The notes below the pieces were generated by a model. That model was not told the origin of the DNA and did no database searches. It saw only the letters and a program-made list of their open reading frames with translations. From Vairimorpha necatrix (lineage: Eukaryota): a stretch of 64,000 nucleotides of DNA. The translations under genes were made by a program, and so were the position numbers. Where the stretch lies: contig CP142726.1 in assembly GCA_036630325.1 (NCBI GenBank), positions 620,001-684,000 of the forward strand. Reading direction: 5' to 3'. Positions 1 through 64,000 of the stretch are shown here, piece by piece. The first letter of the stretch is position 1, and the number at the start of each line of letters is the position of its first letter.

Positions 1-728
1 TACAATAACAAGCTTGGAATTAATACTATGTTTTAATTATTAAATTATGGTCTGTTAATGTAAAGTATAAAGCTATTGCGGAACTTCTTGTAATTAGCAT
101 TAAAATTGTAAGAAAAATCATTTCTTTAACAGTAAATTCCACCGAAAATTCTTTTACGTTGAAACGGGTATAATTGGAGGACCTGGGATTGTTGTGGAAA
201 TAGATGAAAGTAAGTTTGGTAAAGTAAAAGACCATAGAGGCCATAGGGTAGAAGGGGTTTGGTTTTTCGGAATGGTAGAAAGAACACCTCAAAGGAAAAT
301 TGTGTTTGTTCCTGTTTATAATAGAAGAGAAACTACACTAGAAGAACTTTTAATTAAATATGTTCGCCCAGAATCTATCATACATAGTGATTGCTTCTCT
401 TCATATTCTAGGTTGTGTTCAATTTTTTAACAACATAAGACGGTTAATCATTCAAAAAAATTTGTTAATAATAATAATTCATGCCATACTAATACTATCG
501 AAGGTAATTGGAGCGCTGTTAAAAGTGAAACTTCCATAAGGCATAGAACAAAAAGATTAATAAAGAGTTCTTTGGTAAGACTATGCTTAGAAGAAATTTT
601 GAAGGGGATTTGTTTAATAAAATTATTAAAATGATTTTTAAGTTTTTATTTTTTTCCTCTTGACTTTTCATTTTTGGGGTGATTTTTTTAAAAATTCCTT
701 TTAAGGGATTTTTGGCCACCAGACTGCC
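1..728 (+). mobile_element. Merlin (IS1595/ISXO2-like) DNA transposon, 3' part, decayed; left end outside window
   Basis: IGGPGIVVEIDESKFG..VEGVW.FGMVER, IHSD, then HKTVNHS and HTNTIEGNW after a stop; probable right TIR ending ..GGCCACCAGACTGCC at 728. Confidence 0.85.
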
Positions 729-1029
729 CTTTAACCCAAAACAATAATTGTTAAACATCAATGTGGTGTATGTAGATAATCATGAGAAGTTTAGAACCCA
801 AGAAACGTGCAAGTAGCGACCGAAATGATGTATTTCCAAATATTTATTTATAACTCGCCATATTAAAATACATTGAATTCTTATCTATACTAGTTCTTTG
901 TTTTTCTATTTAAATAGAAATTTAAAAATTATTTATTTGATCAAAGTGATACTCTACAACGTATGCAATGAAGTATCTCCATCACAATGCCATATTTCAA
1001 GACCGACGCATGTCAAATATTTCATCGAT

Positions 1030-1440
1030 GGCGGGGCATTGAGTCCTCGCACAATTAGCAAAAGAATACTTCAATAATATGCTTAAAAATATAAAGAAAT
1101 AAATACTTAGTAAAACATTGAACTAATAATGGAATTGGCGGGTTTATCCGAAAGTGTGCCAGTGGCAAGAAAGCATTTGATAATGCTACGGTTATGAAAA
1201 CTGCGAATTCCCAGGGACCGTGTAAATGTTCTTGAATATTGTTTATTGTTGATAGCGTCATAGACCTGACCTGGAGAGCGACTGTTGTAATTCTAAGGCA
1301 ATGTGTTTAGCGATAAATCCCGTTATTTATATTTGTGAGTAACCAATAGAAGTTAGTGTTACAGAATTGTCCACTAACTGAGAGAGGTGCTTGGCGTGTA
1401 TGAGATATGATCGGTGTTTCATCATTTATTGGTTACCATA
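1030..1440 (+). other. Non-coding island with predicted RNA secondary structure (ncRNA or solo LTR)
   Basis: Stems 1131-1145/1197-1211, AGCATT/AATGCT (1172-1187), 1339-1350/1425-1436, AGTTAGTG/CACTAACT (1351-1379), 1400-1408/1414-1422 with G-U pairs. Confidence 0.4.
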
Positions 1441-1866
1441 AAACATGTGAATAAAATTTTTTACCACAGAAATAAAAAATAAAAGCAAATTTCTTTAAGA
1501 AAAGGGTAGGATTGAACAGAAATAAAAAAACCATAATAATATTGATTTTTTATTAGTTATTTGGTAACTATTACAAAAATTTAAATTCCGTTCATAAATA
1601 CCAGCATGCTAAATCTTATAAATAATTTAAAATTCTTTTTAAACAATAGATAGTTTTAAAATATTATAGTCAAGTAAACACGCGGTTGCTTTTTATGATA
1701 TATTTTTTGATAACAAATTATAAAAACCCAGAATTTGATATATAACAAACCACCAATAGAAATATGTGTAAAATAATACACAATTTCATTAATTTAGATA
1801 AAACATGTTCGCCTTGGTAATTCTAGTACCATGACATATAGCGTTGAATTAATGACACTATATGCT

Positions 1867-1932
1867 TGTTAGACATATCCAAGCTAAGGGTTATTTGTTT
1901 ATAAAATATATTTAGGATAATAATTCACAACA
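1867..1932 (-). repeat. 3' LTR (66 bp)
   Basis: TGTTAGACAT...CACAACA; near-match to 6268-6333 and 23677-23742. Confidence 0.85.
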
Positions 1933-2573
1933 TCGCCGCGACTAGGTATTTGTACCACCTCCCCCCTCTAAAGATAGAACTCTTCCTTTTGATTTTACGT
2001 AGTTGAGTAATATGCCTTTTACTAACTTTACCTTTAAGATTGATCAGATACGTATCGTTATTCAATATACCTACAACTTCTCCCATAGCGGAAAATTTTG
2101 GCTGTACTTTATATTTATGAATATGATCTTCTATCAGAACAAAATCACATAGCTCTAGTTTTAGATAATTGGGGTTCTTAAACATTTTTTTGTACTTTTT
2201 AATTCTATTTTTGAAATATTTATTCTTTAGTAATTCTAAATTTTCTGGGTTTATAGGTTCTTTGGGTGTCGTGTTTCTAGACGAATGGCAGATACTATTA
2301 TAACTATCAAGTACATTGTCAGCTCTTTTCGACAATTTTATTGTTTTTCCTTGTTTGTTTACACCTTCACCCATAGTTCTATTAAATCGTTCAATTCTAC
2401 CATTTGAGCAATGATGATATGGTGAAGTTACATGACGGACAATCCCGATTTCAGTCATCCAATTTTAATATATTCACTGCTGTTTTCAAATGCAACGTCA
2501 GAGACAAATGTCTTCACTTTGAACTTCTTATGTACTATTTCTAAAAACATTAATAAGTTGATACTGGTTTTAT

Positions 2574-3676
2574 GGTGCATCTTTAGTAACGGCCCAGAAT
2601 TTTACAGTTTTAAAAAATAATTTTTACCCCCCTAAATGGAGAATACAAATTTTGAAAACTCTGGCCCGTTACTAAAGAAAAGCACCAAAATGCAGCTTGT
2701 GCTAATACAAAGACTTTTTCATGACTTAGACGCCTGTTTAGAGTCTTTAGTGTATTTAGAAGTTCTAAAAGAAGAAAAACCATGCACCAAGTGTGGCTCT
2801 ATAATGAAGTTAGGGCCTAGGATAGAAGTGGTCGTTACTAGAGGAGCGTATCGTTGCATGAATTACAAATGCAATGTCAGGGAAGCTATTAATAAAGGCT
2901 GCAAACTGCCATTATTTACTTTTTGCGATCTTATCTTTATGATACTGTGTAGGAACTCTTACTTTCAGATAATGGCGAGATTAGGTATTTCTACTGCTAC
3001 AATTTCATCGGCTAAAGCAAGGTTAAGAAGTATTTTTAGGGAAACCATCCGAAATAGAATGGTAATAGGTGGACCGGTTCAAGTTATCCAAGTAGACGAA
3101 TCCGTAATTTGCAGAAGGGGTAAAATACGGTCCCCTACAAGCGCCGATGATTACATAAGGGACACCGTTTGGATCGTAGGCATAATTGATACACAAAACC
3201 CTTCAAATTTTTACATTACAAGAGTAGAAAATAGAACGGTTGAATGCCTTACAGCCGCTTTAGAGGGAAAAATTGGCGTGGGTTCGGTGCTACACAGTGA
3301 CGGGCATCCGAGTTATCCTCGTGTTGCCGAGAACTTATGTTTGGATCATCATGTCGTTAATCATTCTATAGGATTCTTATCAACTGATGGCATACATACA
3401 AATAACATTGAAAACGTCTGGTCACAATTAAAATCAGAGATGACAAAAGAACATGGAGTAAAACGGTCTGAAATAGATACTTGGCTAGACGAGTTTATGT
3501 TTAGAAAGAAAATGTTGCGAGAAGACGACATAAACGGCTTTTATCATGGATTTCTTGATCTATTATCTAAGTTATTGAATTAAAACTGCCTTTTTATATG
3601 TTTTTTATGTATTTTTTCTAAATTTTTTGTTTATAAGGGGGACCCTTACCTTCTGGCCCGTTACTAAAGATGCACC
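2574..3676 (+). mobile_element. Merlin DNA transposon, full length, inserted in the Gypsy integrase
   Basis: 26-bp TIRs GGTGCATCTTTAGTAACGG(C/G)CCAGAA (1 mismatch); perfect 8-bp TSD GGTTTTAT. Confidence 0.97.
2636..3583 (+). CDS. Merlin/IS1595-family DDE transposase, intact, 315 aa
   Basis: N-terminal CxxC...CxxxxC zinc ribbon, HTH-like segment, QVDES / LHSDG / HTNNIENVW catalytic motifs; CCC tract before ATG. Confidence 0.95.
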   Translation: MENTNFENSGPLLKKSTKMQLVLIQRLFHDLDACLESLVYLEVLKEEKPCTKCGSIMKLGPRIEVVVTRGAYRCMNYKCNVREAINKGCKLPLFTFCDLIFMILCRNSYFQIMARLGISTATISSAKARLRSIFRETIRNRMVIGGPVQVIQVDESVICRRGKIRSPTSADDYIRDTVWIVGIIDTQNPSNFYITRVENRTVECLTAALEGKIGVGSVLHSDGHPSYPRVAENLCLDHHVVNHSIGFLSTDGIHTNNIENVWSQLKSEMTKEHGVKRSEIDTWLDEFMFRKKMLREDDINGFYHGFLDLLSKLLN

Positions 3677-6256
3677 GGTTTTATTCATAAATACTTTGGC
3701 TATTGCATATCTTAAAAAATAATCTATTGCTGTTAAAATATATAACCCTTCTATTGGTCTTATAATGTCAAAGGCTACATTTTGCCCCGGTTCGAAAGCT
3801 TCAATGTGTCTATAACCCGTTATTCGTACCGGATCGTATTCTTTACACTTAAAACACTCTTTATCAATTCCTTTTACTTCTGTTAATTTAATGTTTTTCT
3901 CAGGTTCATTTTCACATAAATATTCGTAAGTTGCTTTAGCTCCTCTAGGTTATAGCTTTTCATGAGTTTTTACTATACTCTCTTTATTGTCAGTTACGCT
4001 GATATTGTTTATTTCTTTATGTTGGCGAGATAAAGCATCGACATGTGCCAATTCCGTAGGTTTTTTGTATTTATTTTCACAGTCATACATCTGAATATTT
4101 TCTATTTATCTAAAAATTCGTGATGACTTAATTTCCCCTTTTAGGTTGAGGGCTTCTAACGCTCTGTGGTCTAAAAAAAATCTTTAACCAAGTAACCAAT
4201 ATTTAAAATGCTTATTGCCCATAATGAAGCCAACATTTCTTTCTCCGTGATCGTATAATTTAACTCTGAGTCTCTCAGTTGCCTGGATGCAAATGCTATG
4301 GGTCGTTCTAATCCATCACAAATTTGACTGAGTATTGCACCAAGTCCCGTGTTGGACGCATCAGTCGTTAAAATAAATTTAGAAGATAGTTCGGTTTGAT
4401 ATAAGCATAATCTAGTTAATATTTTCTTAAGCGTATTAAATGCCCGTTCTTGGCTTTCTCCCCATTCAAACTGTTGATTTTTCTTTAACAAAAGCACTAA
4501 CGGGTTACAGATATCATCACGATTCTTTTTAAATTTTCTATAATATTTAATGACTCCTAAAAATTTTCTTCCGTCGTTTGCGCTCTTGGGTGTTTTGTAT
4601 TTATTAATTCCTTCTGTTTTATCTATTATTGGTCTAATTTTATTTTGTGAAATTTTATGACCTAAAAACTCAACTTCTTCTTTTAAAATTGTGATTTTCT
4701 TTCTATTTGCAGATAATCCTGCTCTATTAAGCAGACGGCATTTTTTAGCCAAAGATTTATAATGCTCTTCAATAGTTTTGGAGTAAATCAAAACATCATC
4801 AACATATGCAAAACATATTCTCCCAATTTCCTCATTCAAGACTTTATCAATTACTCTTTGAAACATTGCCGGAGAGTTTTTAAATCCCATTGGCATACGG
4901 ACATATTCATATGTTATATTTTTTATTCGAAAAGCCGTTTTTTATCTGTCCGCTTCACGTAGTTTGGCACGAAAAATGCTTCTTTAAGATCTATTTTCGA
5001 AAAGTATTTGCTTTTACCTAAGCAATAAATTAATTCCTCCATCCTAGGTAGGGTATAACTATCTAGCTCAACAATATTGTTGAGTTTAATTAAATTTATG
5101 GTCAATTTTACGCTACCATCTTTCTTTTCAACAGGCCTCACATTATTTAACCATGTTAATTTCAACTCTCAAATGTAATTATTATGTAATAATCTTTTTA
5201 TTTCCACTCTACTTTCTTCTCCCAAGCCTGTGAAATTCTATTGGATCTTTCGACAACCTTTTTTTCCTTTTCTGTGTCAATTCTACGTTCAAAACCTTTA
5301 ATTCCTTCTGGTTTCCATGTGCATAGCTTGTCAATTTCGTCTTTATAATTACAAATCTTTGATTCTTCAATTTTCTGACCCCCATGGGACATCCAATGCC
5401 TTCCTATAATAACTGTTTAATCTGAGCTTTTTGGTAATATATAAAATTTTTCTCTGTAAAATTTTCCTTTGGAGTTGAAATCTAACCATACATATTCTTT
5501 TATTTCAAATTCTTCTAATAAACAGGTATACAGACCGATTGGTTCCTTTAGTTTATTATCCTCTCTTTTACTTTATTTAAAATTTTAAGTGCAATGAAAC
5601 CTACCTCCGAACTAGTATCAAATATGGTTCTAAATTTATAACTTTTTATTTAAATATAATTGTCTTTTATTATATCATCAATCTTTTCAATATTATTAAT
5701 GTCTTTTTTCCTTTTATCTTCTCTTACAAATGTTTTTTGGCTCTTTCTATGCGTAGCATCTTTTATTATTTCTTCTAACTTGTTAACTATTTCTGAAAAT
5801 TCATCATTTATAACCGAAAACTGTACAGTGGCTTTCCTAATTTCTACCCGCATCTTCTTTAATCCAAGAAAACCGACTAATAAAATTACTTCCTCATCTT
5901 CATTTATGCTGTCTCCAAATTGCTTCATTCTTTTAAAATAATCATAACATGTTTCATTCTTCTTCTGGAATTCTCTAAAAAATCTCTTTTAGAAATTTTA
6001 TTGCAAAGCTGGCAATCATAAATTCTTTCCAATCTTTATAAACATATTTTTTTAAATTTCTTGCCTTTTCAAATTTCTCATGGGCATCAAAAATTTAATT
6101 GCTTGCCCTTTCAAGTAAGTAATCAATCTTGTACTCATCGGACAAGGACTTAAAGTTTTTATTCCTTACTATTCTTTTCAAATTAGCTATTATATCTTTA
6201 CCCGATATTTGTAGGGTGAGATTAGCCAACAACTCCATAATGTCTGTTTTTTTCAT

Positions 6257-6267
6257 ATTCTCCACCA
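6257..6267 (-). promoter_or_regulatory. Primer-binding site, probably tRNA-Ala
   Basis: TGGTGGAGAAT directly after the 5' LTR, complementary to a ...AUUCUCCACCA tRNA 3' end typical of tRNA-Ala. Confidence 0.75.
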
Positions 6268-6333
6268 TGTTAGACATATCCAAGTTAAGGGTTATTTATT
6301 TATAAAATATTTTTAGGATAATAATCCGCAACA
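6268..6333 (-). repeat. 5' LTR (66 bp)
   Basis: Matches 1867-1932; followed by the PBS on the minus strand. Confidence 0.85.
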
Positions 6334-6444
6334 ATGATAAAACAAAAATTTTCCGGAACTTAAGCTAAATCTTTTCTACTGTGTTACATTACAAATATCA
6401 CTTTTTACTTATTTTTATTTTATCAACTTTTCTATTTAAAAATT

Positions 6445-7492
6445 GGCTAATATTAGCATCTATAATAAAAAACTGGGGGTCAAAATTTTAAAAAATTTGC
6501 CCCTTTTTTAAAAAAAGGAAAGGAAGAGAAAACATAAGAAAAAACAAAAAATGTAATTAAAGTCTTTACATGCAATAAAATTAACATCAAAATATTTTAA
6601 ATATATCAAAAACATAATTTTAATAATGCTTTAAAAGTGTCTTGGCTCTCATTTCTCTTAATCATATATGAAGTTACATATATTTCAGCAAGTTCATAAG
6701 TCCTAACCTTTTCGGCATAGAGGCTTTCGAAAACCTCCAATTTCCTTCTATAGTGTTTGTATGAACACCCGTCTCTCTGTCATTATAAGTTAAACTGTAT
6801 TTCACAGTTCTATGGTCCGTTAAATAATTTTTTACAGTTATTTATGCTTTCCTCAATTAGAAATATGGTTGAATTAAAATAAACATGCTTGAAAGGGAGT
6901 GCAAGCAGTGTATCTTTGTTTCTTTTGTTTATTTAAACAATAACTATCTTCTTTTCTTCTGTTCTTTCTACATTCCGAACCACCTTAACAAGCCCACCCC
7001 TATGATAGTTGTTTGCCCTCATTTTACTCTCACCTATCTCTACTATAATATCTCCACTTCTAATCTGCTTTATCTTATAAAAATACTTATCATAAATTTT
7101 TAACTTATAAAATTTATTAAGGGTGTAACTTACATTTTGTGCATTACATCCTTAAATTCTTGATTTATGAATTACTTTAATTCCTAAAATACATCAGTTT
7201 ACCATTTTTAACATTAGTAAATGTTCTATTTTAGTGGTTTCAAATAAAGTATACTTCCAAATAGAAGATCTATGTCTACATTTTTCAGCCTCACACTTTA
7301 AGTAGCTAGTTTCGTTAAATATTAAATTTAAAACCAACCACATTTTATACTTTTTGGTTGTATTGTTTATTTGACAAAGATATATAAAATTTTAATCTCT
7401 TCGTTGCTCATTATTTCCTTCCTTTTTACAAAAAGTAACAAATATTAAATTATTTTGACCCCAGTTTTTTTACATAGATGCAGATATTAGCC
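6445..7492 (-). mobile_element. Merlin transposon, heavily decayed
   Basis: ~40-bp imperfect TIRs GGCTAATAT..GCATCTAT..AAAAAACTGGGG; degenerate TSD TAAAAATT/CAAAAATA; VHTNTIEGNW on minus strand near 6740-6766. Confidence 0.85.
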
Positions 7493-7655
7493 CAAAAATA
7501 TAATATTTAATTAATTTTATCCTGACCCCACACGAAACCATGAAACAGACCAATGATTAATACCCTTGAAACCCACGACCAGGAAGGGCTACCAAGCCAG
7601 GGACCAGAGTTCCTATAGAGAGGGCCACGAGACAATAGTGCAGACATTACAGGGT

Positions 7656-7810
7656 TTTGCATTTTTATAGTCCAACTTTTGCATTTTTTATAGTCCAACT
7701 TTTGCATTTTTATAGTCCAACTTTTGTATTTTTTATAGTCCAACTTTTGTATTTTTTATAGTCCAACTTTTGCATTTTTATAGTCCAACTTTTGCATTTT
7801 TATAGTCCAT
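7656..7810 (+). repeat. About 7 tandem copies of a 21-22 bp unit (TTTTGCATTTTTATAGTCCAAC) in the left end of the Tc1-like element
   Basis: Direct inspection; about 2 inverted copies at the right end (8964-9003). Confidence 0.9.
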
Positions 7811-7879
7811 TTTTTTTAATTTCAATGGCCTTTTTTTTTAATTTCAATGGCCTTTTTTTTGAAAAAAAAAACCCCCCTA

Positions 7880-8883
7880 ATGCCCAGAAAAGCGAGATCT
7901 TCGGTCACTCCTGATGTCTTAAAGCTCATTGAAAGACATATAAAAAACGAAAACTTGACCCTAAAAGATATTGCTACGACATTAGATTTAAGTTATAAAA
8001 GAATTTGGAGGATCTATAGGAAAATGTTAGAGGAAGAATCCATTGTTTCTACAAATACAACAAATCGTTCTAAAGTTTCAGCTCATAGAGTTTTAAAGCC
8101 TATCGACATTGTGCTTAAAAACGTCATTGCACGTAGTAATGACAAGACTCTAAGTGAAATCAAAGAAGAACTTTATACAATAGCAAATGTTTCAATGTCT
8201 TTGTCAACTATTTCGAGAAAGTTGAAATATCTAAATATTACAAGAAAAAGACTGTCTCTAATTCCTGCAGAGCGTAATTCGCAGGACAAAATTGATAAAA
8301 GAGCAGAATATGCTATGGAAATATCAGGATATTCACTAGAAAATTTGATTTTTTTGGATGAAACTGGATTTAATGCTCATACCACAAGGCATTATGGGTT
8401 TTCATATAAAAATAAAAAAGCATTTAAAACAGTCCCTGCAAATCGAGGCAAAAATTTAAGTTGTCTTTGCGTAATTTCAAAATCGAATATTATAGCATAC
8501 GAAATGAAAAGGGGCGCATATAATTCTGCTCTATTTGTCGAATTTATTGAAAGACATCTTGTAGAATTTTTCCAAAGAAATCCTCAAAAGATTTTAATCA
8601 TGGATAATGCTAAATTTCATCATTCAAGAGAAGTTTTAGGAAAGCTAAGAGAATTAGGCATATCTTATGTTTAGTTGCCTCCGTATTTCCCACAGCTTAA
8701 TCCAATTGAAGAGTTTTTTCTATGATAAAATCAAGGTTTTGTGCTATAAGGAACTCAAATAATTCTGTTGAAACGGATTTGGAACAAGTGCTGAACGATG
8801 ATTTCAGCCTTTCGTGTAATGGATTCTACACTAATATGTTAAGATGGTTAGAAATGGCAAGGCAGAAAAACGAGTTTATCTAA
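7880..8883 (+). pseudogene. Tc1/IS630-like DDE transposase with premature stop and frameshift
   Basis: HTH N-terminus, FLDETG, IMDNAKFH, TAG at 8672-8674, then LPPYFPQLNPIEE. Confidence 0.9.
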
Positions 8884-9436
8884 TTAAATGAGTTTGTATA
8901 TATTTTTTGCATAATTCTATTGATTTTTGATTTTTTATCAAATCTTGGTTTTTTTTCAAAAAATGGACTATAAAAATGCAAAAGTTTGACTAAAAAAATG
9001 CAGACCCCTGTAAACATTAAATTTAATCGAACTATATCTATCCAGAGGAACCACCTCTGGTTTTCTTCATACTGCATTATTAAAATTTCGTATACTACAA
9101 AATCTCGATTCTATCATAGACTTATTTTTCAATATTGTTTAGACAAGGTGAAATCGGAGGAAAAAAGATAAGAAATGCCCAATTCTCTTAGTTATCCCTA
9201 AACTTCTCTTTAATAATAAAAATTTGCAGACTAGTATGATTGCTCTCGCCTTTATAGACATAAAAAAATAAGGGTTTCAAAAAAAAAAGTGACAATAAAA
9301 GTGCAAAAGATGGGCCACAAAAATGTAAAAGTTAGACTATTAAAATCCAAAAGCTATTTTTCTTGCCCAACAATACTGCAAATTCCAACAAAAAAATATA
9401 TCATCGTATGAATGGTTAAAAAAATATAAATTAATC

Positions 9437-10543
9437 GGTGCTTCTTTGGTATGCGATCAGAATTTTTTTTTTAAAAAAAATTTCTGACCCCCTAAAAATG
9501 GAAAATAGTGACTTTAAAATTTCTGATCGCATACCAAAAAAAAGCACGAAAATCAAAATAAAGACAATACAAAGGCCTTTCTATGGTATTGACGACTGTT
9601 TAAAAACATTACGCGAGTTAGAAGTCTTGAAAGAGCAAAAAACGTGCTTTAAATGCAATGAGATTTCAAATGTGGTATTATATAAGAAGAGAGAGGTTAA
9701 AAGAGTGGTATACAGGTGTTCTAATTATAAATGCAGTGCTAAAATATCAGTTAACAAAAAAAGCAAGTTACCTTCATATAATTTTTGTGAATTAATATTT
9801 AATTTTGTGTAGGAGTAGTTATTTTACCTTAGAGGCAAAACTGGGAGTTTCTTCATCGCCAGTTACCTTTGCAAAAAAAATAGAAAAATTTTAAATAACA
9901 AAATTTCTAAGAGGCTTATTATTGGTGGACCATGAAAAATTGTCCAAGTTGATGAGTCTGTGATTTGTAGAAGAGGTAAAATAAGAAATCCAACAAGTTG
10001 TGATGATATAATCCCGGATACTGTTTGGATACTAGGTATAGTAGAAGCATCTAATCCTACGAACTTTTACATTACAGTGGTGGATAATAGGAAAGTCGAG
10101 TGTTAAACAGTTGCTCTAGAAGGTAAAATAGGCGTTAGTTCGATTTTACATAGTGATGGTCATCCGAGTTATCCAAGTGTAGCATGAAATCTTTGTCTTG
10201 AACATAAGGTAGTAAACCACTCTATCGGGGTTAAATCTGCAGATGGTACTCATACCAATAACATTGAGAATGTATGGTCGCAGCTAAAATCTGAAATGAC
10301 CAAAGAACATGGAGTTAAGCGTAATGAAATTGATTCATGGCCCAATGAATTTATATTTAGGAAAAGTTTTTGTGAAGGTGACAATTTGAAGGGGTTTTAC
10401 CACTGTTATGTTGATTTATTATATAATTTACTTAATTAAATCAAATTTATAGTATTTTTTAACGTTTTTTTCATTTTTTTTTCATTTTTTTTTCCTTTAC
10501 AAGGGAGGGGTCTTAATGTCCGATCGCATACCAAAGAAGCACC
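9437..10543 (+). mobile_element. Merlin transposon related to 2574-3676; transposase disrupted
   Basis: TIRs GGTGCTTCTTTGGTATGCGATC; TSD AATTAATC/AATTAATA; QVDESVICRRGKIR, LHSDGHPSYP, HTNNIENVWSQLK with several stops. Confidence 0.95.
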
Positions 10544-11773
10544 AATTAATATTTTTTATACACCATAGACATACAAATAATAACTTCCTAAAAATAAAAC
10601 CGATTTCAAAAATTTGAAGCATCCAGAACGGACAGAAAAATCTCAAAAAAAAATAAATTTTTAATTTTATAACCAAAAACAAAAAAAGCCTTTACCTTTT
10701 CAAAAGTTCCATTAGTTACTTACTTATCAAATCTTCTCATTATTATGCATTCAAATGTATAATAAAAAAGCTCGTATTTTAGATTAAATAATGAAAATTC
10801 ACAATGTTATAAATATTAATATTTACAAAAAATCTATAAAATATATACTTATATAGATAAATTAAATTTATCTTGCAAATGTTTTATTTTACAGTTCACA
10901 AAATGATGTCATTACATGGATATAAATGTTTCAAAAAACATAAATATAAAAATGATCTCATATTTTATCTATAAAAACAATAGAGTTACAAAAAATACAA
11001 AACAATTGCACGTCATAGAAAAGATAAATCGTGAATCTTAAAAACAAATATAATATTAAATTAATGAAAATGCTCTAAACACAATAAAATTTATCACTAT
11101 GACACGGTAAGATATTTTTTTTATTACATATTTAGAGTCTGTTTAAGCACAAGTTTTTTAAACGATTAAACTAAATTTGCTTTTATGTTTTATATACAAT
11201 TCGATCAAATTTGGAAAAAATGTAACTATTTTTTTGTACCATATTAATATTTATTGTTATACATTATTTAATTAGAAGTTGACCCTCAACACTTCCTCTA
11301 TATGTATTGTCTCAATTAATAGCTTTATTTTTAATATTCTTTAAGTTTATTGTTCTTTCAAAATGTATTTTTTATTTTCATCCCTTGCTATATGGATTTT
11401 TTCCACGCTTTAACATCATTTTACCTACACTTGTGATCCATTCTTTATTAAATCTCAACTCTCTACCTAAGTCTTTTCTTTTTGTAAATCCAACCTTCGA
11501 TTCTCTCCTTTTGGTTTATACCTTTGCTTAAACTTTCTAGCATACTCGCTACATTCATCACTATATAGAAATACCTCATTTTCTTTATCTTTCTATGCTT
11601 CTAGTGGTGTACGTTTTGGTGCCGTATATCGAGGTTGTGTGTTTTTATGGCCTATCCTACGTTTTCTTTGCGTTTCTTTTATTTTATTAAATCATTGCTC
11701 CCTAGCGTCCCAATACATAGTTACATCCTTCTATTGCTCCTAAAATCTTTTACAGTAACTTTGGTTAACTAAT

Positions 11774-14140
11774 TGTTACCGGCTGTGTTGCACACACCAA
11801 TAATCAGACTAAAACTGAAAGATGAAACAAATCATAATGATCTGAAACATGATTGTTTCAGATCCGAAACTAAAACTATTTAAGAAATCTTAAATAGAAT
11901 AAACATGCCAAATAAATATAGTTCTTCTTCTAATAAAAAGCCTTCTTCAATAACCAGCTCTCCTTCTGGTAACACTGGCTACAACTATTCGAAATCCAAC
12001 GAATTGGGCCACCTACTAGAAAAATTAGGGATATCTACTAACACAATGGTGAAATTCAACGGTACCCAAGGCGAGAACGCATGGGTCTGGATTAATCAAT
12101 TTAAATACCTCGAGGGAGAATGGAATGATATAAAACTGCTCAACTACATTAAGAGATACTTAGGGGAATCAGCTCTCCTATGGTATGAGGCTGTAATTGA
12201 AGACGAGGTGGAAGGATATATGGAATTCAAACAGAAATTTCTAACAAAATATGGGAAAGAAGAATTCCGGGAGGGAATTAATCCCATTAAAATGCTTTAT
12301 AAGAGACTATACTCTGGACCTGTAAATATGAAAATTGAAAACTTTATATACGAACTAATGAAGCTTAACAAGAAAGCAGGAGTTAGCGTGTCTGAAATTA
12401 CGGAGGAGTTGGCTAGATATTTCCCACCGTCACTTAAAGAAAAGGTGGAAGAGGCAACGTCATGGGACGTTGTACTAAAGATTTATGAGAGAAATCACAA
12501 ATTTATTGAGAGTTCAAGGCAGAGACCTGAACAGAGTAGGCCAAGAGAAGCGAGGACTTTGAGGTCAGATACTACAAGGACTAAAGAGAGTCCAAAAAAG
12601 CTAGTATGCTATAAGTGCGGAGGTGAGCACTTGCTTAAGGACTGCAATAAACACGAGGAAATAGAGGTGTTTTTAATCGAGGCAGATCCGGTGTCAAGAG
12701 ACACGAACGATACTACAGTCGAAGGAACCGTTAATGGCGATGTAGTAAGAATGCGCCTGGGATCAGGTGAATCCAACTCATTTGTTGATAAAACCTTAGT
12801 TAATAGAAAGAAACTAAGAAGGGCTAAAGGAGGCCATTGCATTCGAAACTATCCACAGAGTATAGACAAAAGAGTGTCAAAGCAAGAAGATATGCGGATT
12901 AAAAAAAGAGCAAGTATAGAAACAGCTCAGACCCCACTTCAGTATCGAAATCTGAGATTAACCGAGATGAGTGCATCGACCAGCAGGCATATTGTTTGCT
13001 TACAAAAGAACATACTTGGACACGATGGAAACCACCCAAACATTGCGCAAGTAAATAAAAGCGCGGGAAGAGACGACTATACGAGCACCAAGGACTCATT
13101 AAAATCGATCGTAACGAAAAGAGACGATGGTGTGCGCCTATGCAATGAAGATACAAAAGCAAAAGAAACCATGATTGAAGAAGTATGTCAACCTCAGTTG
13201 TTTGAAGAATCTTTTACATATTTGAGTACAGTGAAATTGAACCGCCAGCTCGACCCGGAAAGGCGATACTACCAAACACCCGCTGTAATCGCAACGGAAG
13301 GGGTCGACTGTATGCAACTATGCATAGATTTTAAAGAGTTTAATGGAACAAAGTACAACAAGGCCAAATCTGGATTAATTGCGCGTTGGGCTTATCTAAG
13401 TAGCACGAAAATAAACCAACAGCTCGACCTGGAAAACAGATACTATCAGATACCCACGAGAAAGGAATTAAGTGGGTATGAAGGAAATAAAGAAATCCCT
13501 ATACGACCATTTAAAAGCGTGGCGAGCGAGGAAGATACGGTCGCTCGAAGCGCTCACGCATCAATCGTGCCAAAAAATGATGTTGTTTTTAGGCCGAAAT
13601 TTACAGGAAAATTACTGTGGAATATCATCCCCTATGGATTAGATAACTCGAGAAAAAGGTTAAAAAGAATAACGTACAATATCCTCAAGAAGCCACGTAA
13701 AAAGTTCCTAATGTCTTACCATACATTATATAGAAATGAAAGATTGGATAAAATTTATATAGGACCCTACATAGTCACAAAAAACAAACTAAAAGGAGCC
13801 TATGAAGTAAGGAGTCTTGAAGATGGAATAGAACACTCTATAAACCGAAATGATTTTGTAGTATATAAGAAAGACGACGATATATTGGAGAATATAACAT
13901 CTTCCCTGGAAGTGAAGCCTTGTTCTAAGGAGGGGAGAGTGTTACCGGCTGTGTTGCACACACCAATAATCAGACTAAAACTGAAAGATGAAACAAATCA
14001 TAATGATCTGAAACATGATTGTTTCAGATCCGAAACTAAAACTATTTAAGAAATCTTAAATAGAATAAACATGCCAAATAAATATAGTTCTTCTTCTAAT
14101 AAAAAGCCTTCTTCAATAACCAGCTCTCCTTCTGGTAACA
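11774..14140 (+). mobile_element. Young non-autonomous Gypsy-derived LTR element (2367 bp)
   Basis: Apparently identical 201-bp LTRs 11774-11974 and 13940-14140; TSD CTAAT; PBS-like TGGCTACAAC; PPT AAGGAGGGGAGAG. Confidence 0.97.
11905..14049 (+). CDS. Gag fused to vestigial pol segments, 714 aa
   Basis: Gag (FNG..W), CCHC knuckle CYKCGGEHLLKDC, protease-like MRLGSGESNSFV lacking the Asp, RT fragments (LCIDFKEFN, QLDLENRYYQIP, IPYGLDNS), GPY/F module LDKIYIGPY; no YxDD and no integrase DDE core. Confidence 0.85.
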   Translation: MPNKYSSSSNKKPSSITSSPSGNTGYNYSKSNELGHLLEKLGISTNTMVKFNGTQGENAWVWINQFKYLEGEWNDIKLLNYIKRYLGESALLWYEAVIEDEVEGYMEFKQKFLTKYGKEEFREGINPIKMLYKRLYSGPVNMKIENFIYELMKLNKKAGVSVSEITEELARYFPPSLKEKVEEATSWDVVLKIYERNHKFIESSRQRPEQSRPREARTLRSDTTRTKESPKKLVCYKCGGEHLLKDCNKHEEIEVFLIEADPVSRDTNDTTVEGTVNGDVVRMRLGSGESNSFVDKTLVNRKKLRRAKGGHCIRNYPQSIDKRVSKQEDMRIKKRASIETAQTPLQYRNLRLTEMSASTSRHIVCLQKNILGHDGNHPNIAQVNKSAGRDDYTSTKDSLKSIVTKRDDGVRLCNEDTKAKETMIEEVCQPQLFEESFTYLSTVKLNRQLDPERRYYQTPAVIATEGVDCMQLCIDFKEFNGTKYNKAKSGLIARWAYLSSTKINQQLDLENRYYQIPTRKELSGYEGNKEIPIRPFKSVASEEDTVARSAHASIVPKNDVVFRPKFTGKLLWNIIPYGLDNSRKRLKRITYNILKKPRKKFLMSYHTLYRNERLDKIYIGPYIVTKNKLKGAYEVRSLEDGIEHSINRNDFVVYKKDDDILENITSSLEVKPCSKEGRVLPAVLHTPIIRLKLKDETNHNDLKHDCFRSETKTI

Positions 14141-14215
14141 CTAATATTCTTTATCTACAACAAATAGCAAATTTATTACTAATTTTTTGTCAACATTATC
14201 TTTCTTATATTTTTT

Positions 14216-15406
14216 GGATCAAGTCCATTATATGCCCAGGATTAGAAATTTTGGGTATATAATGGACTTAACTCAAAACTCTGGTCATATAATGGACTTA
14301 AGTTTTTTATCAATTTTTTGAATTTTCAAAAGCAAGTTGCTAATACTTTAATGAGTCGAAGAGAACTTTCTGACTTCGAAAACTAATATGATATTCTAAC
14401 AAATGAGTGTAGAGAAGCACATACAATACCTTAGGGGGGAAATGCTTCTCAATGAAATGTCTTGTTGCGGTTGTGGATTGAAAATGGTTGAAAGACCAAA
14501 AGAAATTGTAGATGGTCGCTGTTGGATATGCGAAAATAAGTTGTTTCCGAAGTATAGCATCACTTTAAGCATTAGACATGGTTCCTTTTTTAAGGATTTT
14601 AGAATGCCAATAATCGATGTTTTTACTGTCATTTATCTTTGGGCAGCAGACAAACAGTTTATGGATATAGCTAATGACTTTTGCATTCAAAAAATATTGA
14701 TCAAAAAGATATTTTGAAAATTAAGAACTCTTGTGGGCAAATATTTTGTTGAGAACCATATTAGACTAGGTGGTCCAGGCAAAATATGCCAAATTAATGA
14801 AAGCCTGTTTGTACACAAAACAAAATATAATCGCGGTTGGTGGCTAAGTGGGCAGGTATGGGTATTCGGAATCGTTGATACAAGTATCAGCCCTGAAAGA
14901 TTCAGTTAAATTTTTTTTTCTAATAGAACAAGAAATACTTTATATCCAATAATCACCGATGTATGCATGCCCGGCACAACTATTTATTCCGACAGATGGG
15001 CTGCTTATGTGGAAATTCAAAATATATTTGGGTTTAATCATGAGATGGTCAACCATAAATTTTATTTTGTGCATCCTAAGATTGGAGTTAACACACAGAC
15101 AGTCGAGTCATTATGGAACAGAATAAAAGGAAAAATTAAGGCAATGTGTGGGATAAAGAAAAGCCAATTACCGGGATTTTTGGAAGAGGTCATGTTTAAG
15201 AATGAGTTCGTAGAAAGTTTGTTGGGAAGTCTAGCAGTTTTGTTGGCAGCAAAACATGATTAAAATTATTCATTATATTTTTCGTTTTGGATATTTGTCT
15301 TTAAAATTATCGATTTATAAAGATTTGGGCATATAATGGACTTAACTACAAACTCTGGGCACATAATAGACTTAAGTTTTTTCTGGGCATATAATGCACT
15401 TGATCC
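14216..15406 (+). mobile_element. Merlin transposon with subterminal TIR-derived repeats; transposase disrupted
   Basis: TIRs GGATCAAGT(C/G)CATTATATGCCCAG; TSD TATTTTTT; GGPGKICQINES, IYSDRW, VNH, NTQTVESLW. Confidence 0.95.
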
Positions 15407-18113
15407 TATTTTTTTTTAAACATCCAACCTCTTTCATGCATTTTCTAAATTTTTGAAAAACTTTAGTCGCTTTTTTTTGAATTTTAGCGCCTATGTTCCC
15501 CTCGTAAAGTAATCAATTCATACAAACACGTATCCTTTCTTTCCTCCTATGTCCATCATAAAAATAGCCTCCTGCATAATTACTTTGTTGTAATTTCAAA
15601 ATATGAACTTCCCGTCAATTTCTGCTATAAATATCATACAATTCTCAGTTTCTTAATGTTTTTGTTGCGTTGTCTTCCATATCTGGCCAATACCATTTTT
15701 GTTTTATACTTTAAAATATCTTTTTGGCTTCTTAATGGGTTAGCTCTTCATGTGTCCACCAAATTTCTGTTACTCTCAACTCATTTTGTAGTATTTCTTT
15801 AATTATTTCCGTTAATAGTTCTAATGCGTCTCCCCCAGTTGACGTTTGTGTGCTTTGACAAATTCCTTTTTTTTTATTTTTGGGCCCGTATTTCTCTTTT
15901 ACTTTTTTATATTTCGTGCACCTCTTTGTTTTCAAATTGTCTACTAAGAAGATCTGCATCCGTAATCATTTCACCTTCAATATACTCTATTCTAAGTATA
16001 ACTTCAGCAAATGCTTTATGATTAGTCATTAGAATAATTTTAACGACGCAGATCTGTCTAAAAAGTTTCCTATTTAATTTCACTACCAAAATATCTTTTG
16101 CGCTAATTGTATAATAATTTGGTCGACGTTCACATTTTCGATGCCTACTGTAAATACATTCCTTTTCCTTCCTTGTCTTTTTTATGTAATGTAGCTTCAA
16201 TTCCCATATCACGTGCATCTGTTCTTACCTTAGATATCTTACACTGGTTTTATTTGTAGTCATCCTGTATCCTTGGCCTGTTTTTATAAATATATGCTAT
16301 TCGCACATCCTCAAACCATTCCTATTCAATATTCTCCATCAATTCTTCTGTATGTCGCCAGTCCTATACTCTTAATGATAGACGTAACTTAACTCGTTAG
16401 ACCAAATATATCAATGTTCTGTTTTAGTTTTATTCCTTCTATATTCTATTGTTTCTTATTTCTAATTTAAATGGGTTTGTATTTTCTCAGTTAATTGGTA
16501 TTCCGAGTGGCGTTACTTCCCCAATTTTGTATTCTTTTGTTCAAATACAATTTTCATTCACGTTCTTTAGACTTTAAGACCTTAGTTCTAGTAAATTATC
16601 GTGTATATTACAAATCCTCGCAGGAATAACAACATCATCCATTTCCACCTTAAAATCTTAACCTATAAACTTGTCTAATACCTCATTCATGGCTTTTTAC
16701 ACTATATGACGGGATTAACAAATCTCATATCATACTTCATCAATTATATACAATGCTTTATTTAAAAATTGTCTTATGTTTATAGGGTATCTTGATTCTA
16801 CATGATAATTCTCCTCCTTTGAGTCCACAACGTTAAATATTTTAGAACAACGTGTAGCTCTAATTATATCTTAAATCGTCACAATTAGTATAGATTCATC
16901 CAATTATTATTCTAACGCCAATGTGTTGTACCAATCTTACTTTTACGTTACGTTTCATTAACTGCTTCTATTGGGATTTCCACTAACTATTTGACCACTA
17001 ATAATGTCTCTGCATTCCAATGATTATAGGTTCTTTTGGTTTTTAGAAAATAAGCGAAACATTTTAGTTCTTGTTATCCCCCTTTCTCCTTGTTTAGTAT
17101 TTATGTACATTTTTCTTCTGTTAAGTACTTTTTTTACATACACCCAATCTGCGCCTTTCCGGATATTTTACTTCTGCTTCTTATGATTAATCAATAACCT
17201 TTCCCCAATTTCATCTAGTTTCACAACATCAAAAAAGGTTATTCTTGTTGTTTTTACTTCCGCATTCTAATGAGTGTCATTTTTCAATTATTTCTTCTTA
17301 GTATTTACATTGCTAAAAAGGCAAATACTTATAATTCTTATTTTCATCATTCTCTTCTTGTACTTCTACACTATTCATTCAAATAAACCTTTATGCTCAA
17401 CCTTCCACGTACAAAACACTTCTTTTCTCCTCTTCTTCTATGCTTGTAACTTCTTTCTTTCTTTTGCTCTTCTAAACAATTTCCTCAGACTACATCTCTA
17501 TAATCTTAGAGTAACATTCTTACTATTCCTTCTAACTCTCTTTTTTTTTTAATACATTTTTTCCTTTTTTCATTTTATTTAACTTTTGAATTTCTAAATA
17601 TTTTATTCTAATTTTTCGCTCTACCAAATTTTTCTCAATAATAAGTTTCTGCAGTTAAACACTCGGCACTCCTAATGCCTGATTCTTAGTTACTTTTTTA
17701 GCCCTTCCAATGCTTAGTTACCGCATCTATTATTTTTTCTTATTTTTTTACTTTTTGAGCTCTTGGCCCCGGTCTTACTTGTTAACCCCTTTTCCTTTGT
17801 GTTCGCCATGTTATACATTTATTTAATAAGGTGTTACCCCGTGAAATTCGGCGAAACATGTTAAGTTTCAACAAACTATTGTTTTATCTTAAGTTCGTTT
17901 ATCTTAAATTGTCTAAATGCAAGATAAATATTATTATATCATTATATTTATGTTGCTATTGAAAAATTATATGAGTAAATATTAGGGCTTAGACATAAAA
18001 GAACTTTTTGCCTTCATTAACTGCATAGACACTATGCTAATAAATCAACGACAGAAGAGAGACACATAAATTATAATTTTCGTGGGTTTAAGTAACAGGA
18101 AGGAAAAAAAAAT

Positions 18114-19393
18114 GGAGGAAGGATCCGAAACACCCCCCCCCCTCAGAGGGTGTTCACTTTATTTTTTCGAACCCCAAAATTGAAGTGCAAAAAAAGAAGG
18201 AGCAAGAAGGAGACAAAAATTTCTAACCACTTTAAATATTAAAAATATAAAATAAATAAATATTTAAATACAGAATTTAATTTTAAATTGATTTATTTAA
18301 TCAAAAGTGATTTTCATTAATTTTTCGAACGTATTTTTTGGATTATTTCTTTTAAAAACAAATAAGTTTAACCAAGGTGTAATATGTTTTTTGGACCTAT
18401 ATCTAAACGGAATTCCTAATTTTACGCCTGCACATGTACCTTCGATGTGGTTTGTGTGTACACCTGTCGTCAAGTTTACAAAACCAATGGAGTGGTTAAC
18501 AGTAAAATGTCTGTATATGCCAAATTTGAAAAGGTTTACGTAGCCTTTCCAAAAATCCGTATATATGATACTTCCTGCTTTAACATATTTGAGAATTACA
18601 CTTTCTAGTGTAATTGCCTTCCTATTTTCTACTTCTACTAACACTATTTTCCTTTGTGTGGTCCTTTCAACCATCCCAAGAACCCATACTCCATCGACTT
18701 TATGTCCTCTATGATTTTTTCGCTTACCGAACTTAGATTCGTCTATTTCAACTATGATGTCTGGACCACCAATCATTTCATTGCTTTTTAGGTCTTTTGC
18801 AATGTTTTTTATTGTTCTATATACCGCCTTTTACTTATTGATAATATTTTAATTATTGTTTTAGCGTGAGTATTGTTTATAAACAGAAATATTGCTTGGC
18901 TTATTTGTAACCAACTTAATTTTGTTCGGAAAAAAGGTTTTTTATACACTAAAGTCATTTCAAACCTACATCTTTTTTTACTACATCTTATAAGATTTTG
19001 TGTTTCCTTTGTCTTTTTCATATTACTAAGACATTTTGGACAAAATCTCCCTAATATGCATAAATCAATGCATTTAAGCATGATTTCTTCTACGTCTTTA
19101 TATTTTTCTTCTGGCATTTCTTAAAAGTAGGGGCAAATAACCAAAATATAAAGTAAAATATAGAAAATTTAATATGCCCAAAAAAACAAGTTCTAATAAA
19201 GACGGGAAGTATTTTCTGGTTTAAAATTAAATTCTGTATTTAAATATATATTTATTTTATATTTTTAATATTTAAAGTGGTTAGAAAATTTTGTCTCTTT
19301 CTTGCTCCTCCTTTTTTTGCACTTCAATTTTGGGGTTCGAAAAAATAAAGTGAACACCCTCTGAGGGGGGGGGGTGTTTGGGCATCTTCAGCC
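18114..19393 (-). mobile_element. Merlin transposon with ~170-bp TIRs; transposase frameshifted
   Basis: Long inverted repeats 18114-~18287 and ~19220-19393; TSD AAAAAAAT; ORFs 18809-19117 and 18297-18776 (EIDESKFGKRK, YTD, HTNHIEG). Confidence 0.95.
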
Positions 19394-19422
19394 AAAAAAA
19401 TTAGTTCAAACATGTTGTCATC

Positions 19423-19445
19423 ATATATATATATATATATATATA
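19423..19445. repeat. (AT)n microsatellite
   Basis: Direct inspection. Confidence 0.9.
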
Positions 19446-19728
19446 GTAAACGTTGCATCAAGAAGTAAATATATTGTACAACTTTGTGACTATCAATAGT
19501 CATGAAAAAAAAATTCGTTTCAAGAAGTGCTGTGGTATTTTATTCGTATTCTAGATATCATGACTTATAACTCTAGATTGATTATAGGACTGAAATAGAC
19601 TAATAATAAATTGGTAATAATCTGATACATCTCGTTTCGGATCTTTTCCTAATTGTATCTAAGAATTCTTTAATATAAAAACAGGAATTTTTAATACTAA
19701 AGAAGTGAATGGCAACACATTTCTGATT

Positions 19729-19801
19729 GGTGCCCTTAGCACAGTGGTAGAAGGCAATGCTTCCATTGAGCAATGGCTGGGTTCGATTCCCAGGGACACC
19801 A
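19729..19801 (+). tRNA. tRNA-like sequence (pseudo-tRNA or SINE head); isotype ambiguous (Gly-TCC or CAT register)
   Basis: A box TAGCACAGTGG, B box GGTTCGATTCC, T-stem CTGGG/CCCAG, acceptor GGTGCCC/GGACACC with one mismatch; D and anticodon arms imperfect. Confidence 0.6.
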
Positions 19802-19995
19802 AAATTGTTTCTACTTTCTATGATGCTGTTGGAACAACTCAGATGATGAAAATGTCCACGATAATCATTAAGTTGATTCAATGAAACTTGTGTGTGTTCA
19901 GCCACAAGGGGATTAGCATCTAGTGTGAAAACGCACCTCAAAGCCAAAAAGCAGTATCACCCTTTGGTGACTTAATGATACATAAAAGTATCTAA

Positions 19996-20609
19996 TGTGT
20001 ACGGCCTAGTTGGAGCCCATGCTGGTGCGCCCTAGAGTAGGATTTTAGAGCTAACTAAGAGACTAGAGGAAGTAGGGCAATAGAAGGTCTCGTGCCCCTC
20101 ACCTACAAGATTCTGTAATACGGTGGCCGAAACTAGTGGGAGGCCGATGGTCAACGCAGCCCAATAAAAACGCCGGGCCGGGGATGTGGTCGTGTAAGGA
20201 GACGTGTGTGTAATACAGATGATTGTAGGGACCTTTGAGTCAGTAGGATGATGTCATTTCTCGGGTTATAGATAACCATGTGTTAAGTTATTTCGCTGTA
20301 AGGTCACTCTGGACGCGATTAAAGGTATAAATAGAAAGTGTTCTCCTGGAGCCAAAGTCCAATGGATAAGCGGAGCTTGCTGCTCCGGCAAGTTGTGTGG
20401 AGGGAGTTTTAGGGAGATAGAATCTCACAGTACCAGTTGGATGAGGATCACACCCAAATCCCTTTGGTGCCTAAGTAAGGTTTCTCCTTACCTCTTACTT
20501 GCAAGAAAAAAACACATTTTTTGCAAGGGCCTCAACACAACCCTTGCTTTGCCTCGTCGTAATAAAACAAAACAATGTATTGTCTTTGTACAATAACGTA
20601 AACAACGCA
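19996..20609 (+). mobile_element. Probable solo LTR (614 bp), GC-richer than flanks
   Basis: TGTGT...ACGCA termini, flanks TCTAA/TCTAT, TATAAATA near 20327, AATAAA near 20561. Confidence 0.6.
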
Positions 20610-22061
20610 TCTATTTGAACTAAGGAAAGAACATCATGGGGAATTATATATGTTTATGCTCGCTTCGGGCATGTGATACCACAATTATCAAGACATTTGT
20701 AGTCCGCACACAAAAAACATGTATGCATAAAAAATTTATAAAACAACAATTTGTCCTATTGCATAGGGTCACAATGAAAGGACAAAACTGGAAGCTTAAG
20801 AAAAATATAATATCTATATATTAAAACCCATGTGTAGTTCTATACATCATAGGCCGTTTTTTTTTATGGAAAGTTGTATAATATACATTTTTTATAATAT
20901 ATTTACCATGTTATGTTCAAATTGCTCTGATAGTTACGTAAAGCAACGAGGTCAATGAAGATATGTAATGTTGAGATAAGTATTCACTAACACCTAACCG
21001 ACGATATTATAGATATTAAAAAACAGTTTGCTACTTATCATTCTGTGTACAACGAATGGCCACTATACAAAAAAAATGAACTCTTTTGAATGATATTCCA
21101 AGACGAAAACCGTTACCCAATAAAATTTGCATGAATACAATGATAACAAATCTGTAGTATTTGTAAATTAATATAATATTTTGCTAAAAAACTCCAAATT
21201 ATTAATTTTTGGATAAATATAAAAATTTATTTCTATATTGACATATATCTAAATCTTTTTTTTTAAAAGTGTTTTTGGCATTATATGTTTGTCTAACATT
21301 ATTTTGTGATTTGTATAACACAATTGCAATAAACAAATAATATATGAAATGGAAATTTAAACATTTTGTTAATTTTGCGTCCTTAAATCGATATTTATTT
21401 TTAACCCAAATTTTATGCTTAAAAGATCTTGAAAGGTGACAACCCATCACAAAATGATGTAGTTGACATTCAGTAGCGTAAGACTATCAAATCAAAATAT
21501 GACGAAAAAACATGGACTTAACAAATTAAGATACACTTCTGTATTATGTGACTAAATCGTTGGGGCAGATGCCTTAAACACAATTTGTCAATGATTTCAT
21601 AAAGTCTGTTGATAAAATTAGCAAACAAACACTAAAAAAATTTATTTAAATATGTACAAAAGTGTAAAGACCCAACACGTGGTATTCTTGTTTGTTTTAT
21701 GGTCAAATAAAATCTTCTATAAAAAGAAGTTTATTAAAAAAGATCTGAGAATCAGAATGTTTTATAGAAATATGGACAATGGGAGCACAAATAACAGAAA
21801 AAATTATATTCTAAGCTATTTTAAATAAAAAAAATAAATAAGTAGCTTCCATACAGGACGACTCTAAATAATTTAATATTTACACTAATAATATTATAAA
21901 CGTTTCCAAATTATAGACTTGATAAAAATCGCAAATTACGTAGTTTCCTATTAATGTTATAAACTTTATATCGTTTTGATATAAAATTGTATTTTTTATT
22001 TATTATTTTTGTTTACTTTAACATTTCTTATTATTTTTGTTAATTTTTAACCCCTATTAAG

Positions 22062-22331
22062 GATAGGTCCCATGTCTCCACTTCCATTGCAGAAGACAAA
22101 TGCAACGGAGATATCCTATCAAGTCGGGGCATGCTCTTTTAGCATAAGAAAGCCAAATAAGGGTCATAGGCAGATCAAAAATAAAATTAGGAATTCTACT
22201 ACCGTTTCAAAAGAGATCAAATTTTACCAGAAGAGTTTTACTTTTTATGTGGTCGCCAGCCTTTTGAGGGAAGATGGGGCTATTCTGGGAGTATAGCAAA
22301 GAGCACAAGCAGTAAAGTGCCTCGATTTACA
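22062..22331 (+). ncRNA. Candidate structured non-coding RNA, unidentified
   Basis: Hairpin 22062-22120 with three stacked helices; 22121-22139 pairs with 22298-22305 and 22318-22328; G-U pairs fit the plus strand. Confidence 0.4.
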
Positions 22332-22905
22332 TCTTAGTGTGTTATAATATTGCAAGACGTATTTGTGACACATCATACTTCGTTGTTGAAGACTTTTTGT
22401 TTAGCGAGTAAGCTGAAGGAAATAGTTACTTTATTGCCTAGACAAAAACTAATGAACAAATTCAAAAAGTGTGACCAGAACATTTGACGTAAATAAGTAG
22501 TCAAAACATCTATATTATTTATTTTATCTTACGTCTTTAACGTTAGATTTGATATATGTATTTCTATATAAAAGATATGAGTAGAATATATTTTACATCA
22601 TAAATTCAAACCATTTTATACGTATGACCAAATCTAATTTATGATGTACCATTCATACTTTTTTGACCTTTCTACACAATACAATGATAACAAAAAAAAA
22701 CTTACTTGTTTTTTACCTCCACTTTATGCAAATCAGACAAATTTATCATGTTAAAATTGATTTCAAACCATTAACAATTAAAAAATTATGTATTATTGGT
22801 AATTTAAAAATATTTCAAGATTATCATAAGTTCAGAAAGGGGATCCCTTGTCTATGAAAAATTAAATATAATTTATTTGGGTATAATATTCGGCTTATTA
22901 AATAC

Positions 22906-23129
22906 TTTTCACAAGATACGCTTACAGTATCAATTGGCAGTTTCAGGACTTCCTTCTGAGATTCACCCATTGGGCTCTCGAAACCCCCTTCCTGATCTGT
23001 ATCAAGCCCATGTCTGGCCGACATAGTTAGGCTTTCTAAAGTCATTTTAAGGACTCTTAACTGTATATATGCTTCCGTTCTGGGTTCTAATCTGAGCACT
23101 TTGATATGCGTACGGAGAGTCCATGAAAA
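22906..23129 (+). ncRNA. Candidate multi-branched structured RNA, unidentified
   Basis: GATAC/GTATC, TCAGGA/TCCTGA, AAGCC/GGCTT with ATGTC/GACAT, GGACTCT/AGAGTCC, closing TTTTCA/TGAAAA. Confidence 0.35.
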
Positions 23130-23676
23130 AAAATATTATTTTTCGACCCTATTCTTTCTTAGAGAAGTATATCAAAAAAAAAATTCTATAAAGAGCATAG
23201 CAAGCCCATCATGTTTTTTAACTAAGAAGCTTTACATAAGCATACATTTAAAAAGAATTTTATTTGATTTTGCATTCTTAAATAAAACAAAAAGAAAATA
23301 TAAAATGTGTGAATTGAAGTGTGACAACAGTGTTTTTTATTGCGTTTTATGGATATTTTAAAACCGAACACTATTTACACATTACTTACAAACCATTCTA
23401 TATTCTTGAATATACTTTTCATTTTGAAATTTTTCTTTCTAGCAATATAAAACAAAAATAATAAAAACGAAGTCCTTGCATATTGTTATTATTGTGTATA
23501 TAATATGTTACTAGTGGCATATTTTCTTTGCTTTAAAAACAACAATTGCTTTTCTTTTTTTTTTTTTGCAGAACTGGAAAATCGAAAAGACAAACGTTTT
23601 ATAGTTGGTTATAAAAGATTAAAATTTATCTATAATGCCAAAACAAATATTTGTGGATGATTAACTCAAAATATTA

Positions 23677-23947
23677 TGTTAGACATAATCCAAGTTTGAG
23701 GTTATTTATTTATAAAGAAATGTAGGATAATATTCTATAACATCTCCGCGACTAGGTATTTGTACACCTTTAACCCTCTGAAAATAGGACTGCTTTTTTT
23801 TATTACAGAGTTGAATTATATGTCTTTTACCAACTTTACCTTTCAGATTAATCAGATACGTATTGTTATTCAATATACCTACAACTTCGCCCATAGCTGA
23901 AAATTGAGTTTTCCTTTATATTTTTGTGTATGATCTTCTATCAGAAC
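23677..23947 (-). mobile_element. 3' fragment (integrase tail plus 66-bp LTR) of the 1867-6333 Gypsy family
   Basis: MGEVVGILNNNTYLINLKGKV matches ORF 1925-2458; LTR 23677-23742. Confidence 0.9.
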
Positions 23948-24699
23948 TGTTAAAGACAATTGTAAGTTAAGGGTTAAATTTATTAAATCTATATTCTCAA
24001 CATCCCCGCGCTAAATTCAGAATTGGGCGATGAAATTATCTTTACTACTTCCTACGCCTACTACTGGGCTCTCAAAATAAAAGTGCATTTTTGTGTTAAC
24101 TGGCCATGGGCTGCGCTTTACTCTACCGCGTCTTACAATCCCTTCTAGTATTGGTCTTCGAGGTACTTTCTTTCTCTGTTTTAATACATGTAGTCTATGG
24201 GCATGTGATTATTCTTTACACATGTCTTCCCAACAATGAAATCGAATTTTTTCCGTCTATCTCATTCTTCGACTATAACACAGTTTCTTTTTAATTTTCT
24301 TCTCTTTTTAAATCTCTCTGGATTTATGAACACTATTGGTTCAACTATCTTGCCACGATAGCTTTAATGTAAATAGTAAGATTACCACTACACACAATCT
24401 CGGCAACTCTTATGCCAGATCTTATTACAGTCAATACTGTTTCTCTACAGCTCTTCATTGCTACTCTACGTCTTCACCTATCCGCGTCCCTAGACTGATG
24501 CAAGTCATTACCTTCTCTTATGTTAGACAACCAACCATCCCCATTCTAACATTACTGCATTTTTTACGTCACATGCCTTGACGGAACTTACAACCTCTTC
24601 TTTTGTAAATGTTTAGTTTCGATCATTTTTTTTATTCTCCACCATGGTAAAGATAATTGTAAGTTAAGGGTTAAATTTATTAAATATATATTTTCATCA
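23948..24699 (-). mobile_element. TRIM-like mini LTR element (752 bp, 55-bp LTRs)
   Basis: LTRs 23948-24002 and 24645-24699; PBS TGGTGGAGAAT; TAGCGCGGGGA before the 3' LTR; no intact ORF. Confidence 0.8.
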
Positions 24700-24934
24700 G
24701 AATTAATTGAATAAATTTTAGTTTTGTCTTTTTTTATTTTTTTAGGGATGCAGGGGGGGGGTAACATCGCAACTTAACACAAAGCTAAAGTGCACTTTGG
24801 CAGGAAAAATCTAGTATAGGTTTAGCATCCACCACTGAGAAACGTGACTAAAATATCATTGTTTATTTAATTATAGTAACTTGCGTTTCTCTCGTCCTCG
24901 AGTCATTGTCGTACCCTTCTAAGATAAAATATTT

Positions 24935-26009
24935 GGATCTAGTTTGCTACGCGCCCGGAATAAAAAATTAAAGCTTTTAAGAGAAAAGAACTTTTATAGC
25001 ATGATAATAAAAAAGCAGCATTGTAAAAAGACAGGCTTGTTTTAGAATTATTTTATTTTTAGCTTATTGCTAGTAAAGCTAGCATTCTAACGAACGCAGT
25101 CTCCTTAAACTCATCTCTGAACATCAGTTCAGCTATAAGCCCGGGAAGTTGCGCTTTTTGAAAACCATACATTTTCTTAATCACAAGCTTCATCTTATTC
25201 CAGAATGACTCAATGTTCTGGGGATGGGCTCCAGTTATCGGATCAACGAAATTTGTCTTGTAGTTCAGGACCAAATGACGGAACCCGAGCTCTCTTTCAA
25301 TATTCGCATATGATCCCCAGCCATCTGAGTGAATGATTGTGCCAGTCTACATATCCTAGCAATGATCGGAAGTAAACCACCAGCTGATCGATTTGGGACA
25401 AACTTTATATAGCACTTCGCAGGAAAGAAAAGGTGTCTGCGATCCCCCAAACCCACACATCGCTGTATGGTGCTCTGCCATGATGATGATTGATCTTGTG
25501 GACGAACTGGCAATAATACCTGGACCTATCAATCTACTAGGATCAGCCTCAAAGTATACTTTAAGGATAGTCCTCAGCTTGTTTATAACTGCCACGATGC
25601 TGTTTCTTCTGAATCCATGGTCTAAAATAATCTCTTTAATCTGTTTTCCTCGCTCCAAAGCATAATCATAGCGAAGATCTCAGACAATGGCAATTTAAAT
25701 TCCTCAAAAAGGATCCAGTTCTAATGCTCTTTGTTATCCTGTAGAGCCTGCACACTTTATTATCGCAAATCCAGCATATGAGGTCTGGGCCTTTCTTCGA
25801 TCGCTCAACCATGCCAGATGACCACTTAGAACAGGACATACTGGTCAGAAACTGGTTTTGTTTTCGCAGAACAGAAATCATTTCTAAAGGTGGCATCCAA
25901 CGGATTTGTACGTAAATTTTAAACTGCGACACAACCGTTCTCATTGGGATAAAATTTTCTTAACCTAGTTTGTTATACACTCTTTTCGGGCGTATAACAA
26001 ACTAGATCC
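24935..26009 (-). mobile_element. Merlin transposon, transposase frameshifted
   Basis: TIRs GGATCTAGTTTG(C/T)TA; TSD AAATATTT/AAATAATT; FVDPITGAHPQNIESFWNKMK; related to 14216-15406. Confidence 0.93.
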
Positions 26010-26029
26010 AAATAATTAAATAATTGTAG

Positions 26030-27815
26030 GCGGGGAAGCTGAGAAATTTGGAGGGAAATACATATATAAATATGTTTTATGATATTGAACACGAAAGTGT
26101 CTATGTAACAAACCATCTTCTATTTATTGATATCTAAAGCTCCTCACAGAGAACGATGTTGTTTTAAAACTGATGAATGGGGAAACTAAAAAATTTTCTC
26201 GGCCGTAGGATAGAAATGAACTGAAGTAAGTCTGCGACTAACTGTATTGATTGTGGCGAAGATGAAGTAGTACTAGAAGGGCATCGAGAATACAAATACC
26301 TTGGAATAACAGAGGATGCCTCTTGTGCTGTCAAAAGAGAGACTTTTGAAAAAGTAAGAAATATGATCCTACAGAAAGTTGAAAAACTGTGCAAGACCCA
26401 ATAAAATTGTAAGAAGATGATTCAAGTTTTTAATTAGCATGCAATATCAGTAATAAGTTATAATGTAGGATCTCTAAAATTAGAACCAATAGATTTCAAA
26501 AGTCTCGATTTTGATATCCGACAGGTACTTATCAAGTAACAGGTAAATCTGCTGCCAACCTGCAAGAAATACTATACCTATCTGGATCTGAAATGGGTAG
26601 AGGCCTCATAAGTATCGAAGATAGAAGCGAAAGTATGCTTCTAACATTTATAAAACATTAGATGAGTCTAGAAATGGCTCACTAATACGGGCAGCGATAC
26701 TTAAGGTAGAGGCAGAGAGCAAATCCCACTTGTTTACAATTAAAGAGTATTTAAGAATTATGTTTAGCTTTGCAGGAGAGATAACGCAGAAGATGCTAAT
26801 AGAATCCCAAAAAGAAGCGCTTTACAACAAAATTAACATAGGGACAAACTATGGAAAGTTGTTTAAAGCTAGAGACAATGATTTAGTAAGCATTAGGGAC
26901 TCTTCTACCTGTCTGGTTAAAGGAAACAACCAAGCTAGATCCGAAGCAATTTATTGCTTCTCTACCGATAGAAATATCTTCTGTGGACAAGAGATACAAT
27001 GTCCCCATTGTGGATCTCATAGGAAGACCGTGGATCATTTAGCTACCAAGTGTGATCGAATGCTGGGTTTTGATTATATTAAAGAACACAACGAGGTAGT
27101 TAGATGCATTTATCTCTTACTATGTATTAAATATGGGGTTAAGAAGAAAAGGAAAATACGTGGACACTCAGTACAAGAGATCATGGAAAATGATCGTGCA
27201 GAAATAAGAGTAGATACGAGAATATCCACTAATATAAAGGTAACCCATAATAAGCCTGATATTCTTGTGTTTGACAAGAAGAAGAAAGAAATTTTAATAG
27301 TTGAAGTTGATATAACCAACCAGGATCGACTTACTATAGTTTAGAATGAAAAACTGAAAAAATATGACCTTCTTGCAAATGAACTGGGACTAATACATAA
27401 ATCCCGGACAAGATAGTTTCTTATGTAATGACATGGGATGGAGTGGTGACCAAATATCACAGAAAGTACATCAGGGAGCTAGAAATTCAACCCTACCTGG
27501 AAGCATACATCCAGTCTATTGTGATGAAGAAGACTCTAGAGTCCATCTCTTTGGAACGACGACGAGGATACGATCAGGAGGATGCAGGAGAAGAAGTGGC
27601 TAGAGCTGTAATTCACAAGCGACTATGGCGACTGTTAAAGAAATGGTGTCGGCAAAGGGAATGAAGCTGAAAAGTAAAGTTGGAAAACATTAATAATTCC
27701 ACAGAAACCAAAGTCTGTGAAAGCTAAACCCCATGAGCGATACCGGGGAAAGCTGGCCTATGAATATCTAATCTTAATGATAAATTAACCTAATAAATCT
27801 TTTATTTTTTACAAA
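26030..27815 (+). mobile_element. 5'-truncated non-LTR retrotransposon with restriction-like endonuclease (R2/R4-type RLE group), decayed
   Basis: RT C-terminal NHLLFID and YKYLGI; CCHC CPHC..TVDHLATKC; HNEVVR; KPDILV..ILIVEV (PD-(D/E)xK type); 3' UTR. Confidence 0.9.
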
Positions 27816-28134
27816 AAGATCTTTGGAATATCATAATAGAATTTGTCGTAGGAGCACTGGGCTCCTACATGTTTGACATTTTTTAATATTTGAAACTTGT
27901 ATATTTTACTTCTAAGCCACATGGAAGGAAACGAGATGAAAACAAATTAACAATTAAATATCGACATGACGACAATAGCAAGGCTATTAGTGATTTTAGT
28001 GATGATAAGGGCTGAGACATTATGATGTGGCTAAAGAAGGTAAACATCCTGTCTTAGAATGCAGAATTATCAGAGAACGCTATTTTAAGCGATCGTAATT
28101 AAACTTACGGAATTGCCAAAACGTACTTAATATT

Positions 28135-28466
28135 TGTCCTGTATAAACGGGACTTTGCTATATTTAAAATAGCTTTCTTAAATATTGTTAATATTAAGAT
28201 ATTTAATGGTGGTCTCTTTGTTTTTCTTATACTCCATGCCTTTCACTGAAAGACTTTCTTTTATGGTTTATCTTTAATTTATTAATTGTTGTCAACACTA
28301 AACACAAACATTGGCGTACTTTCGAATGTAGTAGCAGCCGTGCAATTTTCGTTTGTTTGTGCGACTCATCTTGACAGGTTGCTTGTGACGCCCGACGCGT
28401 CATTAAAGATATGTGACAGGTGATGTTTATGACACATGCCCTTGGGATGTAGTAATATACATCACA
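28135..28466. mobile_element. Solo LTR (332 bp)
   Basis: TGTCCTGTATA...TATACATCACA inverted termini; perfect 5-bp TSD ATATT. Confidence 0.75.
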
Positions 28467-29752
28467 ATATTTATAACTAATTAGAACATTGCCAATATTA
28501 CTTTGAAAAGTTTAATATTAAATTTTAAAAACGTTTTGGTAATCGAACAGACAAAGACGAGATTCTTGACCGCTTCTTAGCCATCAAAACGGTAAATTCA
28601 AACGAAGAATATGTAAAACTGTTCAAAGTATCTACCATTTGTTCGAAACTGGATGCATTTCACTTCAATCGCTGATAAGGATGATTATTTCAAAGTCCCC
28701 GGGAACTTTAAATCTTGTTGTATCAATACTCATGTTGCGCTTCAGAATGAAATCCCCTTGGCCAACAAGCGGAGGAGGTGACCTGGATGGCTTTCCCGAG
28801 AGAATTTTTTTTAGTTTTGGCTTAAAGATCTTTATTCATAATAAACATTAGGGGTAAATACATAAATTTCTAAATAATACAATATCCCACTAGTCAAGAG
28901 GAAAGCTCGTCTATAATTACTTGCAGTTGTAACGCATGCCTTTTGATTATATTATTTTTCGTTAATATATATGAATTTTACCAGACTTGCTAATAATTAT
29001 TTCTCTAACCTTGAATCTGGGCAATCCCATAGTTCGAACTACTTCCTCTTTACTTAAATCTATATCATCTTATTTTAATATTACCCTTTTCTCTGTTGTA
29101 GTTTTCTTCACTGAACTTAATTCTTTTCTTAAATTGTATTCCCATAAACATTGATGATTTTCTTTTTTTTAATGCCTCTTCAGGTATAATCTCTATGGCA
29201 GTGTGATATGACTCATTATATAATTTTATTGCTCTTGCTAGTTTTTTTGAAAAGGTTTATCCTATTTATTCTTGTATATTAGATCTTGTAGAATTCTGTT
29301 GAATCTCTCAACACATCCATTTGATTTATGATGCAACGGAGAGGTGTAATGCATTTCAAAATTTTTTTCTATTGCAAAATCTTGGATTTTTTCACTCGAA
29401 TTTTTTAAATTGACCTAAATTTAACATCTAAATTTTAATTTTTTGTGAAGTTCCTTTACAAACACAGGGCATTCCTATCTTGTCTTGACTTGATAATTTT
29501 TGGAATCGCATTCTCAAAAAATAAACAATTCCTAAAATTATGTAAAAATTTTCTTTTGGCCTTATATCCATGGCCATCTTTCTACTACTTTCTGAGCTGT
29601 TACAAACATAGATTATTTATTTCTTTTTGGATTGTATTGTTTGCATACTACACATTTTAAAATCTCCTCTTTTATTATTCTGTCCATTTTATTAAAGCAA
29701 GTATCATGTGAAAGCAGTATATGTTTTATTGTCTTTTCGCCTCTGTGTAAAC

Positions 29753-32566
29753 TGTCATGTCCTCAAAACCATGACATCTGTGTTTTACTGTGTTAAAACT
29801 TTAATCAGTAAAACACTGCCCCGAACGAATAGTCTAAGGCAGTGATCTCTAACGATCGGACATGAAACGTTATGTTTCATAAATAAATATAAATAGTCCA
29901 AAAAAGTTAGAAGACACCGAGCATGAAGAGTAACTTTAATAACAAATCAAATAAAAAGAAATATAATACAAATATTTTAGAAATGTATTTAAAAAACGGA
30001 GATATTACTCCGGTTCATGTCATTTTGAATTCAAAGACATTAAATGAACAAAACGAAAAACGAAATAACGAAGATGACTATATACAAGTCAAAATCAAAG
30101 TTCCAGACTCGGACCTGGAATTTACGAAGAAATTAAAAATAATAAAAAACATCGAAAAATTCGATTTCATTCCTTGGTTTAAGGAATTTGAAGAAATAGC
30201 CACACAGAACAAATGGAATGCTGAACAAGGCATCATGATACTACGAAATTTAATTACTGATCGACGCCTAGAAGCGGATATTTTCATTACAGATGCAGCA
30301 ACAACCAAAAGAAACTTAATTAAACATATTTTTGAGCAAGATGCTAAAGAAATGTTGCAAGAAGCCTTTAAGGTAAAACAAATAGATTTTCTTTTTATAG
30401 AAAACTATTATGAAAAGATTTACAACAAGATAAGTATCTATAGCGCTTATTACGAAATAAGCAAATCGGAATTTAACAGACATTTAAGCGAATGCTTTTA
30501 TCAAGGGTTAGGAAGAAACTCTACGTTTGAAATAATAAAACATAACTTAGGCGAGAACGTCTTAAATGCTTATAATCACCTAAAAAATATTGAGAAAATG
30601 ATTCGAAAGAAAGCAGAAACTAAGAAAATAAACAAGGTGTCTAATGACGAGCCAGTATATCAAGAAAGAGAAGGATCATACAGTAAAAAGTTTTCAAACA
30701 AGACGAATAACCCAAGATCTTCGTATATAAATAAATGGTGTTCTATGCACAAAAACACTAGCCACGACACCAAAGACTGTTATTACAATAAAGACCGACA
30801 AAATGAAAATAAGAAGAAAGAAACGAGAGAAAATCTTAAGATAATCAAAGAACCAATAAAAGTAATAAATGGAATTGAATTAGAAGGTTCAATTGAAAAG
30901 AAAGAAACCAGATTTTTAATCGATACAGGTGCCACAAGAAATTTTATTAGTAATAAAAAGATCAAAGAATTGAAATTATCACCCATTGAAGATGTGGAAA
31001 TCCAAACAAAATTTGCCAATGAGCAAAAAGAAATAACTAACAAAACAGTACTTGTTAGAATAACATTAAAGAATCTAATGAAAGAAAAATACGTAAGATT
31101 TTATATATTAAAAAACAACAGCGATGATGTAATATTAGGAAATGAATTCCTAGTCGCAAATGAAGCAGTAGTAAATTACAAAGAAGGAACAATTTATGTA
31201 GGAAGGGAGAGTTTGAAATTTCTACATAACGACGAATGTTGCGAATTAGACGCAATGTTATTTGAGAAAATGAATGTGTGCAAACAGGTAGATGAATGTG
31301 CATTAAAAACAGAAAATAAAAAGAACTTTAAAAAAGATGAAAAAGAAAGATTTTATATTGACAGAAAAATGACTAAAGAATTTATTAAATTTGTCCACGA
31401 ATTGTCGGGACATTGCGGGCAAGTAATCATGTATTTAAACTTAAAAAGATGGTACAACATCATAAACATTAGAACAGTGATCCGCAAGATATGCAATCAG
31501 TGTATCGTATGTAAAGAAAACAAGGATTTTAAACAACAGAATCTAGAAAGAAATAAAATAGATAGCAGTGCACCATTTGAAATAATAAGCACAGATATTT
31601 TTGGTCCTTTTCTCCTGGAGGAGTTTGAGGGCGACTCTCTAAACCATAAGGGTTATATCTTGACCATAACCGATGTGTTTTCGAGATTCACGAGAATTTG
31701 GTTTGGTGAGAAGTTTAGGAGTGAGGAAGTTATTATGTGTTTAAACGAATGGAGTGATGATTTTGCGAAGCCTAAAGCGCTAATTTCGGACAATGGTCCG
31801 CAATATAAAAGTAAAAAAATGAAAGATTATACTAATAAAATACAAATCGAACATCGGCTAATACCGATATATTACCCTCAAAGCAATGGAATTTCAGAAC
31901 GTATAAATCAAACAATTGCAGAAGTGCTGAGAATGAATATAGGAAAGAATATAAAACACATTATTATGCAAATTGAACATCGGATAAATAATAATGTTAA
32001 TACCACACTGGGAATTGCGCCTATAGAAGCAATTTATAAGAATAGTTTTTATGACATTGAGAAAAGGGTTAATGTGCCATTTTTGCGAAACATACCTGCA
32101 GTTGAAGTGAACTATAAGCGATGTATCGCAGTAAATGACATTGTATACTTAAAAAATCATAGCAATAATAAACTCGAGCGGAAATACTATGGGCCGTTTA
32201 AAGTTATGGAAATCGGTAAGAAAGGAAGTTGGGTTCGACTTAAAGACATGCCCAACTGGGTTCATATTAAACAGTTGAAGCTGTAGGGGGGCAGACTGTC
32301 ATGTCCTCAAAACCATGACATCTGTGTTTTACTGTGTTAAAACTTTAATCAGTAAAACACTGCCCCGAACGAATAGTCTAAGGCGGTGATCTCTAACGAT
32401 CGGACATGAAACGTTATGTTTCATAAATAAATATAAATAGTCCAAAAAAGTTAGAAGACACCGAGCATGAAGAGTAACTTTAATAACAAATTAAATAAAA
32501 AGAAATATAATACAAATATTTTAGAAATGTATTTAAAAAACGGAGATATTACTCCGGTTCATGTCA
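29753..32566 (+). mobile_element. Young RT-less LTR element (2814 bp)
   Basis: 270-bp LTRs 29753-30022 and 32297-32566 (2 differences seen); TSD TAAAC; PPT-like AGGGGGGCAGAC; no TGG-type PBS. Confidence 0.97.
29923..32286 (+). CDS. Gag-protease-integrase polyprotein lacking RT and RNase H, 787 aa
   Basis: Knuckle CSMHKNTSHDTKDC; FLIDTGA and ILGNEFL protease; HHCC (HELSGH..CIVC); STDIFG / SDNG / SERIN DDE; YYGPF GPY/F; no RT motifs. Confidence 0.93.
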   Translation: MKSNFNNKSNKKKYNTNILEMYLKNGDITPVHVILNSKTLNEQNEKRNNEDDYIQVKIKVPDSDLEFTKKLKIIKNIEKFDFIPWFKEFEEIATQNKWNAEQGIMILRNLITDRRLEADIFITDAATTKRNLIKHIFEQDAKEMLQEAFKVKQIDFLFIENYYEKIYNKISIYSAYYEISKSEFNRHLSECFYQGLGRNSTFEIIKHNLGENVLNAYNHLKNIEKMIRKKAETKKINKVSNDEPVYQEREGSYSKKFSNKTNNPRSSYINKWCSMHKNTSHDTKDCYYNKDRQNENKKKETRENLKIIKEPIKVINGIELEGSIEKKETRFLIDTGATRNFISNKKIKELKLSPIEDVEIQTKFANEQKEITNKTVLVRITLKNLMKEKYVRFYILKNNSDDVILGNEFLVANEAVVNYKEGTIYVGRESLKFLHNDECCELDAMLFEKMNVCKQVDECALKTENKKNFKKDEKERFYIDRKMTKEFIKFVHELSGHCGQVIMYLNLKRWYNIINIRTVIRKICNQCIVCKENKDFKQQNLERNKIDSSAPFEIISTDIFGPFLLEEFEGDSLNHKGYILTITDVFSRFTRIWFGEKFRSEEVIMCLNEWSDDFAKPKALISDNGPQYKSKKMKDYTNKIQIEHRLIPIYYPQSNGISERINQTIAEVLRMNIGKNIKHIIMQIEHRINNNVNTTLGIAPIEAIYKNSFYDIEKRVNVPFLRNIPAVEVNYKRCIAVNDIVYLKNHSNNKLERKYYGPFKVMEIGKKGSWVRLKDMPNWVHIKQLKL

Positions 32567-35500
32567 TAAACAAACTCAAAGAACCTTACTTATATATTTT
32601 TTTTGTTCACTTTTTTCACAATCTACGTAATTTATTTTCATTAAGACATTTTCCTCCGTTTTCTCCAACTCTGTATTCGTGATGTTTCTACTAAGACAAA
32701 CTACATGAACCATCTCATTTCCTTTCCTATATTTAATATTAAGGTTAAACATACACAATCTACCTTGCCATCGCTGAATTTAAGACATTCTATATCTCCA
32801 TTATTAATAACATCTAAAGCTTTATGATCTGTAATAACATCTACAGGTGTCCCCAAAACAAAATATTAAAAATGTTCTAGTCCTAATAAGGTAGCTGGAA
32901 ATTCTTTTTTCTAGAATACTATACTTTCTCGTGTTCTTTTAATCTTCTCAAAACAAATGCTATTGATATCTTTCCATTTCATTCGTTTGAGTAATAATTA
33001 CTCCTATACCATGATTAAAAGCATCTGTTTATAATTGGAGAGGCTTATTAAAATCCGGCCGTTTCAAAACAATTTTCTTCTTAAGTTCTCCCTTTAATGC
33101 TTCAAATGCATTCATCGCTGTCTCATGCCATATATATTTTTTCTTTTTCTGCAATAAACCACACGAGGGTGTTTCAAAAATTGCACATCCTTTAAAAAAT
33201 TTTTTATAATAATTTATAAACCCATAAATTCTTGTAGTCGTTTTCGGTCTTGGGGCATCTTTGTATCATCAATGCCCTGTGTAACTGAGTTCTTTGAATA
33301 TACCTTATTATGAGTGATTATATGGCCTAAAAATTCTACTTTTTCTTGCTTATAAATTGTTTTTTCGGTATAAATCTCCAAATGATTCCTGTCTAAAATG
33401 TTAACAATATTTCTAAAGACGGCCTCATATTCTTCTTCACTTTTACTAAAAATTAATATGTCATCTACGTAAACAAAACACGATTTACCTATTTCTTCAG
33501 CCAAAACTCCATCCATATGCCTTTGAAAAATTACTGGGGCATTTCTAAAGCCCATAGGCATTACATTCCACTCGTACAATCTATGTCGTACTTGAAAAGC
33601 TGTTTTATGTCGGTCTTCTTTGGCCAACGGGATTTGAAAGAAACCATCCTTTAAATCAATCTTACTGAAATATTTCATATCTAAAAATATACTAAGATAG
33701 TATTTATATTAGGTAAGACGTATAGATCTTGTTCTACTAATTTGTTTACTGCTACAAGGTTGGTTGTGACTCGGATGCTTCCATTCGGTTTAACTACAGG
33801 CTTATATTATTTAGCCACATGGACTTAGATTCTGAAATGTAGCCTTTCTGCAGCAACTCAGTTACTGCCTCATCAATTCCTGATCCAATTTTCTTGGGCA
33901 TATCATAAACTTTTTAAACAACATTATTGCCCTCTTTTTTCGTATTTCTGCTTATTTGACACTCTCCACTTTTTCCATTAAATTTTTTATGGTTCTCTTT
34001 CTACAAATTCTTCTCTGCTCCGACTTTTGGTAAAATATAGAATTTCTGTCTTAATCTTTTTCTTTTGTATACAGTTTTCAAAAAAAAAATGTTCTATTAT
34101 ACAAAGGGGCTCATCTTAACAAGTATAAACATTCATTTTTTGATGGTTACTCTTTGTTTTAACTTTTAGTAATCTCCTAACAGCATCTGATGTGAAATTA
34201 TGATAAACAAGGTGTTTAGTGTACCTTAAATAATAATACATTGATATGAATTGAATTATTTTAATTAATTAAGTCTTGAACTTTTTCCGGCGTCTCCTAC
34301 TATTTCATTAATTCATTTGTATGACATGTTATTAATTCGCGGGCTCTACGGATTTTAGATGAATTTCTGATCTTCCACAGTTGTAACAAGAAAACTGTTT
34401 CGGTCCCTATATCTTTGACCTTTGAAGCTGTGACAATATACCTTTTTTTCAGTAATATTTCTTTTTTAGATTTAAGGTACTTTTTTTCTTGTTCCTTCTT
34501 TTCCTTTTTCTTCTTTTTTTCTGCCTGATAAATCTCTTCTAACAAAAATATCATTAATTAAAACCTCATCTAACACTTTACTCCTAATTATTAATCTTTG
34601 TACATCTAAAATTTCCCCTTTCGGTCCATCTAAAATTATTTTTATCTTTTCTTCGCTTTTTAATTTGTAAGGCTTTGCTAATTCCTCCGCAAATTTAATG
34701 TATTCACAAATTGTTTGATTATGTTCATGCTTTAAACATAACAAGCCGCCCATCTCTAACTTATTTGAGCTGCAAACCCTCTCTAACTCCTGTTTAAAGC
34801 GAATCTAGTTCATGCAGTTTTTCTTGACGTTGAACTAAAAACCATTCATGATTTCATGGCATGCTCTGCTAATAATAATTTTTTTCCTATTCGCTCATGC
34901 CTTTAAGAAAGAAAAAAATTCCAGTCTCTTTAGCTCTAGAGCGGCATTTTCCACCGTTATTTCCCTTGTCATAGTCGCAAACTAAATATTCTCGACCATT
35001 TTTTTTAAGAACTTTATTCGTAGTAAAAAATTATGGGTAATTATATAAATTTTTTAATAATTCAACCAATAAGAAAGCATCTACTGAAGCAAAGACGGTT
35101 TATCAGAGAATAGAAAGGAAACTTGAGAAAAGGTGCTTTTCTTCACTATCCACAGTCAAGAAGGTCACCACAGAGAATTGCAATGTTGTATAAGCAATTG
35201 GAAGGGAAGGGATGGAGAAAGGAAAATTGGCTAATGCGTTGGAATAAAAATACAACACGAGAGAAAAATGGACGAAGAGTATGTAAACTTTAAAATCTAT
35301 ACATATAATTCTCTTATATTTAATAGAACTCTTTTCTTTATATACTCTAATCTTTCAAAGTGAGCTCTCCATCTGACACTCTTTAGACACAGGAGCCGAT
35401 ATCTCACTTTTATACATTGACCAGATATCAATTTAAAATAAAATAATTTTTACAAGTGCGAAAATCAGATCGGCCGCTGGCACTTTCATTAATATAATAG

Positions 35501-36653
35501 GCGAAATAATATACCTTAGATTAAGAGTGTTCGGTGAAGAAATTAAATGCTCATTATTGGTTTGTATGATACTGCCTGACTATTCTATCCCTGGAGATGT
35601 TATATTAAAATTCTCACGCTTAGTTTAAAAATTCTAAGAATTTGTTTACCTTCAACGAGAATACATAGTATCCCACGGGAGCAAGAGTTACTACAGAAAC
35701 TAAAACAGAGCATAGAGGATAAAAAATATTGAATCTAACTCTAGTTATTAGGGTAGAATTTATTTCAACCAATAACTTCAAAAATTTGTTACAAAAAGAA
35801 CAAAATAATTACCAAATTTTAAGGGGGCTTCGGAGTGACGATAGCACTAGAACCCATTAAAGGTGCAACATTGCATTTTATGGTCACAGGAGAAGATCCT
35901 TTAATAAACCAAAAGAACTATCGGATCCCTATACACTATGAACAAGAAATCACTGAAGACATTCGCCGAATATAGATTAGGTGTTATGAGAAACAAATAG
36001 CCCATGGTGATAAAGACTCGTCCTATTCAAAAGCCCGATAAACTGTTAAGACTATGCATTGACTTCTGAGCTCTAAACAAAATAATGATAGGAGACAAAT
36101 ATCCACTTCCTCGAATTGATGAATACTAGACAGACTAGCTGTAGCAAGTACATTTTCTACCCTAGATGCTGTATCTGGATACTATAAGATGTGTATGAAC
36201 GAATCAGATAAATATAAAACAGCGTTTGCATGGAAGGTCAGACATATGAATATAACAGAATGCCTTTCGGGTTATTTAATGCTCGCGATAAATTCTAAAG
36301 AGCCATCCATAGACTGATCAGAAATCTGTGCAATGACTTTGTTTTCCAAATCTAGTCTTAAATTATTTTTTAAAGAACGACAAGGAACACGGAAAACATC
36401 TTTTAATTGTGCAGGATAAATCGGGGGAAAAACGTAGAGTATTTAAGAAATCAGAATAGACATTTTTTAATGACGAAATAAATATTCTAGGGAATCTTGT
36501 TTGAAGAGATAATTAATTCCCGACCCTAAAAAGATCAAGACAATTTAAAAATTCCCATTTCGAGAGAACCAAAAAGCTTACGGCCATTCTTGGGGTTAGT
36601 TAATAACTATAGAAATATGTAGCATCTATTTCCGAGTTAACAGGGCCATTTTG

Positions 36654-37945
36654 GGAGCTTTCCCACTTTAGTCCCACCCCCTACATATATAAATATCAAT
36701 TTTTAAAAAATATCCCTTTTTTCAAAAACCAAAATGAAAAAAAATCAGAAAAAAGTACTGCTTAAATAATCGAAGATACAAAAATAAATATATAATTCAA
36801 GTTAATTTTATTATAAAAATGTAAATTTAATTCTTTTATATCATCATATGTGTCATATATATTAGTTAGGATTTTAATTTTTCCAGAAAATAATAAGGTA
36901 ACAAAACATTCAAATAATCAATATTTTGAACTTCTATCAATTATTTATCAATATAAATGAATTTTTAGTGTTCATAGTAACACTGATGAGGATTTTTTTA
37001 TTTAGTACCCCATTACATGCTTAACAATAAAGAAATATACAAAGCATATGATAAAATAAAAGAAAAACTTCTTCAAAAAAAATGCTTCAAATGCGGGGAA
37101 GAAGTTAAATTAAGACAACAAAAGCCGTGTGTTGTCAGATGCATTGAAAAAAATGCAAAAAAGAGAGGAGTCTTTTTACGAACACAATATTTGCAAAAAC
37201 CCACTTGGATCACATAGTTATGTTAAAGATTCTGAACCTCTGGCTTACGAAAATTTCGCCTCTTCATATTGCCAAAATGTTAGATATTTCCCTTAGTGTT
37301 GTATCGAGGTCCCTTAAGCAGTTTTTGTTAGACGACGTTTATCATAAATACATGGAAAACGCAAGAGAAACACTAGACGGTAAGAATATAATAGTCGAAG
37401 TGGATGAAAGCAATTTGGAAAACGTAAATACAACGTTAGACATAAAGTAGAGGGTGTGTGGGTATTTGGGATGGTCGAACGGACCTTAAAAAGAAAAATT
37501 TTATTTGTTCCTCTCCCAAATAGATGTAAAAATACATTACTAAATCTTATTGGTACATATATAGATAAATAATCGACAATTTAGCTGATATGTGAAAAGG
37601 ATATGCAAAAATGACATCTATAATTGCCAAACATAATACAGTTAACCATAGTAAATGGTTTAAAGATCCTATTACAGGTGTTCATACAAACACCATAGAG
37701 GGGAATTGGTCTGCGAAAAACGTCAAACACCGCTAAGATGTAGAACAAAAACTTTAATTTGCCCTTATTTATTAATATTTATGTTGCTTAGAAACTCTAA
37801 AGACAATTACTTTGATGTTTTTATAAATTTATTTTTTTGATTTTTTTTTCTCCTCCTTTTTTTTCATTTTGGTTTTTGAAAAAAGGGATATTTTTTTAAA
37901 ATTGATATTTATATATGTAGGGGGGACTAAAGTGGAAATTGGTCC
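36654..37945 (+). mobile_element. Merlin transposon with ~90-bp TIRs, disrupted
   Basis: Inverted CCACTTTAGTCCC..CTACATATATAAATATCAA..; duplicated CATTTT target core; VEVDES, HTNTIEGNW. Confidence 0.92.
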
Positions 37946-40309
37946 CATTTTCTAACCTTCTTAAGAGAGAATCAAAAAATAGTGTAAAAAAGTACTTTAG
38001 TCAGAAGATTTACATATAAAGTTTGCCAAGATAAAGCAAGCTCGTACAGGCGAAAGCAAAATGTGACAACCAGGCCTTTTAAAAAAATTTATCTTATGAC
38101 GGATGATTCTGAATGTAAATTGGTGCTGTCAATGCATAAGCTGAAGGTAATGGTTTAGAGAAAGCGATTTCCTTTCTAGTGAAAGACCTGATAATTGTTC
38201 AATGAAATAAACAGTTACAGACAAAGAACTTCTGGCCGCCGCTAAAGCTATTAATAGCTTTGACACTTCTCTCCTATGGAAGAATTTACATTTAAAACGG
38301 ACCAAAAAGCACTCACATATCTATGGGAATCAAAAAATTACACAAGCAGAATCCTAAGATGGCCAAAAACGTCATAATAATAAAAATCTAACTTTGAATA
38401 TATAGAGGATGAGGCCAATATCGCGGATGGTTGTAGTAGAATATTTGGCAAGGAAATAATAATGGCAAGTATCAAAAAAGTTTTTTCAAGAAAAGAAAAT
38501 GAGAAGATGCTTAAAGCCTTTACATAGAAACAGGACATGGATCCTTAATAACATTAAATTCACATTCAAAGAAAAATATTATGGGGAAGGACTTCCTAAA
38601 GATATTGAAAAGCTGGTTTCAGTGTGTGTTATTTGCTTGAAACTCAATATAAAATAAGAAACATAAAGCATATAAAAATAAAGACAAGTATTAACAACGA
38701 GCTATAGAGTTTGCTTGATAGGATTAAGTTCATATAATAACACCAATAATTTTATCTTAGTAGAGATCGATCATTTCAGCAAATGTATAAAGACAAAATA
38801 CTTAAAAACAAAGAAGCTGGAACCATTAGAGACGCTATCAAAGAACTAATAATTAGGAAACATATTACACTGTAAACAATGTCGTCGGAATGCGGACTCG
38901 AGCGCAAGAACAAGCAAATAAATAATTTGAAAGTTAAACATGGGCTTGAATGGAAATACTCATCATTGAACACCACTATGTAGTAGGATATGTTGATAGA
39001 GTAAACCAGACACTTTGGACAAATCAAAAAAAACTTGCCAACTACGACGAAACTTATAAGATAATTGCGTTAGAAAAAGCAACGCACGCAGTAAATTTAT
39101 TTTTAATTCGGCCTGTGAAACTTCCCTATACATTTTCAATATGCAAGATCTCCTAAATTTAAGATTGATAATTATTTTGAACCGAAACCAATAAAATGCT
39201 TAAGAACATTCCTGACTAAGAAGTGAAACGAAAACAGTGCGAAGTATAAAAAAAATATAGAAACCGCCTATTGATTTTTAAATTAGAGATGAAGTTTTAG
39301 ATTACAGAGAAAGCAAAAATAATAAAATGGAAGCGAATTAGTTGTGGGATATGGAATAACGGATAGATAATTACCAGGAGGCTTTATGACCAAAATTAAA
39401 AAGACTAAGTAGAGTGAAAAAAGCTCGTATTAGGCATGATCTTTCTTTTGGGGAATCAAGATGTCGTGGAGCCCTTGGGCTCCTACATGTTTTACATTTC
39501 TTAATACTTAAAACTTTTACATTTTACCCCTAAGCAACATGAAAGAAAGGAGATAAAAACAATTAAATATCGACAAAGTTTTTTGTTTTTTTGCTCTTTT
39601 TTCATAAATTGAAGAGAGAAAATGCTAGGAAGGAGTCAAAACAAGTAAAATAAAAATTTTAATAATTCGTCAAAGACTGAAGCCGAGGAATTCCTTTGGG
39701 GTATATACCTAAACAAATAAAGTTTTGAACTATTGACTGATCTTTTTCAATAAATATAGAATTTTAAAAGTGACCAATTACCTTTTATGGTATTGGTATG
39801 AACTCCCGTATTTGAGTTTCTGAAGTGCAATGAATGATTAACCATATGATGTTGGTTTAATATATGTGGCATCCCACATGTCAAACATATCATTTTTGAC
39901 ATTTCTTGATTTGTTTACCCTGTAAACAAACAAAAAAAACTATAAAAGAAAATTCCATACTTAGGGGTATGGAAGATAAGAGAAATAAACTATTTACTCA
40001 AAACTTATCTTTATTGGAGTTGTACTTTCGCAGGAGGTACGACAATATAATACTCAAAGAATGATAAGATCCCCCAATATCGCTATATAATACTATCTCT
40101 TTTCACATATTTTACTAAAGATCTGTAAGTATTTTTAATCCCTTTTTATATGTAATATTATTATTCTACGTTAATAGAACGTCCGATCGTGCAAAACACC
40201 AGAAGCCATTTGTTAATTTACCTCTGTTGTATTTATTTTTTCCATTTTTTGACTCGTCAATTTCTACTATATTGCCTTCTCCACCCGTAATGTTTAGAGA
40301 AGTTAATAA

Positions 40310-42240
40310 CTGTCACCGTTCGGGGCGAACACAAGGACAAATACTTATTTGAGAAGGGTAAAATATTAAGAAAAAAATGTCTGTTCGGAGCGGACGCCAA
40401 TGAAATGCTTAATTGAGAAGGTTAAAATATTAAGAAAAAACTTTGGTATTTATTTGTAATTTGTATATAAAAAAATTTAATTTGAAGGGCATAAAGGTAA
40501 CAATGAAAATAAGAAGATTTTGTCTTTTTACAGACTGTATGTTCCAACAAGGTTGGTAGAAAAACAAAAAGAGATACTTTTCAGAAAAAAAGAATAAACT
40601 TTATCCCCTTTGAGGATGTGATTAATGGTATCACAGAGCTCACGGTGCGATTTAAAGTAGGTCTATACAGATCATTAAAATTATTTGACACCGACGAGCA
40701 ACGTTTCAAAATCGATCTTCGTCATAAATGAACATGTGGGGCAGGACAGATTGTTTGCATTATGCAAACAAAAGTCTACAACGCAACCAAAGATAGATTC
40801 GGAGAGCTTTGAAAACTTTGATATATCAATATCAAAGAGAAATCTAGATACTAAACCCGTTATTAGACCAATTGTAGCAAAATATCCATTGAAATATTTG
40901 TTGCAGACTTGATTGATCGTGGTTATATCACAAACTCGACGGAGGATATTGTCATACGCTCACTATGACCAATTATATTAAGGAAAAAGTTGTTTCAGAT
41001 CAATGTTTTAATTGGTACTTGTGTATCCAATTATATTTGATTTAATTCAGAAAAACTATTTAAGAAAATTATTTTAGAAAAAATATGAATTACACTTCAA
41101 CTTGTAAATCTATTTACATTTCTTTTTCAAAAACCAACAAGGCACCGCAAAGACATGGCAGATATAAAGGTTATGAATTATGTAGATTTTTAAACCAAAT
41201 TTTGTTGGACGGTACCAATGCTTGACAAAACAAGTATTAATGTATGGAATCCCTTTAAAATATTGTTTATGACGTTTGTTCTTGTTATATACTTCATACG
41301 TATAACGGCAAAGAATTCTTAAACCAAGTACTCGTCGATTTATGTCAGAAATATGAAATAGAACACGTAAGGAGGGCTAGATGTCTATGAAAACAAAGAC
41401 AGATAGAACGATGCAATCAAACAATAAATAGATGATTGCATCTATTCAGGACAAAAAAAATTTTGATTTAATGAACCAAAGCACAAGAAGAAGTTATGTG
41501 GTCATGTAATATTTTAAGACACTCTTCTAAAAACAAAGACCATTCTCTAAAATGTTCTGTGAATTTATTAAGGACATAATGGACGAGTCTAGAATCACGG
41601 GTATTCTAGATTCGATTAATAGCGATAATCACGAACAAGAATGTGAGGACGAAGAACACGAAGAATAAAAATTTATCAGATGTTCTAGATTTATTATCAA
41701 TGAAAAAACACAACAACTATATGCTCTTAATAACACAAACCTTTTTGAATGAATTCATCGTGATGCAGCTAAAATTCATACACAAATTGCTACAGATAGA
41801 ATGGTACAAAGAGATATGTCGTTAAATGATTTTTTAGAATTTAAAATAGGAGATATGCTCTTTATAAGACCTTATTTGGGCTTAACGTCAATACTCGAAG
41901 ACATTCTCTTTAAGCTCATTTAGATGCAGAAGTATATCTTGTAACTGACATTATACAAACTAATAAAGTAAAATTTTCAGAGAAGATGTTATGGAATTAT
42001 ATTAGAAGAAATACGTACTAGAGATTTAAGGTTGTTTTGTAATACATAAAGTACTGAAAATTTTGTTTATTTCATTTTTCTCCATTGTTCGTTATTCCCA
42101 CTTATTATTATAATAAAAAACAAAAATATACCCCGCAAAAAATCGAAACAAAATTTGGGCCTCATTATAGACGTAATTACTTGTTCTTATTTTCTAGTTC
42201 GCCCCTCACTGGAGAGATTTTTTTAATTTTTTACCCATGG
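40310..42240 (+). mobile_element. Ginger2/TDD-like (SCAND3/KRBA2-type integrase) DNA transposon relic
   Basis: HVGQDRLF, KPVIRPIVAKYPL..DLID, LHTYNGKEF, QIERCNQTI-like segments; imperfect inverted GGGGCGAAC motifs at ~40322 and ~42197; no RT nearby. Confidence 0.55.
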
Positions 42241-42719
42241 TGTACTCTCCACACTATGACCATAACTTATCGTAAAAAACAATTCTTTTCATTTTTTTAT
42301 TGACATTGATGTAGGTTTTTTTTAACAACCTGAAATTTGAGAAATATGCTTTCGAGAATAACCGAAAGCCTACATATTAAGTATTTGCAAACATGTTGTA
42401 TGGTTGAGTTTACAATTATCAAAGAACGTATTATGCTAGATGAAAATAACTTTTAACAATCTTTCCAAGTACATTTTAAGATACAACTGCCTTTTCATTC
42501 TTTCTTTCTTCATTCTAGCAAAACATATATCAAAATTAATTTTGAAATTTCATTATTGAATCGTTGTATGATTTCCACTTCTTCTCTCGTTAGAATTTCC
42601 TCCTCCATTTTTGATTAAAAGGTGCAAAAAACAACCCCACAATATCGAATTTTGCGTGTCAAGGTGCACTTTGGCCCAAAACAAAAGTAAAGGTGGTTGA
42701 AAAGATCTAATTAATCCTT

Positions 42720-45320
42720 AATATCTTCGTGAAAAGTTTGGAAAGTATAATAATTTAAAAGAAAGTAGAGGTATGTTTATAGGACAAAGAGTGAAAAGGA
42801 AAGCTCATAAGAAGCATAGAAACCCCAAATGTAGAAGTGAGATTGATAAGTGGAGTGCTGCACAGAGATACGGCTTGTTCCAAAGTAGTACTTCAAAGAA
42901 CTATATGTTTTGCGTCTTTCCCCGCAGGCTTTTAAAAGTTTTAGTGTGAATTTTATTGGGGTTCCTAAAATATTTTAAAAATAAGAAGGAGGGAAATTAT
43001 TAAAAATTGTAAAATACATCCTATGGGAATTAGAGATGTTTTTAAAGCTGTAATACCACAACAAGCAACTTGATGGCTTCAAACGAACTGGATAAAAAGG
43101 ATGCGAATAAATTGCCACTGATTAGAGACATTATTAAGCAACGTAAGGTTCTTAATATTTATGGTTATAGACCTAAGGATATGATTCTTTTATAGAAATT
43201 GAAGAACGTTACAATTATAAGGCAGCGTTTGAGATAAATGGTAGAAATACGAATGTTTTAGCATGGCAATGGGATCTAAAATTTTCCCATAACATGCAAA
43301 GAGTTTTGAACAAAATTTTAGATAAGCTAAGAGGCAAAGGTATTGAAATGTACATGGATATTATTATTATTCATGCAAGAGAAAGTAGTGTCCACAATAA
43401 TTTATTAGAAAAGTTGCGGAAATATAAAGAATGTAGCTTAAAAGAAAACTTAATGAAGCTATAATACAAATTCGAAGAAGTAAAACTATTGGAGTAACGA
43501 TCACAGGAGAAGACATATAATTAAACAAAATTATAAAACAAGAACGTTAGAATACAGAAGGGCTAATAACATAAAAGAGCTTAAAGATTTTTAGGGTCGG
43601 CAGGCTGGTTTAAATTTTATTCCCCATTATGCTTATCGTACACATGACTTACAGAAGCACTAAAAAAGATGTCATAAGGGAATGGTCTAAGGTTATGGAA
43701 GAGCCTTTATGGATATCGTAGAGGGTTTAAGGATATAAAAATAAAAAATAGTAGACAACCAGAAAATGTTTAGACTGAGAACAGACATATACTCAAAGGA
43801 AACTTGAACATACTATTACAAGAAGACAGGGATGTAAGGTGGGTCTTATTACAATGCGCATCAAAAATGTCAACATTAACAGAAAAAGGATATTTAATAA
43901 TTGAAAAAGAAGATTTTGGCAGTGTTTTAGAATAAAAAAAATTAAATTTAGATTTGGACAGAAGAAAATTCCATTTAATGACAGACAATAAGGCACTGGA
44001 CGAAATTAGCAACAAGCCCTTTTAACAATGACCGAATCAATAGATGGATAGAATATATACAAGAATTGACTTTACTATTGAATATGTAGAAGTATGTTTA
44101 TGACGGATGTAGATTGCCTAGACGAAAATTTGAAAATGATTTAGTGAAAGAAAAAAAGAAAGAGAGAAACAGACATAAAAACAGATGAAGGGGAAGGAAC
44201 AAAGCGCATGGCTAAAAAAAGAGGGAAACTAATGAAGTTTTCATCAGGAGAAAGTACAGAAATCCTATACAATGAACTGAGGGAACCGAAAATTCGCGAG
44301 AAACTAAATCATCGAGAAGTTAAGGGAACACATTTTAGATAAAACAAAGATGGCATTGACCAGGTATGAAGGACCTGATAACGACAACATTAAACAGTTG
44401 TGAAGTTGTAACGTTACTAATAGGAAACCGATCGGAGGCTACAATTTTGTAATGACATTTAAGAAATTAGAAAAGTAGCTTTAGACCTAATGGATACTGA
44501 CAGAGAAAGAAATATACGTGCTATTGGGGATTGACTACTTTACGAGAAGAGTATGGGGCGCAAAAAAAGAAAATAAGGAGGTGATGTTACTACGAAAATT
44601 TTAGAAAAATGGACAAATAGAGATGGATGCCCTGATGCATAAATTATGGATAATGGTAAGGAATTTTTTAGTGAGAAACTTGTAGTTTTTTGTAACGAAA
44701 ACGAAATTATGCAACGGTTAGTAGGTTTAGAAGCTCATAGAGCAACGGAAGAATAGAACAATGTAATTGAATAACAATGAAACCAATGATTAAACAAAAA
44801 GAAGGAAACTCAGAGAAAAAACTAGAACAAGCCGTACAAACTTTTAATAACACTCTACACACAGCGATTAAATTACACCAATGAAACATGGAAGGATCAG
44901 GAGAAGAAGTCTTTATGGAAACGATGAAAAGGGCGTATGCAAATAAAATCATACAAAGGCATAGAAAAAATTTTGAAGTGGATCATGTTGTAAGAATCGC
45001 AAGAAGAGTAAACTTGGGCAAAGAGATGAAAAGTATGAAAGGATGATTTACAAGTGTTGGTAAAATATTGGGAAAGAGTGAGAATGATTCATATATTGTA
45101 AGGACAAATAATGGAAGATACATCTAGAAACGACATTATGACTTAAAAGAATATAAAAATGAGAAACTAGAGGCTTGTAACGCGAGAGTACTCGTCTGAG
45201 TGGAGTGTGAGAGTGGAATTCCCTATCAAAAAAATGTAGTACATGATATTCTAAGAATTATTCAATATATTCCAAAATCATCCCTTTAAATTAGTCTAGT
45301 TTTCCCTTCAACATTTACAT
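42720..45320 (+). mobile_element. Decayed Ty3/Gypsy pol (RT-RH-IN); LTRs not resolved
   Basis: YMDII, FLGSAGWF, LMTDNKAL, RINRWIEYIQE, VALDLMD, GIDYFTR, MDNGKEF, SNGRIE in shifting frames. Confidence 0.85.
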
Positions 45321-45544
45321 CAATATTTTACCCAGAGAAGAGTACGTTATAATCAAGGAAAAATAAATTAATAATAAAACCCTATAATACATTCCTCAGC
45401 AGGGTACCACACTGAGTTATTATGAAATATTAATAGGGAATAAAAAAACAAAATCTTAACGATTTATTCTCTTACTAATTTTTTGCACCATAAAATTGAA
45501 TTTAGTTCATCGCAATAAAATAAGAAAATAGAGATTGTCAGAGG

Positions 45545-45879
45545 ACAAGACCAGCTGCATACTGTGAGTTGCCCTGCCTAAGGGATGGCGTGTGTTTTGA
45601 CAGGCCTTTGAGAGACCAACATCATGTTTGAGATGGGGGATACGTCAAACCTTAATTATGTTAGAATGTCTAAAACAACCATGTTTGAGCAATTATAATT
45701 TTGTTGCAAAACATGTCAAAGCTATCATTCTCGCTTATTTAAGCGGAAGCACCTCGAGGGGATGAAACTGAGGTCAGAAAAAGAGATAGAAAACTCCGCA
45801 ATACCAAGTTCTAATGAAAACGTTACTTATAAAAATCATTTAAAGCGGGTAGGCAAAGCCAGCCTCACAGAGATCTTGT
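45545..45879 (+). ncRNA. Candidate structured RNA (or solo LTR), unidentified
   Basis: Nested long-range helices ACAAGA/TCTTGT, CTGTGAG/CTCACAG, TTGCC-TGCCT/GGGTA-GGCAA; internal hairpins CGCTTA/TAAGCG, ACCTC/GAGGT, CATGTTT/AAACATG. Confidence 0.35.
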
Positions 45880-47539
45880 TTTATTTTCTTTCTTTAAATA
45901 AAGTCAAATTTGATTCTGTTTATAGTGACAAATTTGTAGCTTTTTTCCAAACAAATTTGTTTTTTTTCGTACAAACACATATCATATTTTCGTACAAACA
46001 TATTACATTTTTTTCATAGAGAAAAATTTGATTCTTTTCATAGAACAAATGTTTTTTTGGCTGTATAGATATTTTCTAACCGAAATTATCTGGCTATTTT
46101 GACTTCAAATTTGCTTGACAAATTCTGTGATAATCATTAATTTTAGATTAACATTTTGTAAAGAGTACTTATCACTTTTTTTAGGCCTTTTCTCAAAACA
46201 TCTTACTTGTATTTTTATCATTTAAAATTTTTTATCAAAAATTTTGCCGTTAATTTTGTTGTCTGATCTATTGCTTCTGATATTTTTTGATTTTTTAATT
46301 AACATCATTTGATTGATTTCCTAGCCAATAAGTGATACTCTCTATTTCTCCAGAAGTACACAAAATGTAAAAAGTTTATTCATTGTTTGTTTACTTCCTA
46401 TTGATTTACTAGTTTTAATGTGTTTTTATAATAATCTAAGCGAATAGCCGTAAATAATAATATATCACGATGACTATCTATAATATTAAAAAAAATACGT
46501 TTGAGGTCACGAATTAAAAAATTTAAATTTTTAATGCTGCATTAAATACTCCGTTGCGTAATATTTCACTTTTTATCTTCTATTTTTGTGATTTATATAC
46601 CTAGTTTTGATAAGAAAGATTAAAGTTCTATTGAAATTACTAATAACTATAGTAATTAAACGTTCATTTTTTATACTAGAGTCGATATATTCTATTCTTG
46701 AACATAACAAATCAAAAATTCTTGATGTAAACAGCTAGATTGAATTTATTTGCAATTCCTCTTTGCTAATATTTAGGAGCTTAATAATGAAAAGTTTATA
46801 TGTAAACAAAAATTTGCAATTTTTGATAAATATATGATGAAACAAGAAATAAAACACATTGGATCAATAAAAGAAACATACTAAATCTTTTTAATGAATA
46901 CACATAGAAATACAAAAAAATTATCATTTTATTTCTTTTTTGTTTTTATCTATATTTTTCTTAACATATTTTATATTAAATTTCGTAATTTATTTTTATT
47001 GTTTCAATGATTCGTTTAAAAACAAATACGAGTTATCATATGTAAACTTTCCATGAACCCCCCCCCCCCAATTTTCCGACGTTATGTTTTATATAACGTC
47101 TTTTAATAATTGTTGTATTTAAAAGTTGTTGAAAATTGAAAATTTAATTATAATTAAAAATCGTAATCGAATAAAAAATATTTTTTATCGTTTGTTTTAT
47201 ACATAAAATACAACGTAAAAGTTATAGTCGAAAAACGGCATTTCATTGATTTTTATTTACTATTTAATTTTTTTTGTTTATGTATTGATAAAACAAATAT
47301 CGTAAATTTTAACCTCATATTTTTTTTTTATTATTGCCAGTTTATGTTTAGATAACAGATTTCGGAAGTGTCGAAAATAACATAAGTATTTTAAATATAC
47401 TGTATTCTAAACTTATATGCAATATGCGACTATTACATTGGAAAAGAAACTATCGAAACTTGATTATATCAATAAAACGTTCACAAGATGGTTTTTTCAA
47501 TGAAAATTTCTGTTTAAATATGGATTTATCATTGAGTAG

Positions 47540-47905
47540 GTGTTTATTGGTTATTATATAAAATCAACAATCACAGATAGTATAACAGGGAACTGGAAAA
47601 CTAACTCTACCTTGAAGCTTACATCTAGTCTATTGTGCCCCCAAAACGACGAAGATACGATTAAGGGGATGCAGGATAGGAAGAAGTTGCTTAGCTATAA
47701 TCGCACTAGTAGATATGGTGACTGTTAAAGAATTGTCGTGGTCAAAGGAAAGTGAAGCTTAAATTGCGAAAATTAAAAACTAAAATTATTAAACAGAAAC
47801 TATGGTTTGTGAAAAGCTGAATCACATGAGCGATACCCGGACAAGTTGTGCTACAAATATCTAAACTAAAGCAAGAAAATTCACTCAATCATCTTTTATT
47901 TTTTA
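47540..47905 (+). mobile_element. 3'-terminal fragment of the RLE non-LTR family
   Basis: Collinear similarity to 27440-27810 (GACTGTTAAAGAA, GAAGCT, CAGAAAC..TGTGAAA, CATGAGCGATACC, ATCTTTTATTTTTT). Confidence 0.8.
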
Positions 47906-48433
47906 AATGTACCAACATGTATAAAGTCGAAAAAAGTAACTATGATTTTTGATGATTTATATTTCTTTATGATATAGCAGTAACTTGAACAATTACAATA
48001 AAGAGTTTTTACAGAAATATCAAAAAAAATAATTTAAAAACAATTTTTGGTACTTTCTATATTTTATTAATAAATTTTTTCCAAATAAATGATACAAAGT
48101 CCTTTGTATAATATATTTTTATTTTAGATTTTGGACTATAGCCTTACTTTTTACTTTTTAAAAACGAGATCTTATCAGAGTAAATTAAAAAAATGTATGT
48201 ACATATTTTTAAAGCATGATTACTGAAATGGCCATATATACATTATATCGTTGTTTTATATATAGACATATATATAAGTAGTGGATGCAGAAGTAGAATA
48301 AGATATTTTCTATGTCTTTAATGACTAATTTTAGACTAAATGTATTCATTGTATTTATTCACTAAAAACTGCAAAACAAAACTAAATTGCTGATAATCTC
48401 CTCGGCTCATTTCTTGCAACTAACATTTATTTT

Positions 48434-49504
48434 GGCGTTTCTTTGGTATATGATCAGAAATTAAGACTTCCCCTTGTAATGGAAAAATGAAAAAATGGGA
48501 AAATAGAAAACTACTAGAAATATAATTTTTTATATTTTTAGTTTTTTAATCAACATAACAATCAAAAAACTCCTCCAACATATTCACTTTTGAATTTTTA
48601 TAACATGATTTAATAATCCAAGTATTTATTTTTATGCTTAACTTCATGTTCTTTGGTCATTTTAGATTTTGCCTCAACCAAGCGTTCTCGATGTTGTTAG
48701 TATGAGTTCCATCTGCAATATAAATCCGATAGAGTGATTTACAACCTTATGCTCTAGAGAATGTTTTCGTGACACATCTGGATAATTTGAATAACATTAA
48801 CTGTGTAAAATTATACCCATACCTTTCACATTACAAAGCCTCTGTTAAAACACTCGACAGTCTTATTTTTCCTTCTTTTATTGTAAAACTATATAGGATT
48901 TATAGCTTCTACTATGCCTACTATCCAAATATGTCGGAAATTTAATTGTCTGAACTTGTTGGATATCTTATCACGTATAAAATACAAATAACAAATGGTT
49001 CAACTTGGACAATTTTACCTAGTCAAACAATATTCAGACTTCTAGAAAACCATATTTTTTGAGCTTTTTAAAAGGTTTTTTTTGCACCAGCAGCTGTCGA
49101 CGATGAAATTCCCAATTTTGCTTTTACGGCAAAATAATCACTTCTACACATAATTAGAAATAGTTATTAGCTATAAATAACCAAAGACAATGTGATTTTT
49201 TATCACTGTCCTCTTTGCACTGAACTTACATTTGGTATACTTGTATGATACTCTTTTAATCTTTCTTCATGAATGAAAATAACTCTACAACTTCACTGCC
49301 CTTACAAAAAATATATTTTATTCGATGTTTCTGACGTGATAATAAGTCTAAATAATAATTCAATACTATAAAAGGTCCTTGTTTTCCTTAGGCTTCACTT
49401 TAATGCTTTTCTTTGGTATCTGATAAAAAAGTCAATGCCAAAATTTTTATTTTAAAAAGTCGAATTTTTTTGTGAAAAAATTCCATCAAATGCCAAAAAC
49501 AACC
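48434..49504 (-). mobile_element. Heavily decayed Merlin of the 9437-10543 family
   Basis: TIR GGCGTTTCTTTGGTATATGATCAGAA; minus-strand relics of WIVGIVEA, HKVVNHS, ADGTHTNNIE. Confidence 0.8.
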
Positions 49505-49619
49505 ATACCATTGAATAATGATATCTTTCTGTACATCAATTTGGATTTACAGAGCTAGTTTCGGTTTTTTCTTTAAGAGCACTAATCTACACATTTTTTT
49601 TATTGAAGTGCCGCAAATA

Positions 49620-50900
49620 TCATTTCAATTTCTTCAATGGTATTGTTTGAAGACTAGTGACCATCCTCTGTAAAAAACAGAATATAATCCTGGTATTTTC
49701 AATTATAGGTGTATTTGGCCTGTATTGCCGACTATGTTTGGCCAAATTATAGTTGTAAATGAGTTTATTACAATGTTTCACACATTCATTTTCATCTTCG
49801 GTTCTAAAAATATCCACGGCCAGCAAACATTCTCCAATTACATGTTTTTGAATAGTTCTAGTTAGAGTTTAGTTACTCCTTTCTTTGCAAGTACCACTGC
49901 GGGTCATCGTTCTACTCTGTTTTTAGACAATAACAAAGTATACATAAAGTTTATTATATGATAATTCCAGATATTTTTTTCAATTATCACTTTGAAGAAT
50001 TTTGCGCGAACCAGTTAAGATGAAAAATAAGAAATCTAGTTTTTTGAAAACTTCTTCTGGCGTTTTACTTTAAGATAGAAAAGCCTTAAGCAAGCTTAGA
50101 ACACACATCTATTATCATCCAATCAACAATACTTATCGTAAATCTTTTTATAACACGTAATGTCTACAAAATCAATCATAATTCATATCATCAAGTTAGA
50201 GGCCGTAAATTAAACTTTTGCTCTTTAATTTTTTGGCAGTTGCTATTGTCCACGTGAGATGCATTCTAGACGACTTTTCTTGTAATGAACCTAGTTGTTT
50301 TATTAAAACCTTCTTACATGATGCTTCATATATATATATTGTGCATTATGATGAAGATGGTACAAAGCATTCCGTCTTACTTCCATAGCTGTAAATAAAC
50401 ACTATTAAAGACCTTTAGGTGTTTTCCATCGGAACAGCCTTTAAATTTAACGTACCATCTATAAGAAGATAATTGCATGACATTTTTTGCCAACTATTAT
50501 TTGTTCTCATCTAAAACAAACCTTTTATCCTTGCATTGTAAAATAAAGCTATTTTGTATATGCACAGCATTTCTGGGAGAAAGAAACATTTTCTAAGAAA
50601 TCAAAAATAATTATTTATCCTCGAATGACACTATGAAAGTAATTACTATATATAGGTTTAATTTTTTTTGATAAGCCATAGTCAAGTTGTATAATTCTAC
50701 AAGTTTTTGTGCATGGTCCTATGGTTCGATCCCGTTTGGAATATTAATTTGTTTAATTAAGAAATTTTTTAGGCAGGGTTGTTGTAAGAGAAACTCAGAG
50801 GTCAATGCCTATTCAGTTTGGAAAATCCTAGAAGAACACTGTTTGCACGAGTAAAAAATTCCTAGTTATCAATGTTGGTAGTAGTTGGAAATATCTTAGG
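49620..50900 (-). mobile_element. Mutator/MULE-like transposase relic
   Basis: LIDGT(L/F)K.VP-like near 50430-50465 and C..H.GQ-like near 50245-50270; many frameshifts. Confidence 0.45.
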
Positions 50901-51046
50901 GGGTAACGATCGCGCGCTACAGTTATTATTATGCCTCTTCTATATTTTACATAGAATTAGAAATTTTTATTCAAAAAAAACATCCCTTGTGTTTATAGAC
51001 AACAAAAATTATTCAAAAAATAATAATAATATTTTTTTTAAGATCC

Positions 51047-52330
51047 ATGTTTTTTAGTGATTTTTTTTATTTTTTGTGCTTATGCAAGTAAAACAAAAAA
51101 AAGCCGAGAGGCATCGTAGATCGGCTTAAATCATCATTATAAACAAACTCACATGCTAAAACAAATGTTGATGCTGATGTAGTACTAAGAGCTTATGATA
51201 GAAAGGATAAAAGTTGCATATCAAATTTGCTTGGTCATAAAACACTTACTATAACGCAAATTCATATTAACTCGAATTTACAAGAACTTTTTGATTATAT
51301 TTATAAAAATATGAACTTAAGAATCATAAAATTCCTCCTTTACATGAAGATATGAAGGCACATGACCGTTTGGAACCCGCTTCTGAAATTTTAATAGACC
51401 CCCCTTTAAGAAAATGGCAAAATTGGCAAAAAGAATGTTTGTTGAGGCAGATGAGCTTTTTAGTGATGAAATGTATTTATGCATGGAATACAAAATAAGT
51501 TTATGTTGGAAACACTTGATGGTGAATCGGCGTGCGCCTTGCACGCTTCTGTGACTAGTAGAAATACTGCTTTTCCCTTGAGGTAATACAAGATAATGTA
51601 TAACCTGTTTCTATTACGATCTCTAATCAATGGTTAGCATATGGGGCCACATTAGACAAGCAAAGGGATGAGGCACAGTACTATGAATCATTCCATCAAT
51701 GTTGTAACCCGACAGCGATTCTGAGTCACAATTGTAAATAATAAAGTTGGTTTTAGCTCATTTCTAAAAGAGATATTTGGCTTAGACATAAACAAAGACG
51801 AACACTATGAGTACCTTTTACAGTTCCTTTGGGCTTTCCAAATTCCCAAAAATTACCGGAAAAATTGTCTTCTGTCATTATTTAAAATAAATCTTTAAGT
51901 CTCTTTTTTTATAATTTTTTTGATTTTTCCTTTTTTTGAATTTTTCAAAGCGGGTTCATTTTCCCAAAGTGGGTTCAAAACGGCCATGTACCGATATGAA
52001 AGCTATGTTGCTTATGGATGTCGCTAATATTATAATCAAAGATGAAAAATATATTGAGACTAAGTGTAGGAATGAAATATTACCTATTGTTAGAAATTGG
52101 GCACGACTTCATCCGAGGGAATTTTAGGCTCAATTGCAAGAGGTGCTGGGTTTATAGAACAGAGTTCAAGTTTAATGTTTTTTGTTCTTTATAATTATGA
52201 GTATAAAGTTTACAAGTGGTTTATGATAATGTTTGACATTAGAATTATTTATTTAGGCTTTCAAAACGAAGAACTATCAATAAATGGATACAAGATTTGC
52301 ATCAAATTAGTATGCAGTTTCACGTAAAAA
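51047..52330 (+). pseudogene. Disrupted member of the 62028-62696 hypothetical protein family
   Basis: LQELFDYIY, PLHEDM|KAMLLMDVANIIIKDEKY..VRNWARLH, EYKVYKWFM align with 62028-62639; split by a Merlin derivative. Confidence 0.8.
51357..51992 (+). mobile_element. Internally deleted Merlin (636 bp)
   Basis: TIRs GG(C/T)ACATG(A/G)CCGTTT(G/T)GAACCC; perfect TSD GATATGAA; HSTMNHS relic. Confidence 0.88.
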
Positions 52331-52715
52331 TTCTTAAAATAATAAATTTTGTCTAACAATACCATAAATGTATCTCTTAAATCCTAATTATAATAAGTTT
52401 TTATGTTATCGGCGCGGTTCTTGCATCCTTAAAATTCTACTGCCTTATAGATACTTTGACAATGACTACACTATTGCATAGTGTAGAAGCCGCCATTGAA
52501 AGCAACGACTCTACCACTTTAGATTCTCTTATTTAGAGAATGATAATTGTTAATAGATAAGACAAAGGAAATTATCGAATTATTTGTCATTGTCATAATC
52601 TATCATGTCGTGATTTCAAAAATCAGCAGAATCTATTATTATGCCGATTAAAAATATTTTATATGCCCTTATTAATATAAAAAAATATTATAATTTAGTT
52701 TTTTTCCAAAGTTGT

Positions 52716-53624
52716 TTATTTAAATCTATCTGGGCCGAGTTGGGGTGCATCAATAAATCTAAAATTTTTATTTAGACCGGAAATGAATTTTACATCTTCT
52801 TGAGATATTTCAAATAAGTCTCCATTTTCTTTAATATGTTGCTCACTTGTGCTCTTAGGAATTACAAGGATGTTTTTTGAAATTAGATAACTTAATAGAA
52901 TTTGTGAAACAGACTTATTATATTTTTTTGAAAGATTTATAATTTCTTTGTCTTCTTTGAGATTATATTTTTTCTTGTCTGTTCCTCCCAATGATGAATA
53001 GCTTACAACATTGATATTATTTTTATGACAAAAGTCTACTAAATTTTCTTGTGTAAGATATGGATGTAATTCAATTTGATTGATAGCTGGTTTGATTTTG
53101 CACTCCTTTAATATTTTCCCAAGATTGTATTCTCCGTAATTTGCTACACCAATGGATTTTGTCATTCCCTTTTCTACTAATTTTTCCATTTTTTGCCACA
53201 ATCCGATGCAGTCAAATTTATCTAGTACATTGTTACCTTTATCATCTGCGGAAGATTCGAAATTGTTATTTGTTCTAAACTTAACGGGCAGATGTATTAA
53301 ATATAAATCTATATAATCTAATTGAAGATCATTTAAAGTTTTTTGTAGACCCTTTTCTGGATTGTCGTGATAATTGCACCACAATTTTGATGTAATAAAT
53401 AATTCTTCTCGTTTTATTAGTCCTTCATCGAAAATTTTTTTCAAAGTTTCTCCAATGTATTTTTCATTTCCATAGATAAATGCGGTATCTATATGTCGAT
53501 ATCCGCATTTTATGGCACTTCTTACCGAAGTTTCAATTTTATCTTTGTCTGTAATCATCCAAGTCCCAAGCCCAACTACGGGCATTTCGTAACCACTGTT
53601 TAGTTTTACTTTTTTCTCAAACAT
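52716..53624 (-). CDS. Aldo-keto reductase (aldose reductase/GCY1-like), 302 aa
   Basis: MPVVGLGTW, GYRHIDTA.IYGNE, FITSKLW, YIDLYLIH (D-Y-K-H tetrad), KSIGVAN, NQIELHP, VIPKS. Confidence 0.97.
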   Translation of the reverse strand: MFEKKVKLNSGYEMPVVGLGTWMITDKDKIETSVRSAIKCGYRHIDTAFIYGNEKYIGETLKKIFDEGLIKREELFITSKLWCNYHDNPEKGLQKTLNDLQLDYIDLYLIHLPVKFRTNNNFESSADDKGNNVLDKFDCIGLWQKMEKLVEKGMTKSIGVANYGEYNLGKILKECKIKPAINQIELHPYLTQENLVDFCHKNNINVVSYSSLGGTDKKKYNLKEDKEIINLSKKYNKSVSQILLSYLISKNILVIPKSTSEQHIKENGDLFEISQEDVKFISGLNKNFRFIDAPQLGPDRFK

Positions 53625-56600
53625 AGAGAAAAAATTAAATTTTTAACTTATATATTTTTATTTATTACTATAACCAATTATTTCTTTAAATAAAGGGAGT
53701 AATCTTCCATACTAATTTTTGTAGCCCTTTAGAAATATTCAGCAAATTAATTTAACGTCAAATATAAATATTTGTCTTTATAAAGTACAAATTATAACTT
53801 TCTCCTTTTTGACATAAAATTATAGACTAATAACAAAGGCTTCCGATTGTTTTTGTTAAATTGTTTATATAGTTTTTATTGCAGCTTGCCTTAGTGTTTT
53901 CAAGTATCATATAATTTTAATATTGGTAGATAAATTGATGAAGAATCTATATGTTTCTTGATAGAGATTATGTGTTTTCTTTTGTCTTTACGTACAAGTT
54001 GATTTAAAATCTACGTGTACAAATTTTTTATATTTTCCAATTTTTAGGGATATTTATCCACTATCAATATATGAATTTTTTGTTCTTATAATTTTTTATC
54101 ACATTAAGACTGAAATGTAGGCGGCGTCATATTCCAAATCCCGTATTATAAAATAGCAATTTACTCAATGTGTGGCATATAAATTACACGAGAACCTCAA
54201 AAAGAACAAATAAAATTATATATGTATACGGGCCACGTCATATACTAGTGGAAAAAAGTACTGGGTATATGTTTGAATCATAAAAAGACAATATGCAATA
54301 AATTGTGATTTGAATAACCAGGAAACGATGCTCTACTTCAAGAATCTTGCTTTCTAAGCAGCAAACATGGTCTTGATTTATATATATAAAATAACTTTCT
54401 GAAATGAATTAATTTTAATGTATAGGAAAAACGATATATGATCTTTTACACACAATTAAATTATTATATACTCTATATTGAATTTAAGTAGGTAAATTTC
54501 ATAGTTATTCACGTAGTAGCACAAAAACATATGATAAAACAAGAGCATAAACCTAAATTAAATAGTAAGTTAGAATGCTTTAAATCTAGTGATTTTACAA
54601 ATTATTTTTTATAAACAGTTTGCATGTTTATATACAAAATAAAAATCTTTTTCTAGATTAAACGTTCACGCATTATAGCAATATGAACATGCGTTTACTA
54701 GGTTTAATAATTATTATTTATAGAATGGTATCATTGGTTTTCTTCCAATATGTACACTATGATTGAAATAATTAAAAATCACGAGTCAGTGACATCGGCG
54801 TTATGTATAAAAGCCTAATTTGAGTTTACACAAAATGTTTGTATTTTCGATTATTTTATCATGTAAAATATTTTTTATCCAATTATAAAAAAACATTGTC
54901 TGTTTTCTTCGATCTTTTAGTATATTCAAATGTGTAGTCTACATAAGTATGTCATATTACATCAAACTATTTTGTACTGTTAAGGTATATAAATGTTTTA
55001 TTTTTGGCCTAGGTTTATTTTAAAATTTAAAAAATCGAGGAGATAGGTATATAAACTATATGATTACAAAACCACCGCATAGATTTTATAATTTTTTTGT
55101 GCAATTATAAAATTCAAGACTGTGATGTTCTGAACTCCTCACATCAACTTTCAAAGGTTTCCTCTATGATGTGTCAATAAACAAACAAACAAAAGAATAC
55201 TTTGACAATAGGTCTATAAATGTAAAAGCATTAACCTTTAGTAGAATTGCTAAACAATTCTTATATTGAAAATATTATATAAAAAGAAGTTTGTCTTTAA
55301 AGGTTATGGAATATATGGAGTATAAGAGAAATAGAGAAACCATCTGTCAATTGCTTTATTCGAATTTTCCATCCCCTCTTTTGGAAATGGTTTTATAAAG
55401 TTTAAGTAGCCAATCAAATACGTCCATTTGTCGAAATATGATTGGCTGAACTTGATGGGCTACGACACCATCAATAAAATAAATAATATTAAAAGCTATT
55501 ACAAATATAGCAAAGTCCCTTCTATACAGGACAAAGACAAATCGAAAAATTTACAAAAAAATAAAACAAATCATGTAAACTTTTTAAGTGCAGGTAAAAC
55601 ATTTGGACAAAATACAAAGAAGAAGTTAGAATATCCCTTACACATCTTGTTAGATTTAATGTTTAGACATTTTGATCAATCACGCATTTTGTTTTTCGCC
55701 ATGAAGTGCAAATTTGCATTGGAATTTTTTTGTAAATCAAAATTGTATTTCTCTTTATTTTTTATCTAATGAATTAAAATATCTATTTAATAAATTTTGC
55801 TATATAAAAAGTATTTAAACCTTCACTATTTTTATACCTAAATATTATAAAACAAAAGGCTGGAACTAAATGGGCACTAAAAACAAAGCTTAGCACATTT
55901 TTTAATTCAAATCGAACACTAAACTCTACTATTAGATTGTGAATTATAGTATAATTTACAGTATCTTGAAAATTTTTAATATTTTGTACCTTCCGCATAA
56001 TTTCTGTATCTTTTATGCTCCATTAACTTTTATTATGTTCCATTATGTTTTAAAAGTACACGAATTCAAAAGTGTATAGTATATATGTAAATTTTAATTT
56101 AGAAATTTTTCGGTAATTAGTTGTCAATCCAAAAAACATATGTTTTTGATAAAACCCCCATGCAATACATTAAATCGTACGTGACGATAAATTATTTTTT
56201 TATAAAGTGTACCAGTGTACCCACATTTTCCATATTTTGTCCCGAAAAGTCGTTTTTACGTTACCTATCATATGATAACACTCGTACTTAAACTAAAACG
56301 CATTTTTTTGTTGCAAATAATTTTTTTAAATCATTTTGGAAATTTTTTTGTTAGTAAACATTTCCCATGACTTTATGTTATTCTTATAACTTTCCTTTTT
56401 TATAAATTATTGTGCTTTAGGTTAATTTTTACAATATAAATAACGTTTAGATATATATTTGTTTATAGTTATTTAAGTTGTATGACTATTAGAGATTGAT
56501 TTTAAATATTAAATGAAAAAATATGTATAATTATTAGTAATACATAACGGAAATCAGTTTTAAAGACAATTATAGCAAATATTACTCAATTTTGATATCT

Positions 56601-57523
56601 CTAATTCTTTATATGCTATAAAATTATATATTTTGATTATTATTATAAAAAACCACAATATTTATAGTTTAGTGGCTATAAAGATAAAATCTTTGGAAAT
56701 AAAATAATTCGTATAAGATCTAATTATTTGTCGTCAAAAAATTTATTTTTTTTTAAAACATCTTTTAGAGAAAATATTGTAACCATATTAAAACATTAGA
56801 AGTTATAAATTCGGACATATTAAGACATATAGTGTGTTTAATTAGTATTGTTAAATTCATTTTCAATGTACTTTCAACTATTTTATGGCCATAAATTTTA
56901 TAATTTTTAATTAGTAGATGCTTTAAGACATTCAACATTATAAATTTTATATTAAATGATTTTGAAAACCGGTTAATATATGATTTTTTATCTTAGTATA
57001 AATTATTTTTAGTTAAACATAACATTATTAATATATTGCACCTCTCAGCATTAGTATATAAATCTCAAATCGTACTTTTTTATAAATACTACAAATAATA
57101 TAGAACATAAGCCGCCAATACATGAATCTTTAAAAATTTAAAATTGGAAATATTTTGCTGTGTTTAATCAAATTCAATAAAATTTTTACAACCATGTTTA
57201 AATATTATTATTTTATTGTTAAATTTTGTAATATCATAATGTTAAATAAAATTTAGAAGCTTAATTTTGATTCATCTGCTTTTTAAATTGTCATTAAGAC
57301 ACAATTTTGTATTTTTATAATTTTTTTTATTAAAAATTAAGTTGTCATTTGCTCTCTTAGCCTCCGCGTTGTCAAAATACAAAGTCTTTTTTTTTATATT
57401 GAGTTTACCCGTGCTGTTATATTAAATTTGAATTTAAGTGTTTTTAGATGCCTAAATTTAATTGTAAGCCTCGACGATAAGCTGTGCTATTAGAAATAAA
57501 TTTTTTTTCATTATAAATATTTA

Positions 57524-58339
57524 TTATACATCTTGATAAATGTCAATAACATCATTGTCCTCAAATACTTCTTTTATTTCTTTATGATCATCAATTATTA
57601 TCCCGTTCATTATGATGCTTCCTTCTTTGCCACTAATTTCTAAGATATCTTTTACTAATTTGTTCTTCCCTATTGTTATGTTTTTTATCGTGTAAAAGTC
57701 TAGATTTAATTTTAAATTAATGTCGGTATTTAATTTCTCTACTACTTCAAAGTAAGGCTGCGTACTATCAAACCCAATTTCATCAAGAGTTAAATATTTT
57801 GATACTGGTAAATTATTATATTTAATTTTAATATAATCGTAATCTTCAAATATATTTTCTAATGTATCATCTTTTTCTAAATACAATTCTAATTCTTTGT
57901 CATCATCTTTTATGTAAATCTTAGTTTTTGCTGGTACTAATTTATCTAAATTAGAAATTGGTTCTATTTTAGAACACAACATATTATTTGACGATAACTC
58001 ATTCTTATTTTCAGAACTAACTAAAACTTTTTCTTGTTCAATAAACTTTGATTTGTCATTTTTTTTGATTTCTTTTTTTGATTTATCATTTTTTTGGATT
58101 TCTTTTTTTGATTTGTTATTTTGTGGTTCTTCAATTTCTTTATTTTTTATTGTGTCATTTGATTGTCTATCATTTTTCATAGTTAACATCTGAAAACTTT
58201 TTTCTTCATCTGAAGATAAAATTTCTATAATTTTTTCACTTTTCTTAAAATTATTATTCTTTTTCTTTTTTGTTACTTTACTGACCTTAGTTATAATTAT
58301 ATCTTCATTACTACTGTCTCCATTGTCTTTAGACATCAT
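57524..58339 (-). CDS. Probable Esc2/Rad60/NIP45-like protein with tandem SUMO-like domains, 271 aa
   Basis: Disordered N-terminus with SIM-like EDIIIT and IIEILSSDEE; KSKKEI repeats; two ubiquitin-fold-like C-terminal segments ending FEDNDVIDIY without di-Gly; CCC before ATG. Confidence 0.55.
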   Translation of the reverse strand: MMSKDNGDSSNEDIIITKVSKVTKKKKNNNFKKSEKIIEILSSDEEKSFQMLTMKNDRQSNDTIKNKEIEEPQNNKSKKEIQKNDKSKKEIKKNDKSKFIEQEKVLVSSENKNELSSNNMLCSKIEPISNLDKLVPAKTKIYIKDDDKELELYLEKDDTLENIFEDYDYIKIKYNNLPVSKYLTLDEIGFDSTQPYFEVVEKLNTDINLKLNLDFYTIKNITIGKNKLVKDILEISGKEGSIIMNGIIIDDHKEIKEVFEDNDVIDIYQDV

Positions 58340-59719
58340 GAAAAGGGATCTTGAAAAAAAAAACTTGATAGAAAAGAAAGGAAGCCCAATAATTAAAATA
58401 CAACATTTTTAAGTAAATGTACTTTAGATAAAAAGAAAACAATTTGAGTTTAATCAACTTAAAAAACAAATCATTGGACTAGTTTTATATCATCCAATTT
58501 TGTAATATTTCATTGACTCGGTCTGTTTATTTTCCTTATAAATTTACGGGAGCTCGAAAAAAAGAAAAAAACGATTTCTTAAGGCTTATGGATTCTCAAT
58601 GAAAAATGCTTCTGATTGTCAAAAGTCGAGGTGGAAAAAACTTGAAAGAGAATATAATAACTTATTAGTACTTAAAAAATTTAATTTGACATTTAATGAA
58701 CATATAGTACGACAAACATCATAAATAAACTAATATTTTTGAAATTAATATTTTTAATTTTTAAAATTATTACTTCATTTTTAATTTTTTATCTAACACT
58801 ACACTTGTGTTATACATGCTACCGATTCTTTAAATAAAACATTTTTTTTTGTTATAATTAAAATGTTCCTTGCATTTTACAATGCTTAAATTTTATAATT
58901 AAGAAAATTTTTACAAAAATAACCAGTAAATGTTCTCTTTAATAATTTTTTGGTTTTATGTTCACATTAACTAAAAATACATGTGCATACTTTTTCGATC
59001 ATTCATAATGCATTTATTAAACCAAACCAAGTTATGTTTACATTTTAAAATTTAATTTTAAACAACTTACATATTCTGTCTTGTATATTAGATTCATTTA
59101 AATGTAAAACATTTGAAAAAGATTTTTTGTAAGATTCTCTATAATACATTGAAATGTATAATATTTGAAGATAGAAACTTAATACTTAAAAAGTCGAACA
59201 TAATAAGAAAATGAAAATTTTATGTTGAAATATGCCTTTTATCTTATGTTTTCATTCCAATACATTTTTAATTAGTCTCTTAAAAACATACGTAATAAAA
59301 ATCTTATTTCCATATTGTCTAATAAAATTGCAATCCTTTCATTAATTCAAATTTTGTACAATATTAACAATTATATTTCAAAGTACCTATCCACATATTC
59401 CGTCGTAAAATAATATCAAATGAGCTAATCTTAAAAATTTTCATGAGTAACATAAAAAGAAAAAGCTCAATTATTTAACCAATAAAGAAGATAATTAAAT
59501 GTCTAGATAAAACTCCCGTTTTTATATACTAAAACAGCTAGGATACAACTAAAAACTTATTCGAAATTTTTTTGACTATAAAATTACAATTGGGTTAAAA
59601 AAATGTATAAAGAAATATTAGTACTGTATAATTTAAATAAATTAATATTAATATCGTCTTTTTTAGCCAATAGGCAACAAAAAGTTTGATAATTTTAATC
59701 CAATTATTGTTTATTGATA

Positions 59720-60370
59720 CTTTATTATAAATAATATTTGTCTAGAAGATCCATATCTTCTAGCTTCAATTTGCGTATTTTTATGGAATATTTCTTAAAA
59801 TCAAAATCTCCCAAATATATTATTTTAATATTAAACATTCATAAACCATTTGTAGACTCTATATTCATGATAAAACTGATCAAATTCTTTAAAATCTATA
59901 GTACTCGGTCGAGAATTCGGAATTTTTGGATCTTCAATGTGTAGTTCTTTCAAATGTAAACGTGCAAAGTTTTTTACGACAGGGAATATTATTTTTAGAC
60001 ATTTGATTCTATTGTATTTCTTATCCTTAATGATACAATTGCCAATATTCATTAATAACACGTATCTCATAACTATATGTAGTGACGGGGTTGTATAAAA
60101 ATAGTCCATAATTATGAATATAATTAAAAAGTTCTTCTAAATGACTTGATTTAATATGGCTTTGCTTTATAGTAAGTGTTTCAAAGTCGAACAACTTTGA
60201 TATATCACTTATAACAGGCCTGTTACGACGTCTTAGTTTCACCCCTCCTTTGTTTTATCTAACTGGTCATTCTTCAATGAAGAAGTGCTCTTATTTATAC
60301 CAAGATTTGACATCATTTGATTCGAACTTCCGTAAACACAAGCATTAAATAAAATTTTTAAAAAAATCAT
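59720..60370 (-). pseudogene. Frameshifted paralog of 62028-62696
   Basis: Starts MIFLKILFNACVYGSSNQ after CCC; 1-bp loss in a G-run near 60243 and a second shift near 60100. Confidence 0.85.
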
Positions 60371-60487
60371 GGGTGCAAAAAAAAAAATATTATTTATATT
60401 AAAATTAAATCCATTTATTTATTTTTTTAAAAATGTTTTATAGAATTTAGATTTAGTGTAAATACAGATATAATAATTATAGAGAAT

Positions 60488-61800
60488 ATGTCAAATTTCT
60501 CAATTTCTGGGTATTTATTTGACATGGCATGGAGTCAATTTACAATAAAAAAAGCCATGCTCGATCATAATAAGTAAAAATTCTTCTATAATATTATAAA
60601 ATTGGTCAAAGATATTTGAAAATCTTTTTATCACATTATAAATACAGAAATGGACAAAAAGGATTTAAAAAATTTTCTAAAAAAGAAATATATGTTTTAC
60701 AAAAAAGGAGAAAATGCCGGAGGAAAATATCGCATAAAAAATTTAGAGGTACATACATAAAATGATTTATGTAATGGAATTATTGTATTTAAGTTTAAAA
60801 AGATATCCTAACCTCAAAAAAAAATTAAATAACAATGTAAGAAGTCGCCTGCTGAACGAATATAGGAAAAATTTAACAAAAATATGGTTTCATTCGAAGC
60901 AGACGTCGGGATATTTTTTTTTATATAATTATTTAGATGCGCTTGGGCTCAATATCAATGTAAAAAAGTTTGATTTTTGGTGGTTGACAGAGGAGGCATA
61001 GATTTTTTCAAGGGTAATTATAAAATACTAAAATCAAATTGACTTTATCTTTTTTGTTGTAAATGTTTTAGTATCTAAATATGTATTAATATCAATAAAT
61101 CAGTTTTCTTGAAAATTTTGTGATTAATGATAATTTTAAGATAAAACAATGTACATACGTTGATAGAAGAACCTAGATAATATGCTGTATTAGATAACTT
61201 CAAATAATGTTATTAAAGTTTTTATTTTTCACTGATCTTTTGGCACTCAAAATTCATTATAAGTTAAAATGTGATCATACAGTCTAGTGTGGAAATTATA
61301 TCGTTGAAAGATACATGCAAAATGAATTTATTGAGTTAAAATAGTATGGACATAAATAGTCAATATAAAATAAGCATTGGAATATTTTAAATGCAAAGCA
61401 TATTCAATAAATGTAAAGTAATCTTTTAACAGAATTACTCGAAAAGTATAATTGAAGGTGCTACACTTGGTTTAAAGATTTATTTCATCTTTATTGGTCA
61501 TATAGCGTGCATATGAGCATGGAAATTATAATTCGAGGATATGAAAAACGATATTTACTCACAATATATCGAACATGCAGGAATAAAATAACAATGTTCA
61601 ACTTAGTATAACATAAATATCGGGCCAATATTGACATTATTACAGATTTTTGGACAAAAAACGTGTTAAAAGATAGAAAAAACATGATACTATAATTTAT
61701 AGAATCAAAACATCAAAATCGATAGATTTTTCAAGCTGTGTATGTAATATAAAGCTTGAAGCAATAAGATTAAGTTTTAAATTTTTAGGGTAACATTGTA
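60488..61800 (+). pseudogene. Decayed divergent (head-to-head) ORF of unknown function; second copy from 62814
   Basis: ATGTCAAATTTCTCAATTTC.. (MSNFSIS..FDMAW) in both units; coding-like but many stops. Confidence 0.4.
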
Positions 61801-62027
61801 ATTCGTAAAGTAATTATGAGTCATACAAAGATTATACACATTATTTGACAAAAAAGGTTGGAAATTTATATATAACTTGTATATAAGTTTTAATTTGGGA
61901 ATGAACGAGGACACAGCCCAAATAAAACATCATTATATAAATTGTTGTTCGTAAAAAAATTTACGTAAAAGTCAAACCATGTAATACTATAAATTTAATA
62001 AAAAAATATTTTATTTTGAAATTCTGT

Positions 62028-62696
62028 CTAAACTTTAAAATTTTCCTTTTTATAATATTTATCAAAAACGTCCATATCTTCTAACTTCAATTTTTGTATC
62101 GAAACTAAATATTTTTTAGAATCAATATCTCCCAAAAAAATTATTTCGATATTAAACATTTTCATAAACCATTGGTAGACTAAATATTCATAATAAAATT
62201 CATCAAATTCATCAAAATTTATGGTTTTTAGCTGAGAATTCGGAATTTTTGGATCTTCAATATGTAGTTCTTTTAAATGTAAACGTGCAAAGTTTTTCAC
62301 AACAGAAAAAATTTTGCTTAAACATTTAGTTTTATTGTATTTCTTATCTTGGATGATACAATTGCCAATATTCATTAACAAAATGTATCTTAAATCTTTA
62401 TGAAGTGATGGGGTTGTATAAAAACATAGTCCATAATTATGAATATAATTAAAAAGTTCTTCTAAATGACTTGATTTAAGATGATTTTGCTTTATTCTAA
62501 GTGTTTCAAAGTCCAATAACCTTGATATATCACTTTTAACGTGCCTGTTACGATGTCTTAATTTCACCCCCTCCTTTGTTTTATCTAACTGGTCATTCTT
62601 CAATAAAGAAGTACTCTTATTTATACCACGATTTGACAATACTTAATTCGAACTTCCGTAAACACAAGCATTAATCAAAATTTCTAAAAAAATCAT
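62028..62696 (-). pseudogene. Hypothetical secreted-type protein gene with one in-frame TAA at codon 18
   Basis: CCC-ATG at 62696 gives MIFLEILINACVYGSSN*, then 204 open codons; the paralog has CAA at this codon. Confidence 0.7.
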
Positions 62697-64000
62697 GGGT
62701 GCAAAAAAAAATATTATTTATATTAAAAAAAATCCATTAATTAATTTTTGTTAATAAAAATTTTTATAGCATTTGGATTTAATGAAAATACAAATATAAT
62801 CATTATAAATGATATGTCAAATTTCTCAATTTCCTTGCATTTGTTTGACATGGCATGGAAGTCAATTTACAATAAAACTCATGCTCGATCATAATAACTA
62901 AATATTGACTTAAGCATAATTAAATTAGTTAAAGAGATTTATATATCCTTTTATTTATTATAAATACAGAAATGGACAAAAATGATTTTTTAATTTTTCG
63001 AAAAAAGAAATATATGTTTTACAAAAAAGGAGAAAATGCCGGAGAAAAATATTCCATAAAAAATTTTAGATGTACATATATAAAATAATATATGTAATAG
63101 GTTATTGTATTTAAGTCCAAAAAGATATTCTTAACTCAAAAAAAATTATCTTTACAATAATTTAATGAATTGCTTTCTGAGCTAATATAGAAAAAACTCA
63201 ACAGAAATATGGTATCATCATAAGCAGGGAGTTGTGATTTTTTGTTTTTACATAATAAATTTGGATGCGCTTTAGGCTCAATATCAATGTAAAAAGAGCT
63301 AGTTAATGGAGGTTACGAAATAGGCATATATATTATAAAGCGTAATTATATAAGACTGAAATAAAAATGACATATTATTTTTTGTTAAAAAAATAAATAA
63401 GCTCTAAACTTGTATTAATATTAAAAATTTGGTTTTCTTGAAAAATCTTTGAAATAACAAAAATTATTAGATAAACAAAGTCCTTGCGTTGATAAAAAAG
63501 ATCCAAGATAATTAGTAGTGGTTTTTTTAAAAAAATGTTATTGTGGTATATTTTTTCATAACTTTTTGACAGTTAATTTCTTTTTAAGTGTTGAAAAAAT
63601 GGGAGCATGCAGTCTAGTTGGGCAATAGTATCGTATTAAGTTACATGCAAAATAGATTTATCAAGTTTATGTAGTATGGGCATACAATAGTCATTGCAAA
63701 ATAAGCCTATGAGATGTTTTATTAATGAAAAGTGATATTTTTAACAGGATTGTTCAAAAAGCAAAATTGAAGATGCTACAATTTAATGTAAAGATTTATG
63801 ACATCTTTATTGATCATATATCGTGCATATGAGCACGAAATTTTATATTTGAAGATATATAAAACGGCATTTTTTCACAAAATTTTGTTATTCAGACACA
63901 GAATTACATTTTTCACATAAGTTTATCATAAAGATTGGGGCGATATTGGCATTTTTACAGATTCTTGATCAAAAAATGTGTTAAAAAAAATAAAAAGCCG

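What the first reader, a model, noticed from the sequence alone, without database searches (positions are those of the whole stretch)
11774..14140. LTR element whose single open ORF is Gag plus scrambled, duplicated, catalytically dead pol fragments
Seen: identical 201-bp LTRs, TSD CTAAT, and a 714-aa ORF running from inside the 5' LTR into the 3' LTR. After Gag come a protease motif lacking its Asp, two versions of the RT RLC motif (RDDGVRLC, MQLCIDFKEFN), two copies of the LD..YYQ.P motif (13212-13281, 13388-13455), an RH-end ARW, IPYGLDNS and the integrase GPY/F tail. No catalytic core survives, yet there are no stops. Inference: the frame is under selection, for example to deliver the GPY/F module on Gag, to act as a scaffold or decoy recruiting helper Pol, or to avoid NMD.
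Basis: partly seen in the sequence, partly recalled or inferred. Interest (0 to 1): 0.75.

Follow-up and report, generated by a model that had tools for sequence, protein, structure and literature searches.

The report
Defective gypsy retrotransposon with open Gag-relic ORF
This is a recently inserted, non-autonomous Ty3/gypsy retrotransposon of a Vairimorpha-type microsporidian whose single reading frame joins an intact capsid protein to a decayed but still open, correctly ordered remnant of pol that ends in a well-kept integrase tail module; it is an interesting but not unprecedented kind of parasitic element.

Summary
The sequence facts hold. There are two identical 201-bp LTRs (11774-11974, 13940-14140), a CTAAT target duplication, and one 714-codon ORF (11905-14049) that starts in the 5' LTR and ends in the 3' LTR. 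The ORF is not scrambled. It is colinear with Gag, protease, reverse transcriptase and the integrase C-terminus of microsporidian Ty3/gypsy elements. It carries one tandem duplication of the RT fingers, several in-frame indels, and a large deletion running from just before the RT YxDD motif to about 15 residues before the integrase GPY/F motif. The protease Asp is Gly, and YxDD, RNase H and the integrase core are absent. Neutral decay of that size would almost never leave the frame open, so selection on frame continuity is likely. It is not proven: no whole genome was available and data on other copies are thin. The closest analogues are the IAP 1Δ1 Gag-Pol fusion and Gag-encoding non-autonomous plant elements. 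I rate it a new member of a known kind, of moderate interest.

The parts
11769..11773 (+). Target-site duplication CTAAT (left copy)
   Evidence: Read directly; identical to 14141-14145.
11774..11974 (+). 5' LTR, 201 bp. It has TG..CA ends and the terminal inverted repeat TGTTACC/GGTAACA. It holds a TATA-like TATTTAAG (11876-11883), an AATAAA (11896-11901) and the Gag ATG at 11905.
   Evidence: 100% identical to 13940-14140; sequence. The promoter and poly(A) roles are inferred and not tested.
11839..11864 (+). Perfect 11-bp-stem palindrome GATCTGAAACA-TGAT-TGTTTCAGATC in the LTR (second copy at 14005-14030)
   Evidence: 2 matches in the window and 0 in shuffles. A loose end in run X2 at this place shows a variant that is also palindromic. 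Function unknown.
11905..14049 (+). Single ORF of 714 codons (P0001): Gag, then protease relic, RT relic with a duplicated segment, integrase C-terminal GPY/F module, and 36 residues encoded by the 3' LTR
12052..12519 (+). Gag capsid (CA) domain, aa about 50-205
   Evidence: AF2 pLDDT is over 90 across most of it. Foldseek matches PNMA2 (E 2e-4), Arc/dArc and Ty3 capsids. It is 41% identical to V. necatrix P0047 Gag and keeps 23 of 26 consensus columns.
12607..12645 (+). Nucleocapsid zinc knuckle CYKCGGEHLLKDC (CX2CX3HX4C, one residue shorter than the canonical CX2CX4HX4C; the canonical spacing is recalled)
   Evidence: Sequence; aligned to the knuckles of relatives; pLDDT about 87.
12707..13038 (+). 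Protease relic. The active-site triad reads GSG (G286, 12760-12762) instead of D(S/T)G, and a possible ILGxD flap motif reads NILGHDG.
   Evidence: Only the first about 40 residues align significantly (P0047, P0016, P0003). aa 300-380 has no significant match of its own, and AF2 pLDDT there is about 30.
13042..13272 (+). RT fingers/motif A, copy 1 (aa 380-456: ..KRDDGVRLC..EVCQPQLFEESFTYLS..QLDPERRYYQ)
   Evidence: 34% identical over 86 aa to P0042 (E 1e-11) and 46% over 52 aa to P0012. It keeps 8 of 21 invariant columns.
13270..13455 (+). RT fingers/motif A, copy 2 (aa 456-517: ..MQLCIDFKEFN..ARWAYLS..QLDLENRYYQIP)
   Evidence: The direct DNA repeat 13219-13281 / 13393-13455 is 73% identical.
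13456..13722 (+). RT palm relic with about 26-aa and about 10-aa insertions and motif B (IIPYGLDNS, 13624-13650). It ends at FLMSY, exactly where YxDD should follow.
   Evidence: hhalign and the MAFFT alignment. P0009 587-700 aligns to 13279-13719 (E 4.7e-4). Copy 2 plus motif B keeps 17 of 39 invariant columns.
13741..13884 (+). Integrase C-terminal GPY/F module (RLDKIYIGPYIV...INRNDFVVYK), aa 613-660
   Evidence: 52.6% identical to V. necatrix integrase P0020 over 57 aa (E 5e-16). It keeps 6 of 7 invariant and 18 of 22 consensus columns. AF2 predicts three strands with pLDDT 83-85.
13927..13939 (+). Polypurine tract AAGGAGGGGAGAG abutting the 3' LTR; it is part of the coding frame (..KEGR)
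   Evidence: Sequence. Its role is inferred from its position.
13940..14140 (+). 3' LTR. Its first 110 nt encode the last 36 residues of the ORF (VLPAVLHTPIIRLK...) and the stop.
   Evidence: Relatives end the same way (..GRVLP..PIIRLK in P0006..IIRLK in P0051..GGMLP..PIVRLK in P0009).
14141..14145 (+). Target-site duplication CTAAT (right copy)

Best explanation
The element is a non-autonomous, internally deleted Ty3/gypsy LTR retrotransposon of a Vairimorpha/Nosema-type microsporidian. It inserted very recently and must have been copied by the enzymes of an autonomous relative. Its one ORF makes a Gag-deltaPol fusion in three parts: an intact capsid with nucleocapsid knuckle; about 330 residues of colinear, decayed protease and RT sequence that now serves only as an open, probably disordered spacer; and a conserved integrase C-terminal GPY/F module followed by a short LTR-encoded tail. 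Shown: the anatomy, the loss of all catalytic cores, the recent insertion, the existence of several copies elsewhere, and the contrast between the conserved ends and the decayed middle. Inferred: lineages of this element that acquired a stop or frameshift in the spacer left fewer descendants. I think the likeliest reason is that the fusion protein has to carry the GPY/F module. The protein would co-assemble with helper Gag/Gag-Pol around its own RNA and couple to the helper integrase through that module, much as the IAP 1delta1 Gag-Pol fusion promotes retrotransposition of its own RNA in cis. My confidence by layer: about 0.9 that it is a non-autonomous deletion derivative mobilised in trans, about 0.6 that frame continuity is selected, and about 0.3 that the GPY/F module is the reason. 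The figure given for this explanation is that of the second layer.
For: Anatomy and recent insertion rest. Colinearity with Gag-PR-RT-IN C-terminus rests on (probability 99.7, E 3.6e-26; P0047 colinear, E 5.8e-62).

All catalytic cores are gone. Pfam finds 0 families at E<=10. The protease Asp is Gly. The RT sequence stops just before YxDD. RNase H and the integrase core are absent.

The ends are conserved and the middle is decayed. Gag keeps 23 of 26 consensus columns and has pLDDT over 90. GPY/F keeps 6 of 7 invariant and 18 of 22 consensus columns and has pLDDT 83-85. The RT relic keeps 25 of 60 invariant columns, against 20 of 24 to 38 of 41 in controls, and aa 286-618 has pLDDT about 30-45.

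The frame is open beyond neutral expectation. The tail has 0 stops against 17-40 in the other frames. In simulation the open fraction is 0.015 at 10% divergence and 0.001 at 20%. All 32 plus-strand relic hits with E<1 are in the ORF frame.

The family has other copies. Runs X1 and X2 hold many contigs of it with several different flanks beyond 14140. One X2 contig of 589 nt, with 27 differences in 211 nt and 55 in 243 nt, is colinear with 12506-13094 at exactly equal length.

Analogue: the IAP 1delta1 Gag-Pol fusion 'facilitates retrotransposition in cis' but needs Gag and Pol in trans (PMC7411935, passages read). GPY/F multimerisation in Tf1 integrase is known to me only from a title seen in a reference list (Ebina et al. 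2008, via PMC6839031).
Against: No genome was available, so ORF retention and dN/dS across copies were not measured.

The close-copy differences that were listed give 4 synonymous to 4 non-synonymous codon changes (9 of the 13 differences in two X2 contigs were visible). This is not significantly different from neutrality (P 0.07-0.15).

In run X1, five joints, each in one contig of depth about 5-8 with short sides of 21-80 nt, skip 68, 251, 446, 112 and 71 nt. None of these is a multiple of 3. They could be frameshifted or deleted copies, although the tool marks what lies between as 'not known'.

In X2 the LTR and Gag bins have depths of 1,496-25,857 against 45-120 for most tail bins (one bin at 497). 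Contigs leave the element at 12656 into a sequence that looks like a purine tract plus an LTR start. If that reading is right, a far more abundant relative does without the tail (my inference from 23 nt).

The relatives used for the conservation counts were selected by similarity to P0001, which biases those counts upward for P0001. Database proteins are open frames by construction, so similar fusion ORFs elsewhere (P0047, P0010) are not independent proof of selection.
Confidence: 0.6

Rival explanations
1. The frame is kept open for the sake of the RNA, not the protein. A stop far upstream of the 3' LTR would leave a long untranslated stretch and expose the genomic RNA to surveillance (NMD-like decay) or other ribosome-dependent loss, or would uncouple translation from cis-packaging. 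On this view the tail sequence is irrelevant so long as ribosomes run to the LTR.
For: It would explain free amino-acid change without stops in aa 290-612. In this clade the ORFs of intact relatives also run into the 3' LTR (P0009, P0006, P0051). V. necatrix P0047 is another open Gag-deltaPol ORF whose GPY motif itself is lost, so a frame can be open without GPY/F.
Against: It does not explain why the GPY/F module is as conserved as in intact integrases. P0047's RT part is barely decayed (20 of 24 invariant columns kept), so its open frame may simply be young. The passages I read on NMD in microsporidia report only loss of the SMG1 complex and do not say whether NMD works there (PMC5709506).
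Confidence: 0.2
2. There is no selection on the tail. The element is a dead deletion derivative whose frame happens still to be open, and the decay of the pol relic reflects a few large rearrangements plus the high error rate of a few replication cycles.
For: The LTRs are identical, so this copy itself has had no time to decay. The listed close-copy changes are 4 synonymous to 4 non-synonymous, not distinguishable from neutral. Possible out-of-frame deletions exist in X1 contigs.
Against: 35 of 60 RT-invariant residues are replaced. With that much change, the chance of no stop in 322 codons is 0.1% or less in simulation, before counting indels. At least five alignment-inferred indels and a 58-codon duplication are all in frame, and no relic homology is found in other frames. 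A diverged copy keeps its exact length over 589 nt.
Confidence: 0.15
3. The fusion protein is a regulator rather than a helper-hijacker. A Gag carrying a dead pol and an integrase oligomerisation module could poison helper particles or integrase complexes. That would be copy-number control, comparable in logic to truncated Gag inhibitors of Ty1 (a comparison I recall, not one I checked here).
For: It rests on the same structural facts as the main reading: intact CA, a conserved GPY/F module and dead enzymes.
Against: The element itself has just transposed and exists at several sites, which fits a parasite of the helper better than an inhibitor. Nothing tested here separates the two readings.
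Confidence: 0.05

Closest known systems
Mouse IAP 1delta1 (I-delta-1) elements
   Same: Both are non-autonomous LTR elements created by an internal deletion that fuses gag to the rest of pol in frame. Both are recently active, and both need Gag and Pol in trans. In IAP 1delta1 the fusion protein promotes retrotransposition in cis (PMC7411935, passages read).
   Different: IAP 1delta1 is a vertebrate endogenous retrovirus with one defined deletion. Here there are several in-frame indels, a tandem duplication within RT, heavy decay of the retained pol sequence, and retention of only the integrase C-terminal module. Cis action has not been tested here.
Gag-encoding non-autonomous plant gypsy elements (RLG_Quinta with Gag + DUF1; RLG_Sabrina, WHAM)
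   Same: These are long-lived non-autonomous lineages that keep an intact Gag ORF plus an extra domain of unknown function. They rely on an autonomous partner that shares LTR termini and PBS (PMC11302176, passages read).
   Different: In Quinta the extra domain has no recognised origin. Here the extra part is demonstrably the colinear relic of PR-RT plus the GPY/F module. The autonomous partner was not identified here.
Autonomous microsporidian Ty3/gypsy elements (e.g. P0008 of 1413 aa, P0009 of 1343 aa; Vairimorpha/Nosema relatives)
   Same: They share the Gag fold and knuckle, a single gag-pol ORF without frameshift, a GPY/F integrase tail, and an ORF that reads across the polypurine tract into the 3' LTR.
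   Different: Those proteins carry Pfam-detectable PR, RVT_1, RNase H and rve domains. P0001 has none.
V. necatrix P0047 (626 aa, annotated 'reverse transcriptase domain-containing protein') and P0010 (891 aa)
   Same: Both are single ORFs running Gag, PR, partial RT, deletion, integrase C-terminus and into the LTR.
   Different: The breakpoints differ: P0047 jumps from LDLEKG to the ERTNQS stretch of integrase. P0047 keeps the protease DSG and 20 of 24 RT invariants but has lost the GPY motif. It belongs to another family, 41% identical in Gag.
LARD / TRIM non-autonomous LTR elements
   Same: They have LTRs, a TSD, no enzymes, and are mobilised in trans.
   Different: As I recall their definition, these elements have no coding capacity. 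This element has a 714-codon ORF with a well-folded Gag, so it is not a LARD or TRIM.

Membership tests
Ty3/gypsy (Metaviridae) LTR retrotransposon | Direct LTRs with TG..CA ends flanked by a short target-site duplication | tested here: met
   201-bp LTRs 100% identical, TG..CA ends, 5-bp TSD CTAAT.
Ty3/gypsy (Metaviridae) LTR retrotransposon | Gag with a retroviral-type two-lobed capsid and a CCHC knuckle | tested here: met
   AF2 pLDDT over 90. Foldseek matches PNMA2, Arc, dArc and Ty3 capsids. The knuckle is CX2CX3HX4C. Pfam Retrotrans_gag was not detected.
Ty3/gypsy (Metaviridae) LTR retrotransposon | Domain order PR-RT-RH-IN (integrase after RT) | tested here: met
   The relics are in the order PR, RT, IN C-terminus. 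RH and the integrase core are deleted, so the order can be judged only from what remains.
Ty3/gypsy (Metaviridae) LTR retrotransposon | GPY/F module at the integrase C-terminus | tested here: met
   RLDKIYIGPYIV... is 52.6% identical to P0020 over 57 aa and keeps 6 of 7 invariant columns.
Ty3/gypsy (Metaviridae) LTR retrotransposon | Polypurine tract before the 3' LTR and a primer-binding site after the 5' LTR | tested here: inconclusive
   A PPT, AAGGAGGGGAGAG, lies at 13927-13939. The sequence after the 5' LTR (C-TGGCTACAAC...) matches the only tRNA in the window (tRNA-Met, 19728-19802) no further than TGG. No PBS was identified.
Autonomous (self-sufficient) retrotransposon | Catalytic protease Asp, RT YxDD, RNase H, integrase HHCC and DDE | tested here: not met
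   DSG/DTG is replaced by GSG. The RT stops before YxDD. There are no RH or integrase core matches.
Non-autonomous deletion derivative mobilised in trans | Recent transposition despite the lack of its own enzymes | tested here: met
   Identical LTRs plus a TSD. Other insertion flanks are seen in runs X2 and X3.
Non-autonomous deletion derivative mobilised in trans | An autonomous partner with matching LTR termini and PBS in the same genome | not testable with these tools
   No whole genome is held. No partner lies in the window. The other gypsy fragments in the window are unrelated at E<=0.01.
IAP 1delta1-like Gag-Pol fusion element | An in-frame deletion giving one Gag-Pol fusion ORF | tested here: met
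   One 714-codon ORF spans Gag and the pol relics.
IAP 1delta1-like Gag-Pol fusion element | The fusion protein enhances retrotransposition of its own RNA in cis | not testable with these tools
   This needs a transposition assay.
LARD/TRIM | No protein-coding capacity in the internal region | tested here: not met
   A 714-codon ORF with a confidently folded Gag.

The most novel reading that the evidence does not exclude
The element is a specialised 'hook' parasite of its autonomous relative. Selection keeps about 330 codons of dead pol open purely as a tether, so that every Gag it makes carries an integrase GPY/F oligomerisation module at its far end. That module would capture the helper's integrase (and so the helper's pre-integration machinery) for particles that hold the parasite's own RNA. 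This would be a defined protein-level mechanism by which a non-autonomous LTR element out-competes its helper, and it would also explain why in-frame Gag-deltaPol derivatives recur in this genome.
Probability: 0.22. Interest if true: 0.6.

Novelty: new member of a known kind. Interest (0 to 1): 0.35.

Why it matters
Non-autonomous LTR retrotransposons often outnumber their helpers, yet little is known about how they compete at the protein level. Here the contrast is unusually clean: an intact Gag, a decayed but open spacer, and a conserved integrase tail module. This makes the question testable: is the open frame needed, and if so, is it needed for the GPY/F module or for the RNA? The source genome (Vairimorpha necatrix or a very close relative) is tetraploid, about 50% repeats, and has RNAi (PMC10759460, passages read). 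TEs were masked before gene calling in that work, so elements like this one are not annotated. The same 64-kb window holds a second, unrelated in-frame derivative (Gag-PR-IN without RT/RH). That suggests such 'semi-autonomous' elements are a regular part of this genome's repeat load. If the selection claim fails, this is an ordinary defective gypsy copy.

Tried and rejected
Whole-genome search for copies: no genome is held for this window. The window itself holds no other copy or solo LTR.

Protein word-index searches found nothing, either near-length or shorter with the tail only. P0001 is not in the 15-billion-protein collection.

DNA-level relatives were not found.

Earlier findings of this scan returned nothing.

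Expression could not be assessed: no RNA holder was listed for the element.

Complex prediction of two copies of aa 596-680 gave no verdict.

The ESM Atlas search on aa 286-618 gave PR+RT clusters at scores of 0.77-0.80, below the level that counts, so this is a lead only.

dN/dS between the two RT-fingers copies could be computed over only 21 alignable codons (dN 0.37, dS 0.84). That is too few to conclude anything, and the rest of the unit does not align at the DNA level.

No PBS was identified. Beyond TGG there is no match to the window's tRNA-Met. Self-priming was considered but not pursued.

The 23-nt sequence into which abundant X2 contigs diverge at 12656 is absent from the window.

Rejected readings: a scrambled pol; a domesticated host gene (identical LTRs, TSD, multiple insertion sites); hidden compensated frameshifts (no relic homology in other frames).

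Literature: a search for microsporidia + LTR retrotransposon + non-autonomous gave 11 papers, none of which, by its listing, describes such elements in microsporidia. PMC4202319 uses neither 'non-autonomous' nor 'truncated'. PMC10759460 does not use 'LTR' or 'retrotransposon' as words. Supplements were not available. Ebina et al. 2008 (PMC2414268) is not held.
Full report
**What is there.** The window is AT-rich (about 30% GC) and full of transposon remains: ISXO2/Merlin-type and DDE_3 transposase fragments and several gypsy pol fragments. The flagged stretch is a complete short LTR element. Two 201-bp LTRs (11774-11974 and 13940-14140) are 100% identical. They begin with TG, end with CA, and carry the 7-nt terminal inverted repeat TGTTACC/GGTAACA. 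They are flanked by the 5-bp duplication CTAAT. A purine tract, AAGGAGGGGAGAG, abuts the 3' LTR. One ORF of 714 codons runs from an ATG at LTR position 132 (11905) to a TAA at positions 108-110 of the 3' LTR (14047-14049). The tail of 459 codons has no stop, while the other five frames have 17-40, and none of 2000 shuffles was stop-free. The window holds no second copy.

**Whose element it is.** An exhaustive HMMER search found 45 relatives. The named ones come from Vairimorpha necatrix and V. ceranae; one is filed under the ant Nylanderia fulva. The window's own aldose reductase gene (52716-53624, minus strand) falls in the same 90% cluster as the V. necatrix aldose reductase, on a contig of the same length. 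The window is therefore V. necatrix or something very close to it. That genome is described as tetraploid, 28.3% GC and about 50% repeats, with Dicer and Argonaute, and with TEs masked before gene prediction (PMC10759460, passages read). The masking explains why this ORF is not among the deposited proteins.

**Architecture: colinear, not scrambled.** Pfam recognises nothing in the protein, even at E<=10, whereas the full-length relatives P0008 and P0009 show Gag, PR, RVT_1, RNase H and rve. A profile of seven relatives nevertheless aligns to P0001 residues 19-600 in one colinear stretch from Gag to RT motif B (probability 99.7, E 3.6e-26). V. necatrix P0047 aligns colinearly over 12166-13968 in a single frame (E 5.8e-62). 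The parts, in order, are:
- Gag capsid, aa about 50-205: AF2 pLDDT over 90; Foldseek matches PNMA2, Arc and Ty3 capsids.
- Zinc knuckle CYKCGGEHLLKDC.
- Protease relic whose active site reads GSG where relatives have DSG or DTG.
- RT fingers up to motif A, present twice (aa 380-456 and 456-517).
- Two small insertions, then RT motif B (IIPYGLDNS for MPFGLxNAP).
- A break right after FLMSY, exactly where YxDD should follow.
- The last part of integrase with the GPY/F module (aa 613-660; 52.6% identical to V. necatrix integrase P0020 over 57 aa).
- The purine tract and 36 LTR-encoded residues.

RNase H, the HHCC finger and the DDE core are absent. The element cannot replicate on its own, yet its identical LTRs and TSD show that it has just moved. 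Public runs X2 and X3 show other flanks beyond its 3' end.

**Family habits.** Starting Gag inside the 5' LTR and ending the polyprotein inside the 3' LTR is not peculiar to this copy. Relatives end in ..GRVLP..PIIRLK (P0006)..IIRLK (P0051) and ..GGMLP..PIVRLK (P0009), which are the same residues that this LTR's first 50 nt encode. The unrelated second element in the window also has its ATG in the LTR.

**Is the open frame selected?** Three segments behave differently.
- Gag keeps 23 of 26 consensus columns (median control 0.74).
- The GPY/F module keeps 6 of 7 invariant and 18 of 22 consensus columns, as good as any relative taken out in turn.
- The RT relic keeps only 8 of 21 (copy 1) and 17 of 39 (copy 2 plus motif B) of the columns invariant in relatives, while leave-one-out controls keep 38/45, 38/41, 38/44, 38/41 and 20/24.

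AF2 gives pLDDT of about 30-45 for residues 286-618. So the middle has changed a great deal since it last worked as an enzyme. For the 322 middle codons, 5.7% of all single changes create a stop. In simulations without indels the frame stays open in 10.9% of runs at 5% divergence, 1.5% at 10%, 0.1% at 20% and never at 38%. All significant relic homology lies in the ORF frame (32 of 32 plus-strand hits with E<1), so there is no sign of frameshifted stretches. The duplication (58 codons) and the alignment-inferred indels are all in frame. This last point comes with a caveat: protein alignments can only show in-frame events. In run X2, one 589-nt contig with 27 differences in 211 nt and 55 in 243 nt is colinear with 12506-13094 at exactly equal length. 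Together these make selection against stops and frameshifts in the ancestry of this copy the likeliest reading.

**What argues against, or is missing.** The decisive census of copies could not be done. The read-laying tables list only part of the differences (40 of 275 substitutions, 12 of 28 indels). In the two close X2 contigs over the tail, 9 of 13 differences are visible, and they make 4 synonymous and 4 non-synonymous codon changes and no stop. That is not significantly different from neutral expectation (P 0.07-0.15). Run X1 shows five single-contig joints that skip 68, 251, 446, 112 and 71 nt, none a multiple of three, with short flanking matches and unknown content between. They may be damaged copies or alignment artefacts. 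In X2 the LTR and Gag bins are at depth 1,496-25,857, while most tail bins are at 45-120 and the unique flanks at 5-8. Contigs leave the element at 12656, right after the knuckle, into AGGGAAAAAAG followed by TGTTA.., which looks like a purine tract and an LTR start (my inference). If so, a much more abundant relative carries Gag only, and the tail is not needed for amplification as such. The kind of run X2 is only guessed to be DNA.

**Mechanism.** Shown: the element encodes a Gag-deltaPol fusion without enzymes and was mobilised recently. Inferred: helper PR, RT, RNase H and IN come from an autonomous relative that has not been identified. The fusion protein co-assembles through its capsid domain and binds its own RNA through the knuckle. 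The spacer must stay open because the C-terminal GPY/F module matters. The title of Ebina et al. 2008, seen only in a reference list, says that this domain of Tf1 integrase multimerises, which suggests coupling to the helper integrase. The known precedent for a fusion that helps its own RNA is IAP 1delta1 (PMC7411935). Long-lived Gag-plus-extra-domain partners are known in wheat (RLG_Quinta; PMC11302176). The main rival is that translation through to the LTR protects or packages the RNA. It explains the open spacer equally well, but it does not explain the conservation of GPY/F. A self-association prediction for the module gave no verdict.

**Verdict.** This is a new member of a known kind, namely non-autonomous LTR elements that keep a Gag-fusion ORF. 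It has one testable twist: a decayed open spacer that tethers a conserved integrase tail module.

Noticed in passing
window 29753-32566 (LTRs 29753-30022 and 32297-32566; ORF 29923-32286): A second, unrelated non-autonomous gypsy element. It has 273-nt repeat matches 99% identical, a TSD TAAAC, and a single 787-codon ORF (P0058) that starts in the 5' LTR and encodes Gag, an intact-looking protease (LIDTGAT) and integrase (H2C2 + rve + GPF). RT and RNase H are deleted in frame, and the stop lies just before the purine tract.
   Followed up: partly
window 11839-11864 and 14005-14030: A perfect palindrome, GATCTGAAACA-TGAT-TGTTTCAGATC, sits in each LTR; in the 3' LTR it lies within the last codons of the ORF. 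A loose end in run X2 shows a relative with GATCTAAAAC..GTTTTAGATC, that is, changes on both arms that keep the pairing.
   Followed up: partly
window 11876-11907 / 14042-14073: The ORF's stop TAA lies inside the TATA-like TATTTAAG of the LTR and is in the same frame as the Gag ATG 24 nt downstream. A single stop codon therefore separates the end of one polyprotein frame from the start of the next within an LTR (1-in-3 chance for the frame).
   Followed up: no
window 12656 (run X2 contigs): Very abundant contigs share the LTR 3' part and Gag up to just after the zinc knuckle. They then diverge into a purine run followed by TGTTA.., possibly a high-copy Gag-only relative with a different U3. 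The 23-mer is not in the window.
   Followed up: partly
window 1925-4896, 7847-8674, 14403-15263, 18297-18776, 33214-33678: Other TE debris: gypsy integrase and RT-RNase H fragments on the minus strand interrupted by an ISXO2/Merlin-like transposase, a DDE_3 (Tc1/mariner-type) transposase, two more ISXO2-like fragments (one right next to the element), and a lone RVT_1 fragment.
   Followed up: no
window 52716-53624 (-), 57524-58339 (-), 19728-19802 (+): Host genes. There is an aldo/keto (aldose) reductase in the same 90% cluster as the V. necatrix protein WUR02135.1, a 271-aa protein with no Pfam family, and a tRNA-Met. GC drops to 22-25% in the last 8 kb of the window.
   Followed up: no
protein P0010: An 891-aa in-frame Gag-PR-partial RT-partial IN ORF of this microsporidian gypsy clade is deposited as a protein of the ant Nylanderia fulva on a 22.8-kb contig. 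This could be contamination by a microsporidian or a transfer; I did not examine it.
   Followed up: no

Follow-up and report, generated by a model that had tools for sequence, protein, structure and literature searches.

The 64-kb window (the whole stretch of DNA analysed) contains a short retroelement bounded by two long terminal repeats (LTRs) and a target-site duplication (TSD). Its internal region is filled by a single open reading frame (ORF) that encodes a Gag-like region, an aspartic protease (PR) and an integrase (IN); its ATG falls within the 5' LTR, and its stop codon 10 nt short of the 3' LTR. The features of the element are given below, with the basis of each call in parentheses.

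29748..29752, + strand: 5' TSD TAAAC (perfect copy)
29753..30022, + strand: 5' LTR, 270 bp, TGTCATG...CATGTCA (repeat comparison)
29923..32286, + strand: single ORF, 787 aa, Gag-like - PR - IN (ORF call, Pfam, alignment)
29923..30882, + strand: Gag-like region, aa 1-320 (homology to the N-terminus of full-length polyproteins)
30024..30035, + strand: perfect 12-nt palindrome TTTGAATTCAAA at the expected position of the primer-binding site (PBS) (coding, I-L-N-S-K)
30739-30780, + strand: CX2HX4HX4C knuckle, aa 273-286 (motif in the Gag-like region)
30883..31209, + strand: aspartic protease, aa 321-429, with D334-T-G (Pfam and motif)
31321..31335, + strand: putative deletion junction, aa 467-471 (alignment to the full-length polyprotein P0001)
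31357..31524, + strand: integrase HHCC zinc-binding domain (Integrase_H2C2), aa 479-534 (Pfam and motif)
31570..31878, + strand: integrase catalytic core (rve), aa 550-652 (Pfam and motif; E659 lies just past the core match)
31879..32283, + strand: integrase C-terminal region with the GPF motif YYGPFKV (alignment to P0001 residues 1112-1254)
32285..32296, + strand: polypurine tract (PPT) AGGGGGGCAGAC (abuts the 3' LTR)
32297..32566, + strand: 3' LTR, 270 bp, TG...CA ends (repeat comparison)
32567..32571, + strand: 3' TSD TAAAC (perfect copy)

Comparison of the two LTRs revealed two differences in 270 bp (29841 A/G and 29948 C/T). These near-identical repeats, together with the 5-bp TSD, demonstrate that this copy arose through reverse transcription followed by integration, and that the insertion is young. 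An earlier sequence-only reading had claimed 270-bp LTRs with two differences, a perfect 5-bp TSD, recent mobility and an uninterrupted 787-aa ORF starting in the 5' LTR, and we confirm all four. The repeat search itself returns 273 nt, not 270, owing to chance matches of TSD, PPT and post-LTR bases. The TG...CA LTR ends, the 5-bp TSD and the PPT before the 3' LTR are hallmarks of Ty3/gypsy elements, and the 5' LTR carries a putative promoter signal (TATAAA at 29888) and a putative poly(A) signal (AATAAA at 29950), both called by motif match alone. A 787-codon ORF in 30% GC DNA, in combination with LTRs, a TSD and a PPT, goes far beyond what chance would produce.

The catalytic residues that the same reading had claimed for PR and the DDE integrase are all present: D334-T-G in a retropepsin D-T/S-G motif, and D558, D623 and E659, with 35 residues between D623 and E659 (DD35E). 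The HHCC residues (H492..H497, C524..C527) and a GPY/F C-terminus are also in place. The Gag-like region matched no Pfam gag family. Its AlphaFold model (pLDDT 80) matched no fold at E<=0.001, and its best PDB folds were retroelement-derived capsids (PNMA2, MOAP1, PEG10 and Copia), all at E>=0.16. Given the intact motifs and this hint of a capsid-like fold, it is plausible that the element forms particles of its own and carries out its own integration.

The protease-integrase junction and its full-length relative

Pfam detected neither RVT nor RNase H families in the 787-aa ORF (E<=0.1). The closest protein, P0001, is a 1254-aa Nosema granulosis polyprotein with the order Gag-PR-RT-RH-IN (RT, reverse transcriptase; RH, RNase H), of which Pfam resolves PR-RVT-RNaseH-IN; NCBI names it 'Retrovirus-related Pol polyprotein from transposon 17.6'. 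When this full-length relative was used as a tblastn query, RT and RH were absent from the element and matches were confined to query residues 5-476 and 932-1254, in line with the claimed lack of both domains.

Alignment of the two proteins revealed homology on either side of a single junction. To its left, ORF aa 15-471 align to P0001 3-476 (46% identity), and to its right, aa 467-787 align to P0001 932-1254 (48% identity), which leaves ~455 aa of P0001, comprising RT plus RH, unmatched by the element. The left side of the junction is the post-PR linker and the right side is the N-terminal extension of IN. A direct join of PR to HHCC had been claimed, and the Pfam matches for PR and H2C2 are indeed only ~50 aa apart; by homology, none of that interval comes from RT or RH. 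The Gag-like region, PR and IN of P0001 are thus 46-48% identical to those of the element, and both proteins share the N-terminal pattern ILExYLK..G....H.ILNS, the knuckle and the C-terminal pattern WV.L...P.WVHI.QLK, whereas in P0001 PR and IN are separated by RVT_1, an RT thumb and RNase H, all missing from the element. A tree of the PR and IN columns placed the element as sister to full-length P0001 (SH-aLRT 91). The Ty3/gypsy order PR-RT-RH-IN with a gypsy-type RT is not found in the element itself; its ancestry from Ty3/gypsy through its nearest relatives makes it a defective derivative rather than an autonomous member.

A word-indexed protein search returned only two matches with the whole ORF and none with the Gag part (aa 40-330), indicating that nothing on record qualifies as a close full-length sibling, and relatives above 52% identity were absent from the protein collections searched. 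We saw no full-length sibling whose LTRs match those of the element. The window contains no intact RT ORF; the RT sequence in it amounts to three remnants, old and degenerate, that belong to other families and share 25-37% identity with the query polyproteins. A metagenome scan with the family alignment found two distant loci, L001 and L002; the match at L001 (31% identity) covers 2907 nt and spans 472 query residues, leaving room for an RT. A scan of viral contigs found nothing.

We propose that the element probably derives, through an internal deletion that removed RT and RNase H, from a microsporidian Ty3/gypsy retrotransposon with a single Gag-PR-RT-RH-IN ORF, and that RT was supplied by a full-length relative. 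The host would be closely related to Vairimorpha necatrix, to which a host gene is 94% identical. One in-frame deletion of ~1.37 kb would have taken out RT and RH exactly and spared all cis elements (LTR ends, PPT and leader); the post-PR linker would thereby run straight into the N-terminal extension of IN. The deletion may have occurred by template switching within the replication cycle that made this copy; alternatively, an RNA that was already deleted may have been packaged and copied in trans. Since the element has neither RT nor RH, its polymerase would have to come from a full-length relative, and the Gag-PR-IN polyprotein may co-assemble with the helper polyprotein, supplying capsid, protease and integrase.

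We considered two other explanations for the missing RT and RH. Local genomic deletion after insertion of a full-length element would leave a single dead copy that was never mobile in its present form, with LTRs and a TSD that would look identical to those observed. We consider this unlikely, because it requires a 1.37-kb, in-frame and domain-exact loss within the short time allowed by 2/270 LTR differences, and because retroelements more commonly lose sequence during reverse transcription. The second explanation is that the RT/RH segment of a full-length element was collapsed out during assembly. The sequence at the junction is A-rich and of low complexity, a point in favour of such an artefact; however, the frame is kept at the junction, the junction falls between domains, and three RT-less ORFs of the same kind occur in records from other assemblies, making a collapse very improbable.

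Other RT-less ORFs and copies of the element

We found that other elements have lost the polymerase as well. Among 154 mapped database proteins, 43 contain PR and the IN core, and RT/RH is missing from three of these 43 (P0007, P0050 and P0056), in agreement with Pfam. The RT-less ORFs differ in their breakpoints and in their full-length sisters. Four changes of the RT-less label are required on the 43-row tree, at least three of them forced by starred branches, and a single common origin of all four RT-less ORFs was rejected (p-AU 1.3e-10). Together, the different breakpoints, different sisters and rejected common origin demonstrate that loss is recurrent and does not trace to one old Gag-PR-IN lineage. 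The idea of a distinct Gag-PR-IN lineage, put forward in the sequence-only reading, thus gained no support: the nearest relative is full-length and the three other RT-less ORFs arose separately, which identifies the element as a deletion derivative. P0007 (Vairimorpha necatrix, WUR05164.1, 613 aa, annotated 'reverse transcriptase') comes from the sister organism of the window's genome and resembles the element in carrying a Gag-like region, PR and the IN core in one ORF without RT/RH. It differs in that identity is only 33-36%, its PR runs directly into the IN core with HHCC gone, and a second deletion lies in the IN C-terminus (P0007 is known from its protein sequence alone). A metagenome scan for the contig of P0056 did not find it.

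A stronger version of the sequence-only reading would make the element one member of an amplifying, semi-autonomous Gag-PR-IN family that is already established. Its many copies would share this junction at different sites, keep their own capsid, PR and IN under selection, parasitise only RT and perhaps use unconventional priming. The deletion is in frame and at domain boundaries, the PR and IN motifs are all intact, and at least three independent origins of RT-less ORFs suggest that such forms could be viable. However, an in-frame outcome has a prior of one in three, so the open frame alone is no proof of selection, and LTR divergence leads to an estimate of ~8 internal substitutions, so a copy this young would be expected to have an intact ORF even without selection. 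Furthermore, neither a second copy nor a solo LTR of the element was found within the 64-kb window, and each of the three other RT-less ORFs is the sole member of its own 90% cluster, with one contig apiece. We regard an amplifying family as possible, but clearly less likely than the deletion derivative proposed above.

Public contigs bear on the same question. Two runs from two studies, with different organism labels, yielded contigs whose internal sequence is >99% identical to the element (2/1142, 4/997, 2/809, 0/260 and 3/555 differing letters), and some flank pieces diverge more than the internal sequence, a point in favour of amplification. One public contig represents a related copy of the flank (~87% identical) without the element; its break falls precisely at the LTR edge, 29752 (joint 29752->32616). 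Position 32444 is G in every aligned contig of both runs and A in both LTRs of the window copy, which fits further LTR copies or strain variants. In one run (X2), the element had contig depths of 508-778 and flank pieces 15-82; in the other (X1), the values were 9.5-13 and 4-5.5, respectively. These depths hint at several copies, but depth is not copy number and we left them unused. Among the pieces listed, no contig bridges the PR-IN junction, and coverage in X2 stops at 31207 and resumes at 31328. Skips at 31271->31287 (X2) and 31277->31286 (X1) are sequence variants just left of the junction. Among the sequencing runs listed, no RNA run contained the element sequence. Separately, one X2 contig joins 30099->31572 and 31627->29949, for which we found no explanation.

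A second short LTR element lies in the window at 11774-14140, with 0 differences in 202 compared repeat bases and the TSD CTAAT. No Pfam domains were found in its 714-aa ORF. This second element indicates ongoing mobilisation of defective elements in this genome, and its identical LTRs are a further point in favour of an amplifying family.

Post-LTR sequence and relation to known elements

A palindrome in place of a TGG PBS had been claimed from the sequence, and we found that TTTGAATTCAAA does occupy this position. The ~30 nt that follow the 5' LTR contain no TGG, so a canonical TGG PBS is absent. The LNS tripeptide encoded by the palindrome is kept in four divergent relatives. The 64-kb window contains 64 perfect 12-nt palindromes, and at ~1 per kb the palindrome alone is weak evidence. 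Against tRNA-Met, the window's only tRNA gene and the one tRNA covered by this comparison, the post-LTR sequence gave no match of >=7 nt. No Rfam families were found in the window.

Tf1 and Tf2 are self-priming elements whose PBS is complementary to the 5' end of their own transcript. The element resembles them in lacking a PBS for a tRNA 3' end (TGG) beside the 5' LTR; it differs in that the complementarity that defines Tf1/Tf2 was not found. No exact complement of >=7 nt exists between the post-LTR sequence and the LTR, and the best duplex (-6.9 kcal/mol) was no better than that of shuffled sequences (mean -7.4; 56% of 500 shuffles equal or better). Tf1-like self-priming, which the sequence-only reading had suggested, thus gained no support, and this negative result also counts against an amplifying family. 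The absence of a TGG PBS favours such a family; the second element in the window does have a TGG 1 nt past its LTR. A broader reading, slightly less likely again than the amplifying family itself, is that microsporidian single-ORF Ty3/gypsy elements repeatedly yield RT-parasites that keep Gag-PR-IN working, co-assemble with a helper, use their own integrase and amplify. The element would then be an active example, possibly primed without a tRNA through the conserved post-LTR palindrome.

To our knowledge, described partner-dependent defective LTR elements keep nothing, only gag, or gag plus protease. The literature searched, supplements excepted, held no description of a microsporidian PBS or of an intact Gag-PR-IN non-autonomous element. 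TRIM and LARD elements have a non-coding internal region, and here that region holds a 787-aa ORF; TR-GAG and GAG-Pro elements have GAG with or without PR and neither RT nor IN, and here RT is absent and a motif-complete IN is present. We regard the element as a variation on an ordinary type of defective retroelement. As far as the available text of the reports goes, semi-autonomous plant LTR elements include RLG_Sabrina_SA with GAG-Pro, RLG_Quinta and RLG_WHAM with GAG, and TR-GAG (PMC9744471, PMC11302176), and families with partial POL remnants occur in sugar beet (PMC13570524). Like our element, the plant elements, as those texts present them, retain some intact coding capacity, lack RT and need an autonomous partner (PMC9744471, PMC11302176). 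They differ in that integrase is absent or reduced to decayed fragments, and in being high-copy with identified partners, whereas PR and a motif-complete IN share one open frame here; the supplements of these reports may list closer domain combinations.

An element lacking nothing but the polymerase, with capsid, PR and a motif-complete IN still encoded in a single frame, would tell which functions work better in cis. If amplification is true, the element would offer a compact system for retroelement complementation in reduced parasite genomes; if it is a single copy, it would be an ordinary element, defective already at insertion.

Finally, Ty1/copia and Gmr1-like elements have the domain order PR-IN-RT-RH. 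The element resembles them in that IN comes after PR, but nothing follows IN in the element, and its nearest relatives are PR-RT-RH-IN. A Gmr1/copia-type order, which we also considered for P0050 and P0056, was rejected for the element because its ORF ends at the PPT.

Structure and descent of the RT-less element

The sequence at 29753-32566 is a complete LTR element with the following features.

29748-29752 and 32567-32571: target-site duplication (TSD) TAAAC, perfect, 5 bp, flanking the LTR pair
29753-30022: 5' LTR, 270 bp, TGTCATG...CATGTCA
29923-32286: ORF of 787 codons (the window ORF), starting within the 5' LTR and stopping 10 nt short of the 3' LTR
30024-30035: 12-nt palindrome TTTGAATTCAAA, just after the 5' LTR
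32297-32566: 3' LTR, 270 bp, direct repeat of the 5' LTR
Adjoining the 3' LTR: purine run AGGGGGGCAGAC
Window ORF residues 321-429: retropepsin (Pfam)
Window ORF residues 479-534: integrase zinc-binding domain (Pfam)
Window ORF residues 550-652: integrase core (Pfam)

The LTRs differ at only two positions (29841 A/G and 29948 C/T), and these differences, the TSD and the uninterrupted 787-aa ORF beginning inside the 5' LTR are all as the sequence-only reading had described. That reading also held that protease (PR) and integrase (IN) retain their catalytic residues while reverse transcriptase (RT) and RNase H (RH) are missing, and both points were confirmed: the expected motifs are present (DTG at 334, HX4H at 492-497, CX2C at 524-527, D558, D623 and E659), and Pfam found no RT or RH family in the window ORF even at E<=0.1.

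With the window ORF as query, exhaustive HMMER searching across 1.84 billion representatives (E<=0.001) returned 18240 matches, headed by P0001, a full-length 1254-aa polyprotein of Nosema granulosis with the Pfam order PR, RVT_1, RT thumb, RNase H, IN. Residues 3-476 of P0001 align to window ORF residues 15-471 (46% identity) and residues 932-1254 to 467-787 (48% identity), while residues 477-931, the RT and RNase H part, are matched by no reading frame of the element. The deletion junction maps to nt 31321-31335, between a post-protease linker also present in full-length relatives and a short N-terminal extension of the integrase. Because both blocks match P0001, the RT/RH part is unmatched and the junction falls between linker and extension, the element derives from a microsporidian Ty3/gypsy element with a single ORF, a type described in PMC4202319, through a deletion of RT/RH that is in frame and domain-exact. 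Its Ty3/gypsy descent is clear.

The label "Gag" for the N-terminal region reflects its homology to the first 300 aa of relatives' polyproteins, a conserved CX2HX4HX4C knuckle and capsid-like fold matches. The best PDB matches of its AlphaFold model (pLDDT 80) were PNMA2, MOAP1, PEG10 and Copia capsid domains; since no PDB match reached E<=0.001, the predicted capsid-like fold is a hint and not proof.

Non-autonomous LTR elements, as portrayed in PMC9744471 and PMC11302176, range from non-coding TRIM/LARD to semi-autonomous GAG or GAG-Pro families such as RLG_Sabrina_SA, RLG_WHAM and RLG_Quinta, and families with decayed POL fragments are on record in PMC13570524. In the literature searched, which excluded supplements that may hold such cases, an intact Gag-PR-IN frame minus only RT/RH is undescribed, in microsporidia as elsewhere. 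Unlike TRIM/LARD, the element is coding; unlike TR-GAG, it has IN; unlike autonomous Ty3/gypsy elements, it lacks RT. It is a real, young, RT/RH-deleted Ty3/gypsy derivative, for which the semi-autonomous family proposed in the sequence-only reading is a possible interpretation.

Distribution of RT/RH loss among related polyproteins

We mapped the domains of P0001 by blastp onto 154 proteins. The PR + IN core was found in 43, of which 40 also carry RT/RH and three do not; Pfam agrees for each of the three.

P0007: V. necatrix, 613 aa, PR + IN core without RT/RH
P0050: Henneguya salminicola record, 610 aa, partial, PR + IN core without RT/RH
P0056: 546 aa, PR + IN core without RT/RH

The breakpoints of the RT-less ORFs are not alike. 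P0007 has PR fused to the IN core, with the HHCC domain gone; P0050 shows scattered short alignment fragments across the RT/RH region of full-length proteins and, as we read its sequence, retains a short stub of the RT N-terminus; P0056 has a layout like that of the window ORF (PR, ~50 aa, IN). A further polyprotein ORF without RT/RH, P0034, has PR and only the C-terminal tail of IN. P0007, P0050, P0056 and P0034 come from V. necatrix, the Henneguya salminicola record and other assemblies. The Gag knuckle in the Henneguya salminicola record is of microsporidian type, and this record may represent contamination.

A quick IQ-TREE search on PR + IN columns used 43 rows (the window ORF, P0007, P0050, P0056 and 39 full-length proteins; the fragmentary protein P0077 was excluded). 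The RT-less label required four changes on this tree, at least three of them forced by starred branches. The sister of the window ORF is full-length P0001 (SH-aLRT 91) and that of P0050 is the full-length protein P0044 (support 100). Grouping the four RT-less ORFs together was rejected (AU test, p 1.3e-10), and the tree and AU test rule out a single ancient Gag-PR-IN lineage. The changes on the tree, the full-length sisters and the AU rejection thus show that RT/RH loss with the frame kept open is recurrent in this clade. P0007, P0050 and P0056 are each the sole member of their own 90% cluster, each on a single contig, so no amplification is evident for them.

Priming and mobility

No TGG lies next to U5 of the element, and the palindrome follows the LTR instead, as had been noted; the palindrome alone carries little weight because the window (30% GC) holds 64 perfect 12-nt palindromes. 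The 20 nt after the LTR have no complement of at least 7 nt in the LTR or in the window's single tRNA gene. The most stable duplex that these 20 nt can form with the LTR (-6.9 kcal/mol) does not surpass those with shuffled LTRs (mean -7.4; 56% of 500 shuffles do at least as well), so complementarity does not bear out the proposed Tf1-like self-priming. An H-x-I-L-N-S peptide encoded over the LTR end and palindrome is kept in four relatives otherwise 30-48% identical, a conservation that could reflect a cis signal overlapping the coding sequence.

The window also contains another short LTR element and one tRNA gene.

11774-14140 (11769-14145 with flanks): second LTR element, LTRs 11774-11974 and 13940-14140
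Upstream of its 3' LTR: polypurine tract AAGGAGGGGAGAG
11905-14049: its 714-aa ORF, beginning in the 5' LTR and finishing in the 3' LTR
19728-19802: tRNA-Met (CAT) gene, the sole tRNA in the window

The tRNA-Met has no complementarity to the post-LTR sequence of either element. The second element has TGG 1 nt beyond its 5' LTR, and the absence of TGG is therefore a trait of the RT-less element's family and not of the genome. Its LTRs are identical (no mismatch across the 202 repeat bases compared) and its TSD is CTAAT. Its ORF has no Pfam domain; all it shows are a CCHC knuckle, a motif resembling that of proteases but with Gly replacing the catalytic Asp, an RT-like LD.E.RYYQ.P motif that occurs twice, and a GPY motif of the integrase-tail kind. 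The element is non-autonomous, heavily rearranged and very recently inserted, and its identical LTRs, TSD and ORF devoid of Pfam domains demonstrate that defective elements are now being mobilised in this genome.

For the RT-less element, the LTR pair and TSD show that this copy was made recently by reverse transcription and integration. Because it lacks RT/RH, the polymerase came from elsewhere, most likely from a full-length sibling with a compatible Gag in its polyprotein, since RT in these elements would always be made within a Gag-containing polyprotein. The deletion may have arisen by template switching in the cycle that produced this copy, leaving it defective from insertion; or it may have originated earlier, and the deleted RNA would then have undergone packaging and copying in trans, perhaps more than once. 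With all catalytic motifs present, the Gag-PR-IN polyprotein may itself supply capsid, protease and integrase. LTR divergence predicts only ~8 substitutions in the internal 2.3 kb since insertion, so the intact ORF is by itself no sign of selection.

Genomic surroundings and public contigs

The window is transposon-rich; the last entry below is a host gene.

2636-3583 (+) and 18297-18776 (-): Merlin-type (IS1595/ISXO2-like) DDE ORFs
7847-8674 (+): DDE_3 (Tc1/mariner-type) + HTH ORF
3659-5228 (-), 32582-33800 (-) and 35863-36613 (+): degenerate old Ty3/gypsy RT/RNase H remnants
52716-53624 (-): aldose reductase gene, 94% identical to V. necatrix, next matches in other microsporidia

The aldose reductase match places the origin of the window in a close relative of V. 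necatrix. The RT-less element directly adjoins the second remnant. All three remnants belong to other families (25-37% identical to query polyproteins), and none is an intact helper. Elsewhere, 59838-63883 holds a tandem pair of ~2.3-kb units (80-92% identical in blocks), and 27844-27930 is repeated at 39462-39548 (80% identity).

A related copy of the flank (~87% identical) in a public contig is without the element, and its break falls precisely at 29752, which fits the insertion boundaries. Contigs of two runs from two studies, bearing different organism labels, carry the internal sequence at >99% identity, differing from the window by 2/1142, 4/997, 2/809, 0/260 and 3/555 letters. All aligned contigs disagree with the window at 31212 and 32444. 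Both LTRs of the window copy share the base at 32444. Further copies or variants between strains account for this more readily than a mutation postdating the insertion would; it hints at more than one copy of the LTR but does not demonstrate copies of the deleted form.

In X1 and X2, the two public sequencing runs compared with the window, 27500-28500 and 34277-34778 match numerous divergent contigs and are probably high-copy repeats. In one X2 contig, 30099 runs into 31572 and 31627 returns to 29949; the contig may represent a derivative, rearranged or tandem, built from the leader (29949-30099) and 56 nt of the integrase core (31572-31627).
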